NCBI GenBank assembly: GCA_000002445.1 | Contig: CP000069.1 | Coordinates: 1,120,001 to 1,184,000, forward strand | Direction of reading: 5' to 3' | DNA length: 64,000 nt | From: Trypanosoma brucei | Lineage: Eukaryota | Shown: piece after piece, positions 1-64,000 of the stretch | How the letters are laid out: every line of letters begins with the position of its first letter | How positions within the stretch are numbered: position 1 is the stretch's first letter | Notes under the pieces: model-generated | The model's database searches: none | What the model was told of the DNA's origin: nothing | Seen by the model: the letters and a program-made list of their open reading frames with translations, nothing else | Position numbers and translations under genes: made by a program

Positions 1-230
1 CAGTGGGAAGGAATTGAGATAAGCAACAGAACATATCGGTAACGCGCAACCTCCGCAACACTGAGGAAAGAAACGGAAAACGCACTCGCACACACGCACG
101 AACATGATACTCTCACATAGTCCTCATTCGGCTCGGACATTCAACACAACCGCAGGCATACTATTCTTAAGCCAGGAGCCTCTTCACACCACCCCAATGG
201 AGAGTTTCCAGCAACATACTTCGCTACTTA

Positions 231-857
231 TTAACAGTGTTCTTTGTCTAATGGGGCCCTGCCACACGAACGCTTTTTGAAAAACTTGAATGGGTAAAAG
301 ACAATCCCGATAATCGAACCTATTGCAACGGCTGCAGGAAGGTGAATGGGGGAGTAAGCGAGTGCACATTTGGTGTTGAGTCGCACAAACTCGCGGATCC
401 GTTCTCCCCATGTACGCTCGTTGAACAGCGCCCACATGCCTGGATAGAAAAGATGGGAAGCTAAAAGACACGACAACCCCGGGACCTGCGCACTGATAGG
501 TCCGAGCCAAGGCATAAAACCATGCATCGCCTTCTCATTTATTACACCAGGCTCAATAATGTAGTAGTAGGAGAGCCAACTGGCAATAAAGTTTACGTAA
601 AAGAAATCGCTCATCATGCGCGGGATCAGTGTCTTCTTCGTGTCCTGTGTCTGCGACAGCTTCAGCAATGGAGAAGAGGGGGCGGAAACACAAAATGGAA
701 CCGCAAAGACCGTTGCACAAATGGTTGTGCGTATGATGCGTTTAAATGTCAAATAGCCAGCAACCTCCTGGCGTTGTGCCGGCTCATCGTATTTCGTCTC
801 TTTTCCTCTCGGAAGCCTAATGTACGGAATATCGCCTTCAGTCTTAACTATGAGCAT
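231..857 (-). CDS. hypothetical polytopic membrane protein; function not recognised
   Basis: The track ORF 231..917 begins with TTG. The first in-frame ATG is at 855..857. The translation is hydrophobic and helix-rich (FAVPFCVSAP, IASWLSYYYII, AVAIGSIIGIVFYPF). It is co-directional with its neighbours. Confidence 0.4.
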   Translation of the reverse strand: MLIVKTEGDIPYIRLPRGKETKYDEPAQRQEVAGYLTFKRIIRTTICATVFAVPFCVSAPSSPLLKLSQTQDTKKTLIPRMMSDFFYVNFIASWLSYYYIIEPGVINEKAMHGFMPWLGPISAQVPGLSCLLASHLFYPGMWALFNERTWGERIREFVRLNTKCALAYSPIHLPAAVAIGSIIGIVFYPFKFFKKRSCGRAPLDKEHC

Positions 858-1337
858 CGTCACGTTGCGGTTTCGACAGACGGCATTCACCCTTTGATGC
901 CATGGAAAGAAAAGCAAACAAGCAAAAAAAAAGGTGGAATGTACTCAGAGATGGAGAGAAACATGAAGAGGAGCGGAACAGAAATGGGGTCGATAATATC
1001 AAAGAGAGTAAAGGGAAGAAAGAAGAGAGGCAACTGACTAACAGGTGAGAGGAAAATTGTCGCACCGTCTTTTCATTAACAACGGAGACAGCAAACGCAC
1101 AGACAAACCGTCAGCCCTTTCTTTCACACCGACACACACACACAAATATATGTATATATATGTATATATCATTTTCTGCATTTCATCGTACCATAATAAA
1201 GTAGCAAATGTTTACAAAATATAAATTACAGCAATAAATAACTAGCGATTAAAGAACAAATACACCTACTCATGACGACTGCACAGTGACATTCACACGC
1301 GGCTATACAGCAGTAAACCCGAAAACACAAGTTAAGC

Positions 1338-2777
1338 TTAATCCACTTCCTCCATACGCAGCACCTTGCACCAGTGGGTAGCCTGCCCAGCCCGTCGCTG
1401 AATTTTATCAGTGTCAAGAAGTTTGGGGTCTACATCGATTAGCTCACTGGTTTCTTCCGTGCATAACTCAAGTTGACGGACTCTGTAATGGAAAGTTTCA
1501 TCCACAGACTTGGTGAAAAAGAGGGAAACGCACGCGTTCATCAGCACACCTCTACAGTCGCGTAATATCCTCTGCGCCTCCTGAAGAACAGTGAGCGTTC
1601 TGTCAAACGACTCCTTCCGGTCTCGAAGTTGGGCGAGTTCGCGCGCTCGCTCCAAACCTTTTCCCAGTGATTGTTCCTCAAGGACGAGGCTCCTCTTGTG
1701 GTTGGTCCATCTTGTGTAATAACTGAGAAAGATCTTTTCAGCGGTGACTTCTCCCACTGATTCACCCCTCTGACACTGATAATACATGTTGTTATGCTGC
1801 ACCCAGGGACCAAGACAAACCCAACAGTATTCGTGGCGGCACCTTGTGCACGTCATATGATTGCAGCCCTTGTCCTTTTCGATCGGGACATGACAATTTG
1901 GACACTCTTTGGTATTCGACTGAATGTACACTAATGAAGGTTCGTACTCTTTAATCAACTTCCTCCACTTCTCTAGCATCTCACAGGTTGCGGGGGCATG
2001 GGGCTTCCCAGTGCATTTGAAACAGAACTGCAGATCACACCTCGCACAACAAACGTCCGGTCCGGACCGCCGAGGGACAGCGACTCGAACGATTCCTTCA
2101 CACGGCAATTCGTTGGGGCAACAACGCATGCTTGGGTGGTTGCTAAGGTACTCGGTGAGAAACCGTTGCTGGGCACGCTTTAATTCCTGCGGCGGCAGCA
2201 ACAATTCCAAAGCGCTCATTGTTACGAGACTACAGCACCCTTGTTTGGGACACCGTCTCTCCAGTAAGTCCTGAGATTTGTTGACGGCGTACACAAGATT
2301 TCTTCTCAAACATTCCGCGCAGAAAAAGTGATGGCACCTCGCGAGCGCCACTCCGTCACCAACACTAACACTTTCCTCGCATACAGGGCACACAATTGGT
2401 TCAGTATTTTTTACCAATGGCGGACCCTGTCCAACACCATAAGTAATACCTGTGGTTGAGTAGTCTGTTATATTCAGTTGACAGTTGATGCTACTTTGTG
2501 AATTCATGTAGTTCTCAAGCGTGTCGTCATCCAATTTCCAGTTATAGTGTCGAAGAACCAAAAACGCAGCCTCTTCTGGGAGGTCAAGGATTTCACTAGC
2601 CTTCTCCACGTCATCGTGGAGTTCCTTCATAGCATCACGAGCCGAAACCGTAGTAAAGATGGTTAAAATAGTGGACATGCCTTCCGGTTGCCCCGCCATA
2701 CCAAAGTGGGCCACGTCAAACGACTGATCGTCGTGATCACAAACATCATCGATATTGCCACACGAATTAACGTTCAT
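1338..2777 (-). CDS. RBR (RING1-IBR-RING2) E3 ubiquitin ligase, Ariadne-like
   Basis: RING1 is CPVCEESV...CHHFFCAECL. The IBR is a Cys-rich CCPNE...CCARCDLQFCFKC. RING2/Rcat is CPNCHVPIEKDKGCNHMTCTRCRHEYCWVC, with the catalytic Cys in GCNHMTC. The N-terminal region is acidic. The start ATG is at 2775..2777. Confidence 0.8.
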   Translation of the reverse strand: MNVNSCGNIDDVCDHDDQSFDVAHFGMAGQPEGMSTILTIFTTVSARDAMKELHDDVEKASEILDLPEEAAFLVLRHYNWKLDDDTLENYMNSQSSINCQLNITDYSTTGITYGVGQGPPLVKNTEPIVCPVCEESVSVGDGVALARCHHFFCAECLRRNLVYAVNKSQDLLERRCPKQGCCSLVTMSALELLLPPQELKRAQQRFLTEYLSNHPSMRCCPNELPCEGIVRVAVPRRSGPDVCCARCDLQFCFKCTGKPHAPATCEMLEKWRKLIKEYEPSLVYIQSNTKECPNCHVPIEKDKGCNHMTCTRCRHEYCWVCLGPWVQHNNMYYQCQRGESVGEVTAEKIFLSYYTRWTNHKRSLVLEEQSLGKGLERARELAQLRDRKESFDRTLTVLQEAQRILRDCRGVLMNACVSLFFTKSVDETFHYRVRQLELCTEETSELIDVDPKLLDTDKIQRRAGQATHWCKVLRMEEVD

Positions 2778-3076
2778 AAATTTTTTAAAAAATTAAACAC
2801 TGGGTGACCGAGTACTCTTACCCTCCACACACTAATTTTGCTCTTACGAAGTCCTAAGGGGTGTAAAAGAGTTACAAAATGGATTTTCTACATGTTAAAA
2901 CTAAAAGTAGGAACACATAACAACCTCATTAAATGCCCTCATACTGGTAAGCAAGGGTAAATGCAAATAGACCCCAACATGCAGATGAATAATACAAAGA
3001 TAGCGACGCGTTCTCTTAAACGTATTCGTTAAAGAGGTGGTGGAGGGGGCTGTTAATATAAGATAACAAAAACTGC

Positions 3077-5464
3077 TTACTTCATCGACACACTTTGCCC
3101 AAGTGCCCATCGTTTATACCATTCCACGTCCATGGGGCTGACGCGGGGCCTCACCTTCTGCAACGCGGCATCAACGTTTTCGGTAGAAATGTACGGACTC
3201 TTTACCCCAGCCGTCACACACTGAAAGGCTGCTTCCTTGATAACTGCAACAACCTCGGCGCCAGTGTAACCCTCCGTCCGAGCAGCCACATAATCCGCAT
3301 CGAGTTCCGGCGATAAAGGTATATTTCGAAATTGAATGCTGGCAATCATCTTCCGCTCATTGATGTCCGGCAGCCCAACATAAACCTTTCGGTCTATGCG
3401 ACCAGGACGTAGAACCGCCGGGTCTATGTTATCAGGGCGATTTGTGGCGGCGACAAACACCAATGCATCTGTACCCTCGTTGAGAGCAGCAGGAAGACCG
3501 TCTAGTTCGGTTAAAAATTGAGAAATAACACGATCTGCCACACCACCACGACCACGATGTCCGCACATACCATCAAGCTCATCGATGAAGACAACACATG
3601 GTGCGGCGGCACGAGCACGCGCAAAAATGTCACGAACTGCCTTCTCGCTGTCACCGACCCACTTTGAGAATACCTCAGGCCCTTTAACCGAAACGAAATT
3701 CATTTTAGACTCATTGGCGAGCGCCTTCGCCAACATTGTTTTGCTGCACCCCGGGGGACCGTACAAGAGGACTCCTTTCGGTGGTGAAAGATTGAACTTA
3801 CGAAACACCCACTGCTGCTTTCCGAGGCACCATGCCACACAGTCCTGCAGCGTCTTTTTGGCCACTTCGCTACCCCCAATATCACTCCATTTTACGGACG
3901 GAATAGAAACCTGAAACTGTCTAAGAGCAGATGGAGGCACAATCTTTATCGCCTCTGTTATAGAGGAATCGGTTATTTCAGTCTTCCCAGTTTCCTTAAA
4001 TGCTTCAATGGATGCCACGTCAAGTAATCGAACGAGGTCCCGCTGAGTGAAGCCATTCGTCGACTCAGCCGCTAGAGAAACAAAACTTGCCGTAACTTTC
4101 GCTTGCCCCCCAAATGTTTTCAGACGGTTTTGAAGGAACTCGCGACGCTCCTCTGCGGACCCAGGTGCCAGTAATTTTACCTGCTCACCAAAACGGTCGT
4201 ATGTTAGTAGTGACCGTGGTAAAGACTCCACAGAAGCAGCAGAACCCACAACGCGTACATCCAACTGACGAATCCGAATGTCATCTAGTTCACTAGCCAG
4301 AGTGGACGCTAACAGTCCCTTTGCCCACCCAGATTCAACAACTCCATTGTCTCCAGTGGCACAGACAAGATGAAGGTCATCAATGATTACCGTGGACGGG
4401 GCGCCAGCTTTCGCGCGAACAAATACTTCTCGAAGAACGGTCGAAGAGGAGATATCACACATGTTTCCCTGAGACAACACCTCAACACTCACCGTTTCCA
4501 CCTGCCGTGAGTGAAGAGTTGCAGCCTCATGCGCCTCCCTCCTCAAAAAGTAACTCTTACCGGTGCCTGTATCCCCCAACACGAGTAAGTGAGATTGCTT
4601 TTTTTCCACCCCAACCGGCACAGGTTCGCCATCAAACAACTCAGTTTCACAGACTGTACCGCGCCCAATATACCTAATCTTCGACCCATCGATAAGAATC
4701 CCCAAATCGATTTGTCGGACATCCGTATCGCCCTCAACGCATCCCTCAGCTACGGATTTACAACAACATTCCAACACATCAACGTAATATGGAACCGTGC
4801 CAACATGCAAGGCAGCTCGCATCCCGCGGAACACCAGCCGCCGTTGATACCGCCGGCGAAATGCAGAACACACTTGAAGGAATGGAATGTCGGTGGAGCT
4901 TGTCAACCCATCTGCACCAACAGCGATTCGTGCTTCCTTTGTTATTTCCAAAACCAGAGACGAGAGCGGTATTAGAGGACAGATGTCCTTAGCAACAGAT
5001 ACAGTCACCTGTTTCCCACTGAATGCAGCAGCCACTTCATCAGCAAGCATAATGGTCTGTGAAGCACATGAAGAGGAACAAAATGCCTCTACGAATGCCC
5101 GAACAGATCCATCACCTTCCACACACAACACCGCTCCACTAATGATTCCTAACTCCTTTAAAGAGTGAGGCGAAAGCCGTGCCTCATTGGAGGGCAAACA
5201 ACTATCTGAACGGACATTCAGGGAAACTGCCACGAAGCTTTTACTTCCTTCACTGCCACAATTAACGTCGGCAACCTTCGCCCCGGACAACACTGAGGTA
5301 GTGGATTTCATGTCATTGTGTCGCATATGTTCACCGCGTTGATTAGGGATTTTTAAGCGCGCATCTCCACCAGCACCGCCACCGGAACCATCATGATGGT
5401 TATTTTCATTGTTGCTACCACGCCGCCCTTCACGGTGGTTCGGCCGCCTTGCTTTGGCGCCCAT
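3077..5464 (-). CDS. type II AAA+ ATPase with two ATPase domains, D1 degenerate; Cdc48/PEX1/PEX6/NVL-like
   Basis: D1 carries a Walker A-like GDTGTGKS. D2 is canonical: GPPGCSKT, then VFIDELD as Walker B, the FVSVKGPEVFSKWVGDSEKAVR signature, and an SRH ATNRPDNIDPAVLRPGRIDR. The N-terminus is basic. The ATG is at 5462..5464. Confidence 0.8.
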   Translation of the reverse strand: MGAKARRPNHREGRRGSNNENNHHDGSGGGAGGDARLKIPNQRGEHMRHNDMKSTTSVLSGAKVADVNCGSEGSKSFVAVSLNVRSDSCLPSNEARLSPHSLKELGIISGAVLCVEGDGSVRAFVEAFCSSSCASQTIMLADEVAAAFSGKQVTVSVAKDICPLIPLSSLVLEITKEARIAVGADGLTSSTDIPFLQVCSAFRRRYQRRLVFRGMRAALHVGTVPYYVDVLECCCKSVAEGCVEGDTDVRQIDLGILIDGSKIRYIGRGTVCETELFDGEPVPVGVEKKQSHLLVLGDTGTGKSYFLRREAHEAATLHSRQVETVSVEVLSQGNMCDISSSTVLREVFVRAKAGAPSTVIIDDLHLVCATGDNGVVESGWAKGLLASTLASELDDIRIRQLDVRVVGSAASVESLPRSLLTYDRFGEQVKLLAPGSAEERREFLQNRLKTFGGQAKVTASFVSLAAESTNGFTQRDLVRLLDVASIEAFKETGKTEITDSSITEAIKIVPPSALRQFQVSIPSVKWSDIGGSEVAKKTLQDCVAWCLGKQQWVFRKFNLSPPKGVLLYGPPGCSKTMLAKALANESKMNFVSVKGPEVFSKWVGDSEKAVRDIFARARAAAPCVVFIDELDGMCGHRGRGGVADRVISQFLTELDGLPAALNEGTDALVFVAATNRPDNIDPAVLRPGRIDRKVYVGLPDINERKMIASIQFRNIPLSPELDADYVAARTEGYTGAEVVAVIKEAAFQCVTAGVKSPYISTENVDAALQKVRPRVSPMDVEWYKRWALGQSVSMK

Positions 5465-5879
5465 GTCGCTGTTATGCGTGACTTAACCCTTGCACGCAAC
5501 TAATGGTACGTACTGGGTTTAACACGCTCTACACCACAAAGGCGATTACACACAGGCACCAAAAAAAAAGGTACAAACAACGAAAAAAAACATATATGGA
5601 GAAAATTTGAGATGAAAAACACAGAAATATATAACAATACCTGTCTAAAGCAACGCATAAGAACATGGCAAAGGCGAAAGTAAACAACCACATCCCAATT
5701 TATCAAAGAAAAAAAATTATACTTTAGTTCTTTATTTACGACCGGTGGTTTCTCTTCTCTTCAATTTTTATAATGTCAAAAACATGAGTGACAATAATAT
5801 TTAAAATAATGGTAATAATATGAACGACAGTAATAATAGGACGTTGAGAACAATCTCAGCTTCCTTTCCCTCCCTAGAC

Positions 5880-6400
5880 AATCTCACATGCTCACAAAAA
5901 TCATGAACACCAAACAAAATCCAATCACACATTCTGCGTGTCTCTTTTCTATTTTATCGGCTGAAACACCGAACAAAATCAAAAAAATAATAATAATAAT
6001 CAACCTCTTTCCTTCTTTTTAACCGCCACCTCTGGACAAAAAAATTATTATCTCAAAAACTTTCAACAAACATAGCTTTAACACAAAGCTACCAAACATC
6101 ATACCAAACAACAACACAACCACGAATATACTGGGAAAAATTAAACCCTCAACACAGCACATAAAAAAAATTCAAAAACAAAAAACACACCAAATAATAC
6201 CGAACATCGAAAGGAGAAAAAACATTTGTTCTTACCAACAAGAAAAGAATAAAATAAAACACAAAAATCAGCATGTGTTTTTAAAAACAAAAAAATAAAA
6301 ATAAAAAAAGAACAAAATCAAAAGTAAAAAATATATAGAATCCTGCATAAAATAGGCGTAAACATTTTTTTAAAAATGACTCAGTAATGCATCCACCAAC
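5880..6400 (-). promoter_or_regulatory. U-rich (transcript sense) intergenic region: mtHSP70 3' UTR and polypyrimidine tract/trans-splice region for the downstream AAA-ATPase gene
   Basis: The + strand here is strongly A-rich with long A runs and AAT/AAC repeats, i.e. U-rich on the minus-strand transcript. It lies between the mtHSP70 stop at 6408 and the AAA ATG at 5464. Confidence 0.3.
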
Positions 6401-6407
6401 ATTTCAC

Positions 6408-8381
6408 TTACTCCTTCTTTTCACCAGATGCCTGCTGCTGTTGTTGCTCACCCTGACCTTCTGTGCTGCTGCTACCAGAGCTACCGCTGTTCGCTGCTGC
6501 CGCCTGTTGGTACTCCGTGCGACCACATTCCATCACTGCCTTTTGCAGTTTGTCAGTAGAAGCCGACAGTTCATCCTTCGTCACGTTTGGATTCTCCATC
6601 ACCTTGCGAAGTTCAGCCAAAAGGGTACGCACATTCTCCTTCTCAGCGTCCGTCACGTACTTCCATTCCGTCAGTTGTCGCTCAGCAGTGTTAGCCTGAG
6701 TCTCAGCATTGTTACGCACTTCCACAAGCTCCCGCTTCACACGGTCAGCTTCAGCGTGCATCTCAGAGTCGCGGATCATGTTCTCGATCTGCTCCTTCGT
6801 CAACCCACCATGAGCAGTAATGGTGATGTTCTGTGTTTTCCCAGTTGCCTTGTCCTTCGCAGTTACGTGGCAAATACCATTAGCATCAATGTCAAATGTC
6901 ACCTCAATTTGTGGTACACCGCGTGGTGCAGGAGGAATTCCAACGAGGTCAAACTGACCCATCATTTGGTTGTCAGATGCCATTTCTCGTTCCCCTTGGA
7001 ACACTTTGATTCCGACCTGTGTTTGGTTGTCCGCAGCAGTTGAGAAGGTTTGACTCTTCTTCGTCGGGATTGTTGTGTTCTTGGGAATCATACGTGTGAA
7101 GACACCACCAAGTGTTTCGATTCCAAGTGATAGTGGTGTAACGTCAAGCAATACAAGACCCTTCACATCACCACGGAGAACACCACCAAGTGTTGCAGCA
7201 CCCAGTGCAACGGCCTCGTCAGGGTTCACACCACGGAACGGTTCGCGACCGAAGAACTGCTTCACAGCCTCCACAACCTTTGGCATACGCGTCATACCAC
7301 CAACAAGCACAACCTCAGAGATTTCCTTCAGGTCAACAGCAGCGTCCTTGATGCATTGCTTGCACGGTCCAAGTGAACGTTGTACGAGCTTATCAGCAAG
7401 GGACTCAAACTTGCTGCGGCTCACCATCATCTGCACGTGCTGCGCTCCGTCCTGGTTAGCTGTGATAAACGGAAGGTTTACCTCCGTCTCCATCGTCGTC
7501 GAAAGTTCACACTTCGCCTTTTCTGCAGCCTCACGAATACGCTGCAGTGCCATCCGCTCCTTGCTCAAGTCAATTCCAGATGTCTTGCGGAATTCCTCCA
7601 GAATGTGATCAGAGAGGCAGAGATCAAAGTCTTCTCCACCAAGGTGAGTGTCGCCATTCGTTGCCTTTACCTCAAAAACACCTCCGGCAATTTCAAGTAC
7701 GGAGATATCAAATGTTCCACCACCAAGATCATACACGGCAATTAAGCTGTCCTTCGTTTTGTCCAAGCCATATGCCAGTGCAGCAGCAGTCGGTTCATTC
7801 ACAACACGGATCACATTCAGTCCAGCAATCGTACCGGCATCCTTCGTTGCCTGACGTTGCGCGTCATTGAAGTACGCGGGGCACGTCACCACAGCGTTAG
7901 ATACTTTGCGTCCCAGGAAGTTTTCTGCCGTTTCCTTCATCTTCTCAAGTACGAATGCACCAACTTGTGAAGGTGAGTATTGCTTCCCATTCCCATCTTG
8001 CACCCACGCATCACCATTATTGCTCCGAATAATCTTGTAGGGCACATTCTTGATGTCGTGTTGGATGTGCTCATCATCGAAGCGACGACCAATCAGCCGT
8101 TTCACCGCGAAGAATGTCGACTGTGGGTTCGTAATCGCCTGACGTTTCGCTGCAAGGCCAACAAGTTTTTCCTGTCCTTTGAACGCAACCACAGACGGTG
8201 TCGTCCTGAAACCCTCTGTATTCTCAAGTACGCGTGGCCGGTCACCTTCCATTACTGCAACACAACTGTATGTCGTACCCAAATCAATACCAATCACGTC
8301 ACCAGTTACCTTCGATGACTGCCACCGCGCAAACGGGGCAGACGCCAGGCACATGGGTGCGCATACACGACGGGCCAACAT
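6408..8381 (-). CDS. mtHSP70: mitochondrial HSP70 (DnaK/mortalin/Ssc1 orthologue) with N-terminal presequence
   Basis: The protein has full-length HSP70 hallmarks: [32 protein letters not shown] and an EEVD-less Q/E-rich tail. It starts with [20 protein letters not shown], which looks like a mitochondrial targeting peptide. The reverse complement of 8361..8381 reads ATGTTGGCCCGTCGT. Confidence 0.95.
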
Positions 8382-8439
8382 TTTATTACTTCACAAACTA
8401 CTTCTTACCTTAGAAATACTTTACCACTTACCAACTTAT

Positions 8440-8478
8440 CTATTAAACCGATAAGAAGAAGCATTGAGTGGGAGAATG
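8440..8478 (-). promoter_or_regulatory. candidate polypyrimidine tract (8450..8478) and SL trans-splice acceptor AG (8440..8441) for mtHSP70
   Basis: The + strand gataagaagaagcattgagtgggagaatg reverse-complements to cattctcccactcaatgcttcttcttatc on the transcript. The first downstream AG (aatAG) lies about 58 nt before the ATG. Confidence 0.35.
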
Positions 8479-8948
8479 TTTTTTTTTTTAAACAGCTTTA
8501 GAACTTTGTTCAATAGTTGTTGATATATGTTATTGCTTTCTGTTGTTTTTTTTTAATTTAGTTGTGTAGATAAAAAAATTGTGACACATACTTGGAAAAT
8601 AGTATCTTATTTGTTTTCCTTGGCAGTCACTAGTGTAACGTTGTTTTTCTTGTTAAGCTTAACAGGTTTTAACGTTATACTGTGTTACTGCACGAACAAG
8701 CATTGAAAGAATAATTCTTTTTTTTCTAAGTGACTGAATTTTTTCTTTTTCCAACTGCCTTACCATTCATAAAGAGGTTGTGGAAACTTTTTGTTCGTCT
8801 CTTTGTGGCGGTGTGTTTCGGTACAAAATTGTTTCAAGCACCCCACTTCTGACCTGTGAGCAACTGTTGTATTAAACGCTCCTTTACTTGTAATTGTTTC
8901 ACCTGTTTTGGTGACATCACTTGCTCTTCAAACTCTTTGTTGTTATTT

Positions 8949-10484
8949 TCACAACGCTCGAATAAGGAAGATTTTCTTCTCGTTTACCACTTCAAAATAT
9001 GGGGAAATTCCTTCATGGTAGAGCTGCAGCACGCGGCTCCAATACGACTCACCTCCTATGATAGTTGAGAGAACAGACTGTGCACGTAGCTGCCTTTCTT
9101 CCACCTGCGCAAATTGAGAGATCGCCGTATAGCAGTAATTAAAAACAGCCTGCAAGTGGGCCGCCTTTTCCAACCGATAAGTGAGATTATGTCCCTCGTT
9201 ACTGGGATCCAAGACGCTTATTTGCGCATTGGGGTGCACCTTACTCGTTGGTTCTCTCAAGCCACGTGCTGTTACAGAGTGAGAAAACATGTCAAAATTT
9301 GCACAGAACCCATACGTGAGGAAAAAATCCATCAGCAACCTGCCAGTGTCAGGTGTGTCGTTGGCATCGTATGAATTAAAAATAGCTACAAGCATTGTGG
9401 CAACTGCTTCGCTATTCAGTGCTTCCGGATTCGTGCCTGTGTCATCGAGGATTTTGTTTTGTCTAAGTAAAGCGTCGAGGAGGAGAAACGTCTGCCGACA
9501 TGCCTCGTTCGACGCGACAGCGGAGGCGAAAAGCCTTGATGCCACTTCCACCCTGCATGCCTCAGCTCCATATCGTACGTTCATTCGCAGACCGGACCGA
9601 CTGTCAGTAAGTAGTAGACACATCACATTCCGATAGTCATAGCAAAATTCCAACTGGAACCCTGCGTTATTGGTGATACTCTGCAGGTGCATCTGCGTGT
9701 ACTGTTTTGCATCGGGTGTCACAACCGTGTTTTTGGCATAAAAATGAAGTGTCATGTCCTTCAGCGGGGGTAACCCAGCAGCCGTTGTTGACATCGGATG
9801 CAGCTCCGCGGTCGGCCATAGCTCCCGCAACATAGCCGTGACTGAGGTGACGACAGCCTCGTAACAGTAGAGTTCCAATGCTGTTGGACGTAAGAATGAT
9901 GAAAATAGCCTCACTTCCTCAGTTACTGTATCTGGCACACTCATGCCGATACACCATGGGGGATGCGGCCGGCAGGTGCGGGCCAGTGTCTTTAATAATG
10001 GTCTGGTCGCAACCAGCACCACATTTGTTGTGTCTATGGCCTGCTCATGAGACACTGTACAGGCTGGGGTGGAACGCAAGGTGGAGCGGCGCGAGCTCGT
10101 TGAGCTGGAGGGGCGGCGCATTTTGCGGAACATATTCGGCGTTCCAAGACTTCCAATATTAGCCTGAGACCCGCCAAACGACACCGGAGTAAACTGTTCC
10201 CTACGGTCACTTGGTTGAGCATAACCTGAAGGTACTGGTGACGATATTGAAGCCTGCCTCCCGTGTTGCTGGGAGCCGCTGTTGGCAACTCTCTCAGCAT
10301 CGTCTACAGGACCAAACATCCGCACAAGTGCAACTCCGGGTGCTTCCAGTATCCGATGTATATTTCCAAACAGCGCGAGAGAAATGCAGATATAGAAAGC
10401 GGAGAAGAAAAGGCAAGCATTCAGACAGATCACCAATTGTACGTGTTTATGTTGCGAAAAAGAAAAGAAGACGGAATTAACCAT
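8949..10484 (-). CDS. Cid1/TUTase-family nucleotidyltransferase-fold protein with PAP-associated domain; catalytic motif degenerate (likely pseudo-enzyme)
   Basis: The NTase core reads LWPTAELHPMSTTAAGLPPLKDMTLHF. In the Cid1 consensus the glycine-serine is replaced by ST here. The expected SD.D reads KDMT here. The PAP-associated domain reads GRLLMDFFLTYGFCANFDMFSHSVTARGL. There is an ATG at 10482..10484. An alternative in-frame ATG at 10317..10319 (MFGPVDD...) is preceded by an AG-rich stretch on the + strand and may be the real start. Confidence 0.55.
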   Translation of the reverse strand: MVNSVFFSFSQHKHVQLVICLNACLFFSAFYICISLALFGNIHRILEAPGVALVRMFGPVDDAERVANSGSQQHGRQASISSPVPSGYAQPSDRREQFTPVSFGGSQANIGSLGTPNMFRKMRRPSSSTSSRRSTLRSTPACTVSHEQAIDTTNVVLVATRPLLKTLARTCRPHPPWCIGMSVPDTVTEEVRLFSSFLRPTALELYCYEAVVTSVTAMLRELWPTAELHPMSTTAAGLPPLKDMTLHFYAKNTVVTPDAKQYTQMHLQSITNNAGFQLEFCYDYRNVMCLLLTDSRSGLRMNVRYGAEACRVEVASRLFASAVASNEACRQTFLLLDALLRQNKILDDTGTNPEALNSEAVATMLVAIFNSYDANDTPDTGRLLMDFFLTYGFCANFDMFSHSVTARGLREPTSKVHPNAQISVLDPSNEGHNLTYRLEKAAHLQAVFNYCYTAISQFAQVEERQLRAQSVLSTIIGGESYWSRVLQLYHEGISPYFEVVNEKKIFLIRAL

Positions 10485-11401
10485 TGTGATGTTAAACAGA
10501 GGAAGTGAACAAATTTATTATCTGCTGTTGCTTAATATTGATATTTGCAATCATAATAAAAGGGGTTTCCACTTCATTAGAGTATCGCATCACGATGTGC
10601 TTCACCTACTTCGCGTCCCCTTCATTTTGTGTACTCCCAACGTGCGCCAACCATCACCAAACCCCTTCATGAGGAAACTGCAGTGGAGGCTCACTAATGT
10701 CCAAAGTGTATCCTACAATAAACGAAACAAACAAACAAACATAATAGTAGGAGTAAACGCCTCTTCAGTATTTAGTTTGTACACCAACATAATGAGACAA
10801 GGAATTGCGTGCCGGATACCTCCTCCCACAACCATTCCATTCACTCAATCACACATAAATGAACACAAATACTTTTGCATCCGATTAATACTCTACTCTA
10901 CTACAACTCTTTATTGCCTCACCAACTGTGATGTTGAATCGATGGCGACGAAAGTTGATGACGGCTAAACCGTGTTAACGACAAAATCATCAGCTTCATT
11001 GAAATAACCTTCAGTGAAATGAGAGATGAATGGTGAAGAAAAGAAGCACATATACATTTTCTGTAGCGGCACGCAAATATGTTAACCGGAAGGACGCTCA
11101 TCTCTGCAAGACAACGAAAAAAGAAATGAAAAGTAACATACAAAAATAGACAGCACATTAACTCGCTTCTTCCTTCATTGTCCCAATAACTAATTGACAG
11201 AAAGCAACCTGTTAATGCAAACACCAAGGGTATGGAAAAAAAAAATTGTATAAATCATACATGTACATAACCAACAAGACGAACTGCTGCACGAAAACTC
11301 CGAAGAGAAAATACAGGGGAGACAACAACGCAAGGACTTCATTTTTACTCTCTCTTTTTTTTGTCTAACTAAAAAAATAAAACATAAAACATCTGCTATC
11401 A

Positions 11402-13945
11402 CTATAGCGTACATCCCTCCGGTTGCAGTGGCGACCGACGGATCACCGGCGCTGAACCCAAAACGCTAATGATGTCACGAAGTCGTGCGGCATGTATGTC
11501 TGCGAACGTGCTTTTGCTCATTGACTTTTCGGACAGTTCCCTCAACACTGGCCTCGGTGTAAGCGGCTCGACTTCCATGATCGCTTTGTTAACATTGTCA
11601 TATGTAATTACATTCACTCCGCCTTCCTGGTCCACACGCTCCGAGTACAATGTGAGGCGCTCAATTAAGTTGCAGTAGAATAAAATGGCGGATGCACATT
11701 CCTGATCGAAGAAGGTGGACATGAACTTCCCACTCAAACTAATTAGACCTCCCACATCGTGAGTTGTGTCGACACCCAAAGCCTCCTTTAAAAGGGCTAC
11801 ATCCTTCTCTGTTTTCAATTGTAAAACAGGTGCAATGCAGTCAGCGACAGCAGTGCGACGCAGCCGTGACCGTTTCTGCGCCGTAGCAAGTTCCTTCAAT
11901 TCCGTTCGCACATTTTCAATGATAGCTATTACATCACACGCCAGTCGACTCGGGTATATGCCATCCAAAATTCCCGTCAACAATTTAAGTGAAGGTCGGC
12001 ACCGCTCTCTGCTACGCGCAATGTAATCCATGTTGATGGCGAGGTGCTCCGGTTGCGTGAACTTTTCCAACCCAGGCCTTGTTTCAATAACAGAATTAAG
12101 GTAGTGCAAGTAGATTTTTGGGACGTCGATTGTGGGAAGGAGAACGTCCGGGTGCTCAACCAGTGTGCTGGAGAAGAAGTCGTGAACAATTGAAAGCACT
12201 GTCATCTGATCCAACTCAACGTAGGGCACGACGCCGGCTGCGCACAGATGTACCGGATTGTTTTTATTCTGACACCGACCTATCATGGGGGGATGAGGTG
12301 TTTCTACTTTCATGGGAACCATTGCCCGTCTGTCCACTTCATTCGAAAGGGAGTGGATCTGTTCAACAAGGAAGTCTACCTGAAGCACCGTTTCAGTCAT
12401 ACCTGGAACCACAGATGTTATAGCCTCGTCACCTTCAAGCGGGAGAGCTCGGACAGATTTGACGTATTCCTTCAACGCAGGGACCTTTTCATGGACTTCA
12501 TCCCACTTGGGCCGAGGAGTCATTACATCGCGCTGAATGTCTGCATTAAGAAGTTGCGCATTTTCCTCCTTTATGGCTTTAAACTTCCTTCCCATAACAT
12601 CCACCTGCATTCCCCTAACAGCGGCAGCCCGACGGTTGTGACGACCAGCGGCTTGGGCTGCTTGCAGTTCAGCCATCAGTTGTTCCTTCACGATGTTGTG
12701 ATCGGTAATGGAGATAAACTGGCTGTATTTTTCCTTGAACTCCTCAAGCTCACTTTGAGCTTCACCCGCCATGATTTTGAACTCACTCAGTTCGTCAACC
12801 TTGCTCACCAGGTCCTGATACTCCTTCTCTACCTTTTTCGCTCGCTTGTCACTTTCCCGCAAGGCGGCAATCAGCACAAGCACCTTCTCAAGGTGATCCT
12901 TGTTGGTTTCTTCTAATTTCTGTATCGTTGCATTGGCGCGAAGAAGATTCCTTTCCATTTTCTTGAAACCTTTCAATGAGCGGCGACCTGGTTGAGGCAC
13001 CACAATAGGTGCCGTATCTCCTTCCTCTGTTACCTCGTCGTCACCGTCATCTTCGAGTTCATCACGTACCTCTTTTAGTTCTGCAGTAAGCCGAGTGATG
13101 GTTGAGTTCAATTCTTGCACCTCCATCCCTCGCTGAGCAACCACACGCTCCTGTCTCTGTCGCTCATTCATAGACTCAATTAGCATTGCGGCCTGTTCTT
13201 GAATAACACCATCGTAAGCCGACATAATATCGTTCAAGATTTGGCTATACGCGGGGAACGCATCAATGAGTACAAAAAGTGCCTCACGAAAAGGTCGAAG
13301 GCGACTTTGGGCTGTGCAAACGCCTCCTTCATCAACGGCCACACTTACTTCTTTCTGTAGGTACTGCGCCAGCGTTGTAGCAAGAGGCGGTGGATCTCGT
13401 CCAGAAGACATAAAGGAGTTCATTGTTTGTGCCATGCCGCCGCCAGTCTCTAGAAAAGATGTAGTTGCTGCCCCCCACTTAGTGTCCGTAGACTTTGACA
13501 GCATACTTTTAAGGGATTTGAAACTTTCAACGCTCCCTTGAACGGGTTTCCGAGGGCTGCAGCGATTACTCGAACTTTCACCAGGGAGCGGCTGAACAAT
13601 TTTTCTCCCCGTCCTTCCCCTGACGGGTTCTTTTATCGGGATGCCCTTGCGGCTGCCGGTGTTACCCGATGCGGCCGCTGCGTCGTTGGTACCAGTGTCT
13701 GCTCCTTCTGCCGTCTTTTGGCGATTTAAAGCACTTTTAGTGTCCTTAAGCCCACCTTGCAGCACTCCTAAGTTGTTTGGATTTGCGGGCCAGGCTGCGG
13801 TTCCTCGTTTGGATTGAAGAAGCGGGTTATATGGTAAGGTGGGCAAATGCATTCCACTGTTCAGTGCCGCTGACGGCATGCAGGGTGATGTCATGTACAA
13901 CACCCCCTTAACTGGCATTGTACCAGAATAAACGGAGGATTCCAT
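11402..13945 (-). CDS. hypothetical large coiled-coil protein
   Basis: This is an 847-codon ORF counted from the first ATG at 13943..13945 (MESSVYSG...). The track start at 14092 is TTG and overlaps an AG-rich PPT. A central heptad-rich, E/K-rich segment (residues ~330-480) predicts a coiled coil. Confidence 0.6.
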   Translation of the reverse strand: MESSVYSGTMPVKGVLYMTSPCMPSAALNSGMHLPTLPYNPLLQSKRGTAAWPANPNNLGVLQGGLKDTKSALNRQKTAEGADTGTNDAAAASGNTGSRKGIPIKEPVRGRTGRKIVQPLPGESSSNRCSPRKPVQGSVESFKSLKSMLSKSTDTKWGAATTSFLETGGGMAQTMNSFMSSGRDPPPLATTLAQYLQKEVSVAVDEGGVCTAQSRLRPFREALFVLIDAFPAYSQILNDIMSAYDGVIQEQAAMLIESMNERQRQERVVAQRGMEVQELNSTITRLTAELKEVRDELEDDGDDEVTEEGDTAPIVVPQPGRRSLKGFKKMERNLLRANATIQKLEETNKDHLEKVLVLIAALRESDKRAKKVEKEYQDLVSKVDELSEFKIMAGEAQSELEEFKEKYSQFISITDHNIVKEQLMAELQAAQAAGRHNRRAAAVRGMQVDVMGRKFKAIKEENAQLLNADIQRDVMTPRPKWDEVHEKVPALKEYVKSVRALPLEGDEAITSVVPGMTETVLQVDFLVEQIHSLSNEVDRRAMVPMKVETPHPPMIGRCQNKNNPVHLCAAGVVPYVELDQMTVLSIVHDFFSSTLVEHPDVLLPTIDVPKIYLHYLNSVIETRPGLEKFTQPEHLAINMDYIARSRERCRPSLKLLTGILDGIYPSRLACDVIAIIENVRTELKELATAQKRSRLRRTAVADCIAPVLQLKTEKDVALLKEALGVDTTHDVGGLISLSGKFMSTFFDQECASAILFYCNLIERLTLYSERVDQEGGVNVITYDNVNKAIMEVEPLTPRPVLRELSEKSMSKSTFADIHAARLRDIISVLGSAPVIRRSPLQPEGCTL

Positions 13946-14371
13946 GATGTTAACAGAAACGGCTTTTCCCGCACCTTCCTGTGCAATATTTCCTATGAAG
14001 AAAGTTTCAAGTTTAGCGGGTTGAGTAGGGAAAATAGGGAGGTAGAACGAATAAAGAAGAAAAGGATATTTCTTTCCCCCTTTTTTGCCCAAAAGCCCAG
14101 AGCGGAGTTACCCTCTGGAAGCGCCTTTCTCCTTCTATGCAACACTACATTTGTAATCATAATATGGGAACAAGAAGCAAACGGTATGAAAGCAAAGCGA
14201 GAAGGAAACGGTTAAGCATATGAATAAGAAACGAGACAAAGTAAAACAAGATTAAATAGCAACAAAAAATAATAAAAATAAAACACAGTGGTTACATGAT
14301 CTGCATTTTTTTTTCTGGATGGTATTAAGTGCACGTAATTTAAAAAAAAATAATACGATAGCACTACAGGA

Positions 14372-14660
14372 TCATATTCGAAAAGAAGAAAAGGAAAATA
14401 AGCTCACCACCTTCTCAACGAAAGAAAGGGGTTTTAAATAATAATAATAGTTATTATTATTATTATAGTAACGGCGGGAGAGTTGTTCACGCTTACAAGA
14501 GCATATGTATACAAGAGAGAGGTGAAAAAAGGGAAAATATAAAATATTAAAAAATGGTAAGATAAAAATAAAGATAACGTATGGAGATGATGAGCATAAA
14601 AATGACGCGGACAATCCGAGAAAAAAGAAAAAAATAAGCGATGGGTTGTCATTTTAATAT
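14372..14660 (-). promoter_or_regulatory. polypyrimidine-tract region upstream of the 11402..13945 gene
   Basis: The + strand is AG/A-rich (aaaagaagaaaaggaaaataag..., (TAA)n, gagagaggtgaaaaaagggaaaat). This is C/U-rich in transcript sense. Confidence 0.3.
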
Positions 14661-15394
14661 TATTTCAAAAGAAGCGTTATTTGTCATTATGCAACATCAT
14701 ATATACACTCAATGAAGCATATGTTTCGCTTACAGAAAGAATAAATAAAGAACTCACGTCAAAACGAGTCACTAATAAAGAACGGCATAGTTAAACCCTT
14801 TCCCACTAATATTTTTTTTCTTAAAAAAGAAAAAAATACACCCGACCGCTCTTTTTATTTTATTTTATTTTTTGCACCTATGGATCGTTTGTACCGAAGA
14901 AAAAAAAAAGAGGCAAATCCACAGATATTAGATTCTGGACACACCCTTTTGCATGAAACCACGCTGAAACGATTACAATTAGCCATTCGAATGCGTAAGC
15001 ACTTTATGTGCATCTATATGATGGACCTGAAGGTGACAACAAAAGTTAACCAACATTTAACGATCTCTCTCTCTCTCTCTCTTTGTGTAAGGAATAACCA
15101 ATAAATAAAACAAACGAGGATTATTACAAAAGTGTGCAATAAAAAGAAAGAAAGAATCAACCGTTTTCACTCAGGTAGCAAAAATAACAACAGCTGTAAC
15201 ACTGACAAAAAAACAGTGATGTCATAAATAGTTACATATATATATATATATATAGACTTCAATGGCTTAATGCCCGTTAAGTTCGAAAAGGAATCTGTTT
15301 TTTTGACATCTTCATACAAATACACCGCACTTCCATAAAGTTTCGTTCATGCACGACACACCACAAAAGAAGCGCAAATGGAGAACTGTTGCCA

Positions 15395-16744
15395 TTACCG
15401 CACCTCAAATATTCCCCATATCAAACCTCCTTCATTCCTATTAATGAGTTTCAATGTTTCCTCGGCATCGTAGGCACCCTCCTCATGTTTGAGCGTAGTG
15501 GCTGAGTTTCCAGTGATCTCTCGAATCCTCAGTTTCCCTTCACGTACTTTTCCAACACGAGTGAAGACAAGCGGCTGATCCATTTGGTCCCTTTCCTCTT
15601 CCAGAATAGTACGGTACATCACACCCAGTTTTGCCTTTAGATGTTTTTCAGGTGTCGTTGCATCGTTTCCTACGTGCCGTAGTTCCTTCTTCGCCTCCTG
15701 CAATGCACTGCAGTTTATAAAGCCACCATAGTTAGAGAAATCCACAGGTTCTAAAGTTTCCTCTTGCATTTGATATTCAAAGGCGCGATAGCACCGCTCA
15801 ATAATGTCGTTGGGATTTAGATCCTGTGCACCAACAAGATACACTTCATGTTGGAATGGAGACAGAATGCTTTCGATGATTGGGCTCACCTTACTATACG
15901 AGTCACGCGGAACCGCCCCCAGCTGATCACCAATCCACTGAAAGGATACTACACGTGTCATCCGGTGGCCTTTAACACACAATGTAATGCGAAATAGGCC
16001 GAATAACCATAAGGTATGCGGTAGGTTGCGCACAAGTTCATACACACCACCATTTCCCGCATTCCTTAAGCACAACTCAACAGGGTTGGCTGCGAATGTC
16101 ACCCAATTCAGTGAACCAAGTCGGTTTCGCACTGCGTTAAGTACCCTCTCCACAGTCCCCGATACTACGCAAGTGGAAAAAGGTACGGAGTGCTCCATCA
16201 TTAATGAATCCGTACTCGTCATTCCATCATCACCATCACCATACTCCATATCAACGCTTCCTCTACTACCTCGACTAACTGACGAAAGTTCCACAGAACC
16301 GAGATGTGGTGGGAAACTAAAATAAAAGCTTCCTTCCTGTTCCTGAATCCGTTGCTGGAACTCCTTTATGATCTGTGCTATGGAAAAGTTCCCCAAATCA
16401 GAGACGAATACTGTCCGCATGCGCTCGACAAGATGATGAAGTGAAAGAGAAGATTTCTCCGTCACTGTTATACCCGCTGATCCCTTTAATTTATCGCGAA
16501 AGCTATTCATATATGTGAGGCACCGCCCACGCTTCACATTCCCACACTCGGGTCCGATGAACATCACTGAGATAAACTTGTTGCGCTTGAATGTCCCCTT
16601 TCCAATGGGAAAACGTGCATAAAGAAGTTGTACTTTCCTCTCATCCAATAATTCAAACCCCTTTTCAATATCTTCACCACTTCTAGCCACACATACGACA
16701 TTCGTCTCTATTCTACCACCGTTGCTATTGTTTTCCAGTGGCAT
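15395..16744 (-). CDS. ADF-H (actin-depolymerising-factor homology) domain-like protein, possibly two ADF-H domains (twinfilin-like)
   Basis: The N-terminal segment KVQLLYARFPIGKGTFKRNKFISVMFIGPECGNVKRGRCLTYMNSFRDKL matches the ADF-H/cofilin core pattern. A second, weaker ADF-H-like segment lies at the C-terminus (PLVFTRVGKVREGKLRIREI...GLIWGIFEV). The first ATG is at 16742..16744; the track start is TTG. Confidence 0.5.
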   Translation of the reverse strand: MPLENNSNGGRIETNVVCVARSGEDIEKGFELLDERKVQLLYARFPIGKGTFKRNKFISVMFIGPECGNVKRGRCLTYMNSFRDKLKGSAGITVTEKSSLSLHHLVERMRTVFVSDLGNFSIAQIIKEFQQRIQEQEGSFYFSFPPHLGSVELSSVSRGSRGSVDMEYGDGDDGMTSTDSLMMEHSVPFSTCVVSGTVERVLNAVRNRLGSLNWVTFAANPVELCLRNAGNGGVYELVRNLPHTLWLFGLFRITLCVKGHRMTRVVSFQWIGDQLGAVPRDSYSKVSPIIESILSPFQHEVYLVGAQDLNPNDIIERCYRAFEYQMQEETLEPVDFSNYGGFINCSALQEAKKELRHVGNDATTPEKHLKAKLGVMYRTILEEERDQMDQPLVFTRVGKVREGKLRIREITGNSATTLKHEEGAYDAEETLKLINRNEGGLIWGIFEVR

Positions 16745-17039
16745 ATCGGGCCCAATACCACGCAAGGCAATGAATTTGCTCCTTACCGCGAAAAGAACAG
16801 GCAAATATTAACGATAATAATAACAATATCTTAACAATGGTTTTACTAATACGAACTTAGACTATGTGATACGACGGGAAAGAGGGGGGATTTTCTATTG
16901 CCTTGATCTTAAATCAAATCACTATCGTCAATAGTATCGGATAATGAAGAAGTTTTTAAATATATATATGTATGTATATATATCCTAATTTGCGTAAATG
17001 ACTTCCGCTACTCCTTTTTTGAAGTTACTTTGTCATTAC

Positions 17040-17215
17040 AAACTAATTTTATTAAAACGTTGTGAAAAAAAATATAAAGAAGAAAAAAAAGAAGAAAACA
17101 CAAAAGAAAATAAGTAAATAATAAATAAATCGATAAATAAATAAAGATATGGAAAGAAACTAGAGCTCGCCCCCCACACGCACACACACGAAGGACAGCA
17201 CCAGAGCGAAAAAAA
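17040..17215 (-). promoter_or_regulatory. polypyrimidine-tract region upstream of the ADF-H-like gene
   Basis: The + strand is AG-rich (gaaaaaaaatataaagaagaaaaaaaagaagaaaacacaaaagaaaataag...). Confidence 0.3.
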
Positions 17216-17279
17216 AAACACTCAACACATTCGGAATGAACAGGAGTAACTTGAATGAGGCGAAAGGACGTGGGAAGGT

Positions 17280-18300
17280 TATTTCATCTTATTGATTCCT
17301 CTTTATTTTTGTTTTGTTCTTGCTAACGAAAAAAAAAAAGAGTTCCTTCCCTCACTCTCTCTCTCTATTTATCCTTTTTTCTTCTTCGCCTCACCCCACA
17401 CATTATTCTCATCTGTTGTTTCTCCCTTTCCTTTCATTTGATTTCTTTGAAATTGTTTGGTCGTCTCTACATCGTTCCCTTCCCTTCATTCTTTTGACGC
17501 CTGATTCTTTTTTTTTCTTTTTTCATTCTTTCCTTCTTTATTTTTTGTTCATTTTTTTTGTTTTTTGTCCGCTCATCCCAATTTTTCCCCTCATTTCTCT
17601 CCTCTTGTGCATTTTATTGTTCTGTTTCATTTCTGTTTCACACTCCCTTCTCACCTTATTTCTCTGTTCATTCTGCTTATTATTATTATTTTATTTTTCC
17701 CTTCTTTATTCGTTTCAACCCTCCACCTTTTCTTTTCCAGTTCCTCCTCACATCGTCATCGTTTCGATCTTATGTTTCGGAAGGAACTCATTTGCCGGTA
17801 ATAAATGATAGTGACTATAAATGAGAATAACAATAATAATAATAATAGTAGTAGGGGTGACCACGATGGTTGCAGAATAGGAGGAAGGAGATAAGAGGGA
17901 AGGAAATTGTCGTGAAGAATAAAGAAAATAAAAGGAAAAGAAAGTCACACGGAGTAGTCAAAAAAAAATCAATAGGTCTCCCGTCAGTTTATTTTTGCAT
18001 ATAAGAAAAGGGGAAAAGGGGGAGGAAGTAACTGCCGTGTTGAAGTTATATCACAACTTTTCCGGATGATTCCCTTTCTTTTTCTCTTTTCTTTTTGCTT
18101 TCTCTCTCTCTCTATATATATATCCTTTTTTTTCTCTTTTTTGGTACTTCACGACTACTACCTTTCCATTTCCACTCACTCTTCTACCGTTAAATCAATT
18201 CTGTTTTTCCCCACTTTCAACCTCACATATGGTAATCATAGAAATAATTCGAAAAGGAAATAAATGGGGACAAAAGGCACACCCCCCAAAAAAAAAAATC
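17280..18300. repeat. about 1 kb low-complexity CT-rich (+ strand) / polypurine (transcript sense) tract
   Basis: The + strand is nearly purine-free, long C+T-only runs with few purines (ctttatttttgttttgttcttgc..., tccctttcctttcatttgatttctttg..., ttctctcctcttgtgcattttattgttc...). It sits inside the 2.5-kb ORF-free interval 16805..19326. Confidence 0.6.
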
Positions 18301-19326
18301 TTTCTGCCCACATGCAAAAGAACTCACGGACAAAAAGTATAATGAAGTAATAAATGTACTGCCATATACATATATGTATATATTCTTTTGTTCCATTCTA
18401 ATAGAACATGCTGCAGTCAGAGAAAGGGCCAGGCACTTCAAACGGAAAGAAATGGTTGGGTTAGAATGAAACAAAAAAGAAGAAAAAAAGAAAGACCCGG
18501 AACAAAATGAAAAGGGAGGGCTACACACACGAAAGAACCGTTGACAAAATTAAAAAAAAAGGAAAACGACTGGGAGATAGTTGAGGCTAAACCAACCGCC
18601 AACCAGTGATGAAACAGGAATTGAATGGATTACAAACACCAAAAAAGGGGGGAAATGTCACCCTTCCCGCTCCCCTTCAATACAGCAATCCTCTACAGGG
18701 AGATATGGGAATATAATATTTTGCCTTAAGGGAACTTGATGGAAGCAGAAAATCACAACAAAAGGGACGCTAAATGGCATTTCCAAACAGCGGGAAACCA
18801 CCGGACAGAAACGGCCATTCAAAATTGATATCAACTAACTTCACTATCAGAGCCCCATTGCTGTTGCCTCTCCAGTAACTTGAGAACACTCTCAATATAA
18901 CATCCACATTCTCATTTCTATTTCTTCCGTTTCCTCCTCTTCCTCTTACTCACTTTGCCACATCCACGCTAAAAAAGAAATAATTATCGCAAAGAATCAA
19001 CTTTGTATAATCCGCGCGCTGCTGAATGGTCCCCGCCCACCTGATACGACTCGCGAGTGGAGTGGAGTGGAAGGTGTGAAAGATGTCGAAATTAGAGGGA
19101 AGAGTTCAACCAAATAAACAAATTCACAAGGGAGCAAAAACAGTTATTATAACACATAATTGTGAAGCAATCCAATCATCTCTTGTTTGTAGAGACGGCA
19201 GTAAACCTCCTTTCCCCCTTCTTCTTCTCTTCCTTCTCCTCCTCCGCGCCAATTTTTCAATCAAAATTCCCTCATTTCCTTTTCCCTGTCGTTTTCCTAC
19301 ATTTTCAACGGCGATACCAGTCCTCT

Positions 19327-19887
19327 CTAATTGTTCTTCTTTGTCAACTGGTCCACTTTTGTGCGGAGGGCACCCAAATGCTCCTCAGCCATAGCCATGA
19401 TATCTGCAGTTGCATTATCAATAACCTCCTTGTTCTTCTCATACACCACAGGAGCAGTGAAGAGTAGTGTAACGATAAGACCAAGAACAGCCATATCAGA
19501 AAAGTAGTTCCCAACAATGGCCAACACAACAGTAAGTGCAGCAATTGCACCAGACTGCTTCCTGTCCCTCCATGTGACCAAATCGTAGATCTTTTGTAAC
19601 ACCAAAACGGCGTAGGGTGCGAAGCAATCGGCGAAACGGTCCACCATCATTTGAATATCATCATTGGTATAAGTTCCCCATTTCATGAATCCCATAAGCG
19701 GCATAGCAGCAAAAAGGACTTGCAAGAGGCGGCAGAGAAAAGTTACCACGGTATATTTCATGTACCAAAAGAATAAAATAGTGCTGAGTAGCACAGCAAA
19801 GAGGCTACCAGTTGCTGTGGGGCGGTGCCACGACAAAACCTCCCATGGAGTCAGTCCCTTTAGCTGGTTGCAAAGGAAACAGGACAT
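19327..19887 (-). CDS. reticulon-homology-domain-like small membrane protein
   Basis: The 186-aa protein has two long hydrophobic hairpin segments (LFAVLLSTILFFWYMKYTVVTFLCRLLQVLFAAMPL and AIAALTVVLAIVGNYFSDMAVLGLIVTLLFTAPVVY) separated by a hydrophilic loop. It ends in a short amphipathic tail. This topology is typical of RTN/Yop1-type proteins. The ATG is at 19885..19887. Confidence 0.45.
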   Translation of the reverse strand: MSCFLCNQLKGLTPWEVLSWHRPTATGSLFAVLLSTILFFWYMKYTVVTFLCRLLQVLFAAMPLMGFMKWGTYTNDDIQMMVDRFADCFAPYAVLVLQKIYDLVTWRDRKQSGAIAALTVVLAIVGNYFSDMAVLGLIVTLLFTAPVVYEKNKEVIDNATADIMAMAEEHLGALRTKVDQLTKKNN

Positions 19888-20253
19888 GATTTCCTTTTCT
19901 GTGTTTTTTTTTTCCTTTTCCTTCTTTAATCTGCTGTTCAGACGCTCTTGTTCTTCACCTTTAAAAGGAAACCTTTTTATTTTTTTAAATAAAGCTCCGT
20001 ATTCCGCGTGCTTACCTTTAATTCTTTTTCCTTTTTCTTTGGATGCTTGAGAACCTAAACCCCAGTATGTTGCGTGGTTGAGCGTGTTTAGAACAGTTTA
20101 ACGAAAGGAGAGAAAACGCAAGCGGTTCAATGGAAACGAAACACGAGATGACAAGTATTACCGAAGCGAAGAAAAAAAAAAAGCAATGTATTGCATAGTT
20201 GTTTCAAACGCCCCTCTTCGACTCATCCATAACTTAGGAATAAAAAAATAAAT

Positions 20254-20300
20254 TATATATATATATATATATGGAGAGAGAGAGAGAGAGAAAGAAAGAT
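20254..20300. repeat. (TA)n followed by (GA)n microsatellite
   Basis: tatatatatatatatatatggagagagagagagagagaaagaaag. Confidence 0.8.
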
Positions 20301-20487
20301 ACGGAAGGGGTGAATAGATAAAGAAAAAGTTGACATGGTAGGCGAAATGAGCCTACTTACTTCATTTGAAGTGCATTGAAGCACATCAGCATTCACAACT
20401 ATGATTCACTGGACATGAGTTCAAAAACATGCTGTAACAGTTCTCTGTCAAAGCTTTTTTGTTCCGTTTGTCGGTAACCCGCTAATT

Positions 20488-20518
20488 ACACACACACGTA
20501 TATATATATATATATATA
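20488..20518. repeat. (CA)n-(TA)n microsatellite
   Basis: cacacacacgtatatatatatatatatata. Confidence 0.8.
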
Positions 20519-20865
20519 CAAAAATATATAAGCAACAAATATTCAGTTGTATATAGATACAAACAATAACCACTTGTAAAAAAATATATATATGTATATA
20601 GCAATGTCCGCATGCGCGCTAATCAATTCTGCGGTCCTCAGAAGGATGTCGATAACACAGACGATTTGCGCTGCCTTTCTTCCTTTTTTTTTCTTTAATG
20701 CGTGTGTTCGCGAGGACTAAAAGGGAGAAAGGATAACGGAAACTCATGCAACAGTACGTTAGTGTCTCATCTAATCTCAAATTTGGGAGATTCGATGAAT
20801 AACAACCTGAACAAATATATTCTCACTATTATTTATTTTTTTTCCATGTATTTACACTAATATTT

Positions 20866-21735
20866 TCACGTGGATGGATATGGACAAACACGGTACGCCT
20901 TGTGAGCTAATGTCAGTGACCAGTCATCATATTCAATACCCTTAACACACATCTGTTCCATTATGGCCTCTACGCCTTCACTAATAAGTTGAGCAGTTAG
21001 GCCTGGTTTCGGTCCATCTGTATAAAGTATTAACATTATATGATATTGTGTCACATCTGCACGCCGCTGTGTATATTCCTCCCAGTGTTCCATGGCTGCA
21101 AAACAACTGGTCAAATGATGCTCGCCATAACCCGTCACACGGTGATAATTCCTAAGAGATAATCGAAGGGGTTCACTCACGTCGATAGCATCAAAACAAT
21201 GACTGCGTAAAGCCTTAGAAAGTAAATTGTCAATATCGTTCCGTGTCTCCACTGAGGAAAAGAGATAATAAAACATCTGTCTCTGTTCATGATATCTTTC
21301 ATCCTTAGATTTATACCGGTAATAAGAATGGGTATAATCGCCCTCATCATCCTTTTGTTTTGATGACGATTCATGAGAGGAACCATCAAATTCACTGTTA
21401 GAGCGAGGGCCCGTCTTTACAAGTTTCTCACAGCACGACTCATACGCCCAGCGGATGCGACGAAACCCCTCTTCCGTTCCTCCAACATCCGGATGTTCCG
21501 TTTGGCATTTGCTTCGATACGCCGCTTTCACTGTTGTCATGTCACTATTGTTGCTAATACCCAATGCATCAAATGGACATGACTTCGATTTGGTGTTGTC
21601 ATCTGCCGTGAAACCACAGCTAATGTACCGCATTGATGAGGACACGAATGCAATAAAAGCAAAGCATTTCCATGTTTTAACCGCAGCACGTCGGACTTTC
21701 AACATGAAGGTGGTAGAACTACAAAACAATGGCAT
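20866..21735 (-). CDS. DnaJ/J-domain protein
   Basis: The J domain reads DALGISNNSDMTTVKAAYRSKCQTEHPDVGGTEEGFRRIRWAYE and carries the HPD tripeptide. The N-terminal hydrophobic stretch may be a signal or targeting sequence. The ATG is at 21733..21735. Confidence 0.7.
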   Translation of the reverse strand: MPLFCSSTTFMLKVRRAAVKTWKCFAFIAFVSSSMRYISCGFTADDNTKSKSCPFDALGISNNSDMTTVKAAYRSKCQTEHPDVGGTEEGFRRIRWAYESCCEKLVKTGPRSNSEFDGSSHESSSKQKDDEGDYTHSYYRYKSKDERYHEQRQMFYYLFSSVETRNDIDNLLSKALRSHCFDAIDVSEPLRLSLRNYHRVTGYGEHHLTSCFAAMEHWEEYTQRRADVTQYHIMLILYTDGPKPGLTAQLISEGVEAIMEQMCVKGIEYDDWSLTLAHKAYRVCPYPST

Positions 21736-22567
21736 ACATTCGCTTTAATATTAATAGAGGGGTTGGAACTAATCAACAACACTTCCTGAAGGACGTAATG
21801 TAAGATATGAAGGAAGAAATATGTGAGTAAAGAAAGAAGGAAAGAAACTCAAAACAGAATAAGGCAAAATAAAGCAAAATAAGAGAAACAGGGTTCGAGT
21901 AACAAAAACTGAAATAAAAATGAGTTAGAGGCGAGACTTTGTTGCTCTCGCACCTCTTTGGAAGGTCATTTACCATTTTTACTCAGGTCGAAGTGTGGCC
22001 ACCGACACATTTATGCTCAGGCTCACACATCAGAATCTCCATATTTTTATTTTGGTTACCATCCACCATAACAAGGAAGCAACAACTGTCGCGTAAGTTC
22101 ACTCGAATATTCGCATAATTATACATCCTCGCTTTCGTTCTTAGGATTGCATTCCTATCGAAGATAGGATACACACGCATTTATGTGTGCGAATAAAACT
22201 AGTACAAACATTTAAAAAAAACCAAGATAATAATAATAATAATAATCATCATCATCACCCAAACCATCCCTCTCCCTTCCCCACCCACTCTCTTTTCCCC
22301 TGGGTTTAAATGATTTAGCCTTCTTAGCCGAAACCTGGAGAGCGCAACACCATATAAATGACGACAGTGTAGAAACTAAATAATAAAAAGTAAAATCACA
22401 AGAAGCATGCAACAGCATGTCTCATCCACCGACGGTAGCATTGGAGTTATGGGAGCTACCTCTCAAGAAAAGAACAGCGAAATAATAATAATAATGATAA
22501 AGAAATAAATAAATACATACAATGAAGGGAAAATAAGGTCAAATCTATTGACACAAACCATAACGAC

Positions 22568-23743
22568 CTAACAGCGAACAACAGCATTGGAATCTGAAAG
22601 TGCTGCGCTCCAGCTCCTTAAGAGACCTTTCCCTGCACGAAGAAAATCGCCTACAAAATATTTTGGTTTTTTATCACGGTAAAGGGCCCACCGCCGCAGA
22701 AATTCTTCCCTTCCAAGGAACCGAGCACCATAACTCCCTTCGTATTGCTTCATATACTCAATTTTGTCCCCCCAGTACCACATGTTATACCCGCAAGCTT
22801 GCAATGCAGCACCCATAACTTTCGTGATGATGGTTCCATAACTCTCAGTGGTGCGTTGGCAAGTAAACATCGTGAAATCGTGAAATACCGAGCCGATGCC
22901 GAACCCCAAACAACCAGCAACAGCAGTGCCGGTGCTCTCCTCAATAAGTTCCACTGCCAGTATACCTACATTTAGTTGCTTATCATCACCCATATCAGTA
23001 AGTGCTTCTATGAAGTTATCATTAAGCCATGTGCTACCACATCGTTGTAAGTGATATTCCTGTGCTGTCCGCAACGAATTGCTGAGGTCGCGGTTTACCG
23101 CAACGGAGTAAAGGCCGGAAGATACAAGGCGCTTAACTTTTTTGTTCCTCAACCAGGGGTATTCTTCCCTTTCCAAATCCAAACAGTAACGACCCTGTCG
23201 GTAGTTGGGGAGTGAGCAAAGGCCAAGACTCTGGGACAGTGGAAGTGGGAAGAGGGTCTGATAGAAAAGTCTCGCAATTAACTCCTTTAGGCAATGCTTC
23301 GAAAGGTATATAAACATATAATCCTTGGGTTGCGCCAATAGACAGTCCAAAAAGTCGCTGCGACAAAGAATTGTGGCATCGTAGATAAATGATACGGGAT
23401 CTCGAATACCACATCCGAGCGGTAATGTGTTGTAAGAGAAGCAATATTTTGTAGATTCACTTCTTATCAAAGGGGATGTGCCCCTTGCATCACTCAAGTG
23501 TTCGTCACTATCGCCATTCAACGTTAAACATATGTCATAACTACGATTAGGAAACAGGGCCCACAGTGTTGCCCGATACTTCACTTTTTCCTCTTCATCG
23601 ATAAGTTGTTTCGCACTAACCGGGAACTGCTGCTGCGACGGTTCGTCGCAAACCCAACCGGAAGCACTGCAGCTACTAATGGAGAAAGGGACTGAAGCAA
23701 CAAAGTCGATGCAATTAGCATGCGACAAACCACACACATCCAT
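22568..23743 (-). CDS. hypothetical protein; weak resemblance to aminoacyl-tRNA-protein transferase (Leu/Phe-transferase/ATE-like GNAT fold) core
   Basis: This is a 391-aa ORF in the same orientation as its neighbours. The segment AGCLGFGIGSVFHDFTMFT...YGTIITKVMGAALQACGYNMWYWG loosely resembles the L/F-transferase core (..GG.yGv..G..F.GESMF). The resemblance is by eye only. Confidence 0.5.
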   Translation of the reverse strand: MDVCGLSHANCIDFVASVPFSISSCSASGWVCDEPSQQQFPVSAKQLIDEEEKVKYRATLWALFPNRSYDICLTLNGDSDEHLSDARGTSPLIRSESTKYCFSYNTLPLGCGIRDPVSFIYDATILCRSDFLDCLLAQPKDYMFIYLSKHCLKELIARLFYQTLFPLPLSQSLGLCSLPNYRQGRYCLDLEREEYPWLRNKKVKRLVSSGLYSVAVNRDLSNSLRTAQEYHLQRCGSTWLNDNFIEALTDMGDDKQLNVGILAVELIEESTGTAVAGCLGFGIGSVFHDFTMFTCQRTTESYGTIITKVMGAALQACGYNMWYWGDKIEYMKQYEGSYGARFLGREEFLRRWALYRDKKPKYFVGDFLRAGKGLLRSWSAALSDSNAVVRC

Positions 23744-24968
23744 TACCTAAAGAAGTCAAGCAGTAAGTCCCTCGCGCCTACCAAAACCAAAAAAAAAAAA
23801 ACAACAACAACTAAAATAACAACCCCACAGGGCCTGGTACAATATAAAACAAAGAGAGAAGGTTGTCGAATAAACCGCTGACAACGTGGAAGAGGCGGAA
23901 ACCGAAACACGACATACACATGCATGAAGACAAACATACACACACAAAAAAAAAACAAAAAGAAACGTTCGATGACATCAACACAAGTAAGAGCGACCTG
24001 ATGCAACAAACCACACGCAGCACAACGAACCAATACATATATATATTCAGTTATCCTTATGTGACAAGAGGTAAACGCACTTCCCATTTGACATCATCAG
24101 GTAAAACTGACGAAAAGAATCAACACCTCTTGCGGCACGGATGCGTTGAAAAATATATATATATTCCAACGTTACAGCAGGGACAACAAAAATAACAACA
24201 ACAACACAGAATAGTAGTAGCAATAATAATAATAATAATAGTGGCACGCCGTCACAACCAATATTCTGCCTCCTGTCGCCTCCATCTCGCGCAAAAGTCT
24301 ATGCAACCTTTCATCACTAGAAATTATGTAAGCGGAAAAAAGAGAACCTAGAGCAAAGAAAAAAATTAATTTTTGTACAGTTGCGAAAAAAGGGAAGAAA
24401 AAAAAAGGAACCCATAGCAGACGCGTTCGGCTGGTTAGGAACCAAACCCAACCAGTTGGAGCTCACATGACTTATTTGGTGGATTCCATCCCCTTTGTTT
24501 TTTTTGTTTTATTGTTATTAATTTTTGTTTCTTTCGACACCTGGTTATAACCAAAGTGTAATTCCCTTTTTGAGGAAGTCAAAACATCGTTTATGCGAGC
24601 GACTGTGCGTGGGCCTCTAAGGAGAAGAGAAACTCAAACCAGCGCGCAACATGTAGAACTAACAAAACAGAATGTTGGAAAGTCTTCTGCAGTACGCATT
24701 TCCGGTTACTGTTTTCCTCCCCTTCAACAACAACAACAACATAAGACAAAAAAGTGTGGGACTGGTCCTGAGGGTGCACGACTCACTTCCACAACGTAAA
24801 ATACATCGCCAATGTTTCAAAGACGGCGTAAAAAAGTGAGGAAGCGGTCCTTCGCAAATACGTATGTTTTGTTCTGCTTTCGTTTTATTTAGATTGTTTC
24901 CCCTCCTTTGATAACTTTGCTTTTGATTACTCCCTTCGGCCACTATTTCGTATCTTCGCCTTTTGTTT

Positions 24969-25613
24969 TCAATATGGCCCACCGCGTCCCCTGCCTCGAC
25001 CTCGGCCACGCACACCACCGCGGTACGGACTAAAGTTCATGCCAGCGGGGCCTCCCATCATCGTTGCCATCATTGTGGCTGCCATGGCCATTTGTTGTTG
25101 CATGGCGTTGGCTCCACCGCCTCGGAAACCACCTCGAGGGAAACCACCACCAGCTCCTCCACCTCTACCGCGTTGAAAAGCCGGAATATTGTCACGTTTC
25201 ATCGCCACCGTCAGAGGTTTTCCATGGAGGGATTGTCCATTCTTCACAATAGCAGCAGCAGCTTGCTCCACAGTTTCAAACTCAATATACGCTGTGCCCT
25301 TTTGCTGACCGGTGAATTTGTCGCGCAACATCGTGAGACGCTTAATGGTCCCGCATGCACTAAAAAAGACGCGAAGATCACTCTCCGTCGTGCGCGGGTC
25401 CATCCCGCCCACAAAAACCGACGTGTTTTTCGACGCCACAACGCCGGTAGTCTTACGCTGCCCCTCATCTTGGGCTGCCGTTTCCTGCAGCGTTTTCAAC
25501 CGAAGGTCCTCCTGAAGGTCATTTACTTGGCGCTGCATTTCTTGCAGCTCAAGCTCCGGATCAACTTCCGTGTTGAACAGTACGTTGTCTCCATCCGACG
25601 GGTCTGATGCCAT
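24969..25613 (-). CDS. PABP2: nuclear poly(A)-binding protein, PABPN1/PABP2 type (coiled-coil + single RRM + RGG/RG tail)
   Basis: Starts MASDPSDG. A coiled-coil region (LQEMQRQVNDLQEDLRLKTL) is followed by an RRM with RNP2 SVFVGGM and an RNP1-like KGTAYIEF. The C-terminal tail is RGG/RGRGRGRG-rich. The true ATG is at 25611..25613. The track extension to 25817 starts at TTG and runs through TA-rich intergenic sequence. Confidence 0.85.
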   Translation of the reverse strand: MASDPSDGDNVLFNTEVDPELELQEMQRQVNDLQEDLRLKTLQETAAQDEGQRKTTGVVASKNTSVFVGGMDPRTTESDLRVFFSACGTIKRLTMLRDKFTGQQKGTAYIEFETVEQAAAAIVKNGQSLHGKPLTVAMKRDNIPAFQRGRGGGAGGGFPRGGFRGGGANAMQQQMAMAATMMATMMGGPAGMNFSPYRGGVRGRGRGRGRGGPY

Positions 25614-27973
25614 ACTTAATGGTGAGGCGTGCGATTCGGCTTTTGCCTTGTGTATATAAATACAAATATATTTGTATAAATATATGCACACGTGTTTTCT
25701 TTTTTTGTGTGTGTGTCCGCCTCTTAATTGGCAACAACAAACAAACAGGGATGAACAAGCAAATAAATATAAATAAATACCCAGATTTTTTTTAAAAAAG
25801 AGGGGGAGGCAATCCAAAGAAAGCGAAAGCAGCTGCGGGTGAAAATTTGTTGGTGCAACGTTGGAAAGAATCTATAAAAATGCTGACAAAAAAATAAAAA
25901 CAAAAAAAAAGAGCAAGCACTACGTGCGGAGAAGCTCTCAAAGAACGAGGAGAGAAATGAGTGGAAAGATAAAAACGGGTTACAATTTTTCCAATGCCTT
26001 TCCCCCTCTCTCCCCCCCCCATTTTGTTTGTGAAGCGCCTTAATTTTCTGTTCTTTCCGTCACACAAGTCCTTTTTGTTGTTTAAACTAACAGACGCGAT
26101 ATCAGTTGTGTATCATTTCCTTTTTTTTCTTTCTTTCTTTTTTTTTCTCTTGGAGGATGAATTGCCGGTATTTTTTTTTTTTTTTCATTTTATTTCCGTG
26201 TGCATAAACAAACAAAGAGGAAAGGGAATAAAGGGGGTTTGCGTCGGTGTATCAAATGAACTTTCTGTTTGTAGTAATTTTTTTTGTTATTTTAAATTCT
26301 ATTTATTTGTTTGCCATTTTTTACTTTTACCTTTACAGTCTCTTCCACACTGCCTTTCTTCTGGCTTTGAGTTGTTTATATATCGCATTAGCGAGTTTCT
26401 ACGAGGAAAAAAAATATAAAAAAAACGGAGGAAGTTTGGTGGTGCTGTAGACCAAACAACAAGAAAAAAAAAAGTGAGGAAACGCAACAAAAAAAACTAA
26501 AAAAAAAAAGAATTAACTCTCTTTCATACCACAAACCAGTAACAAAATAAATAAAAACACGAACACTATTCATTTCTTTTTTTTTTTAAGTTTCCCTCAT
26601 TTTCTTCGCTGCTGCCTCACAGTTTTCCATTAAAATACTCTCACGGCTGTGTTTTGTTCAAACCACTGCAGACGACAAAAGGAAAAACAAAATGAGGGAT
26701 TAAAATGCTGCAAAAATACGCATTTTGTTGCATATGAGACACCCGCAGCTATGAAAAATAGAGGGAAAAAAATAAGAATTTATAATTCAAAACCACTGAA
26801 GAGTTTGACAAAAAAAAAAAAAAGAAAGACACAGAGAGCCAAAGAGAGCAACGAAGAACACAATAATACAAATGGAGGGGAAATAAGAATAACAAAAAAA
26901 AATATAAGAAAAAAAACAGAAATATATATTAAAGGCATAATATCACAAACCACGACATAATAATGATGATGATAATAACACGTACAACAACAACAAAAAA
27001 AAAGAAAATGCACACGGAAATGCCCGAGTGAGTAAAAATAAAAAGACGTAAAAAAAAAATAAGACGCGATAAATCAAACGGTGCTGCGTTAAACGTTTCA
27101 CCTCGACAGCTCCCTGAACCGAATGGTTCACATCTATCCGATCACTCATAGAATCAAAAAGTAAAAAAATAAAATAGAATAATGTTATAGTAAAAAACAA
27201 AAGTGGTGGAAAAAAATTAATAAAAATAGTGATACTAAAAATAACACACAATACAAGAGCATAAAAACAAGAAAAATATCCCACATTTTACTTTATTTAC
27301 TGGATTCACGTGCATGTGATAAGTGGAATTGAATGCGCAGCAGCAAGAAAACAAAAAAAAACGTGTTATGCAGCACTTTCAAAAAGGATTTAAAAAACGT
27401 ATATTGACAAAAAAAAACACAAACAACAAAAATGGGAAGAGGGAAAAAAAAGATATAAAACGTACCAAAGGATCAAACGACGGGGGAACGGAATAAAATT
27501 ATTATTATTGTTATTATGGTAGAATGATGGTACGAGCAACGTAACGATTAAACCAAAAGAAAAAAAAGTAAGGTAGTACACACTGCATCCCGCCACTTTT
27601 TCCGATACAAAAGCATCAGAAGGTTGAAACTGAGAGTGATTTATAAGCTGGAGAAGAAAAGGTAAAAATAACAAAACCAGTATCGAAAAGCACCAATAGA
27701 AAGGTTTTAAAAAAAAATAATAAGATAAAACGCAAACGCCCGTCCACACACATATTTATATTTATTTATATATGTGTGTGCACAAAGTCTGGGAGACAGT
27801 CCGTAAGCGAACAGTATCACTAAAATCACTACAGAAAAACAAAAAAGGGTTTTTTTTCGCAAAATGGTCCTCAGGAAAACCGCATCTCTTCTTTCCACAA
27901 CATAAAATTTCAATGAAGAAAAAAAAATGACAATATTAACACACAAACACAAGTATAACATGCGGCACACAGC

Positions 27974-29476
27974 TCATTTTGAACCATATATCTCTTTTAA
28001 TTTAGCGCATAACTCATCACCCCATGAACTTCTTTCATATTCTACCGAAGTGGATGCCAGAAGTGATAACTTAATGATGGGCACACCACAGGAAGTACCG
28101 CTGAGGAAACCTCTGCTCAGAGGACAAGATGAGTGATTGTGTCCTCCCATTACTCGTGACTTTGGTGGTTCCTTTCGACTCATTAACCGTCTTTTAGCTT
28201 CTGCTGCAGTCACCTTCGCTTTAGGACTTTTCTCCTCATTCCTCTCACGTGTCGCAACGTATTGAGTAGTAGTTTGCAAATCGGTACCAACAATTTCATT
28301 TTCCTTCACGCATTCGGTTGGTTGTAAAACGATGGGTTCCGCACGGGTTCTCCACCGCAGAGGTGTGTCGCCTCCAACTTGATCACCGCGGCAACAGACG
28401 TTCTGTTTGTGTGATGTCATCCCCAAAGTAGTGAAATCACCATCAGTACACGCCACGTATGGTTTTTCATCCGTATCGAACTTGATTGTTAGTGAGTCAA
28501 TAAAGCGTATTTCATATATTCGCATAGGGAGAGCAGACCGCCATTGTTTCCCTCCCGCTTGAGCGGCAGCAGCCTTCATGATGTGCTGTGTAAGTTTCAT
28601 TGCTGAATTTGGTAAAGGTTCCGGAAGCACTCGAGTGGCGATGCATAGGATTTTCTCCTCCGCGGTGAGAGAGGCAAACTTCCTGTAAGCAAATATACGG
28701 TCGCGCAATACCTCACCATATGTTAGAAAGTCTTGGAACGTCAGATCGGTCTTGCCATCACACGATTCCGTTAGAAAGTCAGATGCCTCACGTTCTGACA
28801 CGCCCGTAGGAGTGCAGAGTAAAAGATGATCGTGCACCACATCCGCATTAATGGAATTGGTCTGGTTGTCAGCAAGTGCATCGAATATCACTCGCACACT
28901 TTCCACATTGTCAGAATTTTTTGACCCCGCCTTCCAATCCTGCCGTGCCGCGGTGAGTTTCATCCTTTCAAATGATTCCATTAACGCACTCATGCCCTCT
29001 ACCCGCAATAAACGAGCACGGTACTGGTGATTTTTGTATCCTGTGGAGTGCTGGATAATGTAACGATCAAGAGGCGACCTTTTAGTGACGCGCCCAGCAC
29101 TTTCCCCCTTACATAAGTAATAATACTTGTTTTTCTTCATGGTCGTAATTAATGGAAGTTGTTCCTTCAGCGCCACCTCCGTGGCGGCACGATTGGTATT
29201 CCACCCAGGTCGCAATTTCCGTGGAGTTTCTCTGCAAACTACAGTTAGTTGGGTTGGAGGAGGAGGCGCTCCATCATCTGCAAGTGTGTACGATCTTGAA
29301 TATGTGCTGCCTGAGTGCGAGGCGTCGGGATATGTATCGGAGGACCGAATCGCCCTATATGTAACAGTGGAATCTGTTGTGGATACGTTGGGCGGTGGTC
29401 CACGAAAGGAAACATTAGAAGTGGCAACTGATATAATACCGTCATGAAAAGTCGGCCACGACTCGTGTATTGTCAT
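27974..29476 (-). CDS. hypothetical protein
   Basis: This is a 500-aa ORF counted from the first ATG at 29474..29476 (MTIHESWPTFHDG). The track start at 29632 is TTG. An AG-rich PPT lies on the + strand at ~29640-29800. No confident domain was recognised; there is a possible EF-hand-like stretch IFDALADNQTNSINADVVHDHL. Confidence 0.55.
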   Translation of the reverse strand: MTIHESWPTFHDGIISVATSNVSFRGPPPNVSTTDSTVTYRAIRSSDTYPDASHSGSTYSRSYTLADDGAPPPPTQLTVVCRETPRKLRPGWNTNRAATEVALKEQLPLITTMKKNKYYYLCKGESAGRVTKRSPLDRYIIQHSTGYKNHQYRARLLRVEGMSALMESFERMKLTAARQDWKAGSKNSDNVESVRVIFDALADNQTNSINADVVHDHLLLCTPTGVSEREASDFLTESCDGKTDLTFQDFLTYGEVLRDRIFAYRKFASLTAEEKILCIATRVLPEPLPNSAMKLTQHIMKAAAAQAGGKQWRSALPMRIYEIRFIDSLTIKFDTDEKPYVACTDGDFTTLGMTSHKQNVCCRGDQVGGDTPLRWRTRAEPIVLQPTECVKENEIVGTDLQTTTQYVATRERNEEKSPKAKVTAAEAKRRLMSRKEPPKSRVMGGHNHSSCPLSRGFLSGTSCGVPIIKLSLLASTSVEYERSSWGDELCAKLKEIYGSK

Positions 29477-30644
29477 TTTTAACCAGTCCACTACTCTAAC
29501 CTTTTCTTTATTTTGCGTTATTTTTTTTGTTGTTGTTGCTTTCAAGGGGAGATGATGGATAGCGTATGATTCTTTTTCCTCCCTGCGTATATTTCGTTTG
29601 TAGTATCTTGCGCGATCAGACGCTGCTGACAACAGGCGCCAACCTCCAGAAAGAATACCACCTGAAATAATGTAAGCACCCCGTATCCTTTCTTCCTGAG
29701 GGGAAAATCAAGCTTTCCGCTAAATGCTGGGAGGTATATTATGAAGCAGAAAAAAACGGTGAGAAGAAACAGCAAAAGCAACCAGGTAGTATCGGCAGTG
29801 TAAACAAAGCGTTACCGAGAAATAAATGTATACGGTGGGATGTTAACTTAGGCACAAATATTAGAGGAGACAAAAGAGGGACAAAAGGGAGAAAAAGAAC
29901 ACACAAGCCAATAACCCACTTCTGAACAGTTAAATCGCAAAATAACACCTCTCCCCACTGGGAGGCATATGTACTTCCCCGCGCGTCTTTGTTAAGGTAG
30001 AGGAAGTCATTTGCCCCACCATTGGTATAATGGAGAATAAATTGAAAGAAAAGAAAGTGAAAAGCAACTAAGCAACAAACATCCCACCCGAAAAACAAAA
30101 GTTCACCATGATTTCACCATCGTATGGTTAATGAGTCATTCCTTCCCAACAACCAACACTCCCTGCCTCCATCCGTCATCTTCCTCATCACCACACGCAA
30201 TCGGCAGGCGCCTTGGTGACGTTGATGTTGATCTTGCTTTCTCTTCGGCGCCAAACGGTAAATAGTCCTGAAGAAAAATAAGCGATCCACCACATCCGCT
30301 AAGCAGTTGCTGCCACAGAACAATCAGTCTTCCAACAACGAGGCATGAACCGAGTAAGAGCTGGGAATGGGCTCGTGGCTAGTGTGCTGGAAGGATGACA
30401 CGCGGTCCGGTAATTCAACGAATGAAACTGTCACATGGTTGATACAATTGCTGCCCCAAGACACATACAAATGAAGTTGTTTTTTTTTTTTAATCACGCG
30501 CAAACTCCATTAGGTAAGCGGCTTTTTCCCCCCACCCTCTCCCATTCTATCCCTTCTGCTATTTTCTCTTTCCATATTCTCCTCCACCCCCATCGCCACC
30601 GTCATTAGTTCTTGCGACGCAGTAGGCGCACGCGTCAGTTCAGA

Positions 30645-31688
30645 TTACACTGAGCATATGAAACTTCCTAATTCAAGAAGCTGCACAAAATCATCACATC
30701 CATCCGACAGACGCTTCTCAATGTCGCATAACTTTAGTGCAATTGATCCACGCTGAGCGGAATTAAGAGGACATGCAGCACTGACAATGTAATCCTGAAG
30801 CTGGGCAAGTATCTGACAAGCGGGGTAACCTTGCTGAACAAGTCGTTTTGTCACACTGCGCACCTCGTCGAAGCTTTTCATCATCAAAGCAGCAAGGTAC
30901 GTTTGCATCATGCTAGCAGGCACGGATCCCGACACTTCCACAAAATCCTCCTTCTGCAAGTCATTTCCATTTGCCCTCTGCGCATACTGAAGGTACATTA
31001 TCGCTAAGCGTAGGTCACCGCCACTCACATGATCCAACGCATCTATAGAAGACCTCGATATTTGGATGTTCTCTCTACTAGCAACTTCACTAATACGCTC
31101 ATATAGGGCCTCTTTTATGAGGGGTTTGAAGCGGTACTTGGCACAACGGCTCGCTATGGGATCGATGATGCGAGTTACGTAGTTACAGAGAATGCAAAAT
31201 CGTGTAACATCACTGAAGTCCTCCATCATACGACGAAGGGCAGCCTGCGCATCGGGTAGTAGGGCATCCGCTTCGTCCAATATGATAACTTTGAAGGGAG
31301 GCACCGGGTAAATCTTTCCGTCGGACTGCACCTTCTGCACAACATTCCCCACAGCCGTTTGTGCAAAGGACTTAACCTTCTCACGTATTACCTGAATACC
31401 ACGGTCGTCACTTGCGTTCAGCTCACGAACGCGACTCTTAATGTAATCGGGTCCAAACAACTCATGCGCGACGGCAAGTATGGCAGTTGTTTTTCCCGTC
31501 CCTGGTGGGCCGTGGAAAAGGAAATGAGGCATACTTGCGCCCTGTCGGAGGGTGGACCGCAACGCCTGCACAACTTCCTCCTGCGACTTGACCTCGTCCA
31601 AAGACTTTGGTCGATACTTCTCAATCCATGGGCGTAAATCAACACTCGGCTCCACACGATGTTTTTTAAGTGGTGGGTCTGGCAACAT
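30645..31688 (-). CDS. RFC: replication factor C small (40-kDa class) subunit, AAA+ clamp loader
   Basis: The RFC box II is PWIEKYRPKSLDEV. Walker A is FHGPPGTGKTT, followed by LELNASDDRGI (RFC box), the DEAD box in IILDEAD, and a sensor SRC-like motif in IIDPIASRC. The first ATG is at 31686..31688; the track start is TTG. Confidence 0.9.
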   Translation of the reverse strand: MLPDPPLKKHRVEPSVDLRPWIEKYRPKSLDEVKSQEEVVQALRSTLRQGASMPHFLFHGPPGTGKTTAILAVAHELFGPDYIKSRVRELNASDDRGIQVIREKVKSFAQTAVGNVVQKVQSDGKIYPVPPFKVIILDEADALLPDAQAALRRMMEDFSDVTRFCILCNYVTRIIDPIASRCAKYRFKPLIKEALYERISEVASRENIQISRSSIDALDHVSGGDLRLAIMYLQYAQRANGNDLQKEDFVEVSGSVPASMMQTYLAALMMKSFDEVRSVTKRLVQQGYPACQILAQLQDYIVSAACPLNSAQRGSIALKLCDIEKRLSDGCDDFVQLLELGSFICSV

Positions 31689-32070
31689 TTTCAACACCAA
31701 CAAAACTCAGAAACAAATATACAAGAACGTATATATGTGTATATGAGAAGAAATGTGAATATGTCACCCGTGTATGATACGTATCACTTCTAATCACTCG
31801 CACCCTTTCTTCAAATGAAAGGCTTAACAAAAAAAAAAGTGAGAAAACAGAAGGAGGAAAAGTGCTGGTACTGCAAGTGGTTCACCACTTATACAAATAT
31901 CGGAGAGGTGGCCCAAAGGTCCGCAAAACAGAAACAAAAAAATGGTTCGAACAATACAACAATAAATGCGCGCAAACTGCCGCAAAGTAAACATTAGCAT
32001 ATCACGTGAATGCATTGATGGTCGCACACACAACTCAGTTCCTTCTGACGCGAGAAAGATATATAATCGC

Positions 32071-32096
32071 ATATATATATATATATATATATATAC
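32071..32096. repeat. (AT)n microsatellite
   Basis: atatatatatatatatatatatatat. Confidence 0.8.
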
Positions 32097-32744
32097 GGTG
32101 CCTGGTGATAGGCACACCGACTCCTCCATGCAATTCCCCTCCCCCTACACACACGCACATATACAGAATCAAATAAACATATGGACATCACGGTAGTAAC
32201 AGCTGAAGATTACACTTACACATGACGTTTCAACTACAACAGTCCCGATGACATTTCATATTTTTATCCCCACCCACACCGCAATTCCCCCACAGCGTTT
32301 TGACATGTAGCTGATAACATGCACGCAAAAGGGAAACTAAACACACATATAAGGAAGTACAGGAGGAAACCAAGCGAGTGAAACAGATGATATGACTGTT
32401 CCACAGCTTCAACAATAAGTTTCCCACTCGTCGCACCGTATAATAAACATTTAAAATATTCAGCGGCCAGCAAAAGGTGCGTAAGGTAATGGGGGAGAGG
32501 AACATATAATGCAGAACGGAAGCAGAACGAATACAATGCAGTAAATAAGGATAAGCAAAACACAAAAGGTGTGCAAACGCAAAAACTAAAAAAAAAAAGA
32601 AAAGGGAGAGAAACAGAGAAGCAGTAACCGAATACGCCAAAAATAAACACCACTAAACTCAAAAAAAAAACTGAAAAGGTCGAACCGCGCCCAAACACAC
32701 ACAAACAAACAAACAAACATCAAAACATGGAAATCATGCCGTCT

Positions 32745-34628
32745 CTACGAAGCACTCCTCGCACAAAAGCTGTCAATTTTTCTTTGCAAGGAGGGAGTAA
32801 ACTTCACTGAATTTGTTTCACGCGATTCCGTTGTTTTAAACTTCAGTGCCAAGGGTGAGGGCTGGTGACGCGCTTGCCGTAGGCCCGGTGTTGCTGTGCT
32901 AGCAAGGGACGACCGATTGTAGTTTTGTGTCTCATCATCCTCCGATGGGCCTGTCTGTGAAGACTCTAACTGCCCATTACTGACTAAAATAACATCTGTC
33001 GTGTCGTGTATGGCCAGTGTTTCGCCTTCTGCTTCCTCATTTTGATGTGCAGTTGTTTGCGGAGACCCTCCTGAATTGGGTGCGGAAACGCTCATACTGC
33101 TTCTTGCCGAACGAGTACACACAGCATTGAGAGAAGGGACAACGGTAGTTGTGCTGGTAACGGAATTCCGCTGCTGAGTTGAAGAACCGAACAATGCCGA
33201 CTCGAATGCCTTCACATTATCCAGAAGAGGTTTAAGTTCTGCATATTCCTGTTGAACTAGCAACTCTATCTTTTTGTCCGATACTGCAATCGACGAACCG
33301 TTAAAGTGCTTAAGAACGATATACAGTGCTCTCGCCATCCTTCTACAACTAGTATCCCCCTTGCTCATGTATTGCTCAGCCAACCGGGTGAGATCATCAG
33401 GGGAATGCGCAGCCACCTCCGCACTATTGTTGCCTGCTTTCCTGCATTTTCCCCCACGAGACACAACAGTGCAGAGCGCTATATAACCCAAACACTTCCG
33501 CCGAAGCTCTGGATGAGTTCCGCCCACAAGCCCCTCAACGGCACTTTTCACAACGGCTGTGTGGCCACCGCTGCCAATCGCCAATGCCCGAACGGCCGTA
33601 TCCGATGCGTGTGCAATGGCAGATACCGTAACAAACACACCACGAAGCAGCACTGAACACCACTTTCCCGCAGCCACTACCAGTGGTCCCTCACTAAACA
33701 ACGAGGTTGAGGCCCTTTCTGCAACGATGACAATAATAGCACAGGCCTGTCGGCATATGGCAGAACGCTTTTCACCAGCGCAAACGGACAGAGGACCGGA
33801 GAGGTGTGAAATAACCTTACGAATGTTGCGATTGAAGTAGTCATCTGGCATGGCACTCAGCCAGTTCTCCAGAGTCCGCAGAGCAATAAGCCGCTCACCC
33901 GCCCCTTCCGACGTGGCCCCGCACACAAGTGCCAAGCGACGCACCTCTTGTTCTATATTTGCCTCATCCGGCAAATAGCGATCAATTGACTCCCCGTCGG
34001 CACCAGCAACGGAGCATTTACCAGCACTTTCGGAAAGTCCACGAGATGCACTTGATCCGGAGCAACCCAACATGGCCACGAGGGAAGCCTCATCCTCCAC
34101 CATGTAAAACTTGAACATCATATCCGGCGAGCCAGACGAGGCAGCTTTGATAAAGTCCAGATACTCCACTGCCTGCTGTAGTGCCTTCTCGGTTATATTA
34201 AAGTCATTCAAATCCTCCACCTTAATGCGCATAAGGGTACGTGTTGATTTACTTAGTTCAACCATTTCACTCAGAGTTTCAACAGGGAGCACGTCACGCA
34301 ATCGTGGTTCCAACTCCAAAGCACTGGCGCGTGCCAAAACTTTTGCCTGATGCATAGGAACCTCACCATCCCGCCGTTGTCGGTCAAAACTGACAACACT
34401 GCCCAGACCAATCTGCATAAGACACTGAAAAACAGTCTCCGGCTGCACACGAAGTGTTTGTGCCGTGCGCCTTACAACCTCAAAGAAGCTGGACAGCTCC
34501 TTCAACGTTTCATGGGTTTCTTGCAACTGTGCAGGAGTGTGTGGTGGACGACGGAGCGTGCCATGGAGTTCCATCTGCCGCTGCAGAAGTACGTTGATGT
34601 CCATTTCCTCTCGCCTTACACCCTGCAT
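32745..34628 (-). CDS. hypothetical protein (helical-repeat rich)
   Basis: This is a 627-aa ORF with its ATG at 34626..34628. It is co-directional and has normal composition. Repeated amphipathic helices suggest an ARM/HEAT-like architecture. No specific family was recognised. Confidence 0.6.
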   Translation of the reverse strand: MQGVRREEMDINVLLQRQMELHGTLRRPPHTPAQLQETHETLKELSSFFEVVRRTAQTLRVQPETVFQCLMQIGLGSVVSFDRQRRDGEVPMHQAKVLARASALELEPRLRDVLPVETLSEMVELSKSTRTLMRIKVEDLNDFNITEKALQQAVEYLDFIKAASSGSPDMMFKFYMVEDEASLVAMLGCSGSSASRGLSESAGKCSVAGADGESIDRYLPDEANIEQEVRRLALVCGATSEGAGERLIALRTLENWLSAMPDDYFNRNIRKVISHLSGPLSVCAGEKRSAICRQACAIIVIVAERASTSLFSEGPLVVAAGKWCSVLLRGVFVTVSAIAHASDTAVRALAIGSGGHTAVVKSAVEGLVGGTHPELRRKCLGYIALCTVVSRGGKCRKAGNNSAEVAAHSPDDLTRLAEQYMSKGDTSCRRMARALYIVLKHFNGSSIAVSDKKIELLVQQEYAELKPLLDNVKAFESALFGSSTQQRNSVTSTTTVVPSLNAVCTRSARSSMSVSAPNSGGSPQTTAHQNEEAEGETLAIHDTTDVILVSNGQLESSQTGPSEDDETQNYNRSSLASTATPGLRQARHQPSPLALKFKTTESRETNSVKFTPSLQRKIDSFCARSAS

Positions 34629-35133
34629 CCCTTTTGTTTCTTAACTCTGTATATGTATAAAATTTATATATCCCTATATAACCCTACTACCGATGTTTCA
34701 TTTATTGTTAGCAAGTTATAACAACAAGCATAAACGCAATTACGAGGCGTCGTATCCACTGATGAATTTCCTTCACCAACATCGCTGGTAAAGCAATATG
34801 TTTATCGTAGAAAGACACATTTTTAATACGTAGTTTCGTGAGGTGTAGACATCACTTTCCCCTCACCATCTAATCAATGATACAGAAACCTAATACTTTA
34901 CCGGTCACCGAAGCTCTCCCGTTCTTTAGGATCAGCACGAAACAAATTTCTCGCATAGCCTGAACCTCACGCAACCGAGCACGAAACGTACGCTTTCCAT
35001 TCCTCTCTCTATGATATTGAAGTTTCGATCTTCTTATGTAAAAAAGGCAAGCCTTCCATTTACATCCTAAAACGAAACACCGAGTCTACGCACCACCGAT
35101 CAACCCTACCAAAACACAATATTCCTCGCCCGA

Positions 35134-35424
35134 TCAAAGAAGGTAAGGTGCATTTGATAATATACTGGCGACAGGTAATGCCGCGGCTATGCAATCCCCA
35201 GCGATAGTTAACTCCTCACTACGACGGTAACCAATAATCTCCACTGAACCGACTGCCAGCCCTTTCCTAACTTGCGATTCCTCATCCGCTAAAAATGGAA
35301 GATAAATCTGCTGCACCTCCTCTTCAGAGACGCAGGTGGGGAAGTCCGAAAGTTGTGGGATAGTTCGCCTGCTGTACTGAGCCCGAAGGAGTGCCTCCCG
35401 CAGTACTTCCATATCAAACGACAT
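35134..35424 (-). CDS. small hypothetical protein (96 aa)
   Basis: The ATG is at 35422..35424. The protein has non-repetitive, globular-looking composition (MSFDMEVLREALLRAQYSRR...). It sits in a 1.4-kb interval between flanking genes. No family was recognised. Confidence 0.4.
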   Translation of the reverse strand: MSFDMEVLREALLRAQYSRRTIPQLSDFPTCVSEEEVQQIYLPFLADEESQVRKGLAVGSVEIIGYRRSEELTIAGDCIAAALPVASILSNAPYLL

Positions 35425-36030
35425 ATATTCTAGATTCCTATATATATATAAATATTAATGTTAAAAATAACGAAAAAGCAATAAAAAGGGAAGCAATATC
35501 CGTGTCAACCACGGTAGAGCTCACCAGCGAGCGATAGCGCTGCTCTCATTATTATATTATTGTGCAATACACACATATATAAGGAAACGAACAAAGTAAA
35601 CGATAAAAAGGAAATAGAGTAAGAAGGTATTTGAAAACAAATGTAGGTAACAGGGAGAAAGGCACAGCGTCAGCAGTCAAAAAAAAAAAGGAACAGATGG
35701 TTAAGTGCACAAGAAACACAACTCTTATACCACATGAAAAAGAAACGTCATGAAACTGGTGCAAAGAGTAAACAAAGGAATCGAAGATGTACATAGCGGA
35801 GTCGCACCACGAAAACAGAAACGGGGACTGCCAAAAGAGAGAGAGAGAGAGTTCGGATACAGTGGAGCGTGCACAACACCATAGACCTCTTTCTCCCTGA
35901 AGTCCCGCTCTCGTTACTAAACACTGGAGCAAACCGAAAGACGTCTAACGAGGAGCCAGCAGACGGGAAAACGGAGAGCCTTACTTGGAATCCGTATCTA
36001 CATCTCTCTGCATATATATATATATGTAAT

Positions 36031-36510
36031 TTAGACGCCTACAAACCCCACGTTGAGTTCAGCACCGGTGCCTCCTCGGGCGTCTGCCGCCTGTTGTTGC
36101 TGTTGGTTGCCCACTTCATTGCTTGTCGCAGCCGCCTCCATGGAGTCCAGTTTAGCCGTTCCTTCCGCCGTCACCTCCGGCGAGTTCAGCGAATCCCCTT
36201 GCGGGGCCGCCATCGCTTCCTCTACAGTCTCCCAAATATGTTCGCTAGTGCCATCACCTTTCGCGCCTTTGGAGTGAACCACAACAAGTTCAGCTCCTTC
36301 AGCCTCTATTCCACAACCGTAAAGTGTAAGAAAGTCGTCAAGACTCTGCTGCCCCAAATAAAGACGGGCATTATAAAATATGTGGCCTGTTAACTTTCCA
36401 TATCGCTCCTTGATAGCCTGAACCGTATCGTTGTGTACGTCACAGTGTACAAATATGGAGAGGTTATACCGCCTTAACCTCACATAGTGCGGCGGCGGAA
36501 TGGCCGACAT
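36031..36510 (-). CDS. hypothetical protein; upstream in-frame non-AUG extension carries a thioredoxin/Dim1-like W-F-G-S-C motif
   Basis: The first ATG is at 36508..36510 (MSAIPPPHYVRL...). The track ORF extends to 36570 from a TTG and adds HYSHFIALITDWFGSCVVL. This resembles the thioredoxin/Dim1 beta1-active-site region (DWDPTC in Dim1). The C-terminal half is disordered and Q/A/E-rich. An AG-rich PPT on the + strand lies at 36575-36700. Confidence 0.45.
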   Translation of the reverse strand: MSAIPPPHYVRLRRYNLSIFVHCDVHNDTVQAIKERYGKLTGHIFYNARLYLGQQSLDDFLTLYGCGIEAEGAELVVVHSKGAKGDGTSEHIWETVEEAMAAPQGDSLNSPEVTAEGTAKLDSMEAAATSNEVGNQQQQQAADARGGTGAELNVGFVGV

Positions 36511-36850
36511 CAAAACTACACAAGATCCGAACCAGTCGGTTATGAGTGCAATAAAATGACTATAGTGCAATCGGCTTCGAGAGGGAGAATAAGAAGAAAA
36601 CGCGAGAAGAAATTTTAAGAAAAGAAAAAGAGCGCTAAAAGATAAGTTGTTTTAATCTAATTTGTAATGAAAGAAAATTAACGGTTGCGGTATACACCTT
36701 GTCCTATCAGGGGCAGATTATGCGCTTTCCTTCCTTTGAAACACAACAGTTGTAAAGACAAGTGAGTCAACGCCCGTCAATAATAACCTGGCTTTAGGTT
36801 GGTCACTGTTAAAATTCAAATTACCGATAACGTGTTACCTCCACCCGTTC

Positions 36851-38131
36851 CTATTCATTGTACTCTTTCTGCCTGACGTAGTTGGCGAACTTGTGGTCAG
36901 CATCCTTTAACATCTTATTGGATAGACGGCCACGACGACGGTAAGGATTACCCATATCCAACACTAAGCGGTTGACGCCAGGCATCACCTCCTTTTCCCG
37001 TCCAATAGGAGCGGTCAGCTCAAACTTGAAGTCACGATGAACCTGATGAATCGTTGGAGAGTACCGCAGTAGTTCATCTGGCGTTGGCGCGTTCGTGAGG
37101 TGTTGGGCCCGCCGCTTCCAGTGTCCGCGCATCGTATGAATGCGACCAGCGAAGTCTCTCATGTTGAAGAACTTCTTGTCGATCATTTCTTTGCGCTGTT
37201 GGAGCACACGTATGGCACCTTCTACATCCCCAATCTCATTAAAGGTGGTTTCCGCACGCTCCAAGCACTGATCCACCAGTGCAAATGTTCGATCATAGTC
37301 GAACGGGCTAAAGTAAACGAACTTTTCCTCGAAGTTATAGTTAAACCGACGACCAAGGCGAGGCAAAAGCCTTAACATGCGGTGAGACTCGCCCCAGTTG
37401 TGAAAACTATTCACAACCTCCAGCGCCTCTTCGTAGGCTTCAGTTGCTTCCCGTTTCATGCCGAGTGCCTCCCGCGTGATTCCCAGCTCCAGCAGAGCCT
37501 CGCAGATCAACTCAAGAGAAGGACGGGTTGACGCGTCCAACATGCGCAGAACTTCCTCAATATTTGCCAAACTACTTTCCAAGCGGCCCGTTTGACGAAA
37601 CGCAGCTGACAACTTAATCCTTATTCCTATACGCTGCGCGTGATTCTCCGGATATGCATAATTGTACGCCTTCGCAACCACTCCGTAGTGTTCCAATGCC
37701 TCTTGAAACATACCACCTTCCATGTAATAGTCACCCTGCAGCTCCAGTTTGGCCACCTCACCAAGCGGGACATACGGCCGTTCAACCTGTGGTGCTTCCT
37801 TTAGCTGTTGGGTGTTGTCAACGCGCATGACATCAGTGCTGTCAGCATCATCCCACGACACTCCAGGTGTTTTTTCTCCTTTGGAGACGTCCACTTTATT
37901 ACCCTTGTTGCTGCCTCTTTTGGCAGCTGCTTCTAGCTCAGAGCGCTTCTGCAAAATCGCACTAACGCTTACATCTGCTGGTAGGCGCTGCTTCGGTTGC
38001 ACCAGTTGGTTAGGATACAACACACCGGTGTAATAGGAAGTGTAGAGTCGCGTAACCCATCGCCGCTGGCACTGGAGCGGCGCCGAGGAAAATAGTAATG
38101 CTCCCCGAGACGAAAAAGCGTTTCTGGACAT
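36851..38131 (-). CDS. mitochondrial-targeted TPR-like helical repeat protein, hypothetical
   Basis: The N-terminus MSRNAFSSRGALLFSSAPLQCQRRWVTRLYTS reads as a basic, amphipathic presequence. TPR-like pairs of helices include YYMEGGMFQEALEHYGVVAKAYNYAY and ATEAYEEALEVVNSFHNWGESH. The ATG is at 38129..38131; the track start is GTG. Confidence 0.6.
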   Translation of the reverse strand: MSRNAFSSRGALLFSSAPLQCQRRWVTRLYTSYYTGVLYPNQLVQPKQRLPADVSVSAILQKRSELEAAAKRGSNKGNKVDVSKGEKTPGVSWDDADSTDVMRVDNTQQLKEAPQVERPYVPLGEVAKLELQGDYYMEGGMFQEALEHYGVVAKAYNYAYPENHAQRIGIRIKLSAAFRQTGRLESSLANIEEVLRMLDASTRPSLELICEALLELGITREALGMKREATEAYEEALEVVNSFHNWGESHRMLRLLPRLGRRFNYNFEEKFVYFSPFDYDRTFALVDQCLERAETTFNEIGDVEGAIRVLQQRKEMIDKKFFNMRDFAGRIHTMRGHWKRRAQHLTNAPTPDELLRYSPTIHQVHRDFKFELTAPIGREKEVMPGVNRLVLDMGNPYRRRGRLSNKMLKDADHKFANYVRQKEYNE

Positions 38132-38960
38132 CTGCTTCACAACTGTACACTAGAAAATGGTTGTTGAAACGTATGACCCCTAACCACAACAAGCTCCCCT
38201 TCAAACACCCTGATGCCAATAAATACGTATATATGTGACAAATCGACTTGTTACCTCACGTTCCCCGTTGGTGACTGGGAAATGGGACCCACAACGCAAG
38301 TGTAATAGAGTTTTTCCTCAACAGCACAACGTCGAACAAACACTCTTGAGAATATGATGAGAAACGAAGGAATCAAAAAAGAAGGCCAAACCGAGATAGA
38401 AGCAGCAAAACAAAAAAAAATTGCATCACATGAAGAAAGGAACTTCGTACATGAAGAATTTCAGGACATAATAAAGTTTCAGCAGCAAAATATTTTGTGA
38501 CTGGAATCGGGTTCTGTCAAACGCCACAACCACATTGAAGCATTTCAAAAGATAGCATAAATACCAAGCACTTGTAAGGGGTATGTAGGAGGGCCCCGTT
38601 ATACATAAGTGCTGCTCACAATATCCACAGTGCAACAGCTAAAAGATGCCTTTTTAGCAGAAAGAAAAAGTTGTAATGACAAGAGCAGCAACAATTCTGA
38701 CAAACCAGGATTCCATCCATCAAATTACCTGAAGTTTTTGCCAGCTTCGTAAACCACCACAGAACTCCCACAGAAGCTTCCATGACCCCACTTACTTTTT
38801 TTCCTTCTTGCGTTCCATTGACCAACCAACCCCCCCCCCCACACACACGCAAAACCCATACATCATGATATACAGAAGAAGCGAATGCTAAGAACTACCA
38901 TTTCCTTGTTTGCCTTTGTTCAACATCAAAAAAAGATTATACGCACTTCGTTCGTGTGCC

Positions 38961-40055
38961 TTAAACGTTTCCAGCTGGCGCATTCTTACCCCCAACATCA
39001 TTGTAATCCCCCCGCATATTCCCCTGCCGGAAGTTCTCCGCTACTTGGGAAATAAATTGGCCCCCTGTACGAAATGTGTCGATGTGAGGAACCATCTCAG
39101 GGAACTGTGTGATTCCCTTCAAACGATAATTGACAACTGACATTATGACCATGTATACGGCAAAAAGGGAAGTAATAAGGAAGAAGTAAAAGGAAGCGGA
39201 GTGACCTTTTTTATCCTTTGAATTACCGGACCCGTCAGTGGCATTGGGATCTGACGCTTGCCCAGAGCCGCTGCCACCATCGTCATCCGCTGTCCAGACA
39301 ACGCCCACAGAAAGCGACATCACTTTATTCGCAGATATTGCAGGAACAAACGAGAAATACAAAACGCTGCTGTTCCACGGCATAACTTTACTGCTCTCAT
39401 GTGTTCCAACATCTTGAGCCTCAGGCATTTTCAATAAGTGAAAATGCTGCGGCTTCCCACCATCCAGTGGCCCATCAGCCAACCGCAACATCACCGCCTT
39501 TGTTTTTTCCATGGGAACCGCTTGAAAGTATATTTTGGCGGGTAGGACCGGCTGCCCCAGACTCGTAGGAATGGGGGAAATAAATGATGTATGAGGGGAT
39601 ACGCTGATGAAGCAAGATGGATTGTTTGCGTGGTAGCTCCAGAAGCGGAACGGGACGGGGCCATCCGGTCTCACACGCCGTATTTCAACATCAATATTGG
39701 TACCGGCCTCAACGTTCCGCAATAAAAGTATACCCGCGTCATCTGATACCGAAGTTGCAGTTGCACCTTCACGTAGGCGATATGTAGCATTTATTTGGGC
39801 CAAGCGCTCCGAAACCCCCTCTGTGTTCATTGGAAAGGGCCGCACGATAAGAACAATTGCCTCGCCGTCCCCGGGTGGTTTCGGAACTCCAATCCGCAGG
39901 AGATGATTGCTCTCACCAGCAAACCCCCGCACTTCACCGCACATGGGAACAACAACATGATCACTCCCACTGACGGCGAGTGTCAAAAAAAATTGAAATG
40001 CAATCAACAGAAGGCAGACGCCTGACACCTGATGTCCCTTTCCGTGTCCCGGCAT
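38961..40055 (-). CDS. type I membrane glycoprotein-like hypothetical (signal peptide + C-terminal TM anchor)
   Basis: The N-terminus MPGHGKGHQVSGVCLLLIAFQFFLTLAVSG is signal-peptide-like. The C-terminal hydrophobic helix FYFFLITSLFAVYMVIMSVVNY is followed by a short basic tail. The ATG is at 40053..40055. Confidence 0.6.
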   Translation of the reverse strand: MPGHGKGHQVSGVCLLLIAFQFFLTLAVSGSDHVVVPMCGEVRGFAGESNHLLRIGVPKPPGDGEAIVLIVRPFPMNTEGVSERLAQINATYRLREGATATSVSDDAGILLLRNVEAGTNIDVEIRRVRPDGPVPFRFWSYHANNPSCFISVSPHTSFISPIPTSLGQPVLPAKIYFQAVPMEKTKAVMLRLADGPLDGGKPQHFHLLKMPEAQDVGTHESSKVMPWNSSVLYFSFVPAISANKVMSLSVGVVWTADDDGGSGSGQASDPNATDGSGNSKDKKGHSASFYFFLITSLFAVYMVIMSVVNYRLKGITQFPEMVPHIDTFRTGGQFISQVAENFRQGNMRGDYNDVGGKNAPAGNV

Positions 40056-41261
40056 GGTGTGTACTTCCCTAACCTTCGTCTTACTTTAAATATGTAAGCT
40101 ACTCCAATCCAGCGATGGTGCGAGATTAGTCGTCATCAATTCGTTAAAAGAAAAAAAAAGTAGCAGTTGACAGAAAGCGGGAACAGAGTCAAGTAACCTA
40201 CGCATGGGGAATGCAACATAGCGTAGCAGATGCGGTAAAAAAAAATCACAAAATATTCCCATGACACCGTTTGACAACCATCACCCCCGAGGGAACTGGA
40301 ACAACACTACGTTATCGACAAGATGGCGTGCCTCATCGGCACTAATGTCATACCCATGCGTCTATAAAATTAGTGCTTTACTTTTTCCTCCTTGCCCACT
40401 ACCGGAATTACAACCCCAGCATCCACACCCTCAGCCTCAATGTCATAGTTGTTTGTTTGTTTTTTTCTTTGACCCACCCCCAAATCTTCATAATCACTGA
40501 CACAAATTGACCTTCTAATTACATATTTGTAATCCATCTCCCCCCCTCCACACACAAACACACACCACCACATCCTCTGAGAGTCTTCTTATTCCTACAT
40601 GGCAAAACCCAGATGCAGGCAGCTTCAAAAGAACATTCATTGAAGACTCGCATCTTTGGTCTCCAAAGCCAGCGAAAGTGTTCAACGCGTTCACAATCAT
40701 ATACATTGGAACAAAAAGGAAAGTGTGGTTTGTGCGTCCGACAACGCCCTGCACGACGTACACGGTGTACAGAAAATGTGCAGACAAACAAGACAATAAC
40801 ACGTAAAAATAAAGATAACAATGCCCCACAGCACTCCCGCCATCACTTTGTAAGGGTTGCACAAATAACATGGCGCACACCTCCAATGTTGAGCAGCGGG
40901 GCCGTGACGAACACAACACCAATCCCCCTTAGCTAATGGCGCAAGTGGTTGGTGCCACAATATTCGCGGTGAGATGTACCCAATTCAGGAACGCATTAGT
41001 AAATCGTTCCTTGACTTCGGAGGCACCGTTCCCGCACACGCATATAGGGAGAAATGCGGCAACCAAGAAAGGCAAGATAAAAAAAAAAACGAACAGGCTC
41101 CGTGTACCACACCGTATGAATAACGATGACAAGACATCTCCTCTTGCATAAAGAAAATATAAATGAGATCCACCAACACAAGAGTCAATGTGGAGACAAG
41201 TTCTAGGAAACACAGAGATTAGTGAATTATGTCTGCCACACACACACACCCTTCCCCAATC

Positions 41262-41753
41262 CTAACGGCGATATTCCTCGTCACTTATACTGTTCAGTTC
41301 ACGTGTCCTCATGACCGGTTTGTTGCGCTTCGTGCTCATAATACCACGCTCATTCAACTTCATGTTTGTTTTGGGTGGCTCACCGTTTCGAACGGACTTC
41401 AAGCGCGAAATTTGTTTGTTCTTCGAGTCCAACTTTTCCTTCACCTTCCCAGTGGGAATGCGAACCCCACGGAGAACACCAGGCCCGGAGAGTTCAACTT
41501 CCACGCCAACTGGAGCTTCCAATGTCACGTCCTCCGAACTGTCACACGACTCAAAGACCTCAGTAACGAGGGGCGCATCTTTTTCAGTAATGAATGACGT
41601 GGGTTCCAGTTCAATTACTTGAAGATGCTCGGGGAAAAAATGATCGCTTTCCTCAGAATCACTGTGGTAATGACGACGCAGTGACGACAATCGGTTACCG
41701 CTGTGGTCACTGCGCGAGTTGCGGGGGTTGGGATTGTCCCGTGGATCCTCCAT
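41262..41753 (-). CDS. hypothetical acidic/Ser-rich protein
   Basis: This is a 163-aa ORF counted from the first ATG at 41751..41753 (MEDPRDNP...). The track start is TTG. The protein is hydrophilic and probably disordered. Confidence 0.45.
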   Translation of the reverse strand: MEDPRDNPNPRNSRSDHSGNRLSSLRRHYHSDSEESDHFFPEHLQVIELEPTSFITEKDAPLVTEVFESCDSSEDVTLEAPVGVEVELSGPGVLRGVRIPTGKVKEKLDSKNKQISRLKSVRNGEPPKTNMKLNERGIMSTKRNKPVMRTRELNSISDEEYRR

Positions 41754-43058
41754 AACTTGAGGAATGTACAAATCGTTACACCGTGCTCAGAGTGGACTCT
41801 GCCTTACTCTTGTCACCACTATTATTTTTTTCTACTTTTTGGCTCTTCGTTGCACTTTGGATTCGTCCCCCCTCTTCTTTTCCCTCACTTCTAGTATTTT
41901 ACCCCACTTTTGGGTTGTTATATATATATATATAACACTAGTAAGGTCAGAGGTAGATCCGGTGGTATTCGGTGAGTGTATACAGTGACTCCTTATGCAG
42001 TGATTCAGTTCCTCACTGCACTTTGTTTCCGTGTTTTCCTTAGGTATATTTTTTTTTAGTTTCCCTTTGCTTATTTTTGCGTCTTCCTCAGCTCGGGTTA
42101 CACAGTGAGTATGTATACGTAGTGTTCTGCTGTTGCTATTACTGCCTTATGTGGCTTCTCGCAATGCTGTTTTCAACGAGTACAAAAGCCTTTCACCATC
42201 GAAAAACACACGACAGGCCGTGTGGTGCTCCCACGTTTTTTTCCCTCCCTATTCGGATGTCCTTTTAATTCCCTCCTTTCGTTTTTTTTGTTCTTCACAG
42301 TACCGTTCCCCCAACTTCTCTCCTGATAATAAACTATGAGTTAACAATCCGAACACGACTGCTTCAACAAAGTGAAGGAGAGAGTAAGCACGGATTAAAT
42401 ATGTAAATCCAACACCTTCCCGTCGCTATTATCTTCTCCCTTCCCCCTGTAAGCTCTCTTTGTTGCGGTGAAAATTGTCAGTGACCGAATGCCCGCACAG
42501 AAACGTAACCGTACGTGCAATAAGGCCAGCACAGCTTGGAAATTTTTAAAATATATATATATATATTTTTTTTTTATAACGAAAAATAAATGGGTTGGAT
42601 CCTCCCACGTAACTGAGTAAACTAAATGTAAGAAAAAGAAAATAAAAAACAAAAATGACAGAATTTATACGAAGGTTACGCCACAAGTAGTCAGGTATTT
42701 GAAATACATGTACCAAACAGGAGAAACATAAAGAGGGAGAGAAGATCTCGCTATTGAACAGTTTCAGATAATAAAAATGTAAAGAGTGTAAAAAGGGGTA
42801 AACTAGATTTACTACGCCCCACTACTCGAACCCCTCAACAGAGCGCAAGAGAATAACGATAACATCAACAAAACGAACAAACCGGTTGTCAAAAAACTGA
42901 CCTGCTGCCACCAGTTAGTTAAAGCTCTGCAGTCACATGACATAAAATGTGCGAGCACAAACACAACTGAGAGAAGATAACAACATAACGAATCACAGCT
43001 CCGTTCGAGGGGGCGTATATTCATGTTCACATCCAATCACACAAACTGTACATTTTTA

Positions 43059-43082
43059 CCCAACCAACCAACCAACCAACCC
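43059..43082. repeat. (CCAA)n microsatellite
   Basis: ccaaccaaccaaccaaccaacc. Confidence 0.75.
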
Positions 43083-43504
43083 CCACAGCTCACAGATTCT
43101 CATTACCTTAAAAAACAAAAAAAAAATCACAATAAAGAAGAAAAGCAAAACAAAAAAGGAACGAAGAATATAATATATTATTTGCGTTAGAAAAGGAGGT
43201 AAAAAAAATTAGAAAGGAAGTCACATGACGAATACCACCCAGTGAGTTGTTGCCAATGCCCGATTTACAACAAACAAGCAATCAATCAATCAAACAAACA
43301 AACAGAGAACAATCGAGAAAACGAAGGCACGAAATAAGCCACCATATTGAGGACCCAACCCCGAAACAAGCGCCACCGAAAATCTTCTCCCACACAAGAT
43401 TAACGCTTGAAGGCGTAAGAACTCATAGGTGTGCAGGCAGCGCCCCTGCGCATATTTTATCAGTGATTTATCTATGAGCATATTCATCCAACTGTAGCAT
43501 TGGT

Positions 43505-43560
43505 TCTCTCTCTCTCTCTCTCTTTCTCCTCCTCCTCCTCCTTCTCCCTCTCCTTTTCTT
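43505..43560. repeat. (TC)n then (CCT)n pyrimidine microsatellite
   Basis: tctctctctctctctctctttctcctcctcctcctccttctccctctcc. Confidence 0.8.
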
Positions 43561-43777
43561 CACACTCTTCATGTATAAATATATAAATGTATACTTCACA
43601 AATATATATCACATACACGCACAATTACATGTTATATATAAATACATGCATTGCATGTCTTTAATTACAAAAATTGGTTAGTGTGTGGGCCTCCTGAACT
43701 TCCCTCGATTTGAGCAGAACAAGGGGGAAAGGAAAAAAGAGCATCAAGTCTTCTGAATGCCACACGTCCTGCAGTGG

Positions 43778-44746
43778 TTATGTCAATCTTGATTCCTTCG
43801 CTGAAGAAGGAGAAGAAAGAGCGCGCACTTTAGTCGCAGTGTAACAACCGAGTCCCACAAGTGTAACAGTTACTCCAAGGAGTGTCTTGGTATCCGCCTC
43901 CGAAGAAATAAACACAAATCCACCTATGAAAACCAAAACCGTCTTTAAATAACCGACAATATTTGTGGTTAGCGGAGATGTTTGACCCACTAACAAGAAA
44001 AAAGAAAGATTTACGCCAAAAGCAAGGATACACGACAGTGCAATTGTCCATACGCTTGTAGGGGTTACCTCATAGCTGCGCAGTTCCGTCAAACCATCAA
44101 TGGGAACCGCAAACAACAACATGAGGGAACTTACAGGTGCTTGGTAAATCAAAAGTTGTGCTGCATTCACGCCGAGATCCTTCTGCTTTGTATTTCCCCA
44201 AATAGTGTATAAGGAATTGGCCAGAATAGCTAATAAGGCCCATATTGTTCCCTCAACGGTCAGTCGCGTGTCCGCACACACCGTAATACCCGAACCCAAA
44301 CATGTGATGAAGATGGCCAAAAGTGTTTCCTTTGTTTCCTGTTTATTGTATGCTGCATACTCAATCAGCACAATAAGGGGTGTACAGAGGATCTTCGATG
44401 TTTGGTAGACGCTCACAGTGTTGGCCAAAAGTGAGAAGTTGTTGAACACCACATACCCGCAAAATGCTGCACTTATGGTAAGCACCTGAGCAATGTGAAG
44501 TCTTTTTATCTCAAAGAACCCAAACAGTGACAGCATTAGACAACCAAAGAATGACGCAATGAAGTGCATCACTGTTAAAAGTGTTACGAAATGAAACCCG
44601 GCTTCATTATATACCAGGCGCTTGTTTACAATAATTACTCCTACGCTGCTGACGATGTTAAGGAGCAAACTAAACAATACCTTCAGATTACCGCCACGCA
44701 TCCACTTCAATACGACACCGTGCTCCACATTTTCATGTCTCGTCAT
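43778..44746 (-). CDS. drug/metabolite transporter superfamily protein, nucleotide-sugar/triose-phosphate transporter (SLC35-like) family
   Basis: The 322-aa protein has ~10 predicted TM helices. Its N-terminal half resembles TPT/NST transporters (LLNIVSSVGVIIVNKRLV...GFHFVTLLTVMHFIASF). A C-terminal KxxxK-like tail is present. The ATG is at 44744..44746. Confidence 0.7.
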   Translation of the reverse strand: MTRHENVEHGVVLKWMRGGNLKVLFSLLLNIVSSVGVIIVNKRLVYNEAGFHFVTLLTVMHFIASFFGCLMLSLFGFFEIKRLHIAQVLTISAAFCGYVVFNNFSLLANTVSVYQTSKILCTPLIVLIEYAAYNKQETKETLLAIFITCLGSGITVCADTRLTVEGTIWALLAILANSLYTIWGNTKQKDLGVNAAQLLIYQAPVSSLMLLFAVPIDGLTELRSYEVTPTSVWTIALSCILAFGVNLSFFLLVGQTSPLTTNIVGYLKTVLVFIGGFVFISSEADTKTLLGVTVTLVGLGCYTATKVRALSSPSSAKESRLT

Positions 44747-45177
44747 TGGCGAGGTCCCTGAGAGACTCCTCTACCCTTTGCTCTTGTTAAAAACAAGCAA
44801 ATCACGCACTGAAGGGTTTTTTTTCTTGAACTACGAGGTAAAAAAAATGGGGAGAAATAGTTTATACCACTAAATACATGTATTTACATACCAGTAATGA
44901 TCCCGGTAGTGAGAAATCGCCCAAAACAACACGCGGCAGCAGCGCTGGTAAGACCCTTTTATTGGAAAGGGTTTTTTTTAAAAAAAAAGGATGTGAGAGT
45001 ATCAAAAGGAGCCGCTTAACAAACAACGTGCAAAGGTAGACCACATGTGTAAATGGGTCTCACCGGCTCACATCTCCAATTCTCGCCTCGGTAACTCTAT
45101 AGTTTCTTTTCTACACAATCTATGCTGCTTGTGGACTGGTGTTAAGACTTAATGGGATTATGAAGATTAGGTATTTG

Positions 45178-46002
45178 CTAGTGATCAATTCCACTGCTAG
45201 TCATCGAGCGAAGAATGTGGTCCTTTTCTTGTTCCAACATATTCTTCCAGCGCTTCCTCATCCTATCCATGGATAGATCTAAATCGCGCAACTTCACAGC
45301 AAGTTTCTCTTTCTTTTCCCTACACACTCCCACGTCATTCTTCGCCTCTTCCAGTGCAGACCGCATCTTAGCAAGTTCGTCTTGTCGCCGCCGCGCAAGT
45401 TGCTTAAGATGCAGCTCATTTTTCATGAAAGATTCAACAACGGCTCCTGTATCGTAAAGAAGGGAATTAGTAGAAGGATCTGTTGCACTCTGCAGGTTTG
45501 TCCCTAGCGTTTTACCACTTATTTGTGCCCTTCTCGTCGCTTGGTCCGTGTCACTCAGCGACCGCACGTGCGTGTTTGCAACTACATCAAGCTCCATCGC
45601 GTTGACATAAGATGAACCCCCCACCGTACCGACGGAATCATAATTGTTCCCTATCATACTATGTGAATTATGCTTATTTAACATATATGAACAGTCCAGT
45701 TTCGACTGTTTTGCAGAGTTGCACACTTTGGGTGATTCATCAACTAAAAAGGAGCAGTTTCCTAACGATGTTGCCCCTACCGCTGACGATTGTAATCTAC
45801 TGTCCCCGCCAACCTGAGCGACACTAGGAGTTAAGTGACTGAGTGGAACAAACCCCACGCGCTCCTTGTCACCAACAACTTCTACCTGTACCCACCCATC
45901 GTGCGTATCTTCATCAATAGCCGTAACAATTTCACCCTTTCGAACAGATAACTCCACATCCTCCTGCGCAGTGAAATTGCAATGCACTGTAAAGAGGGAC
46001 AT
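45178..46002 (-). CDS. SH3-like domain plus C-terminal coiled-coil protein, hypothetical
   Basis: The N-terminal segment TAQEDVELSVRKGEIVTAIDEDTHDGWVQVEVVGDKERVGFVPLSHL fits the SH3 pattern (ALYDY..ELS...GD.I.......DGWW.G...G..G.FP..YV). The C-terminus is heptad-rich (LARRRQDELAKMRSALEEAKN...). The ATG is at 46000..46002. Confidence 0.55.
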   Translation of the reverse strand: MSLFTVHCNFTAQEDVELSVRKGEIVTAIDEDTHDGWVQVEVVGDKERVGFVPLSHLTPSVAQVGGDSRLQSSAVGATSLGNCSFLVDESPKVCNSAKQSKLDCSYMLNKHNSHSMIGNNYDSVGTVGGSSYVNAMELDVVANTHVRSLSDTDQATRRAQISGKTLGTNLQSATDPSTNSLLYDTGAVVESFMKNELHLKQLARRRQDELAKMRSALEEAKNDVGVCREKKEKLAVKLRDLDLSMDRMRKRWKNMLEQEKDHILRSMTSSGIDH

Positions 46003-46525
46003 TACTATACGACGAGGGGGTTTCCAAAATCAATTGACTTCCACGTAGCAGAAAGTGAATACCCTCCCCCCTTCCTCTCAAGTATAAACTTTTTTTTAAA
46101 ACTCTATTCAATGTACCAACACCTTCCCTACTTATGCTGCACTGCTCTAGCAACAATTAACAATTGCCACCGTCGTGTCGCCAGTGATGTGATTAGACAA
46201 TGCACTTTTCTAGAAAGTCGCCGAACCACCCGAGGAAGTTGACTTAACTGCGAAACATAACGAAAGAAGAAGTAAGACAGAACCACGAATTTGCAAAATA
46301 TATACATATGCATAATCATGCAACAACACAAATAGCTGGAAAGAGATCTAGAAAACAATATGGATTATAAACCCAACTTTCCGTAAGTCGCGACGCAATA
46401 TATACAAATGAAGGGAGAAACATGTAGCAGCATCAACGTAAAAAGATACTTCTCTGGGTGAAACGAGAAATAAAAATAGAGAAATGAAATGCAACGAATG
46501 CCTCACAATATCGCAACTCTAACAT

Positions 46526-46652
46526 ATAAATATATATATATATATAAGCCCAACACCCACATGTAAGACCGCACCATACAACGGTCAGCTGTACGATGTG
46601 GTACATGGAAAATTCCTATCGATGAACGCTTATATATATATATATATATATA
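46526..46652. repeat. two (TA)n microsatellites flanking a short unique spacer
   Basis: tatatatatatatatata lies at ~46530. tatatatatatatatatatata lies at ~46630. Confidence 0.7.
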
Positions 46653-46941
46653 CACAAGTAAGAGCCTCTTTGTTAAATCACCAAACACCTCCACCCTCCA
46701 AAAAAAAAAAAAAGAGCTCACAGCAGTTTTGAGTTTACACGGTACTGTTACCGCCTCATGGCAAGTTAACCCGCACCCCCCCCCCTCAAACACACACAAA
46801 CACACACACACACAAGCCGTATTTTCTCCATACCCGCACTTTCCTGAGGCTACGAGATATTACCACCAAATATAAACCAAAACCGGCCTAACTGCTCCTC
46901 CCAGGGTTTTCCTGCCGACTTTACGCTACCGAATCAAGGCG

Positions 46942-47805
46942 CTACCGCGTCTGACCGCGTCTAGCGAGAATTCGGTTGCGCTTCTCGCTTAAGTGTTCGT
47001 CCAGCATATTGCAACGCTTGTCGAGAACTTTTATATACATTGCTGCATTCATGAGAGCTGGATCGACCCATTGTTGCAAATGAGGAAAAGATGCCAGGTA
47101 CCCATTAGAAGCACGTTTACTCTCCGTATCTGATGTAGCTAAGGAAGGAATAATTTGTGGTTTAAGTGATCGTGCGTGTGACCGAATTTGGCGAAAGAAC
47201 CCCACTTCGCTACTATCTTGGCTCATCAGTATCCGACCTGCCTTTTCGGGTAAACCATCACTGACATCACTCAACGTTTTATTCTTTTTAAGCAGTTCTC
47301 GAGTCCTGTCGAGCACCCTGTACCCAACAGAAAATGGCAGCTCCAGCACTTGTAAAGAAAAGCATCCTTCCAATGCCGAAATTAAATGCGAGGAGTTTTT
47401 CTCTAGTATTCCTGTACCGACGAGATGTATCGATTTAATTGTAGGAACGCCCTGAATAATTCGACCAATTTCCGGTGAGGAGGCACTTGTGATACCGGGG
47501 TTCTTTGAAAGATCTAAATGAACCAAACACTTTCTCGTGCAAATGGCGTGTGCAAGATGTATGATGTCCAGATCCTTCAAACTGCACGAACGAAGACTAA
47601 GTGACTCAATGGGATTGGAACCCTTAAGAATAGCAGCAAGAATCCCAATGGCATCATCTGTAAAGGTATTATGATCAAAGACTAAATTGCAGTAAAAGTC
47701 ATTGCTGCATATCGCATCGCGTAGACGCTGTAAGACATTAGAGTCCAGCACAAATGTGGTATTGTCGCTGAAGTCAATAGCACGACGCTCGTGGTCAATA
47801 ATCAT
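46942..47805 (-). CDS. leucine-rich repeat (RNI-like) protein
   Basis: Repeated LxxLxLxxN/C units are present, e.g. IESLSLRSCSLKDLDI, LVHLDLSKNPGI, IKSIHLVGTGI and LQVLELPFS. The ATG is at 47803..47805. Confidence 0.7.
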   Translation of the reverse strand: MIIDHERRAIDFSDNTTFVLDSNVLQRLRDAICSNDFYCNLVFDHNTFTDDAIGILAAILKGSNPIESLSLRSCSLKDLDIIHLAHAICTRKCLVHLDLSKNPGITSASSPEIGRIIQGVPTIKSIHLVGTGILEKNSSHLISALEGCFSLQVLELPFSVGYRVLDRTRELLKKNKTLSDVSDGLPEKAGRILMSQDSSEVGFFRQIRSHARSLKPQIIPSLATSDTESKRASNGYLASFPHLQQWVDPALMNAAMYIKVLDKRCNMLDEHLSEKRNRILARRGQTR

Positions 47806-48956
47806 TGCTGACCTCTTCCCGTTGCCCTCAATTCAACGACACTCAGAAAGTCGCAAAAGAAAACCTTTTCTAAGCTTGACACAGGAATGATCATAAATAT
47901 TAAAATAAGATGAAAATGGGGGGAAATAGGGGCGGATGCCACCGCAAGATAGGAATTTTAATTTTAACCAATATATCCAAATCAAATAAAAGATTAGTAC
48001 ATGTATGCTTGTCCATAGATATATATATATATATATATATGTGGTAAATGTGAGTGTGTTTACTATACGGATCACCTTCATCGCGAAGCGTAACTCAACG
48101 GTATCATTTCACGGAACATCTCTCTTGAAGAAACGTCCGACTCGAGGGAGGGAAAGAGGAAAAAAAAAATACCTAAATGGAAAGGGGGGGAGATGAGGGG
48201 GTCGTGTATTTCGAGAGTGTCGATGATTCACACAAAAAGAAACTCACTCACTCACATACGGATGGAATATGTACATGTGTGTTTGTGTTTTTTGTGAATG
48301 AGTTTCTGTTTGCATGAATGTATGCATGTATTCATACGTTTATTCTTCTTTGAAGAAAATGTAAGAAAGAAACGCGAATACAACGGCAAAAACAGCAACA
48401 ACACAAATCAAAAATAAACAAAAATCACCTTTCGTCACTATCACTCTCAGACACTGAAAACAAAGAAGTCATGTGAAGGATGAAGTCCCAAGTTTCGGTG
48501 CGGTTGGTGAGAGCCCCCATCAGAATTTTTTTTAAAAAAGAGATAAAACAAGTAGTGAGAACAAAAACAATATGCCCAGTAAAAGTATTTCACGTGCGTA
48601 GGAAGATGATGCAACACCGTGCTCTAGAAAGGAGGGAGGTGGGGGAAGGATGAATGAATTTTTTTTGTATAATGACAAAAAAAAGACTTGGGAATGCATG
48701 GAGAATAGAAGAAAAAGAGAGAGAGGAGGTGGAAAGCAAGGACAACATATCACCCGTAGTCGGTAATGTGTCAAATACACAACCTTCGGGGACCTCGGTG
48801 AAGTGAGTAAAAAAAAACATTTGCACATCCTAACTGATCCATATGGGGAGAAACACACTCCACACATTGTTTTCCGACCACTTGTGATGCCCCACACATT
48901 AGTAAATCAGTAACAACAAATATATAAACATACGCAGTGTACCGACGGCGCAGCAA

Positions 48957-48989
48957 CACAAACAAACAAACAAACAAACAAACAAACAA
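48957..48989. repeat. (CAAA)n microsatellite
   Basis: acaaacaaacaaacaaacaaacaaacaaacaag. Confidence 0.8.
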
Positions 48990-49098
48990 GAGAGAAAGAA
49001 AGAGAAGGGTATAGAAAGGTTTAACGAGAGTATCGCTTTCGACACAGGGATGCGGCATGTATGTACATAAGTGTTGCCCTTGGTCAGTTTTAACTTTT

Positions 49099-51234
49099 TC
49101 ACTCATCATTTACCTCCCCTTCCGATAGACACTCTTCCAAGTTAAGTTTTGCGTAAGTTTCAAACATGTCGTGCTCATCGGAAGAATTTTCATCGTAATC
49201 TTTTCTCACATTCCCTAATTTTACATCAAACTGGCCCTTTACCCTCCCGTCCCCTCGGCCCTTCGTTCCTCCTGCACTGAGCCCGCCATTTGATGCCCCT
49301 TCTTCCAAACTACCAGCCGAGTCGTATGAATCACATTCCTCCTCGTCCGTCTCCTCGACTTTTTCATCCCCATCCTCATCCTCCTCTTCCCCTTCCCCTT
49401 CTACTCCCACTTCTTCTCCTCCTTCCTCTTCTTCCTCTTCCTCTTCTTCCCCCTCTTCTTCTTGTGAATATTTCCTCTCCTGCAACTGCCCTTCTTCGCT
49501 TTGCCCCTCACTGGCCTCCTCATTATTATCCTCTTCGGTATCCTCGGCATCCTTATGCGTACGCCCTGCGGGACCATGTAGATCAGAGGCGTCGCCAAAT
49601 GCACGTGGACCCATTGACTGCCGCCTAAGAAGAGCAAGTGGCGATTCACCATTGGTAAAGAGACGCCACAGGGCATCGGCTTGTCGTTGAGTTATGATTT
49701 TTTCCTCAACAAACTGTAAAAGATGCTCGTATTCAATTGGAACAGGTTTGTTGGCGTTCTTTTCCGGAAGCCCGAATGCCGTCTTCCGAGTCAAAAACGA
49801 GGCGCATTTAAAGGAGTCCTGCATGGTCGTATTATCCGTGATTTCTTCAGGGACATAAGATCCCACCCCAGCTTCCAATGGTGCGCTAATGGGGCGGAAC
49901 GTTTTTGGAGGAAGTATTTTACTCTTTGGGGGAGCCTGTTTTCTGTCCTGTGCAAGTGTTGACAAGATGGTTGATCCCTTGTTCGTCCCCTTGACCAGAG
50001 CACCAGGCATAGGTGGCGACACAACAGGAGGGTCCGGTGCTGTTTCCGCTCTCCTGGGGACCTCTTTCACAAGCCTATTTAAGTCACGTTCCTTGCGCTT
50101 CGCATTTTTCAGTTCGTTTTTCAATTGTTTGACTTGTTCCTCCCAATTTCGCTCTTTCTCCCTCATCTTCGCCATTTGTATCTCACGTGTCTCTAACTCT
50201 TTTTGTAGTCGTCCCAACTGGTTTTCCGTCATACGTGCCTGTGTACTTCGGGGGCCCACGGGTGCAGGTCCTGCGCGCCCTCGCGCTTCATTCGAGCGGC
50301 CTCGAGGGCCTGCGACATTTCTTGCCTTCCCTGACCGCCCAGGCACACCATTGAGGAGAGGTGTCCCCAACAGTTCCTGAGCATTTGATTCTATTGCCCT
50401 TCCCGATGATTGTGTGCTCTCCACTGGCCGCCGCCCCGGAAACCCCTCAACAATTTCCAGCGGAGGAAGATGCCCACCCGGACGCTTGGGCGACTGGGCA
50501 AAGTTCTTTCGTCCCCCACTAACAGGCGGTTTCACCAAACCCATATGTAAGGGAGGTGCTTGTTTTAACTGCCGTTGAGGGCTCGGTTGTTTCGGTTGCT
50601 GCGCCTGAAGTTGAGCCTTCACCTCATCCACGTTGAAGTTACGAGGTAAGCAGTTTGAGTCAAAGGTTTTGGGTGAATCGGCAACCAACGGACTGCAATG
50701 TGGAGATGCACCCAACCCAATTCGTTCCCGTACGTTTGGAGTACCAAGGAGGTTAGGCGCACCATTGCTTTTCGGTGGGCGTGACGTCAGGCCGACTGGT
50801 AGGGATTTGGTGTTATATTCATTCTGAGGTGCTAAAGGGTTACCCTCTGACGTGCTCATAGAGAAGTTTGGTGGCAGTGAGTTCGATTGGTACACTGGCC
50901 GTAACGCAGTAACGCCATTCCTAATTCCATTTGACGGACCCTGCTGCGCGCCCCCGGTAGATTTAACTATGAAGTCATCGGGGTCGCCTTGAGGAACAAT
51001 TTTAATTTGATTGTCTTCAAAATTCATATTGTAAGTTTGCTCCTTCACAGTGTTCCTCACCCCATTAGCCAGTTTTTTTCCGATACCCGCCTCTTCTTTC
51101 CGCTTTTTGACCTGCGCGACCTGCTTGTCCAGAGCCTCCTTCAGCGCACGTTGTTTCATTTTACTTTGTATAACATCTTTCAGTTTCTCCTCCGTAAGTA
51201 TTACTGGTTTTCCAAATACCACATGGTCGGACAT
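49099..51234 (-). CDS. hypothetical protein with coiled-coil segment and poly-acidic (E/G/D) C-terminal tail
   Basis: This is a 711-aa ORF with its ATG at 51232..51234. A coiled coil runs from QLGRLQKELETREIQMAKMREKERNWEEQVKQLKNELKNAKRKERDL. The C-terminal tail reads EEEGEEEEEEEEEGGEEVGVEGEGEEEDEDGDE and is encoded by the CT-rich + strand at ~49300-49470. Confidence 0.6.
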   Translation of the reverse strand: MSDHVVFGKPVILTEEKLKDVIQSKMKQRALKEALDKQVAQVKKRKEEAGIGKKLANGVRNTVKEQTYNMNFEDNQIKIVPQGDPDDFIVKSTGGAQQGPSNGIRNGVTALRPVYQSNSLPPNFSMSTSEGNPLAPQNEYNTKSLPVGLTSRPPKSNGAPNLLGTPNVRERIGLGASPHCSPLVADSPKTFDSNCLPRNFNVDEVKAQLQAQQPKQPSPQRQLKQAPPLHMGLVKPPVSGGRKNFAQSPKRPGGHLPPLEIVEGFPGRRPVESTQSSGRAIESNAQELLGTPLLNGVPGRSGKARNVAGPRGRSNEARGRAGPAPVGPRSTQARMTENQLGRLQKELETREIQMAKMREKERNWEEQVKQLKNELKNAKRKERDLNRLVKEVPRRAETAPDPPVVSPPMPGALVKGTNKGSTILSTLAQDRKQAPPKSKILPPKTFRPISAPLEAGVGSYVPEEITDNTTMQDSFKCASFLTRKTAFGLPEKNANKPVPIEYEHLLQFVEEKIITQRQADALWRLFTNGESPLALLRRQSMGPRAFGDASDLHGPAGRTHKDAEDTEEDNNEEASEGQSEEGQLQERKYSQEEEGEEEEEEEEEGGEEVGVEGEGEEEDEDGDEKVEETDEEECDSYDSAGSLEEGASNGGLSAGGTKGRGDGRVKGQFDVKLGNVRKDYDENSSDEHDMFETYAKLNLEECLSEGEVNDE

Positions 51235-53821
51235 ACAGCCAACTAGTGAGGAGGGAAAGTACGTCTATGAGGAGCCACTGGCTTAGTCTTTACGCGGTTA
51301 ATACTATAATAATAATAAAAGAAAATCTCGTACGGTATTTTGTATAACTGTCTGACAACCTGTAGTGTTCCTCTATCCCCTGCCTCTCTCCCTACGAGTA
51401 CCTATACGCAGGGTGGATAGGACAGAGGATAAAAACAAAAACAAAAAAAAAATAGGAAAGGTGAAAAAGATACTACGTCTGGTGCCTCGGTATATTTCTT
51501 ATCTTTAACTACACTAGCGCTTCCCTCGCCTTGATTTTTTTCGTTTCGGTGGAGGTCAAGTTGATATTTCACACACTTCCTTCTAGAAATGACGTCCGGA
51601 ATATTACCAGCGAATGTATATAATATTTATATGCTTATATATTTATGTGCCAATGGGTGAAGTGATTACCGTTTAGGTCCGACTAACACCAGGATCACAA
51701 CTGTACCAATGCTAACCTGTAGTTATCAACAAAAGGAAACCTTTTGAGATGTGAGAAAAGTAATGGAAGCGGAAAAAAAACGGGAACGATAATAGCGAGT
51801 GGGTAGTAGCAAAAAGCAAATCACATTAGTAAACATATCATGAGTGCATGTCGGTAATACAAGAAAAACTGCTGGTGAAGTGGCACATTCGCTCCACAAA
51901 AAATAAATAAATGTGTTTCCTTTTGGTTCCAGGTGCCTTAAGTGCTGATTTTGACGCAAGGCGTCGATGTATGAAAAAGGCGTTTATTTTCCACAACGGA
52001 GTCCTTTACAAGTGAATTGGCCCCAGTCAGCCGTAACAGTTGTGATCGCATCCACATTTACCTTCAATGGACATGCAAACAGCTGAGCAAAACTCCCAAC
52101 TTACAACCATTTTAAACAAATGGTTCATTATATGCACATGCATTAGCCACAAAATAGCTGCCAACCCACTCCAACCGCTCTTCTGAACCGCACATATCGG
52201 GGCCAAACTCCACGTACAACATTTACTGTTCGCTGGAAAGTCATTTATTCCCATTATGAAATATCACCATTTTATGCAAATTCAGAACAGGTATGTACTT
52301 GATTCTATATGTTTGATTCCCCTAACACAAATCCTGCAATAAGAAACACAAGACTTTAAAAAAAAAAAAAGAGCTGAGGTTTGAAGGCACAAGCCCAAAC
52401 ATGCGGAGGAAACCAGTAGTAAATAGCATCACGAACTTCTTTAAGCAGCACCTTTTTAAAGATGTGCAGTATTGCGACAACAATATTAATAGTAAGGGTG
52501 GCAAACAAAAAAAATTCGTGGTTAACTGTCAGTCCACCCCATGGGTAGTTCCCCAACCCAAACACACATCATCACACACATAAATGGTGCAGATGTGATA
52601 GAAACGGCCATCGGAACTTCCCGCGAGGGGAATAAATGGAAACCAATCAAAAAAAAATGGTTAACACAACAACACACACGATTTAACTTGATACCGTACA
52701 CTTCATAATGGACCTCATCCCGCCAGATACCGCACAGAAGCTAAATAAACCATGGTGGACGCAAGAAAGGCACAAATGTCACCGATATCTTTTTTTTCTC
52801 CTCCCTCAACCCAAAAGCCCCAAATATTTAAATCCTTCCCTTTTTTTAAGTTACCTTCCACCGACCACAAGATGCATGAAGGAGAACAACATGAAAGGGG
52901 AGAGGGAAGAGGAAACAAAAAGGTTCGACAGCTGTAATAATATGCGTATGTTTTGCGTTGCAGTTCAGTGGCGCGCGCCAATCGCTCATCCAAATTAATA
53001 GGATAAAAGGGAACTAGTCGTCGCAACTCGAAAAAAAAAATGAGCGATAACTATAAGCTCAGTGAAGGTCAGACAATAACAATATCAACACATGCATCTA
53101 CACGCGGGGTGTTGACGTACAAACCGTTAGGTATACCACCCATTGAATGGGTAATATATGTTCTTAAATGCACAAAGGAGTGTGTGAACATGTATATATA
53201 TATATATATATACACCTTTTCACAATGCAAACAAATACATATGAACACACTTCTTTAACCCACAGAAGCGTAGCATCATCTCCACTTTTCACCTTTGCCC
53301 CTAAACAACATATTTAAATTTGTTTTTTTTCTAAAAAAGAGGGGGTATTTCGTTAAAGAAAAATACCCTTCCTTCCCCCAATACTTCGCTTGTTTACTAT
53401 TTCAGTGCCACAAACACTTTGACGCAGCCCAGAATCACGAATAGAGTATGACTTGTTTCTCAATTTCCCTTTTCCATATGCTTCCATTTGCAGGAGTAAA
53501 GAGAGAAAAAGAGAAATTGAGAAACAACTCATATGTTAGGTCACAATTGGATAATAGCATCTTCCAATATGTCTTCACGTCGTCTCCCATTCACAAACCT
53601 TTGCACTCGCCAAAAAGGAATTAAAAAAAGAGAGTAAAAAACAGCAACCTACTACTGGCAAACCACTAAAATTCACGTTCACCATCCACAACCGTTGCCT
53701 TATTCGCGCTCGCACAACAAACCACACCTTTTCATCCACCATTATCCCCATTTTACAGGCATGCGCAGCAAAATGTGCGCGCAAGTTGGAAAAAAAAGGA
53801 GGGGTTGATGACACAAATTGT

Positions 53822-55072
53822 TTAGGAGGAAGCACCACCGTTGGCCCCACCTCCGCCATTATTCAGTAGAATATTTTGGAACTTAAGCATGAGATTCATC
53901 ACTTCTGGGTCATTCATATGTTGTTGAAACGCAGAGGGGCCATTGCGTTGCACATCTTCCATGATGGCACGTAACCTTGGATTGCGTCCCGCCTCTTCTT
54001 CTTTAAATCGCTCCAATGCCTCGCGGTCGATATCTCCAAACAAACGTGTGAAATCCACATCACCTCCTGCTGAAAGCATTCCCATACCTGAACCCATCAA
54101 CCGGGCCACCTCCTCCGGATTATCGGATAAACCGCCAATACGTGAGGCCATTTGTACCACTGCCTGGTTGAACTGTGGGTTCGACATTAGGCGTGTGGCG
54201 GTCTCAACAAATTGCGGGTTCTTCATCACTTCCGCAACCTGAGAGAAATTGAACATTCCGTCTGCACCAAAAGGAGTTCCACCCATTCCCGCAGTGGCAG
54301 AGTTGCTCTGCTTTGCCTTTTCCTCCACCTGCTTCAGGTCCTCCCTGTAACGTTCATTGGTGGGATCCAACTCACATGCCTTGCTGAAGGCGTCAACAGC
54401 ACGCTGATAATTCTCTTGGTAGAAGAGGGTTGTTCCGAGTCGTGAGTATGCTTTGGCATATGTAGGACAAATTGAAATGGATCGCTCACAGTCAATAATC
54501 GCACTGCGGTAGTCCTTTAAGTGAGTGTGAGCAGCTGCTCGATTGGCGAAAAAGACGTGGTTTTCGGGTTCCATCTCAATTGCTTTGGTGTAATACGCCA
54601 CGGCTTGCTTATAGTTGGCGAGTCCCATGAGTTCATTCCCCTTGTTTTTGATCTCTTCAGCTGTCATTCCCTCATATGGGTTGTTACGCTTTTCAAACTT
54701 TTCCCTCGCTTTCTCCAGACGAGAATTATACTCCTCTGACCCCTCTTCAGCACCTGCAAAGTAACCTTTCTTACGGAGTAAATCGAGAAAGGCGTTAAAT
54801 TTATCATCCTGCTGAATGCTGACGCTTTTCTTCATTTCGTTTAGTGCCTGTTGAAAGGCTGGGAGAAGCGCAACGCCCGTGTCGTGGCAACCGCCTACAC
54901 CTGCAGGATCCACACCATATTCCTCACCTAGCAACTGCACAATGGCGGTCACACGGTCAGGTGTGGAAGTTTCAGTGGACCGTATCATTTGAATGAAGGA
55001 AAATATAAGCTTCTTATAATCTTCCGTAACAGCCTGGGGGACCGGTACAGAACCTTCAGCTGCTCCACTCAT
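53822..55072 (-). CDS. SGT: small glutamine-rich tetratricopeptide repeat protein (SGT) co-chaperone
   Basis: An N-terminal dimerisation region is followed by three TPRs (AEEIKNKGNELMGLANYKQAVAYYTKAIEMEP..., HVFFANRAAAHTHLKDYRSAIIDCERSISICP..., AKAYSRLGTTLFYQENYQRAVDAFSKACELDP). The C-terminal region is Q/M/G-rich. The ATG is at 55070..55072. Confidence 0.85.
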   Translation of the reverse strand: MSGAAEGSVPVPQAVTEDYKKLIFSFIQMIRSTETSTPDRVTAIVQLLGEEYGVDPAGVGGCHDTGVALLPAFQQALNEMKKSVSIQQDDKFNAFLDLLRKKGYFAGAEEGSEEYNSRLEKAREKFEKRNNPYEGMTAEEIKNKGNELMGLANYKQAVAYYTKAIEMEPENHVFFANRAAAHTHLKDYRSAIIDCERSISICPTYAKAYSRLGTTLFYQENYQRAVDAFSKACELDPTNERYREDLKQVEEKAKQSNSATAGMGGTPFGADGMFNFSQVAEVMKNPQFVETATRLMSNPQFNQAVVQMASRIGGLSDNPEEVARLMGSGMGMLSAGGDVDFTRLFGDIDREALERFKEEEAGRNPRLRAIMEDVQRNGPSAFQQHMNDPEVMNLMLKFQNILLNNGGGGANGGASS

Positions 55073-55619
55073 TGGTTTATTTGCGTTGATAGAGTTTTAG
55101 TTACTTGTGCGGGAAAATACCTAAAATATATAAGTACGTAAATATATTTTATGTGTGATAAGGTATGCTCAAAAATAATGGCGCACCTTCTTTACTATTG
55201 CTTTCACTAGCGCACGAAAATCCGCCGTTGAGCAAACGAGTATAAAATAATAATAATAGTTAAAAAAAGTAGGGGAAACACATGTATAAGATATCAAACA
55301 TATCCCTTCATACATTCTGTTCAATACCGTTAGCTTGCAGTGTATGAAAACCATCCACCCGTTACACCCGCATGCAAACAAACACGGACCTCTAAACAAA
55401 ATGACCAATAAGTTGACAACAAGTGAAAACGAGGAGAAAATAAAAGGAAAAAAAAAGTGTGGCTGCATTTGTCACTCAACATTGACACATTCCGCTGCAC
55501 ACTCCTGATAAAAGACGACGGGAGGGTTGTTTTTGTTTTTTGTTTTTCCTCCTCTCACCCTCTCAGTGATTGAGCGACAACTGAAGTGGCAGCCCCCTTC
55601 CCCGGCCTAAACGGACCGT

Positions 55620-55778
55620 TTATTTCTTTCCGCCCTTCATTTTCGCAATGGCCTCCTTTTCAGCCTTCTGCTGTTCGCGCATTTTATTACGAAACGCGAC
55701 GTCGTCATCGTCCAACTCTTGCCGATCCTTCTTAGGTGCTTTAAGAGGTTTTTGTTTACCACCTTGACGTGTGGACAT
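55620..55778 (-). CDS. TMA7: TMA7 family (translation machinery-associated protein 7 / CCDC72-like) small protein, 52 aa
   Basis: The ORF is absent from the six-frame track because it is under 60 aa. The reverse complement of 55620..55778 translates to MSTRQGGKQKPLKAPKKDRQELDDDDVAFRNKMREQQKAEKEAIAKMKGGKK. This matches the TMA7 consensus MSGREGGKKKPLKQPKK...E.D.E..AFK.K.KEEQKK. The ATG is at 55776..55778 and the TAA at 55620..55622. Confidence 0.75.
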   Translation of the reverse strand: MSTRQGGKQKPLKAPKKDRQELDDDDVAFRNKMREQQKAEKEAIAKMKGGKK

Positions 55779-55971
55779 GGCGAGTGGAGTTGTTGGTTAC
55801 AGCTGGTGTCGTTTGTTTTATTGCTGGTATAAGATGTTCTGCTTGGAACTTTGAGGCTTCGGAGAAACGCACTGGAAAAGATCAGGAGAAGAAAAAAAGA
55901 GAAGAATAAAATATTATTATATATATATATATTTTTGCTTTTATTAATGATCCCTCCCGCATACACACATA

Positions 55972-55974
<3 letters not shown>

Positions 55975-56012
<38 letters not shown>
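55975..56012. repeat. (AT)n microsatellite (~19 units)
   Basis: atatatatatatatatatatatatatatatatatat lies between the TMA7-like ORF and the next upstream gene. Confidence 0.85.
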
Positions 56013-56015
<3 letters not shown>

Positions 56016-56422
56016 TACGAATACGAACATGAACACGAATATTTCCACTTCCACACGCAGGCAGAAAAAAAAACACGGAGAGAAAGATAGCAAATGTAAT
56101 AGCTTCTGAGAAGCACATATTCCGGAACCACGCAGTAGCACGCAGCAGTGCGATATTTAAAAAATAATAATAATAATGAAACTGCTGCAAGCTCGGACAT
56201 TTTCACCTCCTACCACCATGGTCTTCACACACAAACACAAATACTCATGCATGTATGGACGAGTTAATATAAGAGAATAAGAATTTTCTATTCTCTCAAA
56301 AATGTTCGCCCAACCGTCGTATCTTATATATAAATATATATATATATATATTATATTATATTCAGGTGAGTCGAAAAAAAAAAAAATGACGCAACGTTCC
56401 GGTGCCAAGTCCTGTCAAGCAA

Positions 56423-56743
56423 TTACAAACTTCCCTTCAAATGGCAAGCGCCGTCAGCTTCGTGAATCTCCAATTTGTACTCCTGCACAGGGCTCAACAC
56501 ACCTGTGAATGGCGTCTCAAGGAAGGAACCATCAGCCTCCACGCGTCGGATGTGTGCCGTCATCGAAAAGGTGGTTGCTTGTACAATTTTTTGCTCCAGT
56601 TTAGCAGTTTCTCCAGGTTTTATTGTAAGGTTCACCTCCTCATCAGCCGCATCAGGAACGGCATAAAAGGCTTTAACCTTTACCTCTTTCGAAGTCAGAT
56701 TCTTCACGAGTGCGGAGTACACATGCGGAGGGGCGCGCACCAT
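56423..56743 (-). CDS. small hypothetical protein (106 aa)
   Basis: The ATG is at 56741..56743. An AG-rich PPT lies on the + strand immediately upstream (56750-56870). The protein has globular-looking composition (MVRAPPHVYSALVKNLTSKEVKVKAFYAV...). The overlapping + strand ORF 56402..56899 is low-complexity. Confidence 0.45.
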   Translation of the reverse strand: MVRAPPHVYSALVKNLTSKEVKVKAFYAVPDAADEEVNLTIKPGETAKLEQKIVQATTFSMTAHIRRVEADGSFLETPFTGVLSPVQEYKLEIHEADGACHLKGSL

Positions 56744-57460
56744 TTCGTTTGTGTTGTTGTATTATCAGAAAATAACAAAGAAAAAAACAATAATAATGAT
56801 AATAATAATAATGGCACTGTGAAGGTAATGAAACTGAAAACTTCACCTCCCTGTTATTTTCGCTGGTTACCAAATATTTTCCTATCTTTTTCTTCATAAT
56901 AATTTTTTTTAATGAGAAAAATAAAGAAAAGTGTAAACCAATAAAACATAAACGGGGAAAGTTAGGGGATGATGAATCCACCGAAGGCTAATATTTTAAT
57001 GTAAACATTAATATATATATATATATATATATATTCAAAACGGAACATGTAAACATGAAATGGTTCTTGCAAAAAAAAAAAATGAACTCCCTCCTGCCCA
57101 ACATCGGTAGTCAGTCAAGAAAAGAAATGAATTCGCTAGCAGAAAATAAATGATCTGCATGACTACCTGTAAAAATACAAAAAAAAACCGAACGAGTCCC
57201 CTCGCATATATCATTTAACCACTGCTTACACCGTGTTCAGATGAGGCGCCGTGTTGAACTTTAAAAAAAAAAAAAGGAAAATTGGAACGGATACAGAAGA
57301 GAGGCCTCCATAGCGTGACCAACAACAAGTAATTTGACGTGTGCAACACAACACGAGACCGCACATGATCAAATTCTTTCATCATTAACGTCGGCATAGT
57401 CAGGCCTGGCGATACTCTTCAGAGGTGTTTTACTGACTGATCAACAACACATGTCGCACA

Positions 57461-58252
57461 TTAAACGACTTGTCCAATAGCCATAAGATAATACCGCTCC
57501 GCTAAAGGCCAGTTACATGCCTTAAAATAGTTTTCAACGTATTGTTTCAACCCTGAAGTCCCGTAGTCTAAAATGTAGGCACTCTCATGAACATTCAGTG
57601 CAAGAAGGGGAATAAGATCGCTAGCGATTGGACATGAACCGTGAGGAAACTCCACCACATCAAAATGCACCCCGGACCATACCAAATACACCCAACCACA
57701 CCGTTCTTGGTGAGAAGCCGCTGTTACCCATACAATTCGGCGGACTTCATCCACTGCATCGGCGGAACCATTAGTTCCGTACTGCAGCTGTAGTGCCTCA
57801 CGTAACCGCGGTGGAGGTGCAGTACCCCATGGGCGCAGAGACTTGTAGAAGAAGCAGTAATTAAAGTGTTCCGACGCCGCAGTGTGGGCTACGGCTTGTG
57901 TAGCGTCAAAAGAAGTCTTCCGTATCACAGTTTCGAGATTGTGTCCCTCAAGTGGTGTGCCTAATGTGTGACGGTTGAGTGTTTCCACAACATCGCGATG
58001 AAAGAGGGAGTATTGCATATCGAACTGATCCTTGGAGAAAAGAGCAGGAATACCGCTCGAAACAGGGTAGTTTAATCGTGGTTGACTGAAAAATCCGGTT
58101 TCCTCTTTTGCTTTGTCAGCCCGGGCCGCAGCAGCCTCCGTCTCACGGAAAACTGCGGTTGCGATATTGGAAGGCATAAAAGTCTCTCCCATCTGAACAG
58201 ACGCGCCCTTTGGGACGTATGCATGATAACTAAGGCGCCGGCACAAACGCAT
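57461..58252 (-). CDS. Fe/Mn-superoxide-dismutase-fold protein with degenerate metal ligands and mitochondrial presequence (probable non-catalytic, mitoribosomal mS42/mS43-like)
   Basis: Both SOD domains are recognisable. The N-terminal domain reads PRLNYPVSSGIPALFSKDQFDMQYSLFHRDVVETLN and EHFNYCFFYKSL. The C-terminal domain reads GWVYLVW...LIPLLALNVHESAYILDY...YFKACNWPLAERYY, against the consensus GWvWLv...pllgiDVWEHAYYldY...fWnvvNW. The Asp of DVWEH is replaced by Asn and the ligand His by Ser. The N-terminal HH pair is reduced to one His. The N-terminus MRLCRRLSYHAYVPKG is presequence-like. Confidence 0.7.
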   Translation of the reverse strand: MRLCRRLSYHAYVPKGASVQMGETFMPSNIATAVFRETEAAAARADKAKEETGFFSQPRLNYPVSSGIPALFSKDQFDMQYSLFHRDVVETLNRHTLGTPLEGHNLETVIRKTSFDATQAVAHTAASEHFNYCFFYKSLRPWGTAPPPRLREALQLQYGTNGSADAVDEVRRIVWVTAASHQERCGWVYLVWSGVHFDVVEFPHGSCPIASDLIPLLALNVHESAYILDYGTSGLKQYVENYFKACNWPLAERYYLMAIGQVV

Positions 58253-58441
58253 AAGGTAGACCTACAATTCAAGTGCTTTCTGCAGAGACGAATATACGCT
58301 TTGCCGCTTATTGACGCTATGCCGTACAAAACGAGACAATTAAAGTGAAAAGAAAAGACACATTATATGTAGAGAAAAACAAGGAGGGAGTACAAAAAAA
58401 AAAGAGGTTAAGTACATAACAACAATAGGCGGTAGACCACA

Positions 58442-58488
<47 letters not shown>
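58442..58488. repeat. (AC)n-(AT)n compound microsatellite
   Basis: acacacacacacacacacacacacacatatatatatatatatatata. Confidence 0.85.
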
Positions 58489-58690
58489 CCGCAATAATGA
58501 TCGCGCGTCGAATATGTCACCACGATAAGATTGCATACTCCTCTCCCGTTTGACCTCATGCAACTCTCCCCGTCTCATCACTGTCTCGCGTGATTGACCG
58601 CGGAAGTGAACATTTAATAGAACAAAAACTAGCACAGGAGGGCCTTTCAGAATTGCCTGACACGCTGCACCGGTACAAAAAATCGTGCAA

Positions 58691-59416
58691 TCAATTAGTC
58701 GAGACCTCCACATGAGAAGGTTGTGGTACCGCTGAAGCCAACTGCTGTTTCTTCGCCACCGCAGCGCGCGCAATGTCACGCAATAGTTGCTCCTTGTCGA
58801 TTCCGTACTTTTCTAAAACCTCTTCAACCTTTTTTCCGTCTTCCATGGGGAGAATTTCCTTTTCCATCGACTCCACAAGCATTTGAGCCTGCTTCTGCAG
58901 GACGAAATTTTTCTGTATTTCCTTCTGCCTCACTAAAATATGGCGACGGATCCGCTCTCCATACGTGGAGCGTAGTTCTGGGCCACTGCGCTTCAAAATA
59001 AAGTTATCGAATCCACCATCCTTCTCAACTTCAAACATTGCCGCCTCCACCATTGGCACCTGTACCCAGTGGTCAAGCACATCACTATAGTGAATCCCCG
59101 TCTTCACATACGGGTATTTCAACTGCCGATAAACGTTTTGAACCTGTCGGGATGTACGCACCCGCTCACGAACACGTTCGTTGAGCCAAATAACATCCAT
59201 CTCTTGCGGTGGCTTCGGTAAAAAAGAACGCTGCGTAACACCACTCATACGGTAAAGAGAATAACGATTAACTTTGTTGCACCACGCCGCCCACGGCGGG
59301 AGACCCATCGAAACATAACGATTAACCAGCCCCCGAGGCGGCCCATGCGGTGCAACTGATGTTTCTGGATTTAGCGCGAATGTTGAAAAGAGTCGAACAT
59401 CTGTGTTCCGTAACAT
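58691..59416 (-). CDS. hypothetical mitochondrial-targeted protein
   Basis: This is a 241-aa ORF with its ATG at 59414..59416. The N-terminus MLRNTDVRLFSTFALN is presequence-like. The C-terminal half is K/E-rich and helical. Confidence 0.55.
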   Translation of the reverse strand: MLRNTDVRLFSTFALNPETSVAPHGPPRGLVNRYVSMGLPPWAAWCNKVNRYSLYRMSGVTQRSFLPKPPQEMDVIWLNERVRERVRTSRQVQNVYRQLKYPYVKTGIHYSDVLDHWVQVPMVEAAMFEVEKDGGFDNFILKRSGPELRSTYGERIRRHILVRQKEIQKNFVLQKQAQMLVESMEKEILPMEDGKKVEEVLEKYGIDKEQLLRDIARAAVAKKQQLASAVPQPSHVEVSTN

Positions 59417-60290
59417 TCCCTACTCTTCCACCCACGCGAGGGGTCGGAAAATCTCTCAAAACAAAAAAAAAAATAGGTCCAGCAAAAGTAAATAAAGAAG
59501 AGACTAAAATAATTAAAAAAAGAAGAGTGATACTTAAGTGAGGAACAAAAAAAAGGGAGAAAATATATTACGACATGGATGATTTGAGACTACCACATGG
59601 GAAATATGGCTTAAAGTGTCGGACACACGATACAAACACGTGTTACTTTGACTTGTTGACATCATGGCCTCATATGAAAAATATGTCGTGTCATCTGTAC
59701 GAAAATAATAGTCACAATATTAAAGATAAAATACATATTTCCCTTTCTTCACTCATTTATATCATTAGGCGACGCAGTCGAGAGTTTCGTTGATCTCCCT
59801 GCGATTGAAACAAAACCAAAAGAAAAGGCATAAATAATATCATCAACAAAAAGAAAAGAAGGGGAAAAAATGCAAAATAATTAGAGGCTGCAAAAAAAAA
59901 AAAAAACTTCGCGGGCTGCCAAGAAAGCATAATGGCAACGCCAGCCACAAATAAGAAAGAAAAAAGAAGAAGCGATACAAAAATAAAAAAATTAAAAATC
60001 GATATGTGACGCGAGTATACACAATGGGTCCCCATTGTAGCAGCACCCCAATCCCTGAGTAACATTATAGTTAGTTACTGGGATATTTGTGAAATGAAGT
60101 ATGGTGGTAACTTACCTCAACGCACCAAATAAAGTAAAATTGGGACGACGAATGGCAAACAATAAAACGAAAGCGTACGTGGGGAGGAAAGACAAGCATG
60201 AGTGTATTTCAAAATTTTAATAATAGCAATGACAGAAAAAATATTTGAAAAAAAAAATAAATCATGTGCATTGTCTGAGATGTGAAAACA

Positions 60291-61112
60291 TTAGTGAGAA
60301 GCACCGGGTGGGGGTAGGCAAATGGGAAAGGACACATGAAATTGAACAGGAGTGTAAACATAAAGTTCTCCACTGCGCACCGAAAGCGGCATCACATAAA
60401 CTCCAGGAAGTTGTGTACCTGGTGGAGCAAATCCAATGCCTGTTTCATCTGTTTGTCCCTGTGCCGTTACTTTGTTGATTGGTTGAGTTACCCTCCGCCG
60501 CTCTGTTGGAAGAGAGAAATTGTTAGAAGGGGAGGCAAGCTCAGTGAACAATTCGCGACCAGCACCCGTCGGAACCGTGGAGGAGCTTTCAGTTGATTTC
60601 GGCTCGATGAAGTTGCGGTCAGTAATACACGTGTCTGAAGAAACACTCCATGTGTCACCACGGTAAGGTTCCTCGTGATGGAAGAGGCAACGTGAGCCAA
60701 ATGCACAGAGGCCAGTTTTACAGAATTGTTTGCATAACTTCTTTTTCCCAAAAGTGTGAGGCTTCACAGTCGGCGAACGCATGCAGTTGCCCTCCGTGTG
60801 AATTACTTCTGCCGGGCTGGAGCCGACCCTCCCGGTGAGTGTTGATGTGACTGCGCGGGTCCGCACTTCGCCCTGTTTTTGCAAGGACGACACAACGCAG
60901 CTCACATATTCCTCCAAATTCTCCATGTTGTGAATGGGTCGTGACATGTCCACTACTCGAGATACCTCCCATGGTGATACACTGAGATATGCTGCAAGCA
61001 CTCGAATAGCCGTGTCTGTTGTGAAGTCACCGCTGTGAGTTGGAAATGAAGCACGAATGAACGACTGCAAGTCACTGAACTTGTCCAAACCGGACCCGGA
61101 AGGGAACCCCAT
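60291..61112 (-). CDS. CCCH-type zinc-finger protein (probable RNA-binding)
   Basis: There is a single C-x8-C-x5-C-x3-H finger: C KQFCKTGL C AFGSR C LFH H. The first ATG is at 61110..61112 (MGFPSGSG...); the track start at 61193 is TTG. Confidence 0.7.
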   Translation of the reverse strand: MGFPSGSGLDKFSDLQSFIRASFPTHSGDFTTDTAIRVLAAYLSVSPWEVSRVVDMSRPIHNMENLEEYVSCVVSSLQKQGEVRTRAVTSTLTGRVGSSPAEVIHTEGNCMRSPTVKPHTFGKKKLCKQFCKTGLCAFGSRCLFHHEEPYRGDTWSVSSDTCITDRNFIEPKSTESSSTVPTGAGRELFTELASPSNNFSLPTERRRVTQPINKVTAQGQTDETGIGFAPPGTQLPGVYVMPLSVRSGELYVYTPVQFHVSFPICLPPPGASH

Positions 61113-61985
61113 AAAAATGCAAGTGACCGCTTGTCCAATAAATCCAAACCAGTACACAAACGAGTTGTGGAAAGCCTTCTCTCGGACAATCAAAATCCTT
61201 CTTTACTTTCGCTGGTTATCTTATTCTTCCTACTGCGATGGTAAACCGAATACACACACACGCACACGACCCTTTCGTCTCAGGATTTAGGTGGACAGAA
61301 ACGGAAAACAAGGAAGAATTAAAGCAAAATTTATGCAAAAAAAAACCTAGCAAAGAGTATCACAGCTTTCAGATGAAAAGAATTCAGGCAAACAGTACCA
61401 TTAATTCTTTTAACCACGGAACAGCATCAAACTCCGTATCATCGGAGAAGGGAGCGGACGCCCCTATAAGAATAAGGATTGAAAACTCACAGAGAGGAGT
61501 TGTGAAACCCCTTCCCCCTTCCCCCTACACACACACACACACACAGTAACAAAGGGAAGAACAGCATGCGTTAACAAAAACACACACGCATGATAGTAAA
61601 CCTCAAATAGAGTAATAGGACGCGGTTGGGGTCTCTTTACCCTTCAACCATTACAGGAGAGCATTAGCGACAAACAAAAGAAAAAAACGCATTGACAAAG
61701 GAGGGCGGACAACTTTCCCCAAAGTGGCGCTCCTCACGTAAGAAAATGGGCCACCGCATCAATAACTCGGTCACAAGCGAAGGTTTTTAACTAGGTGCCT
61801 ACTTGAATTTATGATGGAATACGGGCAACGCGACGAAGGAAGAAAAACAAGGTTATATTACATGGATATTACAAGCAACCCAAGTCCATACAAATGAGAA
61901 ACTGATTAGGCGAAAACAGCATACTGCGATATTTAAAGAGCCCCAACACTCACGGGACGGTTCATACGGTACAGGAACGATAAGG

Positions 61986-62369
61986 CTAGTTGGGCATCAA
62001 CTGCTCATAGTCGTATCCCTCTTTCCCAGAAATATAGAACCAAATAACAACGAGACTGAACAAACCGGGGATTATGCAAATTGCGCTGACAACAATTAGC
62101 GCGATGCTGCGAGGGACATCCCACGTGAAGTAAAAACAGAGAATAGCAAGGGTAAGGAGAGTCAAACCAACGCCTGAAAGGGCAAAACCCAAAACAAACG
62201 AGCTCCAGCCATTCCAGTACAAGTCACCCACACGTCGTTCCGCACCCATGGGATCGTGGGGACATAACCATGCGCAAAACTTCGACGTGCCTCTGGGAAA
62301 CTTTTCGTCAGGTTCAATCGGTACCTCCATAACATCCGACCCGACTGGCCGGTACCGGATACCGCTCAT
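61986..62369 (-). CDS. small two-TM membrane protein, hypothetical
   Basis: The 127-aa protein has a hydrophilic N-terminus followed by two TM helices (SFVLGFALSGVGLTLLTLAILCFYF and IALIVVSAICIIPGLFSLVVIWFYI). The ATG is at 62367..62369. Confidence 0.5.
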   Translation of the reverse strand: MSGIRYRPVGSDVMEVPIEPDEKFPRGTSKFCAWLCPHDPMGAERRVGDLYWNGWSSFVLGFALSGVGLTLLTLAILCFYFTWDVPRSIALIVVSAICIIPGLFSLVVIWFYISGKEGYDYEQLMPN

Positions 62370-62767
62370 ATTTGTCTACTACCTGAGGAAACAGAAACAA
62401 ACTGCCGATGCTTGTGTAATCAGTTTGGTGTATGTTTCCTTGAAAGGGGAAAAAGAAAAGGGTAGAAAGAAAAGAAGAAGGGCAACGTGCGGGGTCGTAT
62501 AAGAAACACACATACTTATCCTATCGGAGCGAATCAACGTATAGCAACGGTGCAGAAAACCGGGAATACATTTGTACTTCCTATAGAAAAAAGTGAAATG
62601 GACATGCTCCATCTTTCAAAAAATCAGCCGCCATCCACCCATCCCTCTTCATTCCAGCTAAACTTCTGTCGGCACGCTAGGAGACCGATCACCAAATAAT
62701 CAGGGGGAACTTATGAACAATTTCAAATGTATTCTCATAGCTTGATAGATCAAATGCGCTACTCACT

Positions 62768-63553
62768 TCAGTGTGCCGTTGCTATAGGGTAAGATGTTGA
62801 TGGGGAACCCTGAAAAACCTGTGGGTAGTCGCGGCGGAGAGCATCCATTATATTGTCCACTGACGCCCGAATATCGCGAGCAGAACCCGCAGCGCGCAAT
62901 ATCGTTAAGGAGAGTTTCCGATCGTTTGCCACCGCAATGCAAGCCGCAAGGGCGGCCACGATGTCCTGTTGTTGAGTTCGATAACCGTGGAACAAATCCG
63001 GATAACGCTGGATAAAAAATTGATCAAACGTTAGCGCTGGGTTAAACCTGCCCGCCGTTTCAAATTCTTCCTTTAAGCGCATCTGCTCCCGGTATGGAAG
63101 CAAAGCGCGGAGAAGTATATAATAAGCCACACTGTGTGGAGGAAGCTGCCACGACTGTATGTTCTTGAGAAGATATATCGGAGAGTTTGTGTCGGACAGC
63201 TGCATCATCGCCAATATAAGCAATAAAGCTGTGGAAAAGAACAAAAAACGCAACATCTGCATAGCCGCTGCAGGAGGCTGCGCCCCACACGCACCGCTGC
63301 TACAACTACCGCCACCCTGTGATGAATACTGCGGCATGGCTTCCACTATTTTTTTCGAGAATCGCTCACGCAATTGCCGCTCACGCTCCAATTCCTCGCG
63401 ATCTTCCTGCTCTGCATTTGCCTTGTTCTCCTTATTGCACAGAAGAGATGTAGTGTGTAACACACATTTGGGCTCTAGCATGGCCAATCCTGGGATGGGT
63501 ACCCTTCTCGGCAGCCGGTTTATTAATGTCCCAGTCATTCCTGATACAGTCAT
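62768..63553 (-). CDS. hypothetical membrane protein
   Basis: This is a 261-aa ORF with its ATG at 63551..63553. A charged coiled segment (EQEDREELERERQLRERF) is followed by a hydrophobic helix (MLRFLFFSTALLLILAMMQL) and a conserved-looking C-terminal domain. No family was recognised. Confidence 0.5.
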   Translation of the reverse strand: MTVSGMTGTLINRLPRRVPIPGLAMLEPKCVLHTTSLLCNKENKANAEQEDREELERERQLRERFSKKIVEAMPQYSSQGGGSCSSGACGAQPPAAAMQMLRFLFFSTALLLILAMMQLSDTNSPIYLLKNIQSWQLPPHSVAYYILLRALLPYREQMRLKEEFETAGRFNPALTFDQFFIQRYPDLFHGYRTQQQDIVAALAACIAVANDRKLSLTILRAAGSARDIRASVDNIMDALRRDYPQVFQGSPSTSYPIATAH

Positions 63554-64000
63554 TGAGGCTCTACACTGCGTATGTACACGACCGCGCTTAAGATACGTGC
63601 GAAATGTATATTATGCGTTGTGACATCCAAGATAGGAGAGAAATTAGGGAAACATAGAATACAAAACAAGGGTTAAAGTAAGATGACCATTCTCAAATCA
63701 GGGCCAACATCAATGTTCGAAAGTTGCGCACACACAGTAACTCTGAAACGTTTAGATGACGCGGCGGGTGGAACACGACACAAATACGCACACACAAAGA
63801 GGAGGATCGAACGACCCAATGAAACGGTACGCGCACCAACAGATGAAGGGAATGAATCAGCGCTACCACGGCTAATAAAGTGCGAACATGGAGTTCATTT
63901 TGCGCACATGTATTCTTACTTTTACCCGCTTGTTATCGTACACTTCACGGTTAATGCCCAACTCCTCTGCCCCGGGTAGGTAGAGCCAGCACCAGTTGTG

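What the first reader, a model, noticed from the sequence alone, without database searches (positions are those of the whole stretch)
8949..10484. Cid1/TUTase-like nucleotidyltransferase with PAP-associated domain but degenerate catalytic DxD motif
The protein has the Cid1-family N-terminal core (LWPTAELHPMSTTAAGLPPLKDMTLHF). It also has a clear PAP/25A-associated domain (LLMDFFLTYGFCANFDMFSHSVTARGL). The glycine-serine motif of the Cid1 consensus reads ST here. The SDiD carboxylate dyad reads KDMT. This predicts loss of nucleotidyl-transfer activity. Kinetoplastids have an expanded TUTase/ncPAP family used in RNA editing and mitochondrial mRNA tailing. An inactive member could be a regulatory or scaffold paralogue. 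Start-codon choice (10484 or 10319) is also ambiguous.
Basis: partly seen in the sequence, partly recalled or inferred. Interest (0 to 1): 0.6.

Follow-up and report, generated by a model that had tools for sequence, protein, structure and literature searches.

The report
Dead Trf4-like polymerase in trypanosomes
This Trypanosoma brucei gene (Tb927.6.3810) encodes a protein with the full shape of a Trf4/Cid1-type RNA-tailing enzyme but without the residues needed for catalysis or nucleotide binding, so it most likely works as a non-catalytic binding module, and no function has been described for it.

Summary
The ORF at 8949..10484 (-) is real. It is T. brucei TREU927 Tb927.6.3810 (XP_845499.1), annotated "hypothetical protein, conserved".

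- None of 44 kinetoplastid orthologues has a [DE]x[DE] dyad on strand β2.
- The third-Asp column is never acidic.
- The triphosphate-binding Lys is D/E or hydrophobic.
- The base-stacking Tyr is a near-invariant Glu.

The family is still strongly conserved across Kinetoplastida, so it is a functional pseudoenzyme. Its nearest relatives are an expanded diplonemid family that has already lost the third Asp, followed by canonical Trf4-type enzymes. It is not close to the RNA-editing TUTases.

The start codon is most likely ATG 10319 (M56). The first 55 annotated codons are a polypyrimidine tract followed by AG dinucleotides, and orthologues lack them.

I call it a new variant of a known kind. Its function is inferred, not shown.

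The parts
8949..10319 (-). Most likely true coding sequence of Tb927.6.3810 (M56 to stop; 456 aa, about 50.7 kDa)
   Evidence: Orthologues are 430-500 aa and have no counterpart of the first 55 annotated residues. ATG 10319 is preceded by a polypyrimidine tract and AG dinucleotides.
10320..10484 (-). Annotated N-terminal extension (codons 1-55). Probably 5' UTR / trans-splice acceptor region rather than coding sequence.
   Evidence: Pyrimidine content is 80-83% at about 10425..10370 and 70-77% at about 10485..10441. AG dinucleotides lie at 10344/10343 and 10335/10334, just upstream of ATG 10319. The translation is F/S/L/C-rich and hydrophobic (GRAVY +1.11), has pLDDT <50, and is absent from all orthologues outside T. 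brucei subspecies.
10041..10319 (-). Disordered, basic, Ser/Arg-rich N-terminal region (residues 56-148, pI 11.1)
   Evidence: pLDDT <50. Composition and pI. It aligns poorly between orthologues except for short motifs.
10137..10154 (-). Conserved short linear motif GSLGTP (residues 111-116) inside the disordered region
   Evidence: Found with the looser pattern [GS]S[LCW]G[TR][P/G] in about 30 of 36 family members that carry an N-terminus, about 21 of them with exactly GSLGTP. These include the prokinetoplastid Apiculatamorpha.
9945..10007 (-). Invariant family-specific N-terminal motif TRPLLKxLAxxCxPxPPWxxG (residues 160-180). The PW dipeptide is shared with diplonemid relatives.
   Evidence: T160 R161 P162 L163 L164 K165 L167 A168 C171 P173 P175 P176 W177 G180 are invariant in 19 orthologues. 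P and W are invariant also in the wider alignment A3.
9495..9938 (-). Pol-beta-type nucleotidyltransferase (palm) lobe, catalytically degenerate (residues about 183-330)
   Evidence: AF2 secondary structure H187-222, E227-230, E245-251, H257-274, E276-304. Aligned to the Trf4 catalytic domain.
9732..9818 (-). Former active-site segment β1-turn-β2: WP...PM-S232-T233 (canonical hGS) ... K242-D243-M244-T245-L-H247 (canonical S-D-x-D)
   Evidence: hmmalign and hhalign against canonical enzymes. 0 of 44 orthologues have [DE]x[DE] here. Position 243 is D, E or G. Position 245 is T, V, A, P, S, L, C, F or I.
9579..9581 (-). N302, at the position of the third catalytic Asp (canonical h-D-I-S on β5; here M-N-V-R)
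   Evidence: The column is V, A, C, N, T, S, F, L or I in 47 orthologues and never D or E. It is D in 54 canonical hits.
8952..9494 (-). Central / PAP-associated (PAP/OAS1 substrate-binding) lobe plus C-terminal helices (residues 331-511)
Evidence: AF2 pLDDT mostly >90. hhalign aligns it to the canonical PAP_assoc core.
9405..9476 (-). Former NTP-binding helices. D337 sits at the Cid1 K193-type Lys position. Q342-N343-K344 is a family signature. S358-E359 replaces the canonical Ser-Tyr.
   Evidence: The Lys column is K or R in 116 of 128 non-orthogroup hits, but D (29), E (6) or hydrophobic (13) in the orthogroup. The Tyr column is E in 48 of 49 sequences and D in the other, a short fragment. 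Q342, N343 and E359 are invariant in the 19 aligned orthologues.

Best explanation
Tb927.6.3810 encodes a pseudo-nucleotidyltransferase derived from the Trf4/PAPD5 (TENT4) branch of the non-canonical poly(A) polymerases.

Shown. The two-lobed polymerase fold is intact. Every element needed to bind Mg-NTP and catalyse transfer has been replaced throughout Kinetoplastida. These elements are the GS turn, the two β2 carboxylates, the β5 carboxylate, the triphosphate-binding Lys and the base-stacking Tyr. Other positions are invariant: the TRPLLK...PPW motif, QN[KR], E359-A360, the DFFLTYGF core and RAQSxLSTIIGGE.

Inferred. The protein does not add nucleotides. It uses the preserved fold, whose cleft has been re-lined and is now partly acidic, as a binding surface for a partner protein or an RNA end. 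The basic Ser/Arg-rich disordered N-terminus, with its conserved GSLGTP motif, provides RNA contact, recruitment or phospho-regulation. The most likely setting is nuclear or cytosolic RNA surveillance or mRNP control, as a non-catalytic subunit. This would resemble other dead copies of this fold: the TUT4/7 N-terminal module, NF45/NF90 and Utp22/NOL6.

Translation most likely starts at ATG 10319.

For: Homology: hhalign 99.9%, E 3e-31, to canonical Trf4-like proteins, and E 3e-42 to diplonemid relatives.

Active-site census over 49 orthogroup sequences against 128 others:
- No [DE]x[DE] on β2 in 0 of 44 orthogroup sequences.
- The third-Asp column is never acidic.
- The Lys column is never K or R.
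- The Tyr column is Glu in 48 of 49.

Purifying selection: about 60 invariant columns in 19 orthologues, from Trypanosoma to Trypanoplasma and bodonid-like sequences. An Apiculatamorpha orthologue (P0042) is in the orthogroup.

TENT4 affinity: the only PDB sequence hit is Trf4. Source annotations label P0042 and a Hemistasia relative K03514 PAPD5_7/TRF4, and a Diplonema relative cid14.

The mRNA is expressed and is not heat-shock regulated.

Start codon.
Against: No experiment bears on activity, localisation or partners.

The gene was absent from the held text of five supplements I searched: the tethering screen, the nuclear proteome, the RNP-granule proteome, TrypTag and the cell-cycle phosphoproteome. 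At least some stored files may be truncated, so this absence is weak evidence.

The folded domain is mildly acidic (pI 6.0). That does not favour direct RNA binding by the domain itself.

The β2 register is ambiguous. I could not inspect model coordinates, so the geometry of D243, T245, H247, Y249, N302 and E359 in the cleft is unknown.

One acidic residue (D243) is retained in most orthologues.
Confidence: 0.6

Rival explanations
1. It is still an active RNA nucleotidyltransferase that uses a non-canonical catalytic constellation, for example D243 with H247, N302 or E359 holding one metal.
For: D243 (or E) is kept in most orthologues. H247 and Y249 are well conserved on the same face of β2. 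E359 is near-invariant and lies in the former NTP pocket. [quoted passage not shown]
Against: No acidic residue of the triad is conserved family-wide. Position 243 is Gly in the Leishmaniinae members, and the third-Asp column is mostly hydrophobic or Cys. The triphosphate-binding Lys is replaced by Asp/Glu and the stacking Tyr by Glu, which should repel a triphosphate. From my own knowledge, I know of no Pol-beta-type NTase that is active with this combination.
Confidence: 0.07
2. It is an inactive paralogue of the kinetoplastid mitochondrial TUTase/PAP set (RET1, RET2, MEAT1, KPAP1) and acts as an accessory factor in RNA editing or mitochondrial mRNA tailing.
Confidence: 0.1
3. It is a pseudoenzyme whose role is unrelated to RNA. 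It could be a protein-protein adaptor or a small-molecule or nucleotide sensor, as MiD49/MiD51 are for mitochondrial fission.
Confidence: 0.15
4. It is a decaying gene or a chance ORF with no function.
For: Catalytic residues are lost. There is no Pfam hit.
Against: Orthologues exist across Kinetoplastida, with 42-58% identity to the T. brucei protein and about 60 invariant columns. The predicted fold is confident. The mRNA is detected at moderate read counts.
Confidence: 0.02

Closest known systems
Trf4/Trf5, PAPD5/PAPD7 (TENT4) and Cid14: the poly(A) polymerase of the TRAMP complex. The T. brucei active counterpart is ncPAP1/NPAPL, Tb927.8.1090.
   Different: All catalytic and NTP-binding residues are replaced. 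There is a family-specific invariant TRPLLK...C.P.PPW extension and a RAQSxLSTIIGGE C-terminal motif. Identity is only 13-16%. ncPAP1 is a separate gene that purifies with PAP activity (PMC8311971).
Diplonemid Trf4/Cid14-like expansion (e.g. Diplonema papillatum KAJ9463487.1, 'Poly(A) RNA polymerase cid14')
   Same: These are the closest sequence relatives outside Kinetoplastea (E 4e-27 and weaker; hhalign E 3e-42). They share the PW motif, the loss of the third Asp (N/S/V/T/C) and the C-terminal R..S.LS.II....W.R motif.
   Different: Diplonemid proteins keep GS, the second Asp, an Arg at the Lys position and mostly Ser-Tyr. Two have near-threshold PAM2 motifs. They form many paralogues, whereas I saw one T. 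brucei sequence in the orthogroup.
Known catalytically dead copies of the same fold: the TUT4/TUT7 N-terminal Lin28-interacting module, NF45/NF90 DZF domains and Utp22/NOL6
   Different: There is no detectable specific sequence relationship. Here the protein is stand-alone, with a disordered basic N-terminus and no zinc knuckles, dsRBDs or fused active module.
   Different: They are weaker matches than the Trf4/GLD-2 group. There is no sequence-level hit. The family lacks their UTP-selecting and catalytic residues.

Membership tests
Non-canonical poly(A)/(U) polymerases (Cid1/Trf4/GLD-2 type; TENT) | Two-lobe fold: a Pol-beta-type NTase palm plus a PAP/OAS1 substrate-binding (PAP-associated) domain | tested here: met
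Non-canonical poly(A)/(U) polymerases (Cid1/Trf4/GLD-2 type; TENT) | Match to the curated Pfam models (PF01909 NTP_transf_2 or PF22600 MTPAP-like_central; PF03828 PAP_assoc) above gathering score | tested here: not met
   No hit for the T. brucei protein at E<=10. Among 19 orthologues, 4 have sub-threshold PAP_assoc hits (best E 0.032), 1 has a sub-threshold MTPAP-like_central hit, and none hits NTP_transf_2.
Non-canonical poly(A)/(U) polymerases (Cid1/Trf4/GLD-2 type; TENT) | Common ancestry detectable by profile methods | tested here: met
   hhalign probability 99.9%, E 3e-31, 273 columns against 46 canonical sequences. hmmsearch of the family profile hits Trf4 in the PDB at E 4e-4.
Non-canonical poly(A)/(U) polymerases (Cid1/Trf4/GLD-2 type; TENT) | hG[GS] turn after β1 | tested here: not met
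   S232-T233 in T. brucei. In the orthogroup, Gly is often kept but Ser is replaced by I, A, L, P, T or V. GS occurs in 1 of 49 orthogroup sequences against 114 of 128 other hits.
Non-canonical poly(A)/(U) polymerases (Cid1/Trf4/GLD-2 type; TENT) | Two metal-binding carboxylates, [DE]x[DE], on β2 | tested here: not met
   0 of 44 orthogroup sequences have the dyad. T. brucei reads D243-M-T245 or T245-L-H247, depending on register.
Non-canonical poly(A)/(U) polymerases (Cid1/Trf4/GLD-2 type; TENT) | Third catalytic carboxylate on β5 (hDIS) | tested here: not met
   N302 in T. brucei. The column is never D or E in the orthogroup.
Non-canonical poly(A)/(U) polymerases (Cid1/Trf4/GLD-2 type; TENT) | NTP-binding Lys (Cid1 K193 type) and Ser-Tyr (Cid1 S211-Y212 type); Cid1 residue numbering is from my own knowledge | tested here: not met
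   The Lys column is D, E or hydrophobic in the orthogroup, against K or R in 116 of 128 other hits. The Tyr column is Glu in 48 of 49.
Non-canonical poly(A)/(U) polymerases (Cid1/Trf4/GLD-2 type; TENT) | Template-independent nucleotide addition to RNA 3' ends | not testable with these tools
   Needs a biochemical assay. Sequence evidence predicts it is absent.
TENT4 (Trf4/PAPD5/Cid14) sub-branch, by descent | Closest canonical relatives by sequence and structure are Trf4/PAPD5-type | tested here: met
Kinetoplastid mitochondrial editing/tailing NTases (RET1, RET2, MEAT1, KPAP1) | Specific sequence relationship to these enzymes and a mitochondrial presequence | tested here: not met
Pseudo-nucleotidyltransferases (dead copies of the TENT fold) | Fold retained, catalytic residues lost, sequence under purifying selection | tested here: met

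The most novel reading that the evidence does not exclude
A Euglenozoa-specific lineage of Trf4-derived proteins gave up catalysis early. The third Asp is already lost in diplonemids, and everything is lost in kinetoplastids. The lineage became a non-catalytic 'reader' or adaptor of mRNA 3' ends or poly(A) mRNPs, recruited through short motifs in its disordered N-terminus. These motifs are near-threshold PAM2 in two diplonemid relatives, an [HN]xPY motif resembling the MKT1-binding motif in non-Trypanosoma kinetoplastids, and GSLGTP across most of the family. In organisms that control genes almost entirely post-transcriptionally, this would be a previously unrecognised conserved regulator of mRNA fate.
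Probability: 0.15. Interest if true: 0.65.

Novelty: new variant of a known kind. Interest (0 to 1): 0.4.

Why it matters
Trypanosomes regulate gene expression almost entirely through RNA processing, stability and translation. Their tailing enzymes (RET1, KPAP1, ncPAP1, TUT3/4) are well studied.

[quoted passage not shown] Showing that it and all its kinetoplastid orthologues lack every catalytic and NTP-binding determinant, while staying strongly conserved, has two consequences. It removes the protein from the list of candidate enzymes. It also defines a lineage-specific pseudoenzyme family that current Pfam models do not detect.

The finding also supplies a corrected start codon, which matters for tagging and expression constructs. 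It gives testable handles: the GSLGTP motif, the TRPLLK...PPW motif and the Q342/N343/E359 cleft.

Dead copies of this fold are already known elsewhere, so the principle is not new.

Tried and rejected
- **Pfam scans.** Scans of the protein and of 19 orthologues gave no usable hit. I therefore relied on profile and structure methods.
- **AFDB50 fold search.** The library was not available.
- **Literature.** Main-text searches for Tb927.6.3810, neighbouring IDs, Q585X9, XP_845499, syntenic T. cruzi/Leishmania ID prefixes, 'PAP-associated' with brucei, and inactive TUTase terms found nothing on this gene. The ncPAP1/ncPAP2 lead was rejected because ncPAP1 is Tb927.8.1090.
- **Supplement searches for Tb927.6.3810.** There was no hit in the held text of the tethering screen, cell-cycle phosphoproteome, TrypTag, nuclear proteome or RNP-granule proteome. 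The splice-site paper has no held supplement. Some stored files may be truncated, so these are weak negatives.
- **β2 register.** I tried to settle it by sequence. HMMER against Trf4, MAFFT and hhalign against diplonemids give T245/H247. hmmalign and hhalign against canonical enzymes give D243/T245. It remains unresolved without model coordinates. A shift of two residues keeps the same strand face.
- **MKT1-type motif.** I looked for it in the T. brucei protein and it is absent.
- **Other features.** tRNA and Rfam scans of the window found nothing.
Full report
**1. What is at the coordinates**

A 511-codon ATG-to-stop ORF lies at 8949..10484 on the minus strand. Nearly all long ORFs in the window are on the same strand. 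Its translation is identical to T. brucei brucei TREU927 XP_845499.1 / UniProt Q585X9, 'hypothetical protein, conserved'. UniRef auto-names it 'PAP-associated domain-containing protein'.

The downstream neighbour at 6408..8381 is mitochondrial HSP70. Published tables give Tb927.6.3850 as a DnaJ protein and Tb927.6.3890 as RFC subunit 2 (38.8 kDa). These match the window ORFs at 20866..21735 (DnaJ domain) and 30645..31703 (352 aa). Counting genes gives Tb927.6.3810 for the ORF in question. A published supplement confirms this.

**2. Is it really a Cid1/Trf4-type fold?**

Curated Pfam models say nothing.
- The T. brucei protein has no NTP_transf_2, MTPAP-like_central or PAP_assoc hit even at E<=10.
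- Only 4 of 19 orthologues reach sub-threshold PAP_assoc scores.

More sensitive methods are unambiguous.
- phmmer against all PDB sequences finds only yeast Trf4 (E 0.023). A 19-sequence family profile finds Trf4 at E 4e-4 over 149 residues.
- An AlphaFold2 model built on the orthologue alignment is confident from residue 150 to the end (block-mean pLDDT mostly above 90). It is disordered before that.
- Foldseek against the PDB returns URT1, CutA, Trf4, Cid1, TUT1, TUT7 and GLD-2, with E about 1e-11 and target TM-scores of 0.65-0.70.
- hhalign of the family against 46 canonical Trf4/PAPD5-like sequences gives probability 99.9%, E 3e-31, over 273 columns spanning both lobes.

**3. The active site**

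An exhaustive HMM search of 1.84 billion representative proteins with a trimmed family profile returned 354 hits. They fall into three tiers.

*Tier 1: the kinetoplastid orthogroup.* This comprises 49 sequences, including fragments. They come from Trypanosoma, Leptomonas, Lotmaria, Trypanoplasma, the prokinetoplastid Apiculatamorpha, and unnamed metagenome and transcriptome sequences that I take to be bodonid-like.

*Tier 2: a large set of paralogues.* Every named member is from a diplonemid: Diplonema, Sulcionema, Lacrimia, Flectonema, Hemistasia, Artemidia or Namystynia.

*Tier 3: canonical Trf4/PAPD5-like enzymes.*

All hits were aligned to the family HMM, and the columns that correspond to the canonical functional residues were read off.

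| Element | Tier 1 (orthogroup) | Tier 2 (diplonemid) | Tier 3 (canonical) |
|---|---|---|---|
| GS turn | GS in 1 of 49; S-T in T. brucei | GS kept | GS |
| [DE]x[DE] on β2 | 0 of 44 | S-x-h-D: second Asp kept, first variable | S-D-x-D |
| Third Asp | V, A, C, N, T, S, F, L, I; never D/E; N302 in T. brucei | mostly N or S | D |
| Lys at Cid1 K193-type position | D (29), E (6) or hydrophobic (13); never K/R | Arg | K |
| Tyr of Ser-Tyr pair | Glu in 48 of 49 | mostly Ser-Tyr | S-Y |

Cid1 residue numbers are from my own knowledge. GS occurs in 114 of the 128 hits outside the orthogroup.

The picture is of stepwise decay of a Trf4-like active site within Euglenozoa, complete in kinetoplastids. 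The third Asp and both NTP-binding elements are gone as well.

*Register caveat.* The kinetoplastid β1-β2 loop differs from the canonical one by one residue. The dyad positions therefore map to D243/T245 in some alignments and to T245/H247 in others.
- D243/T245: hmmalign and hhalign against canonical enzymes.
- T245/H247: HMMER against Trf4, MAFFT, and hhalign against diplonemids.

The two registers differ by two residues, so D243, T245, H247 and Y249 all lie on the same strand face. Neither register restores a dyad. Position 243 is Gly in the Leishmaniinae members. I could not access model coordinates to settle this.

**4. It is not a decaying gene**

Nineteen orthologues share 42-58% identity with the T. 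brucei protein and about 60 invariant columns. The invariant features are:
- an N-terminal TRPLLKxLAxxCxPxPPW motif (residues 160-180);
- D283;
- Q342-N343 and E359-A360 in the former nucleotide pocket;
- the DFFLTYGF PAP-associated core;
- K415/H417 and N433;
- a C-terminal RAQSxLSTIIGGExxW motif.

The PW dipeptide and the C-terminal motif recur in diplonemid relatives. The former catalytic cleft has therefore been re-lined with a new conserved set. That suggests a retained binding function rather than an empty shell.

**5. Which branch of the superfamily?**

The evidence points to the Trf4/PAPD5 (TENT4) branch instead.
- Trf4 is the only PDB sequence hit, although T. brucei RET1, RET2, MEAT1 and TUT4 structures are in the PDB.
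- Source annotations label the Apiculatamorpha orthologue (P0042) and a Hemistasia relative as K03514 PAPD5_7/TRF4, and a Diplonema relative as cid14.
- The active T. brucei TRAMP-type polymerase is a different gene, ncPAP1/NPAPL Tb927.8.1090 (PMC8311971).
- From M56 the N-terminus reads MFGPVDDAER. It is followed by about 90 disordered, basic (pI 11.1), Ser/Arg-rich residues. In my judgement this does not resemble a mitochondrial presequence; no targeting predictor was run.

**6. Start codon**

Three observations favour ATG 10319 (M56).
- Orthologues from other Trypanosoma species and beyond are 430-500 aa. They have no counterpart of the first 55 residues.
- Those 55 codons are hydrophobic and F/S/L/C-rich (GRAVY +1.11), and are modelled with pLDDT below 50.
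- On the coding strand they consist of polypyrimidine runs. Pyrimidine content is 80-83% around 10425..10370. AG dinucleotides follow at 10344/10343 and 10335/10334, 15-25 nt upstream of ATG 10319. From general knowledge, this is the usual layout of a trypanosome trans-splice acceptor.

This is inference from sequence. I could not retrieve spliced-leader mapping data.

**7. How it most likely works**

*Shown.* The fold is intact, the catalytic and NTP-binding residues are gone, and conservation is strong.

By analogy and by descent from TENT4, I consider a role as an adaptor or regulatory subunit in nuclear or cytosolic RNA metabolism most likely. The basic disordered N-terminus and its conserved GSLGTP motif would provide RNA contact, recruitment or regulation.

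I put about 0.85 on 'catalytically dead pseudoenzyme' and about 0.4 on the specific RNA-adaptor role. The overall figure is 0.6.

Rivals:
- residual non-canonical activity (0.07);
- mitochondrial editing or tailing accessory (0.1);
- a scaffold or sensor unrelated to RNA (0.15);
- no function (0.02).

No experimental data on localisation, partners or phenotype could be found.

**8. Leads seen on the way**

In every full-length non-Trypanosoma member that has the TRPLLK anchor, an [HN]xPY motif lies 10-36 residues upstream of GSLGTP. The variants are NSPY, NRPY, NQPY, NNPY, HNPY, HCPYY, NHPY and NEPY. It is absent from all eight Trypanosoma sequences, including this one.

The published MKT1-binding consensus is (H/N)(D/E/N/Q)PY (PMC3985637). 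Only 6 of the 17 fit it strictly.

Two diplonemid relatives score just under the Pfam threshold for PAM2, the PABP-binding motif. Together these hint at a poly(A)-mRNP context for the lineage, but they are only hints.

**9. Verdict**

It is a conserved, uncharacterised, lineage-specific pseudo-TENT4 family, which makes it a new variant of a known kind. Interest is moderate at 0.4. It is useful for trypanosome RNA biology and for annotation, but dead copies of this fold are a familiar phenomenon.

Noticed in passing
Family members P0009-P0040, N-terminal regions (no counterpart in window 10041..10319): An [HN]xPY motif (NSPY, NRPY, NQPY, NNPY, HNPY, HCPYY, NHPY, NEPY) lies 10-36 residues upstream of GSLGTP in 17 non-Trypanosoma orthologues. 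It is absent from all 8 Trypanosoma sequences. It resembles the published MKT1-binding motif (H/N)(D/E/N/Q)PY, but only 6 of the 17 fit it strictly.
   Followed up: partly
Diplonemid relatives P0052 (residues 119-130) and P0058 (residues 8-17): PAM2 (PABP-interacting) motif hits lie just below the Pfam cut-off (19.9 and 16.4 bits against 20) in Trf4-like proteins that have lost the third catalytic Asp.
   Followed up: no
Hits P0050-P0177: Diplonemids carry a large expansion of Trf4-like proteins: 52 of the 128 listed non-orthogroup representatives (50%-identity clusters). These keep GS and the second Asp but have a variable first Asp, and N/S/V/T/C at the third. Every named member checked is from a diplonemid genus.
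   Followed up: partly
window 10320..10484 (-): The annotated first 55 codons of Tb927.6.3810 look like a mis-annotated polypyrimidine tract / splice-acceptor region. The same 511-aa model is carried in T. b. gambiense and T. b. equiperdum.
   Followed up: yes
window 1..64000: 24 of the 27 ORFs of at least 200 aa are on the minus strand, and the 3 on the plus strand overlap minus-strand ORFs. This fits one polycistronic transcription unit. There is no tRNA gene and no Rfam family at gathering score. GC drops to 0.32-0.39 at 14-18 kb, 20-22 kb and 26-28 kb.
   Followed up: no
window 11402..14092 (-): The upstream neighbour is an 896-aa ORF with no Pfam hit at E<=0.001. By gene order it would be Tb927.6.3820.
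   Followed up: no
window 22568..23743 (-): A 391-aa ORF has a borderline Leu/Phe-tRNA protein transferase (PF03588) hit, 22.3 bits against a cut-off of 22.7.
   Followed up: no

What the first reader, a model, noticed from the sequence alone, without database searches (positions are those of the whole stretch)
55620..55778. Unannotated 52-aa TMA7-family ORF missing from the ORF track
Reading the minus strand between the SGT gene and the (AT)n repeat gives MSTRQGGKQKPLKAPKKDRQELDDDDVAFRNKMREQQKAEKEAIAKMKGGKK. This matches the highly conserved eukaryotic TMA7/CCDC72 micro-protein (MSGREGGKKKPLKQPKK...AFK.K.KEEQKK). It is below the 60-aa ORF cutoff. The track instead shows a spurious 189-aa ORF (55637..56206) in another frame that runs through the (AT)n repeat. 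Such micro-proteins are often left out of gene models.
Basis: partly seen in the sequence, partly recalled or inferred. Interest (0 to 1): 0.55.

Follow-up and report, generated by a model that had tools for sequence, protein, structure and literature searches.

The report
Known, annotated trypanosome TMA7 micro-protein gene
The 52-codon reading frame is a real, highly translated gene for the conserved ribosome-associated micro-protein TMA7 in Trypanosoma brucei, but it has been in the public annotation since 2005 as Tb927.6.4010, so it is ordinary.

Summary
Window 55620..55778 (minus strand) encodes exactly the 52-aa peptide quoted. It hits Pfam TMA7 (PF09072) at E=1.5e-15, 58.1 bits against a cutoff of 27. 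The frame is under strong purifying selection: against T. cruzi, pN is 0.15 while pS is saturated at 0.80. It is the only conserved stretch in the 1.35-kb interval between its neighbours, and it sits in conserved synteny (SOD-like gene, small ORF, TMA7, SGT) in T. cruzi and Leishmania.

The "unannotated" part is wrong. The identical protein is GenBank AAZ11960.1, whose accession lies between those of its two neighbours. UniRef names it TMA7. It is gene Tb927.6.4010 of T. brucei TREU927 chromosome 6 (window = chr6 1,120,001-1,184,000).

Published ribosome profiling (Vasquez 2014) lists it among annotated CDSs. It has 2,110 footprint reads in the 159-nt CDS against 2 in the pseudo-3'UTR. Its ribosome release score of 1,770 is 7th in the table, and translation efficiency is about 4.2 in both life stages.

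The overlapping 189-aa ORF is spurious: no Pfam hit, no conservation, and almost no footprints.

Verdict: correct identification of an already known gene. It is missing only from a mechanical ORF list with a 60-aa cutoff. Low interest.

The parts
55620..55778 (-). CDS of TMA7 ortholog Tb927.6.4010 (52 codons plus TAA stop)
   Evidence: Translation. Pfam PF09072 at E=1.5e-15. Exact match to AAZ11960.1. 2,110 ribosome footprint reads in the CDS against 2 downstream. pN 0.154 and pS 0.80 against T. cruzi.
55779..56287 (-). Annotated 5'UTR (508-509 nt), AT-rich (35% GC), with 9 upstream ATGs and the (AT)19 repeat
   Evidence: Vasquez 2014 gives the location as Tb927_06_v4:1175620-1176287 (-) with a 5'UTR of 508 nt and 4 uORFs, none translated. 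The uORF lengths 95, 23, 236 and 86 nt (mean 110) are reproduced from the window sequence. Footprint RPKM in the UTR is 6.1 (BF) and 3.4 (PF), against 971 and 304 in the CDS.
56288..56289 (-). AG dinucleotide of the annotated (distal) spliced-leader acceptor site
   Evidence: AG lies immediately 5' of the annotated mRNA end. The site itself comes from the v4.2 annotation quoted in Vasquez 2014.
56374..56386 (-). T13 polypyrimidine tract upstream of the distal acceptor site
   Evidence: Read from the sequence. Its role is inferred from the known kinetoplastid trans-splicing signal, a polypyrimidine tract followed by AG.
55872..55906 (-). 23-nt polypyrimidine tract (55884..55906) followed by the first AG (55873..55872, 95 nt before the ATG): a candidate proximal acceptor site giving a 5'UTR free of upstream ATGs
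   Evidence: Sequence scan. Use of this site is inferred and not verified.
55975..56012 (.). (AT)19 microsatellite inside the 5'UTR
   Evidence: Tandem Repeats Finder: period 2, 19 copies, 100% matches.
55637..56206 (-). Spurious 189-aa ORF overlapping the TMA7 CDS in another frame
   Evidence: No Pfam hit. Upstream of the TMA7 ATG it has no similarity to the T. cruzi or Leishmania loci. The 5'UTR it occupies has about 160-fold (BF) and 90-fold (PF) fewer footprints than the CDS. Its translation is low-complexity, IYIYIY from (AT)n.
55392..55457 (-). Polypyrimidine tracts (55431..55457) and the next AG (55393..55392): probable trans-splice signal of the downstream SGT/PEX38 gene, which would bound the TMA7 3'UTR
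   Evidence: Sequence scan. The function and the coupled poly(A) site of TMA7 are inferred from the known coupling of polyadenylation to downstream trans-splicing in trypanosomes.

Best explanation
This is the single-copy Trypanosoma brucei ortholog of the eukaryote-wide micro-protein TMA7 (translation machinery-associated protein 7, also called CCDC72), gene Tb927.6.4010 on chromosome 6. It lies in a minus-strand polycistronic transcription unit. Its mRNA is matured by trans-splicing, with an annotated acceptor at window 56288/56287, and is translated very efficiently in both bloodstream and procyclic forms.

The product is 52 aa, of which 31% are Lys or Arg. It has an invariant basic N-terminal motif (QGGKQKPLKxPK), an acidic linker (ELDDDD), and one predicted helix (residues 24-49). 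It has no globular fold.

Shown here: the ORF, family membership, purifying selection, synteny, prior annotation, and translation in vivo. The last two rest on public database records and published ribosome-profiling tables rather than on new experiments.

Inferred: like yeast and Arabidopsis TMA7, it most likely acts by binding cytosolic ribosomes directly and tuning the rate of protein synthesis. In this model the disordered basic head lies along rRNA and the helix packs on the surface. The binding site and the step of translation affected are unknown in any organism.
For: ORF and translation. Pfam PF09072 at E=1.5e-15, 58.1 bits against a cutoff of 27. 62% identity over residues 1-29 to human TMA7, whose sequence I recalled from memory. 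20 homologs, all carrying PF09072. 14 invariant columns, 11 of them in residues 5-16, among 17 euglenozoan-type homologs.

The exact sequence is AAZ11960.1, flanked by AAZ11959.1 (SGT) and AAZ11961.1 (the 106-aa gene). UniRef names it TMA7. A gene is called at the same place in another T. brucei-group assembly, with 2 synonymous differences in the CDS and 94.5% identity across the interval.

Synteny holds in T. cruzi and Leishmania. By the Nei-Gojobori method against T. cruzi, pS is 0.80 and pN 0.154. Only the CDS is conserved within the 1,350-nt interval.

Ribosome profiling (PMC3973304): CDS 159 nt, 2,110 footprint reads against 2, release score 1,770.49, translation efficiency 4.24 (BF) and 4.06 (PF). 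AlphaFold2: residues 1-23 without regular structure, helix 24-49, pTM 0.39. Ribosome association and a translation-rate phenotype of TMA7 in yeast, and 15-fold enrichment with Arabidopsis 80S ribosomes (PMC7452503).
Against: Nothing contradicts the identity. For the mechanism, there is no T. brucei experiment on ribosome binding. No TMA7 chain exists in the PDB copy. The trypanosomatid protein lacks the C-terminal tail of the family, since the Pfam match covers only model positions 1-48 of 62, so any function of that tail is lost. Mammalian papers propose an unrelated autophagy/PI3K-mTOR role. The annotated 5'UTR has 9 upstream ATGs, which sits oddly with a translation efficiency of about 4.2.
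Confidence: 0.93

Rival explanations
1. A truly unannotated, overlooked micro-protein gene.
For: It is absent from a mechanical ORF list with a 60-aa cutoff. The GenBank product name is only 'hypothetical protein, conserved'. No paper in the searched library discusses TMA7 in trypanosomes or names Tb927.6.4010 in its main text.
Against: The exact protein has four GenBank/RefSeq accessions and a UniRef name of TMA7. It is listed as annotated CDS Tb927.6.4010 in genome version 4.2. Orthologs are annotated in at least six other kinetoplastid species.
Confidence: 0.02
2. The 189-aa ORF (55637..56206, minus strand) is the real gene, and the 52-aa frame is a chance overlap.
For: It is the longer ORF and appears in the default ORF track.
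Against: It has no Pfam hit and low-complexity IYIY translation from (AT)n. Its part upstream of the TMA7 ATG has no similarity to T. cruzi or Leishmania. The footprint density there is 6.1 and 3.4 RPKM, against 971 and 304 in the TMA7 CDS, and 0 of the 4 uORFs that the Vasquez table lists in that UTR are translated (this 564-nt ORF is not itself one of them). Substitutions against T. cruzi fit the TMA7 frame.
Confidence: 0.01
3. A chance ORF or decayed pseudogene that only resembles TMA7.
For: About 86 ATG-ORFs of at least 52 aa are expected by chance in a 64-kb shuffle.
Against: E=1.5e-15 to the family model. The frame is intact in all relatives examined, including two further T. brucei-group sequences (L001, L002), with only synonymous differences from L001. 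Purifying selection and very high translation.
Confidence: 0.01

Closest known systems
TMA7 / CCDC72 family (Pfam PF09072): yeast Tma7 (YLR262C-A), human TMA7, Arabidopsis AT1G15270
   Same: A micro-protein of about 50-65 aa. The N-terminal motif MSxRxGGKxKPLKxPKK is followed by an acidic patch and a Lys/Glu/Gln-rich helix. The Pfam score is twice the gathering threshold, and residues 1-29 are 62% identical to human TMA7. It is very highly translated, as expected of a translation-machinery component.
   Different: Trypanosomatid versions are 49-52 aa and end right after the helix. The Pfam match covers model positions 1-48 of 62. The C-terminal Gly-rich basic tail is missing. That tail is GPLATGGIKKSGKK in the human sequence, as I recalled it, and one 63-aa homolog, P0010, retains ...GGVLASAGLKKSK. 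Ribosome association has not been shown for the T. brucei protein.
Tb927.6.4010 (GenBank AAZ11960.1), the existing annotation of this very gene
   Same: Identical sequence, the same 159-nt CDS, the same chromosomal position (chr6 1,175,620-1,175,778 = window 55620-55778) and the same neighbours.
   Different: Nothing. Only the product name lags: 'hypothetical protein, conserved' in GenBank against 'TMA7' in UniRef.

Membership tests
TMA7 (Pfam PF09072) | Whole-protein score above the curated Pfam gathering threshold | tested here: met
   58.1 bits against a cutoff of 27, E=1.5e-15. Residues 3-50 align to model positions 1-48 of 62. The last 14 model positions (the C-terminal tail) are absent. 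This is a lineage difference, not a membership criterion.
TMA7 (Pfam PF09072) | Conserved N-terminal basic motif M-S-x-R-x-G-G-K-x-K-P-L-K-x-P-K-K at the very start of the protein | tested here: met
   The protein starts MSTRQGGKQKPLKAPKK. Q5-K13, P15 and K16 are invariant in 17 homologs, and 18 of 29 residues are identical to human TMA7, recalled from memory. All in-frame upstream ATGs hit stop codons, so no N-terminal extension is possible.
TMA7 (Pfam PF09072) | Free-standing micro-protein of about 50-65 aa, Lys-rich and without a globular fold | tested here: met
   52 aa, with 12 Lys and 4 Arg against 9 Asp and Glu. The AlphaFold2 model has an extended head and a single helix at residues 24-49, with pTM 0.39.
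TMA7 (Pfam PF09072) | Actually translated in vivo | tested here: met
   Published ribosome profiling: 2,110 footprint reads in the CDS against 2 after the stop codon, and footprint RPKM of 971 (BF) and 304 (PF) (PMC3973304 supplementary tables).
TMA7 (Pfam PF09072) | Physical association with cytosolic ribosomes, the property that gave the family its name | not testable with these tools
   Shown for yeast, and for Arabidopsis with 15-fold enrichment with 80S ribosomes (PMC7452503). No T. brucei data were found, and no solved structure contains a TMA7 chain.

The most novel reading that the evidence does not exclude
Trypanosomatid TMA7 is a natural C-terminal truncation. It lacks the Gly-rich basic tail conserved in opisthokonts and kept in at least one related 63-aa homolog. 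It may therefore bind the unusual kinetoplastid ribosome in a changed way, or have lost one of the family's functions. The truncation itself is shown. Any functional consequence is speculation.
Probability: 0.15. Interest if true: 0.2.

Novelty: already known. Interest (0 to 1): 0.06.

Why it matters
It matters little. The result shows that the first-stage reader can recognise a conserved micro-protein below the ORF cutoff by eye, and that a 60-aa cutoff hides real, very highly translated genes while displaying spurious longer overlapping ORFs. The gene itself has been in GenBank since the 2005 T. brucei genome, and ribosome profiling validated it in 2014. The only open biology is generic to the family: nobody knows where TMA7 sits on the ribosome or what step it affects.

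Tried and rejected
- **Solved structures:** three PDB sequence searches found no TMA7 chain. These used the T. brucei peptide, human TMA7 recalled from memory, and a profile of 17 homologs. The only hits had E of about 0.5 (a 14-3-3 protein and SOBIR1), which is chance.
- **Literature:** 'TMA7' with 'Trypanosoma' gave one irrelevant paper. 'TMA7' with 'cryo-EM' gave nothing structural. 'Tb927.6.4010' appears in no main text.
- **Supplement searches that failed:** Tb927.6.4010 was not found in Jensen 2014, Antwi 2016 (which lists only Tb927.6.4000), Ericson 2014 on the small proteome, or Nilsson 2010 on SL trapping. Siegel 2010 has no supplements held. Stored files are truncated, so absence there means nothing.
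- **N-terminally extended or spliced gene:** rejected. Every in-frame upstream ATG terminates before the CDS, and the N-terminus is conserved from Met1.
- **The 189-aa ORF as the real gene:** rejected, as set out under the rival explanations.
- **Searches not run:** I did not run the 1.84-billion-protein representative search or fold searches. The answer could not change the verdict, and the model has no fold to search with.

Full report
**Observation.** The minus strand of window 55620..55778 reads ATG...TAA. The 189-aa ORF at 55637..56206 on the same strand, in another frame, is also there. It reads through the (AT)19 microsatellite at 55975..56012 as IYIYIY.... A 52-codon ORF is not remarkable on its own. 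The window has 192 ATG-ORFs of at least that length, and shuffled sequence gives about 86. The case therefore rests on content, not length.

**Identity.** The peptide hits Pfam PF09072 (TMA7) at E=1.5e-15, with 58.1 bits against a curated cutoff of 27. Residues 3-50 align to model positions 1-48 of 62. A search of the 5.8-billion-protein collection returned 20 homologs, all carrying PF09072. Named ones come from T. b. gambiense, T. vivax, T. rangeli, T. cruzi, Strigomonas and Leishmania. In an alignment of 17 of them, Q5-K13, P15 and K16 are invariant. Residues 1-29 are 62% identical to human TMA7. The Pfam result is the test.

**Is it unannotated? No.** An exact-sequence look-up finds the protein as AAZ11960.1, CBH11901.1, RHW72106.1 and XP_011774186.1, with the UniRef name 'Translation machinery associated TMA7 n=3 Tax=Trypanosoma brucei'. 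The downstream SGT protein is AAZ11959.1 (XP_845518.1, T. b. brucei TREU927), and the upstream 106-aa protein is AAZ11961.1. The three accessions are consecutive, so the gene was called in the original chromosome 6 submission.

The supplementary tables of Vasquez et al. 2014 (PMC3973304) list Tb927.6.4010, 'hypothetical protein, conserved', at Tb927_06_v4:1175620-1176287 (-) with a 159-nt CDS. Those coordinates map onto the window with an offset of exactly 1,120,000. Position 1175620 is window 55620, the last base of the stop codon. Position 1176287 is window 56287, which is immediately preceded by an AG. The table reports four uORFs, the longest 236 nt and the mean 110 nt. The window sequence reproduces these precisely as 95, 23, 236 and 86 nt. 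The window is therefore T. brucei TREU927 chr6 1,120,001-1,184,000. Tb927.6.4000 is the SGT neighbour, Tb927.6.4020 the 106-aa gene, and Tb927.6.4030 the SOD-like gene.

**Is it a real, expressed gene? Yes, on independent grounds.**
- *Selection.* Against the T. cruzi ortholog, which has the same length and aligns without gaps, Nei-Gojobori counts give 24.75 synonymous differences over 31 sites (pS 0.80, saturated). They give 19.25 nonsynonymous differences over 125 sites (pN 0.154). Against another T. brucei-group assembly the CDS differs at 2 bases with no amino-acid change.
- *Island of conservation.* I ran blastn with the 1,350-nt stretch between the 106-aa gene and SGT. Only positions 617-804 align to T. 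cruzi and 644-788 to Leishmania, and the CDS is at 645-803.
- *Synteny.* The order SOD-like gene, small ORF, TMA7, SGT is kept in T. cruzi. It is kept in Leishmania too, with one extra 234-aa gene.
- *Translation.* In the 'annotated CDSs' sheet of Vasquez 2014, the gene has 2,110 footprint reads in the CDS against 2 in the pseudo-3'UTR. Its ribosome release score of 1,770.49 is the 7th row of the table, among histones, tubulin and ribosomal proteins. Footprint RPKM is 971 in bloodstream forms (BF) and 304 in procyclic forms (PF). Translation efficiency is 4.24 and 4.06.

**The 189-aa ORF.** It has no Pfam hit, and outside the TMA7 CDS it has no similarity to other kinetoplastids. It occupies a 5'UTR with only 6.1 (BF) and 3.4 (PF) footprint RPKM. 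None of the four uORFs that the Vasquez table lists in that UTR is scored as translated, although this 564-nt ORF is not itself among the four.

**Transcript anatomy.** All long ORFs in the window are on the minus strand, as expected for a kinetoplastid polycistronic unit. The annotated acceptor is AG at 56289-56288, with a T13 tract at 56374-56386. It gives a 508-509-nt AT-rich 5'UTR with 9 upstream ATGs. A textbook signal also lies closer: a 23-nt polypyrimidine tract at 55884-55906 and the first AG at 55873-55872, 95 nt before the ATG, with no upstream ATG in between. Given the high translation efficiency, I suspect this proximal site is also used, and perhaps predominantly. I could not check this, because no spliced-leader mapping table was reachable. 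Downstream, polypyrimidine tracts at 55431-55457 and an AG at 55393-55392 probably serve SGT and bound the TMA7 3'UTR (inference).

**How it works.** The protein is 31% Lys plus Arg. AlphaFold2 on the 17-sequence alignment gives residues 1-23 without regular structure and a single helix at 24-49. Mean pLDDT is 78 and pTM 0.39, so there is no globular fold. In yeast, TMA7 was found by ribosome co-purification, and its deletion alters the rate of protein synthesis. In Arabidopsis it is enriched 15-fold with purified 80S ribosomes. Nothing further was known about its function as of 2020 (PMC7452503). Mammalian work points elsewhere: levels drop in HBS1L-deficient retina, and one paper proposes an autophagy/PI3K-mTOR link. 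No solved structure contains it. My best inference is a ribosome-bound accessory micro-protein whose invariant basic head contacts rRNA. I put about 0.6 on this, and it is not demonstrated for trypanosomes.

**Difference from the family.** Trypanosomatid sequences are 49-52 aa and stop right after the helix. They lack the last 14 positions of the Pfam model. One 63-aa homolog, P0010, keeps a tail...GGVLASAGLKKSK. This is a small lineage-specific truncation of unknown significance.

**Verdict.** It is not novel, and interest is low.

Noticed in passing
window 53822..55072 (-): The 'SGT' neighbour (Tb927.6.4000; TPR, SGT1 and STI1-DP domains) has recently been re-described as PEX38. This is an essential Euglenozoa-specific peroxin derived from a remnant GET-pathway factor (bioRxiv 10.1101/2025.11.03.686288).
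   Followed up: partly
L003, L004, L005 (T. cruzi GCA_015033655.1, CM026638.1, about 847-865 kb): T. cruzi carries at least three identical TMA7 copies about 4.7 kb apart, in a tandem array that also repeats the SOD-like gene. T. brucei and Leishmania have one copy at the syntenic site.
   Followed up: no
window 55779..56287 (-): The annotated 5'UTR of Tb927.6.4010 has 9 upstream ATGs, yet translation efficiency is about 4.2 in both life stages. In procyclic forms the RNA density over the '5'UTR' (117 RPKM) exceeds that over the CDS (75 RPKM). This suggests the region is partly the 3'UTR of the upstream gene Tb927.6.4020, and that a proximal acceptor (AG at 55873-55872) is used.
   Followed up: partly
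window 55637..56206 (-): The 564-nt ORF starting at ATG 56200 overlaps the main CDS. It is not among the 4 uORFs counted by Vasquez et al., although their definition allows uORFs to end inside the CDS. This is a minor bookkeeping discrepancy.
   Followed up: no
window 57461..58252 (-): The 263-aa protein annotated 'superoxide dismutase, putative' (Tb927.6.4030) matches Sod_Fe_C at E=4.8e-11. It matches Sod_Fe_N only below the gathering score (20.2 bits against 27). It is a divergent SOD-like protein that may not be a catalytic SOD.
   Followed up: no
window 56423..56743 (-): The 106-aa conserved hypothetical Tb927.6.4020 has no Pfam family but is translated, with a ribosome release score of 142 in Vasquez 2014. 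Small ORFs of 114 aa (T. cruzi) and 88 aa (Leishmania) sit at the same syntenic position.
   Followed up: no
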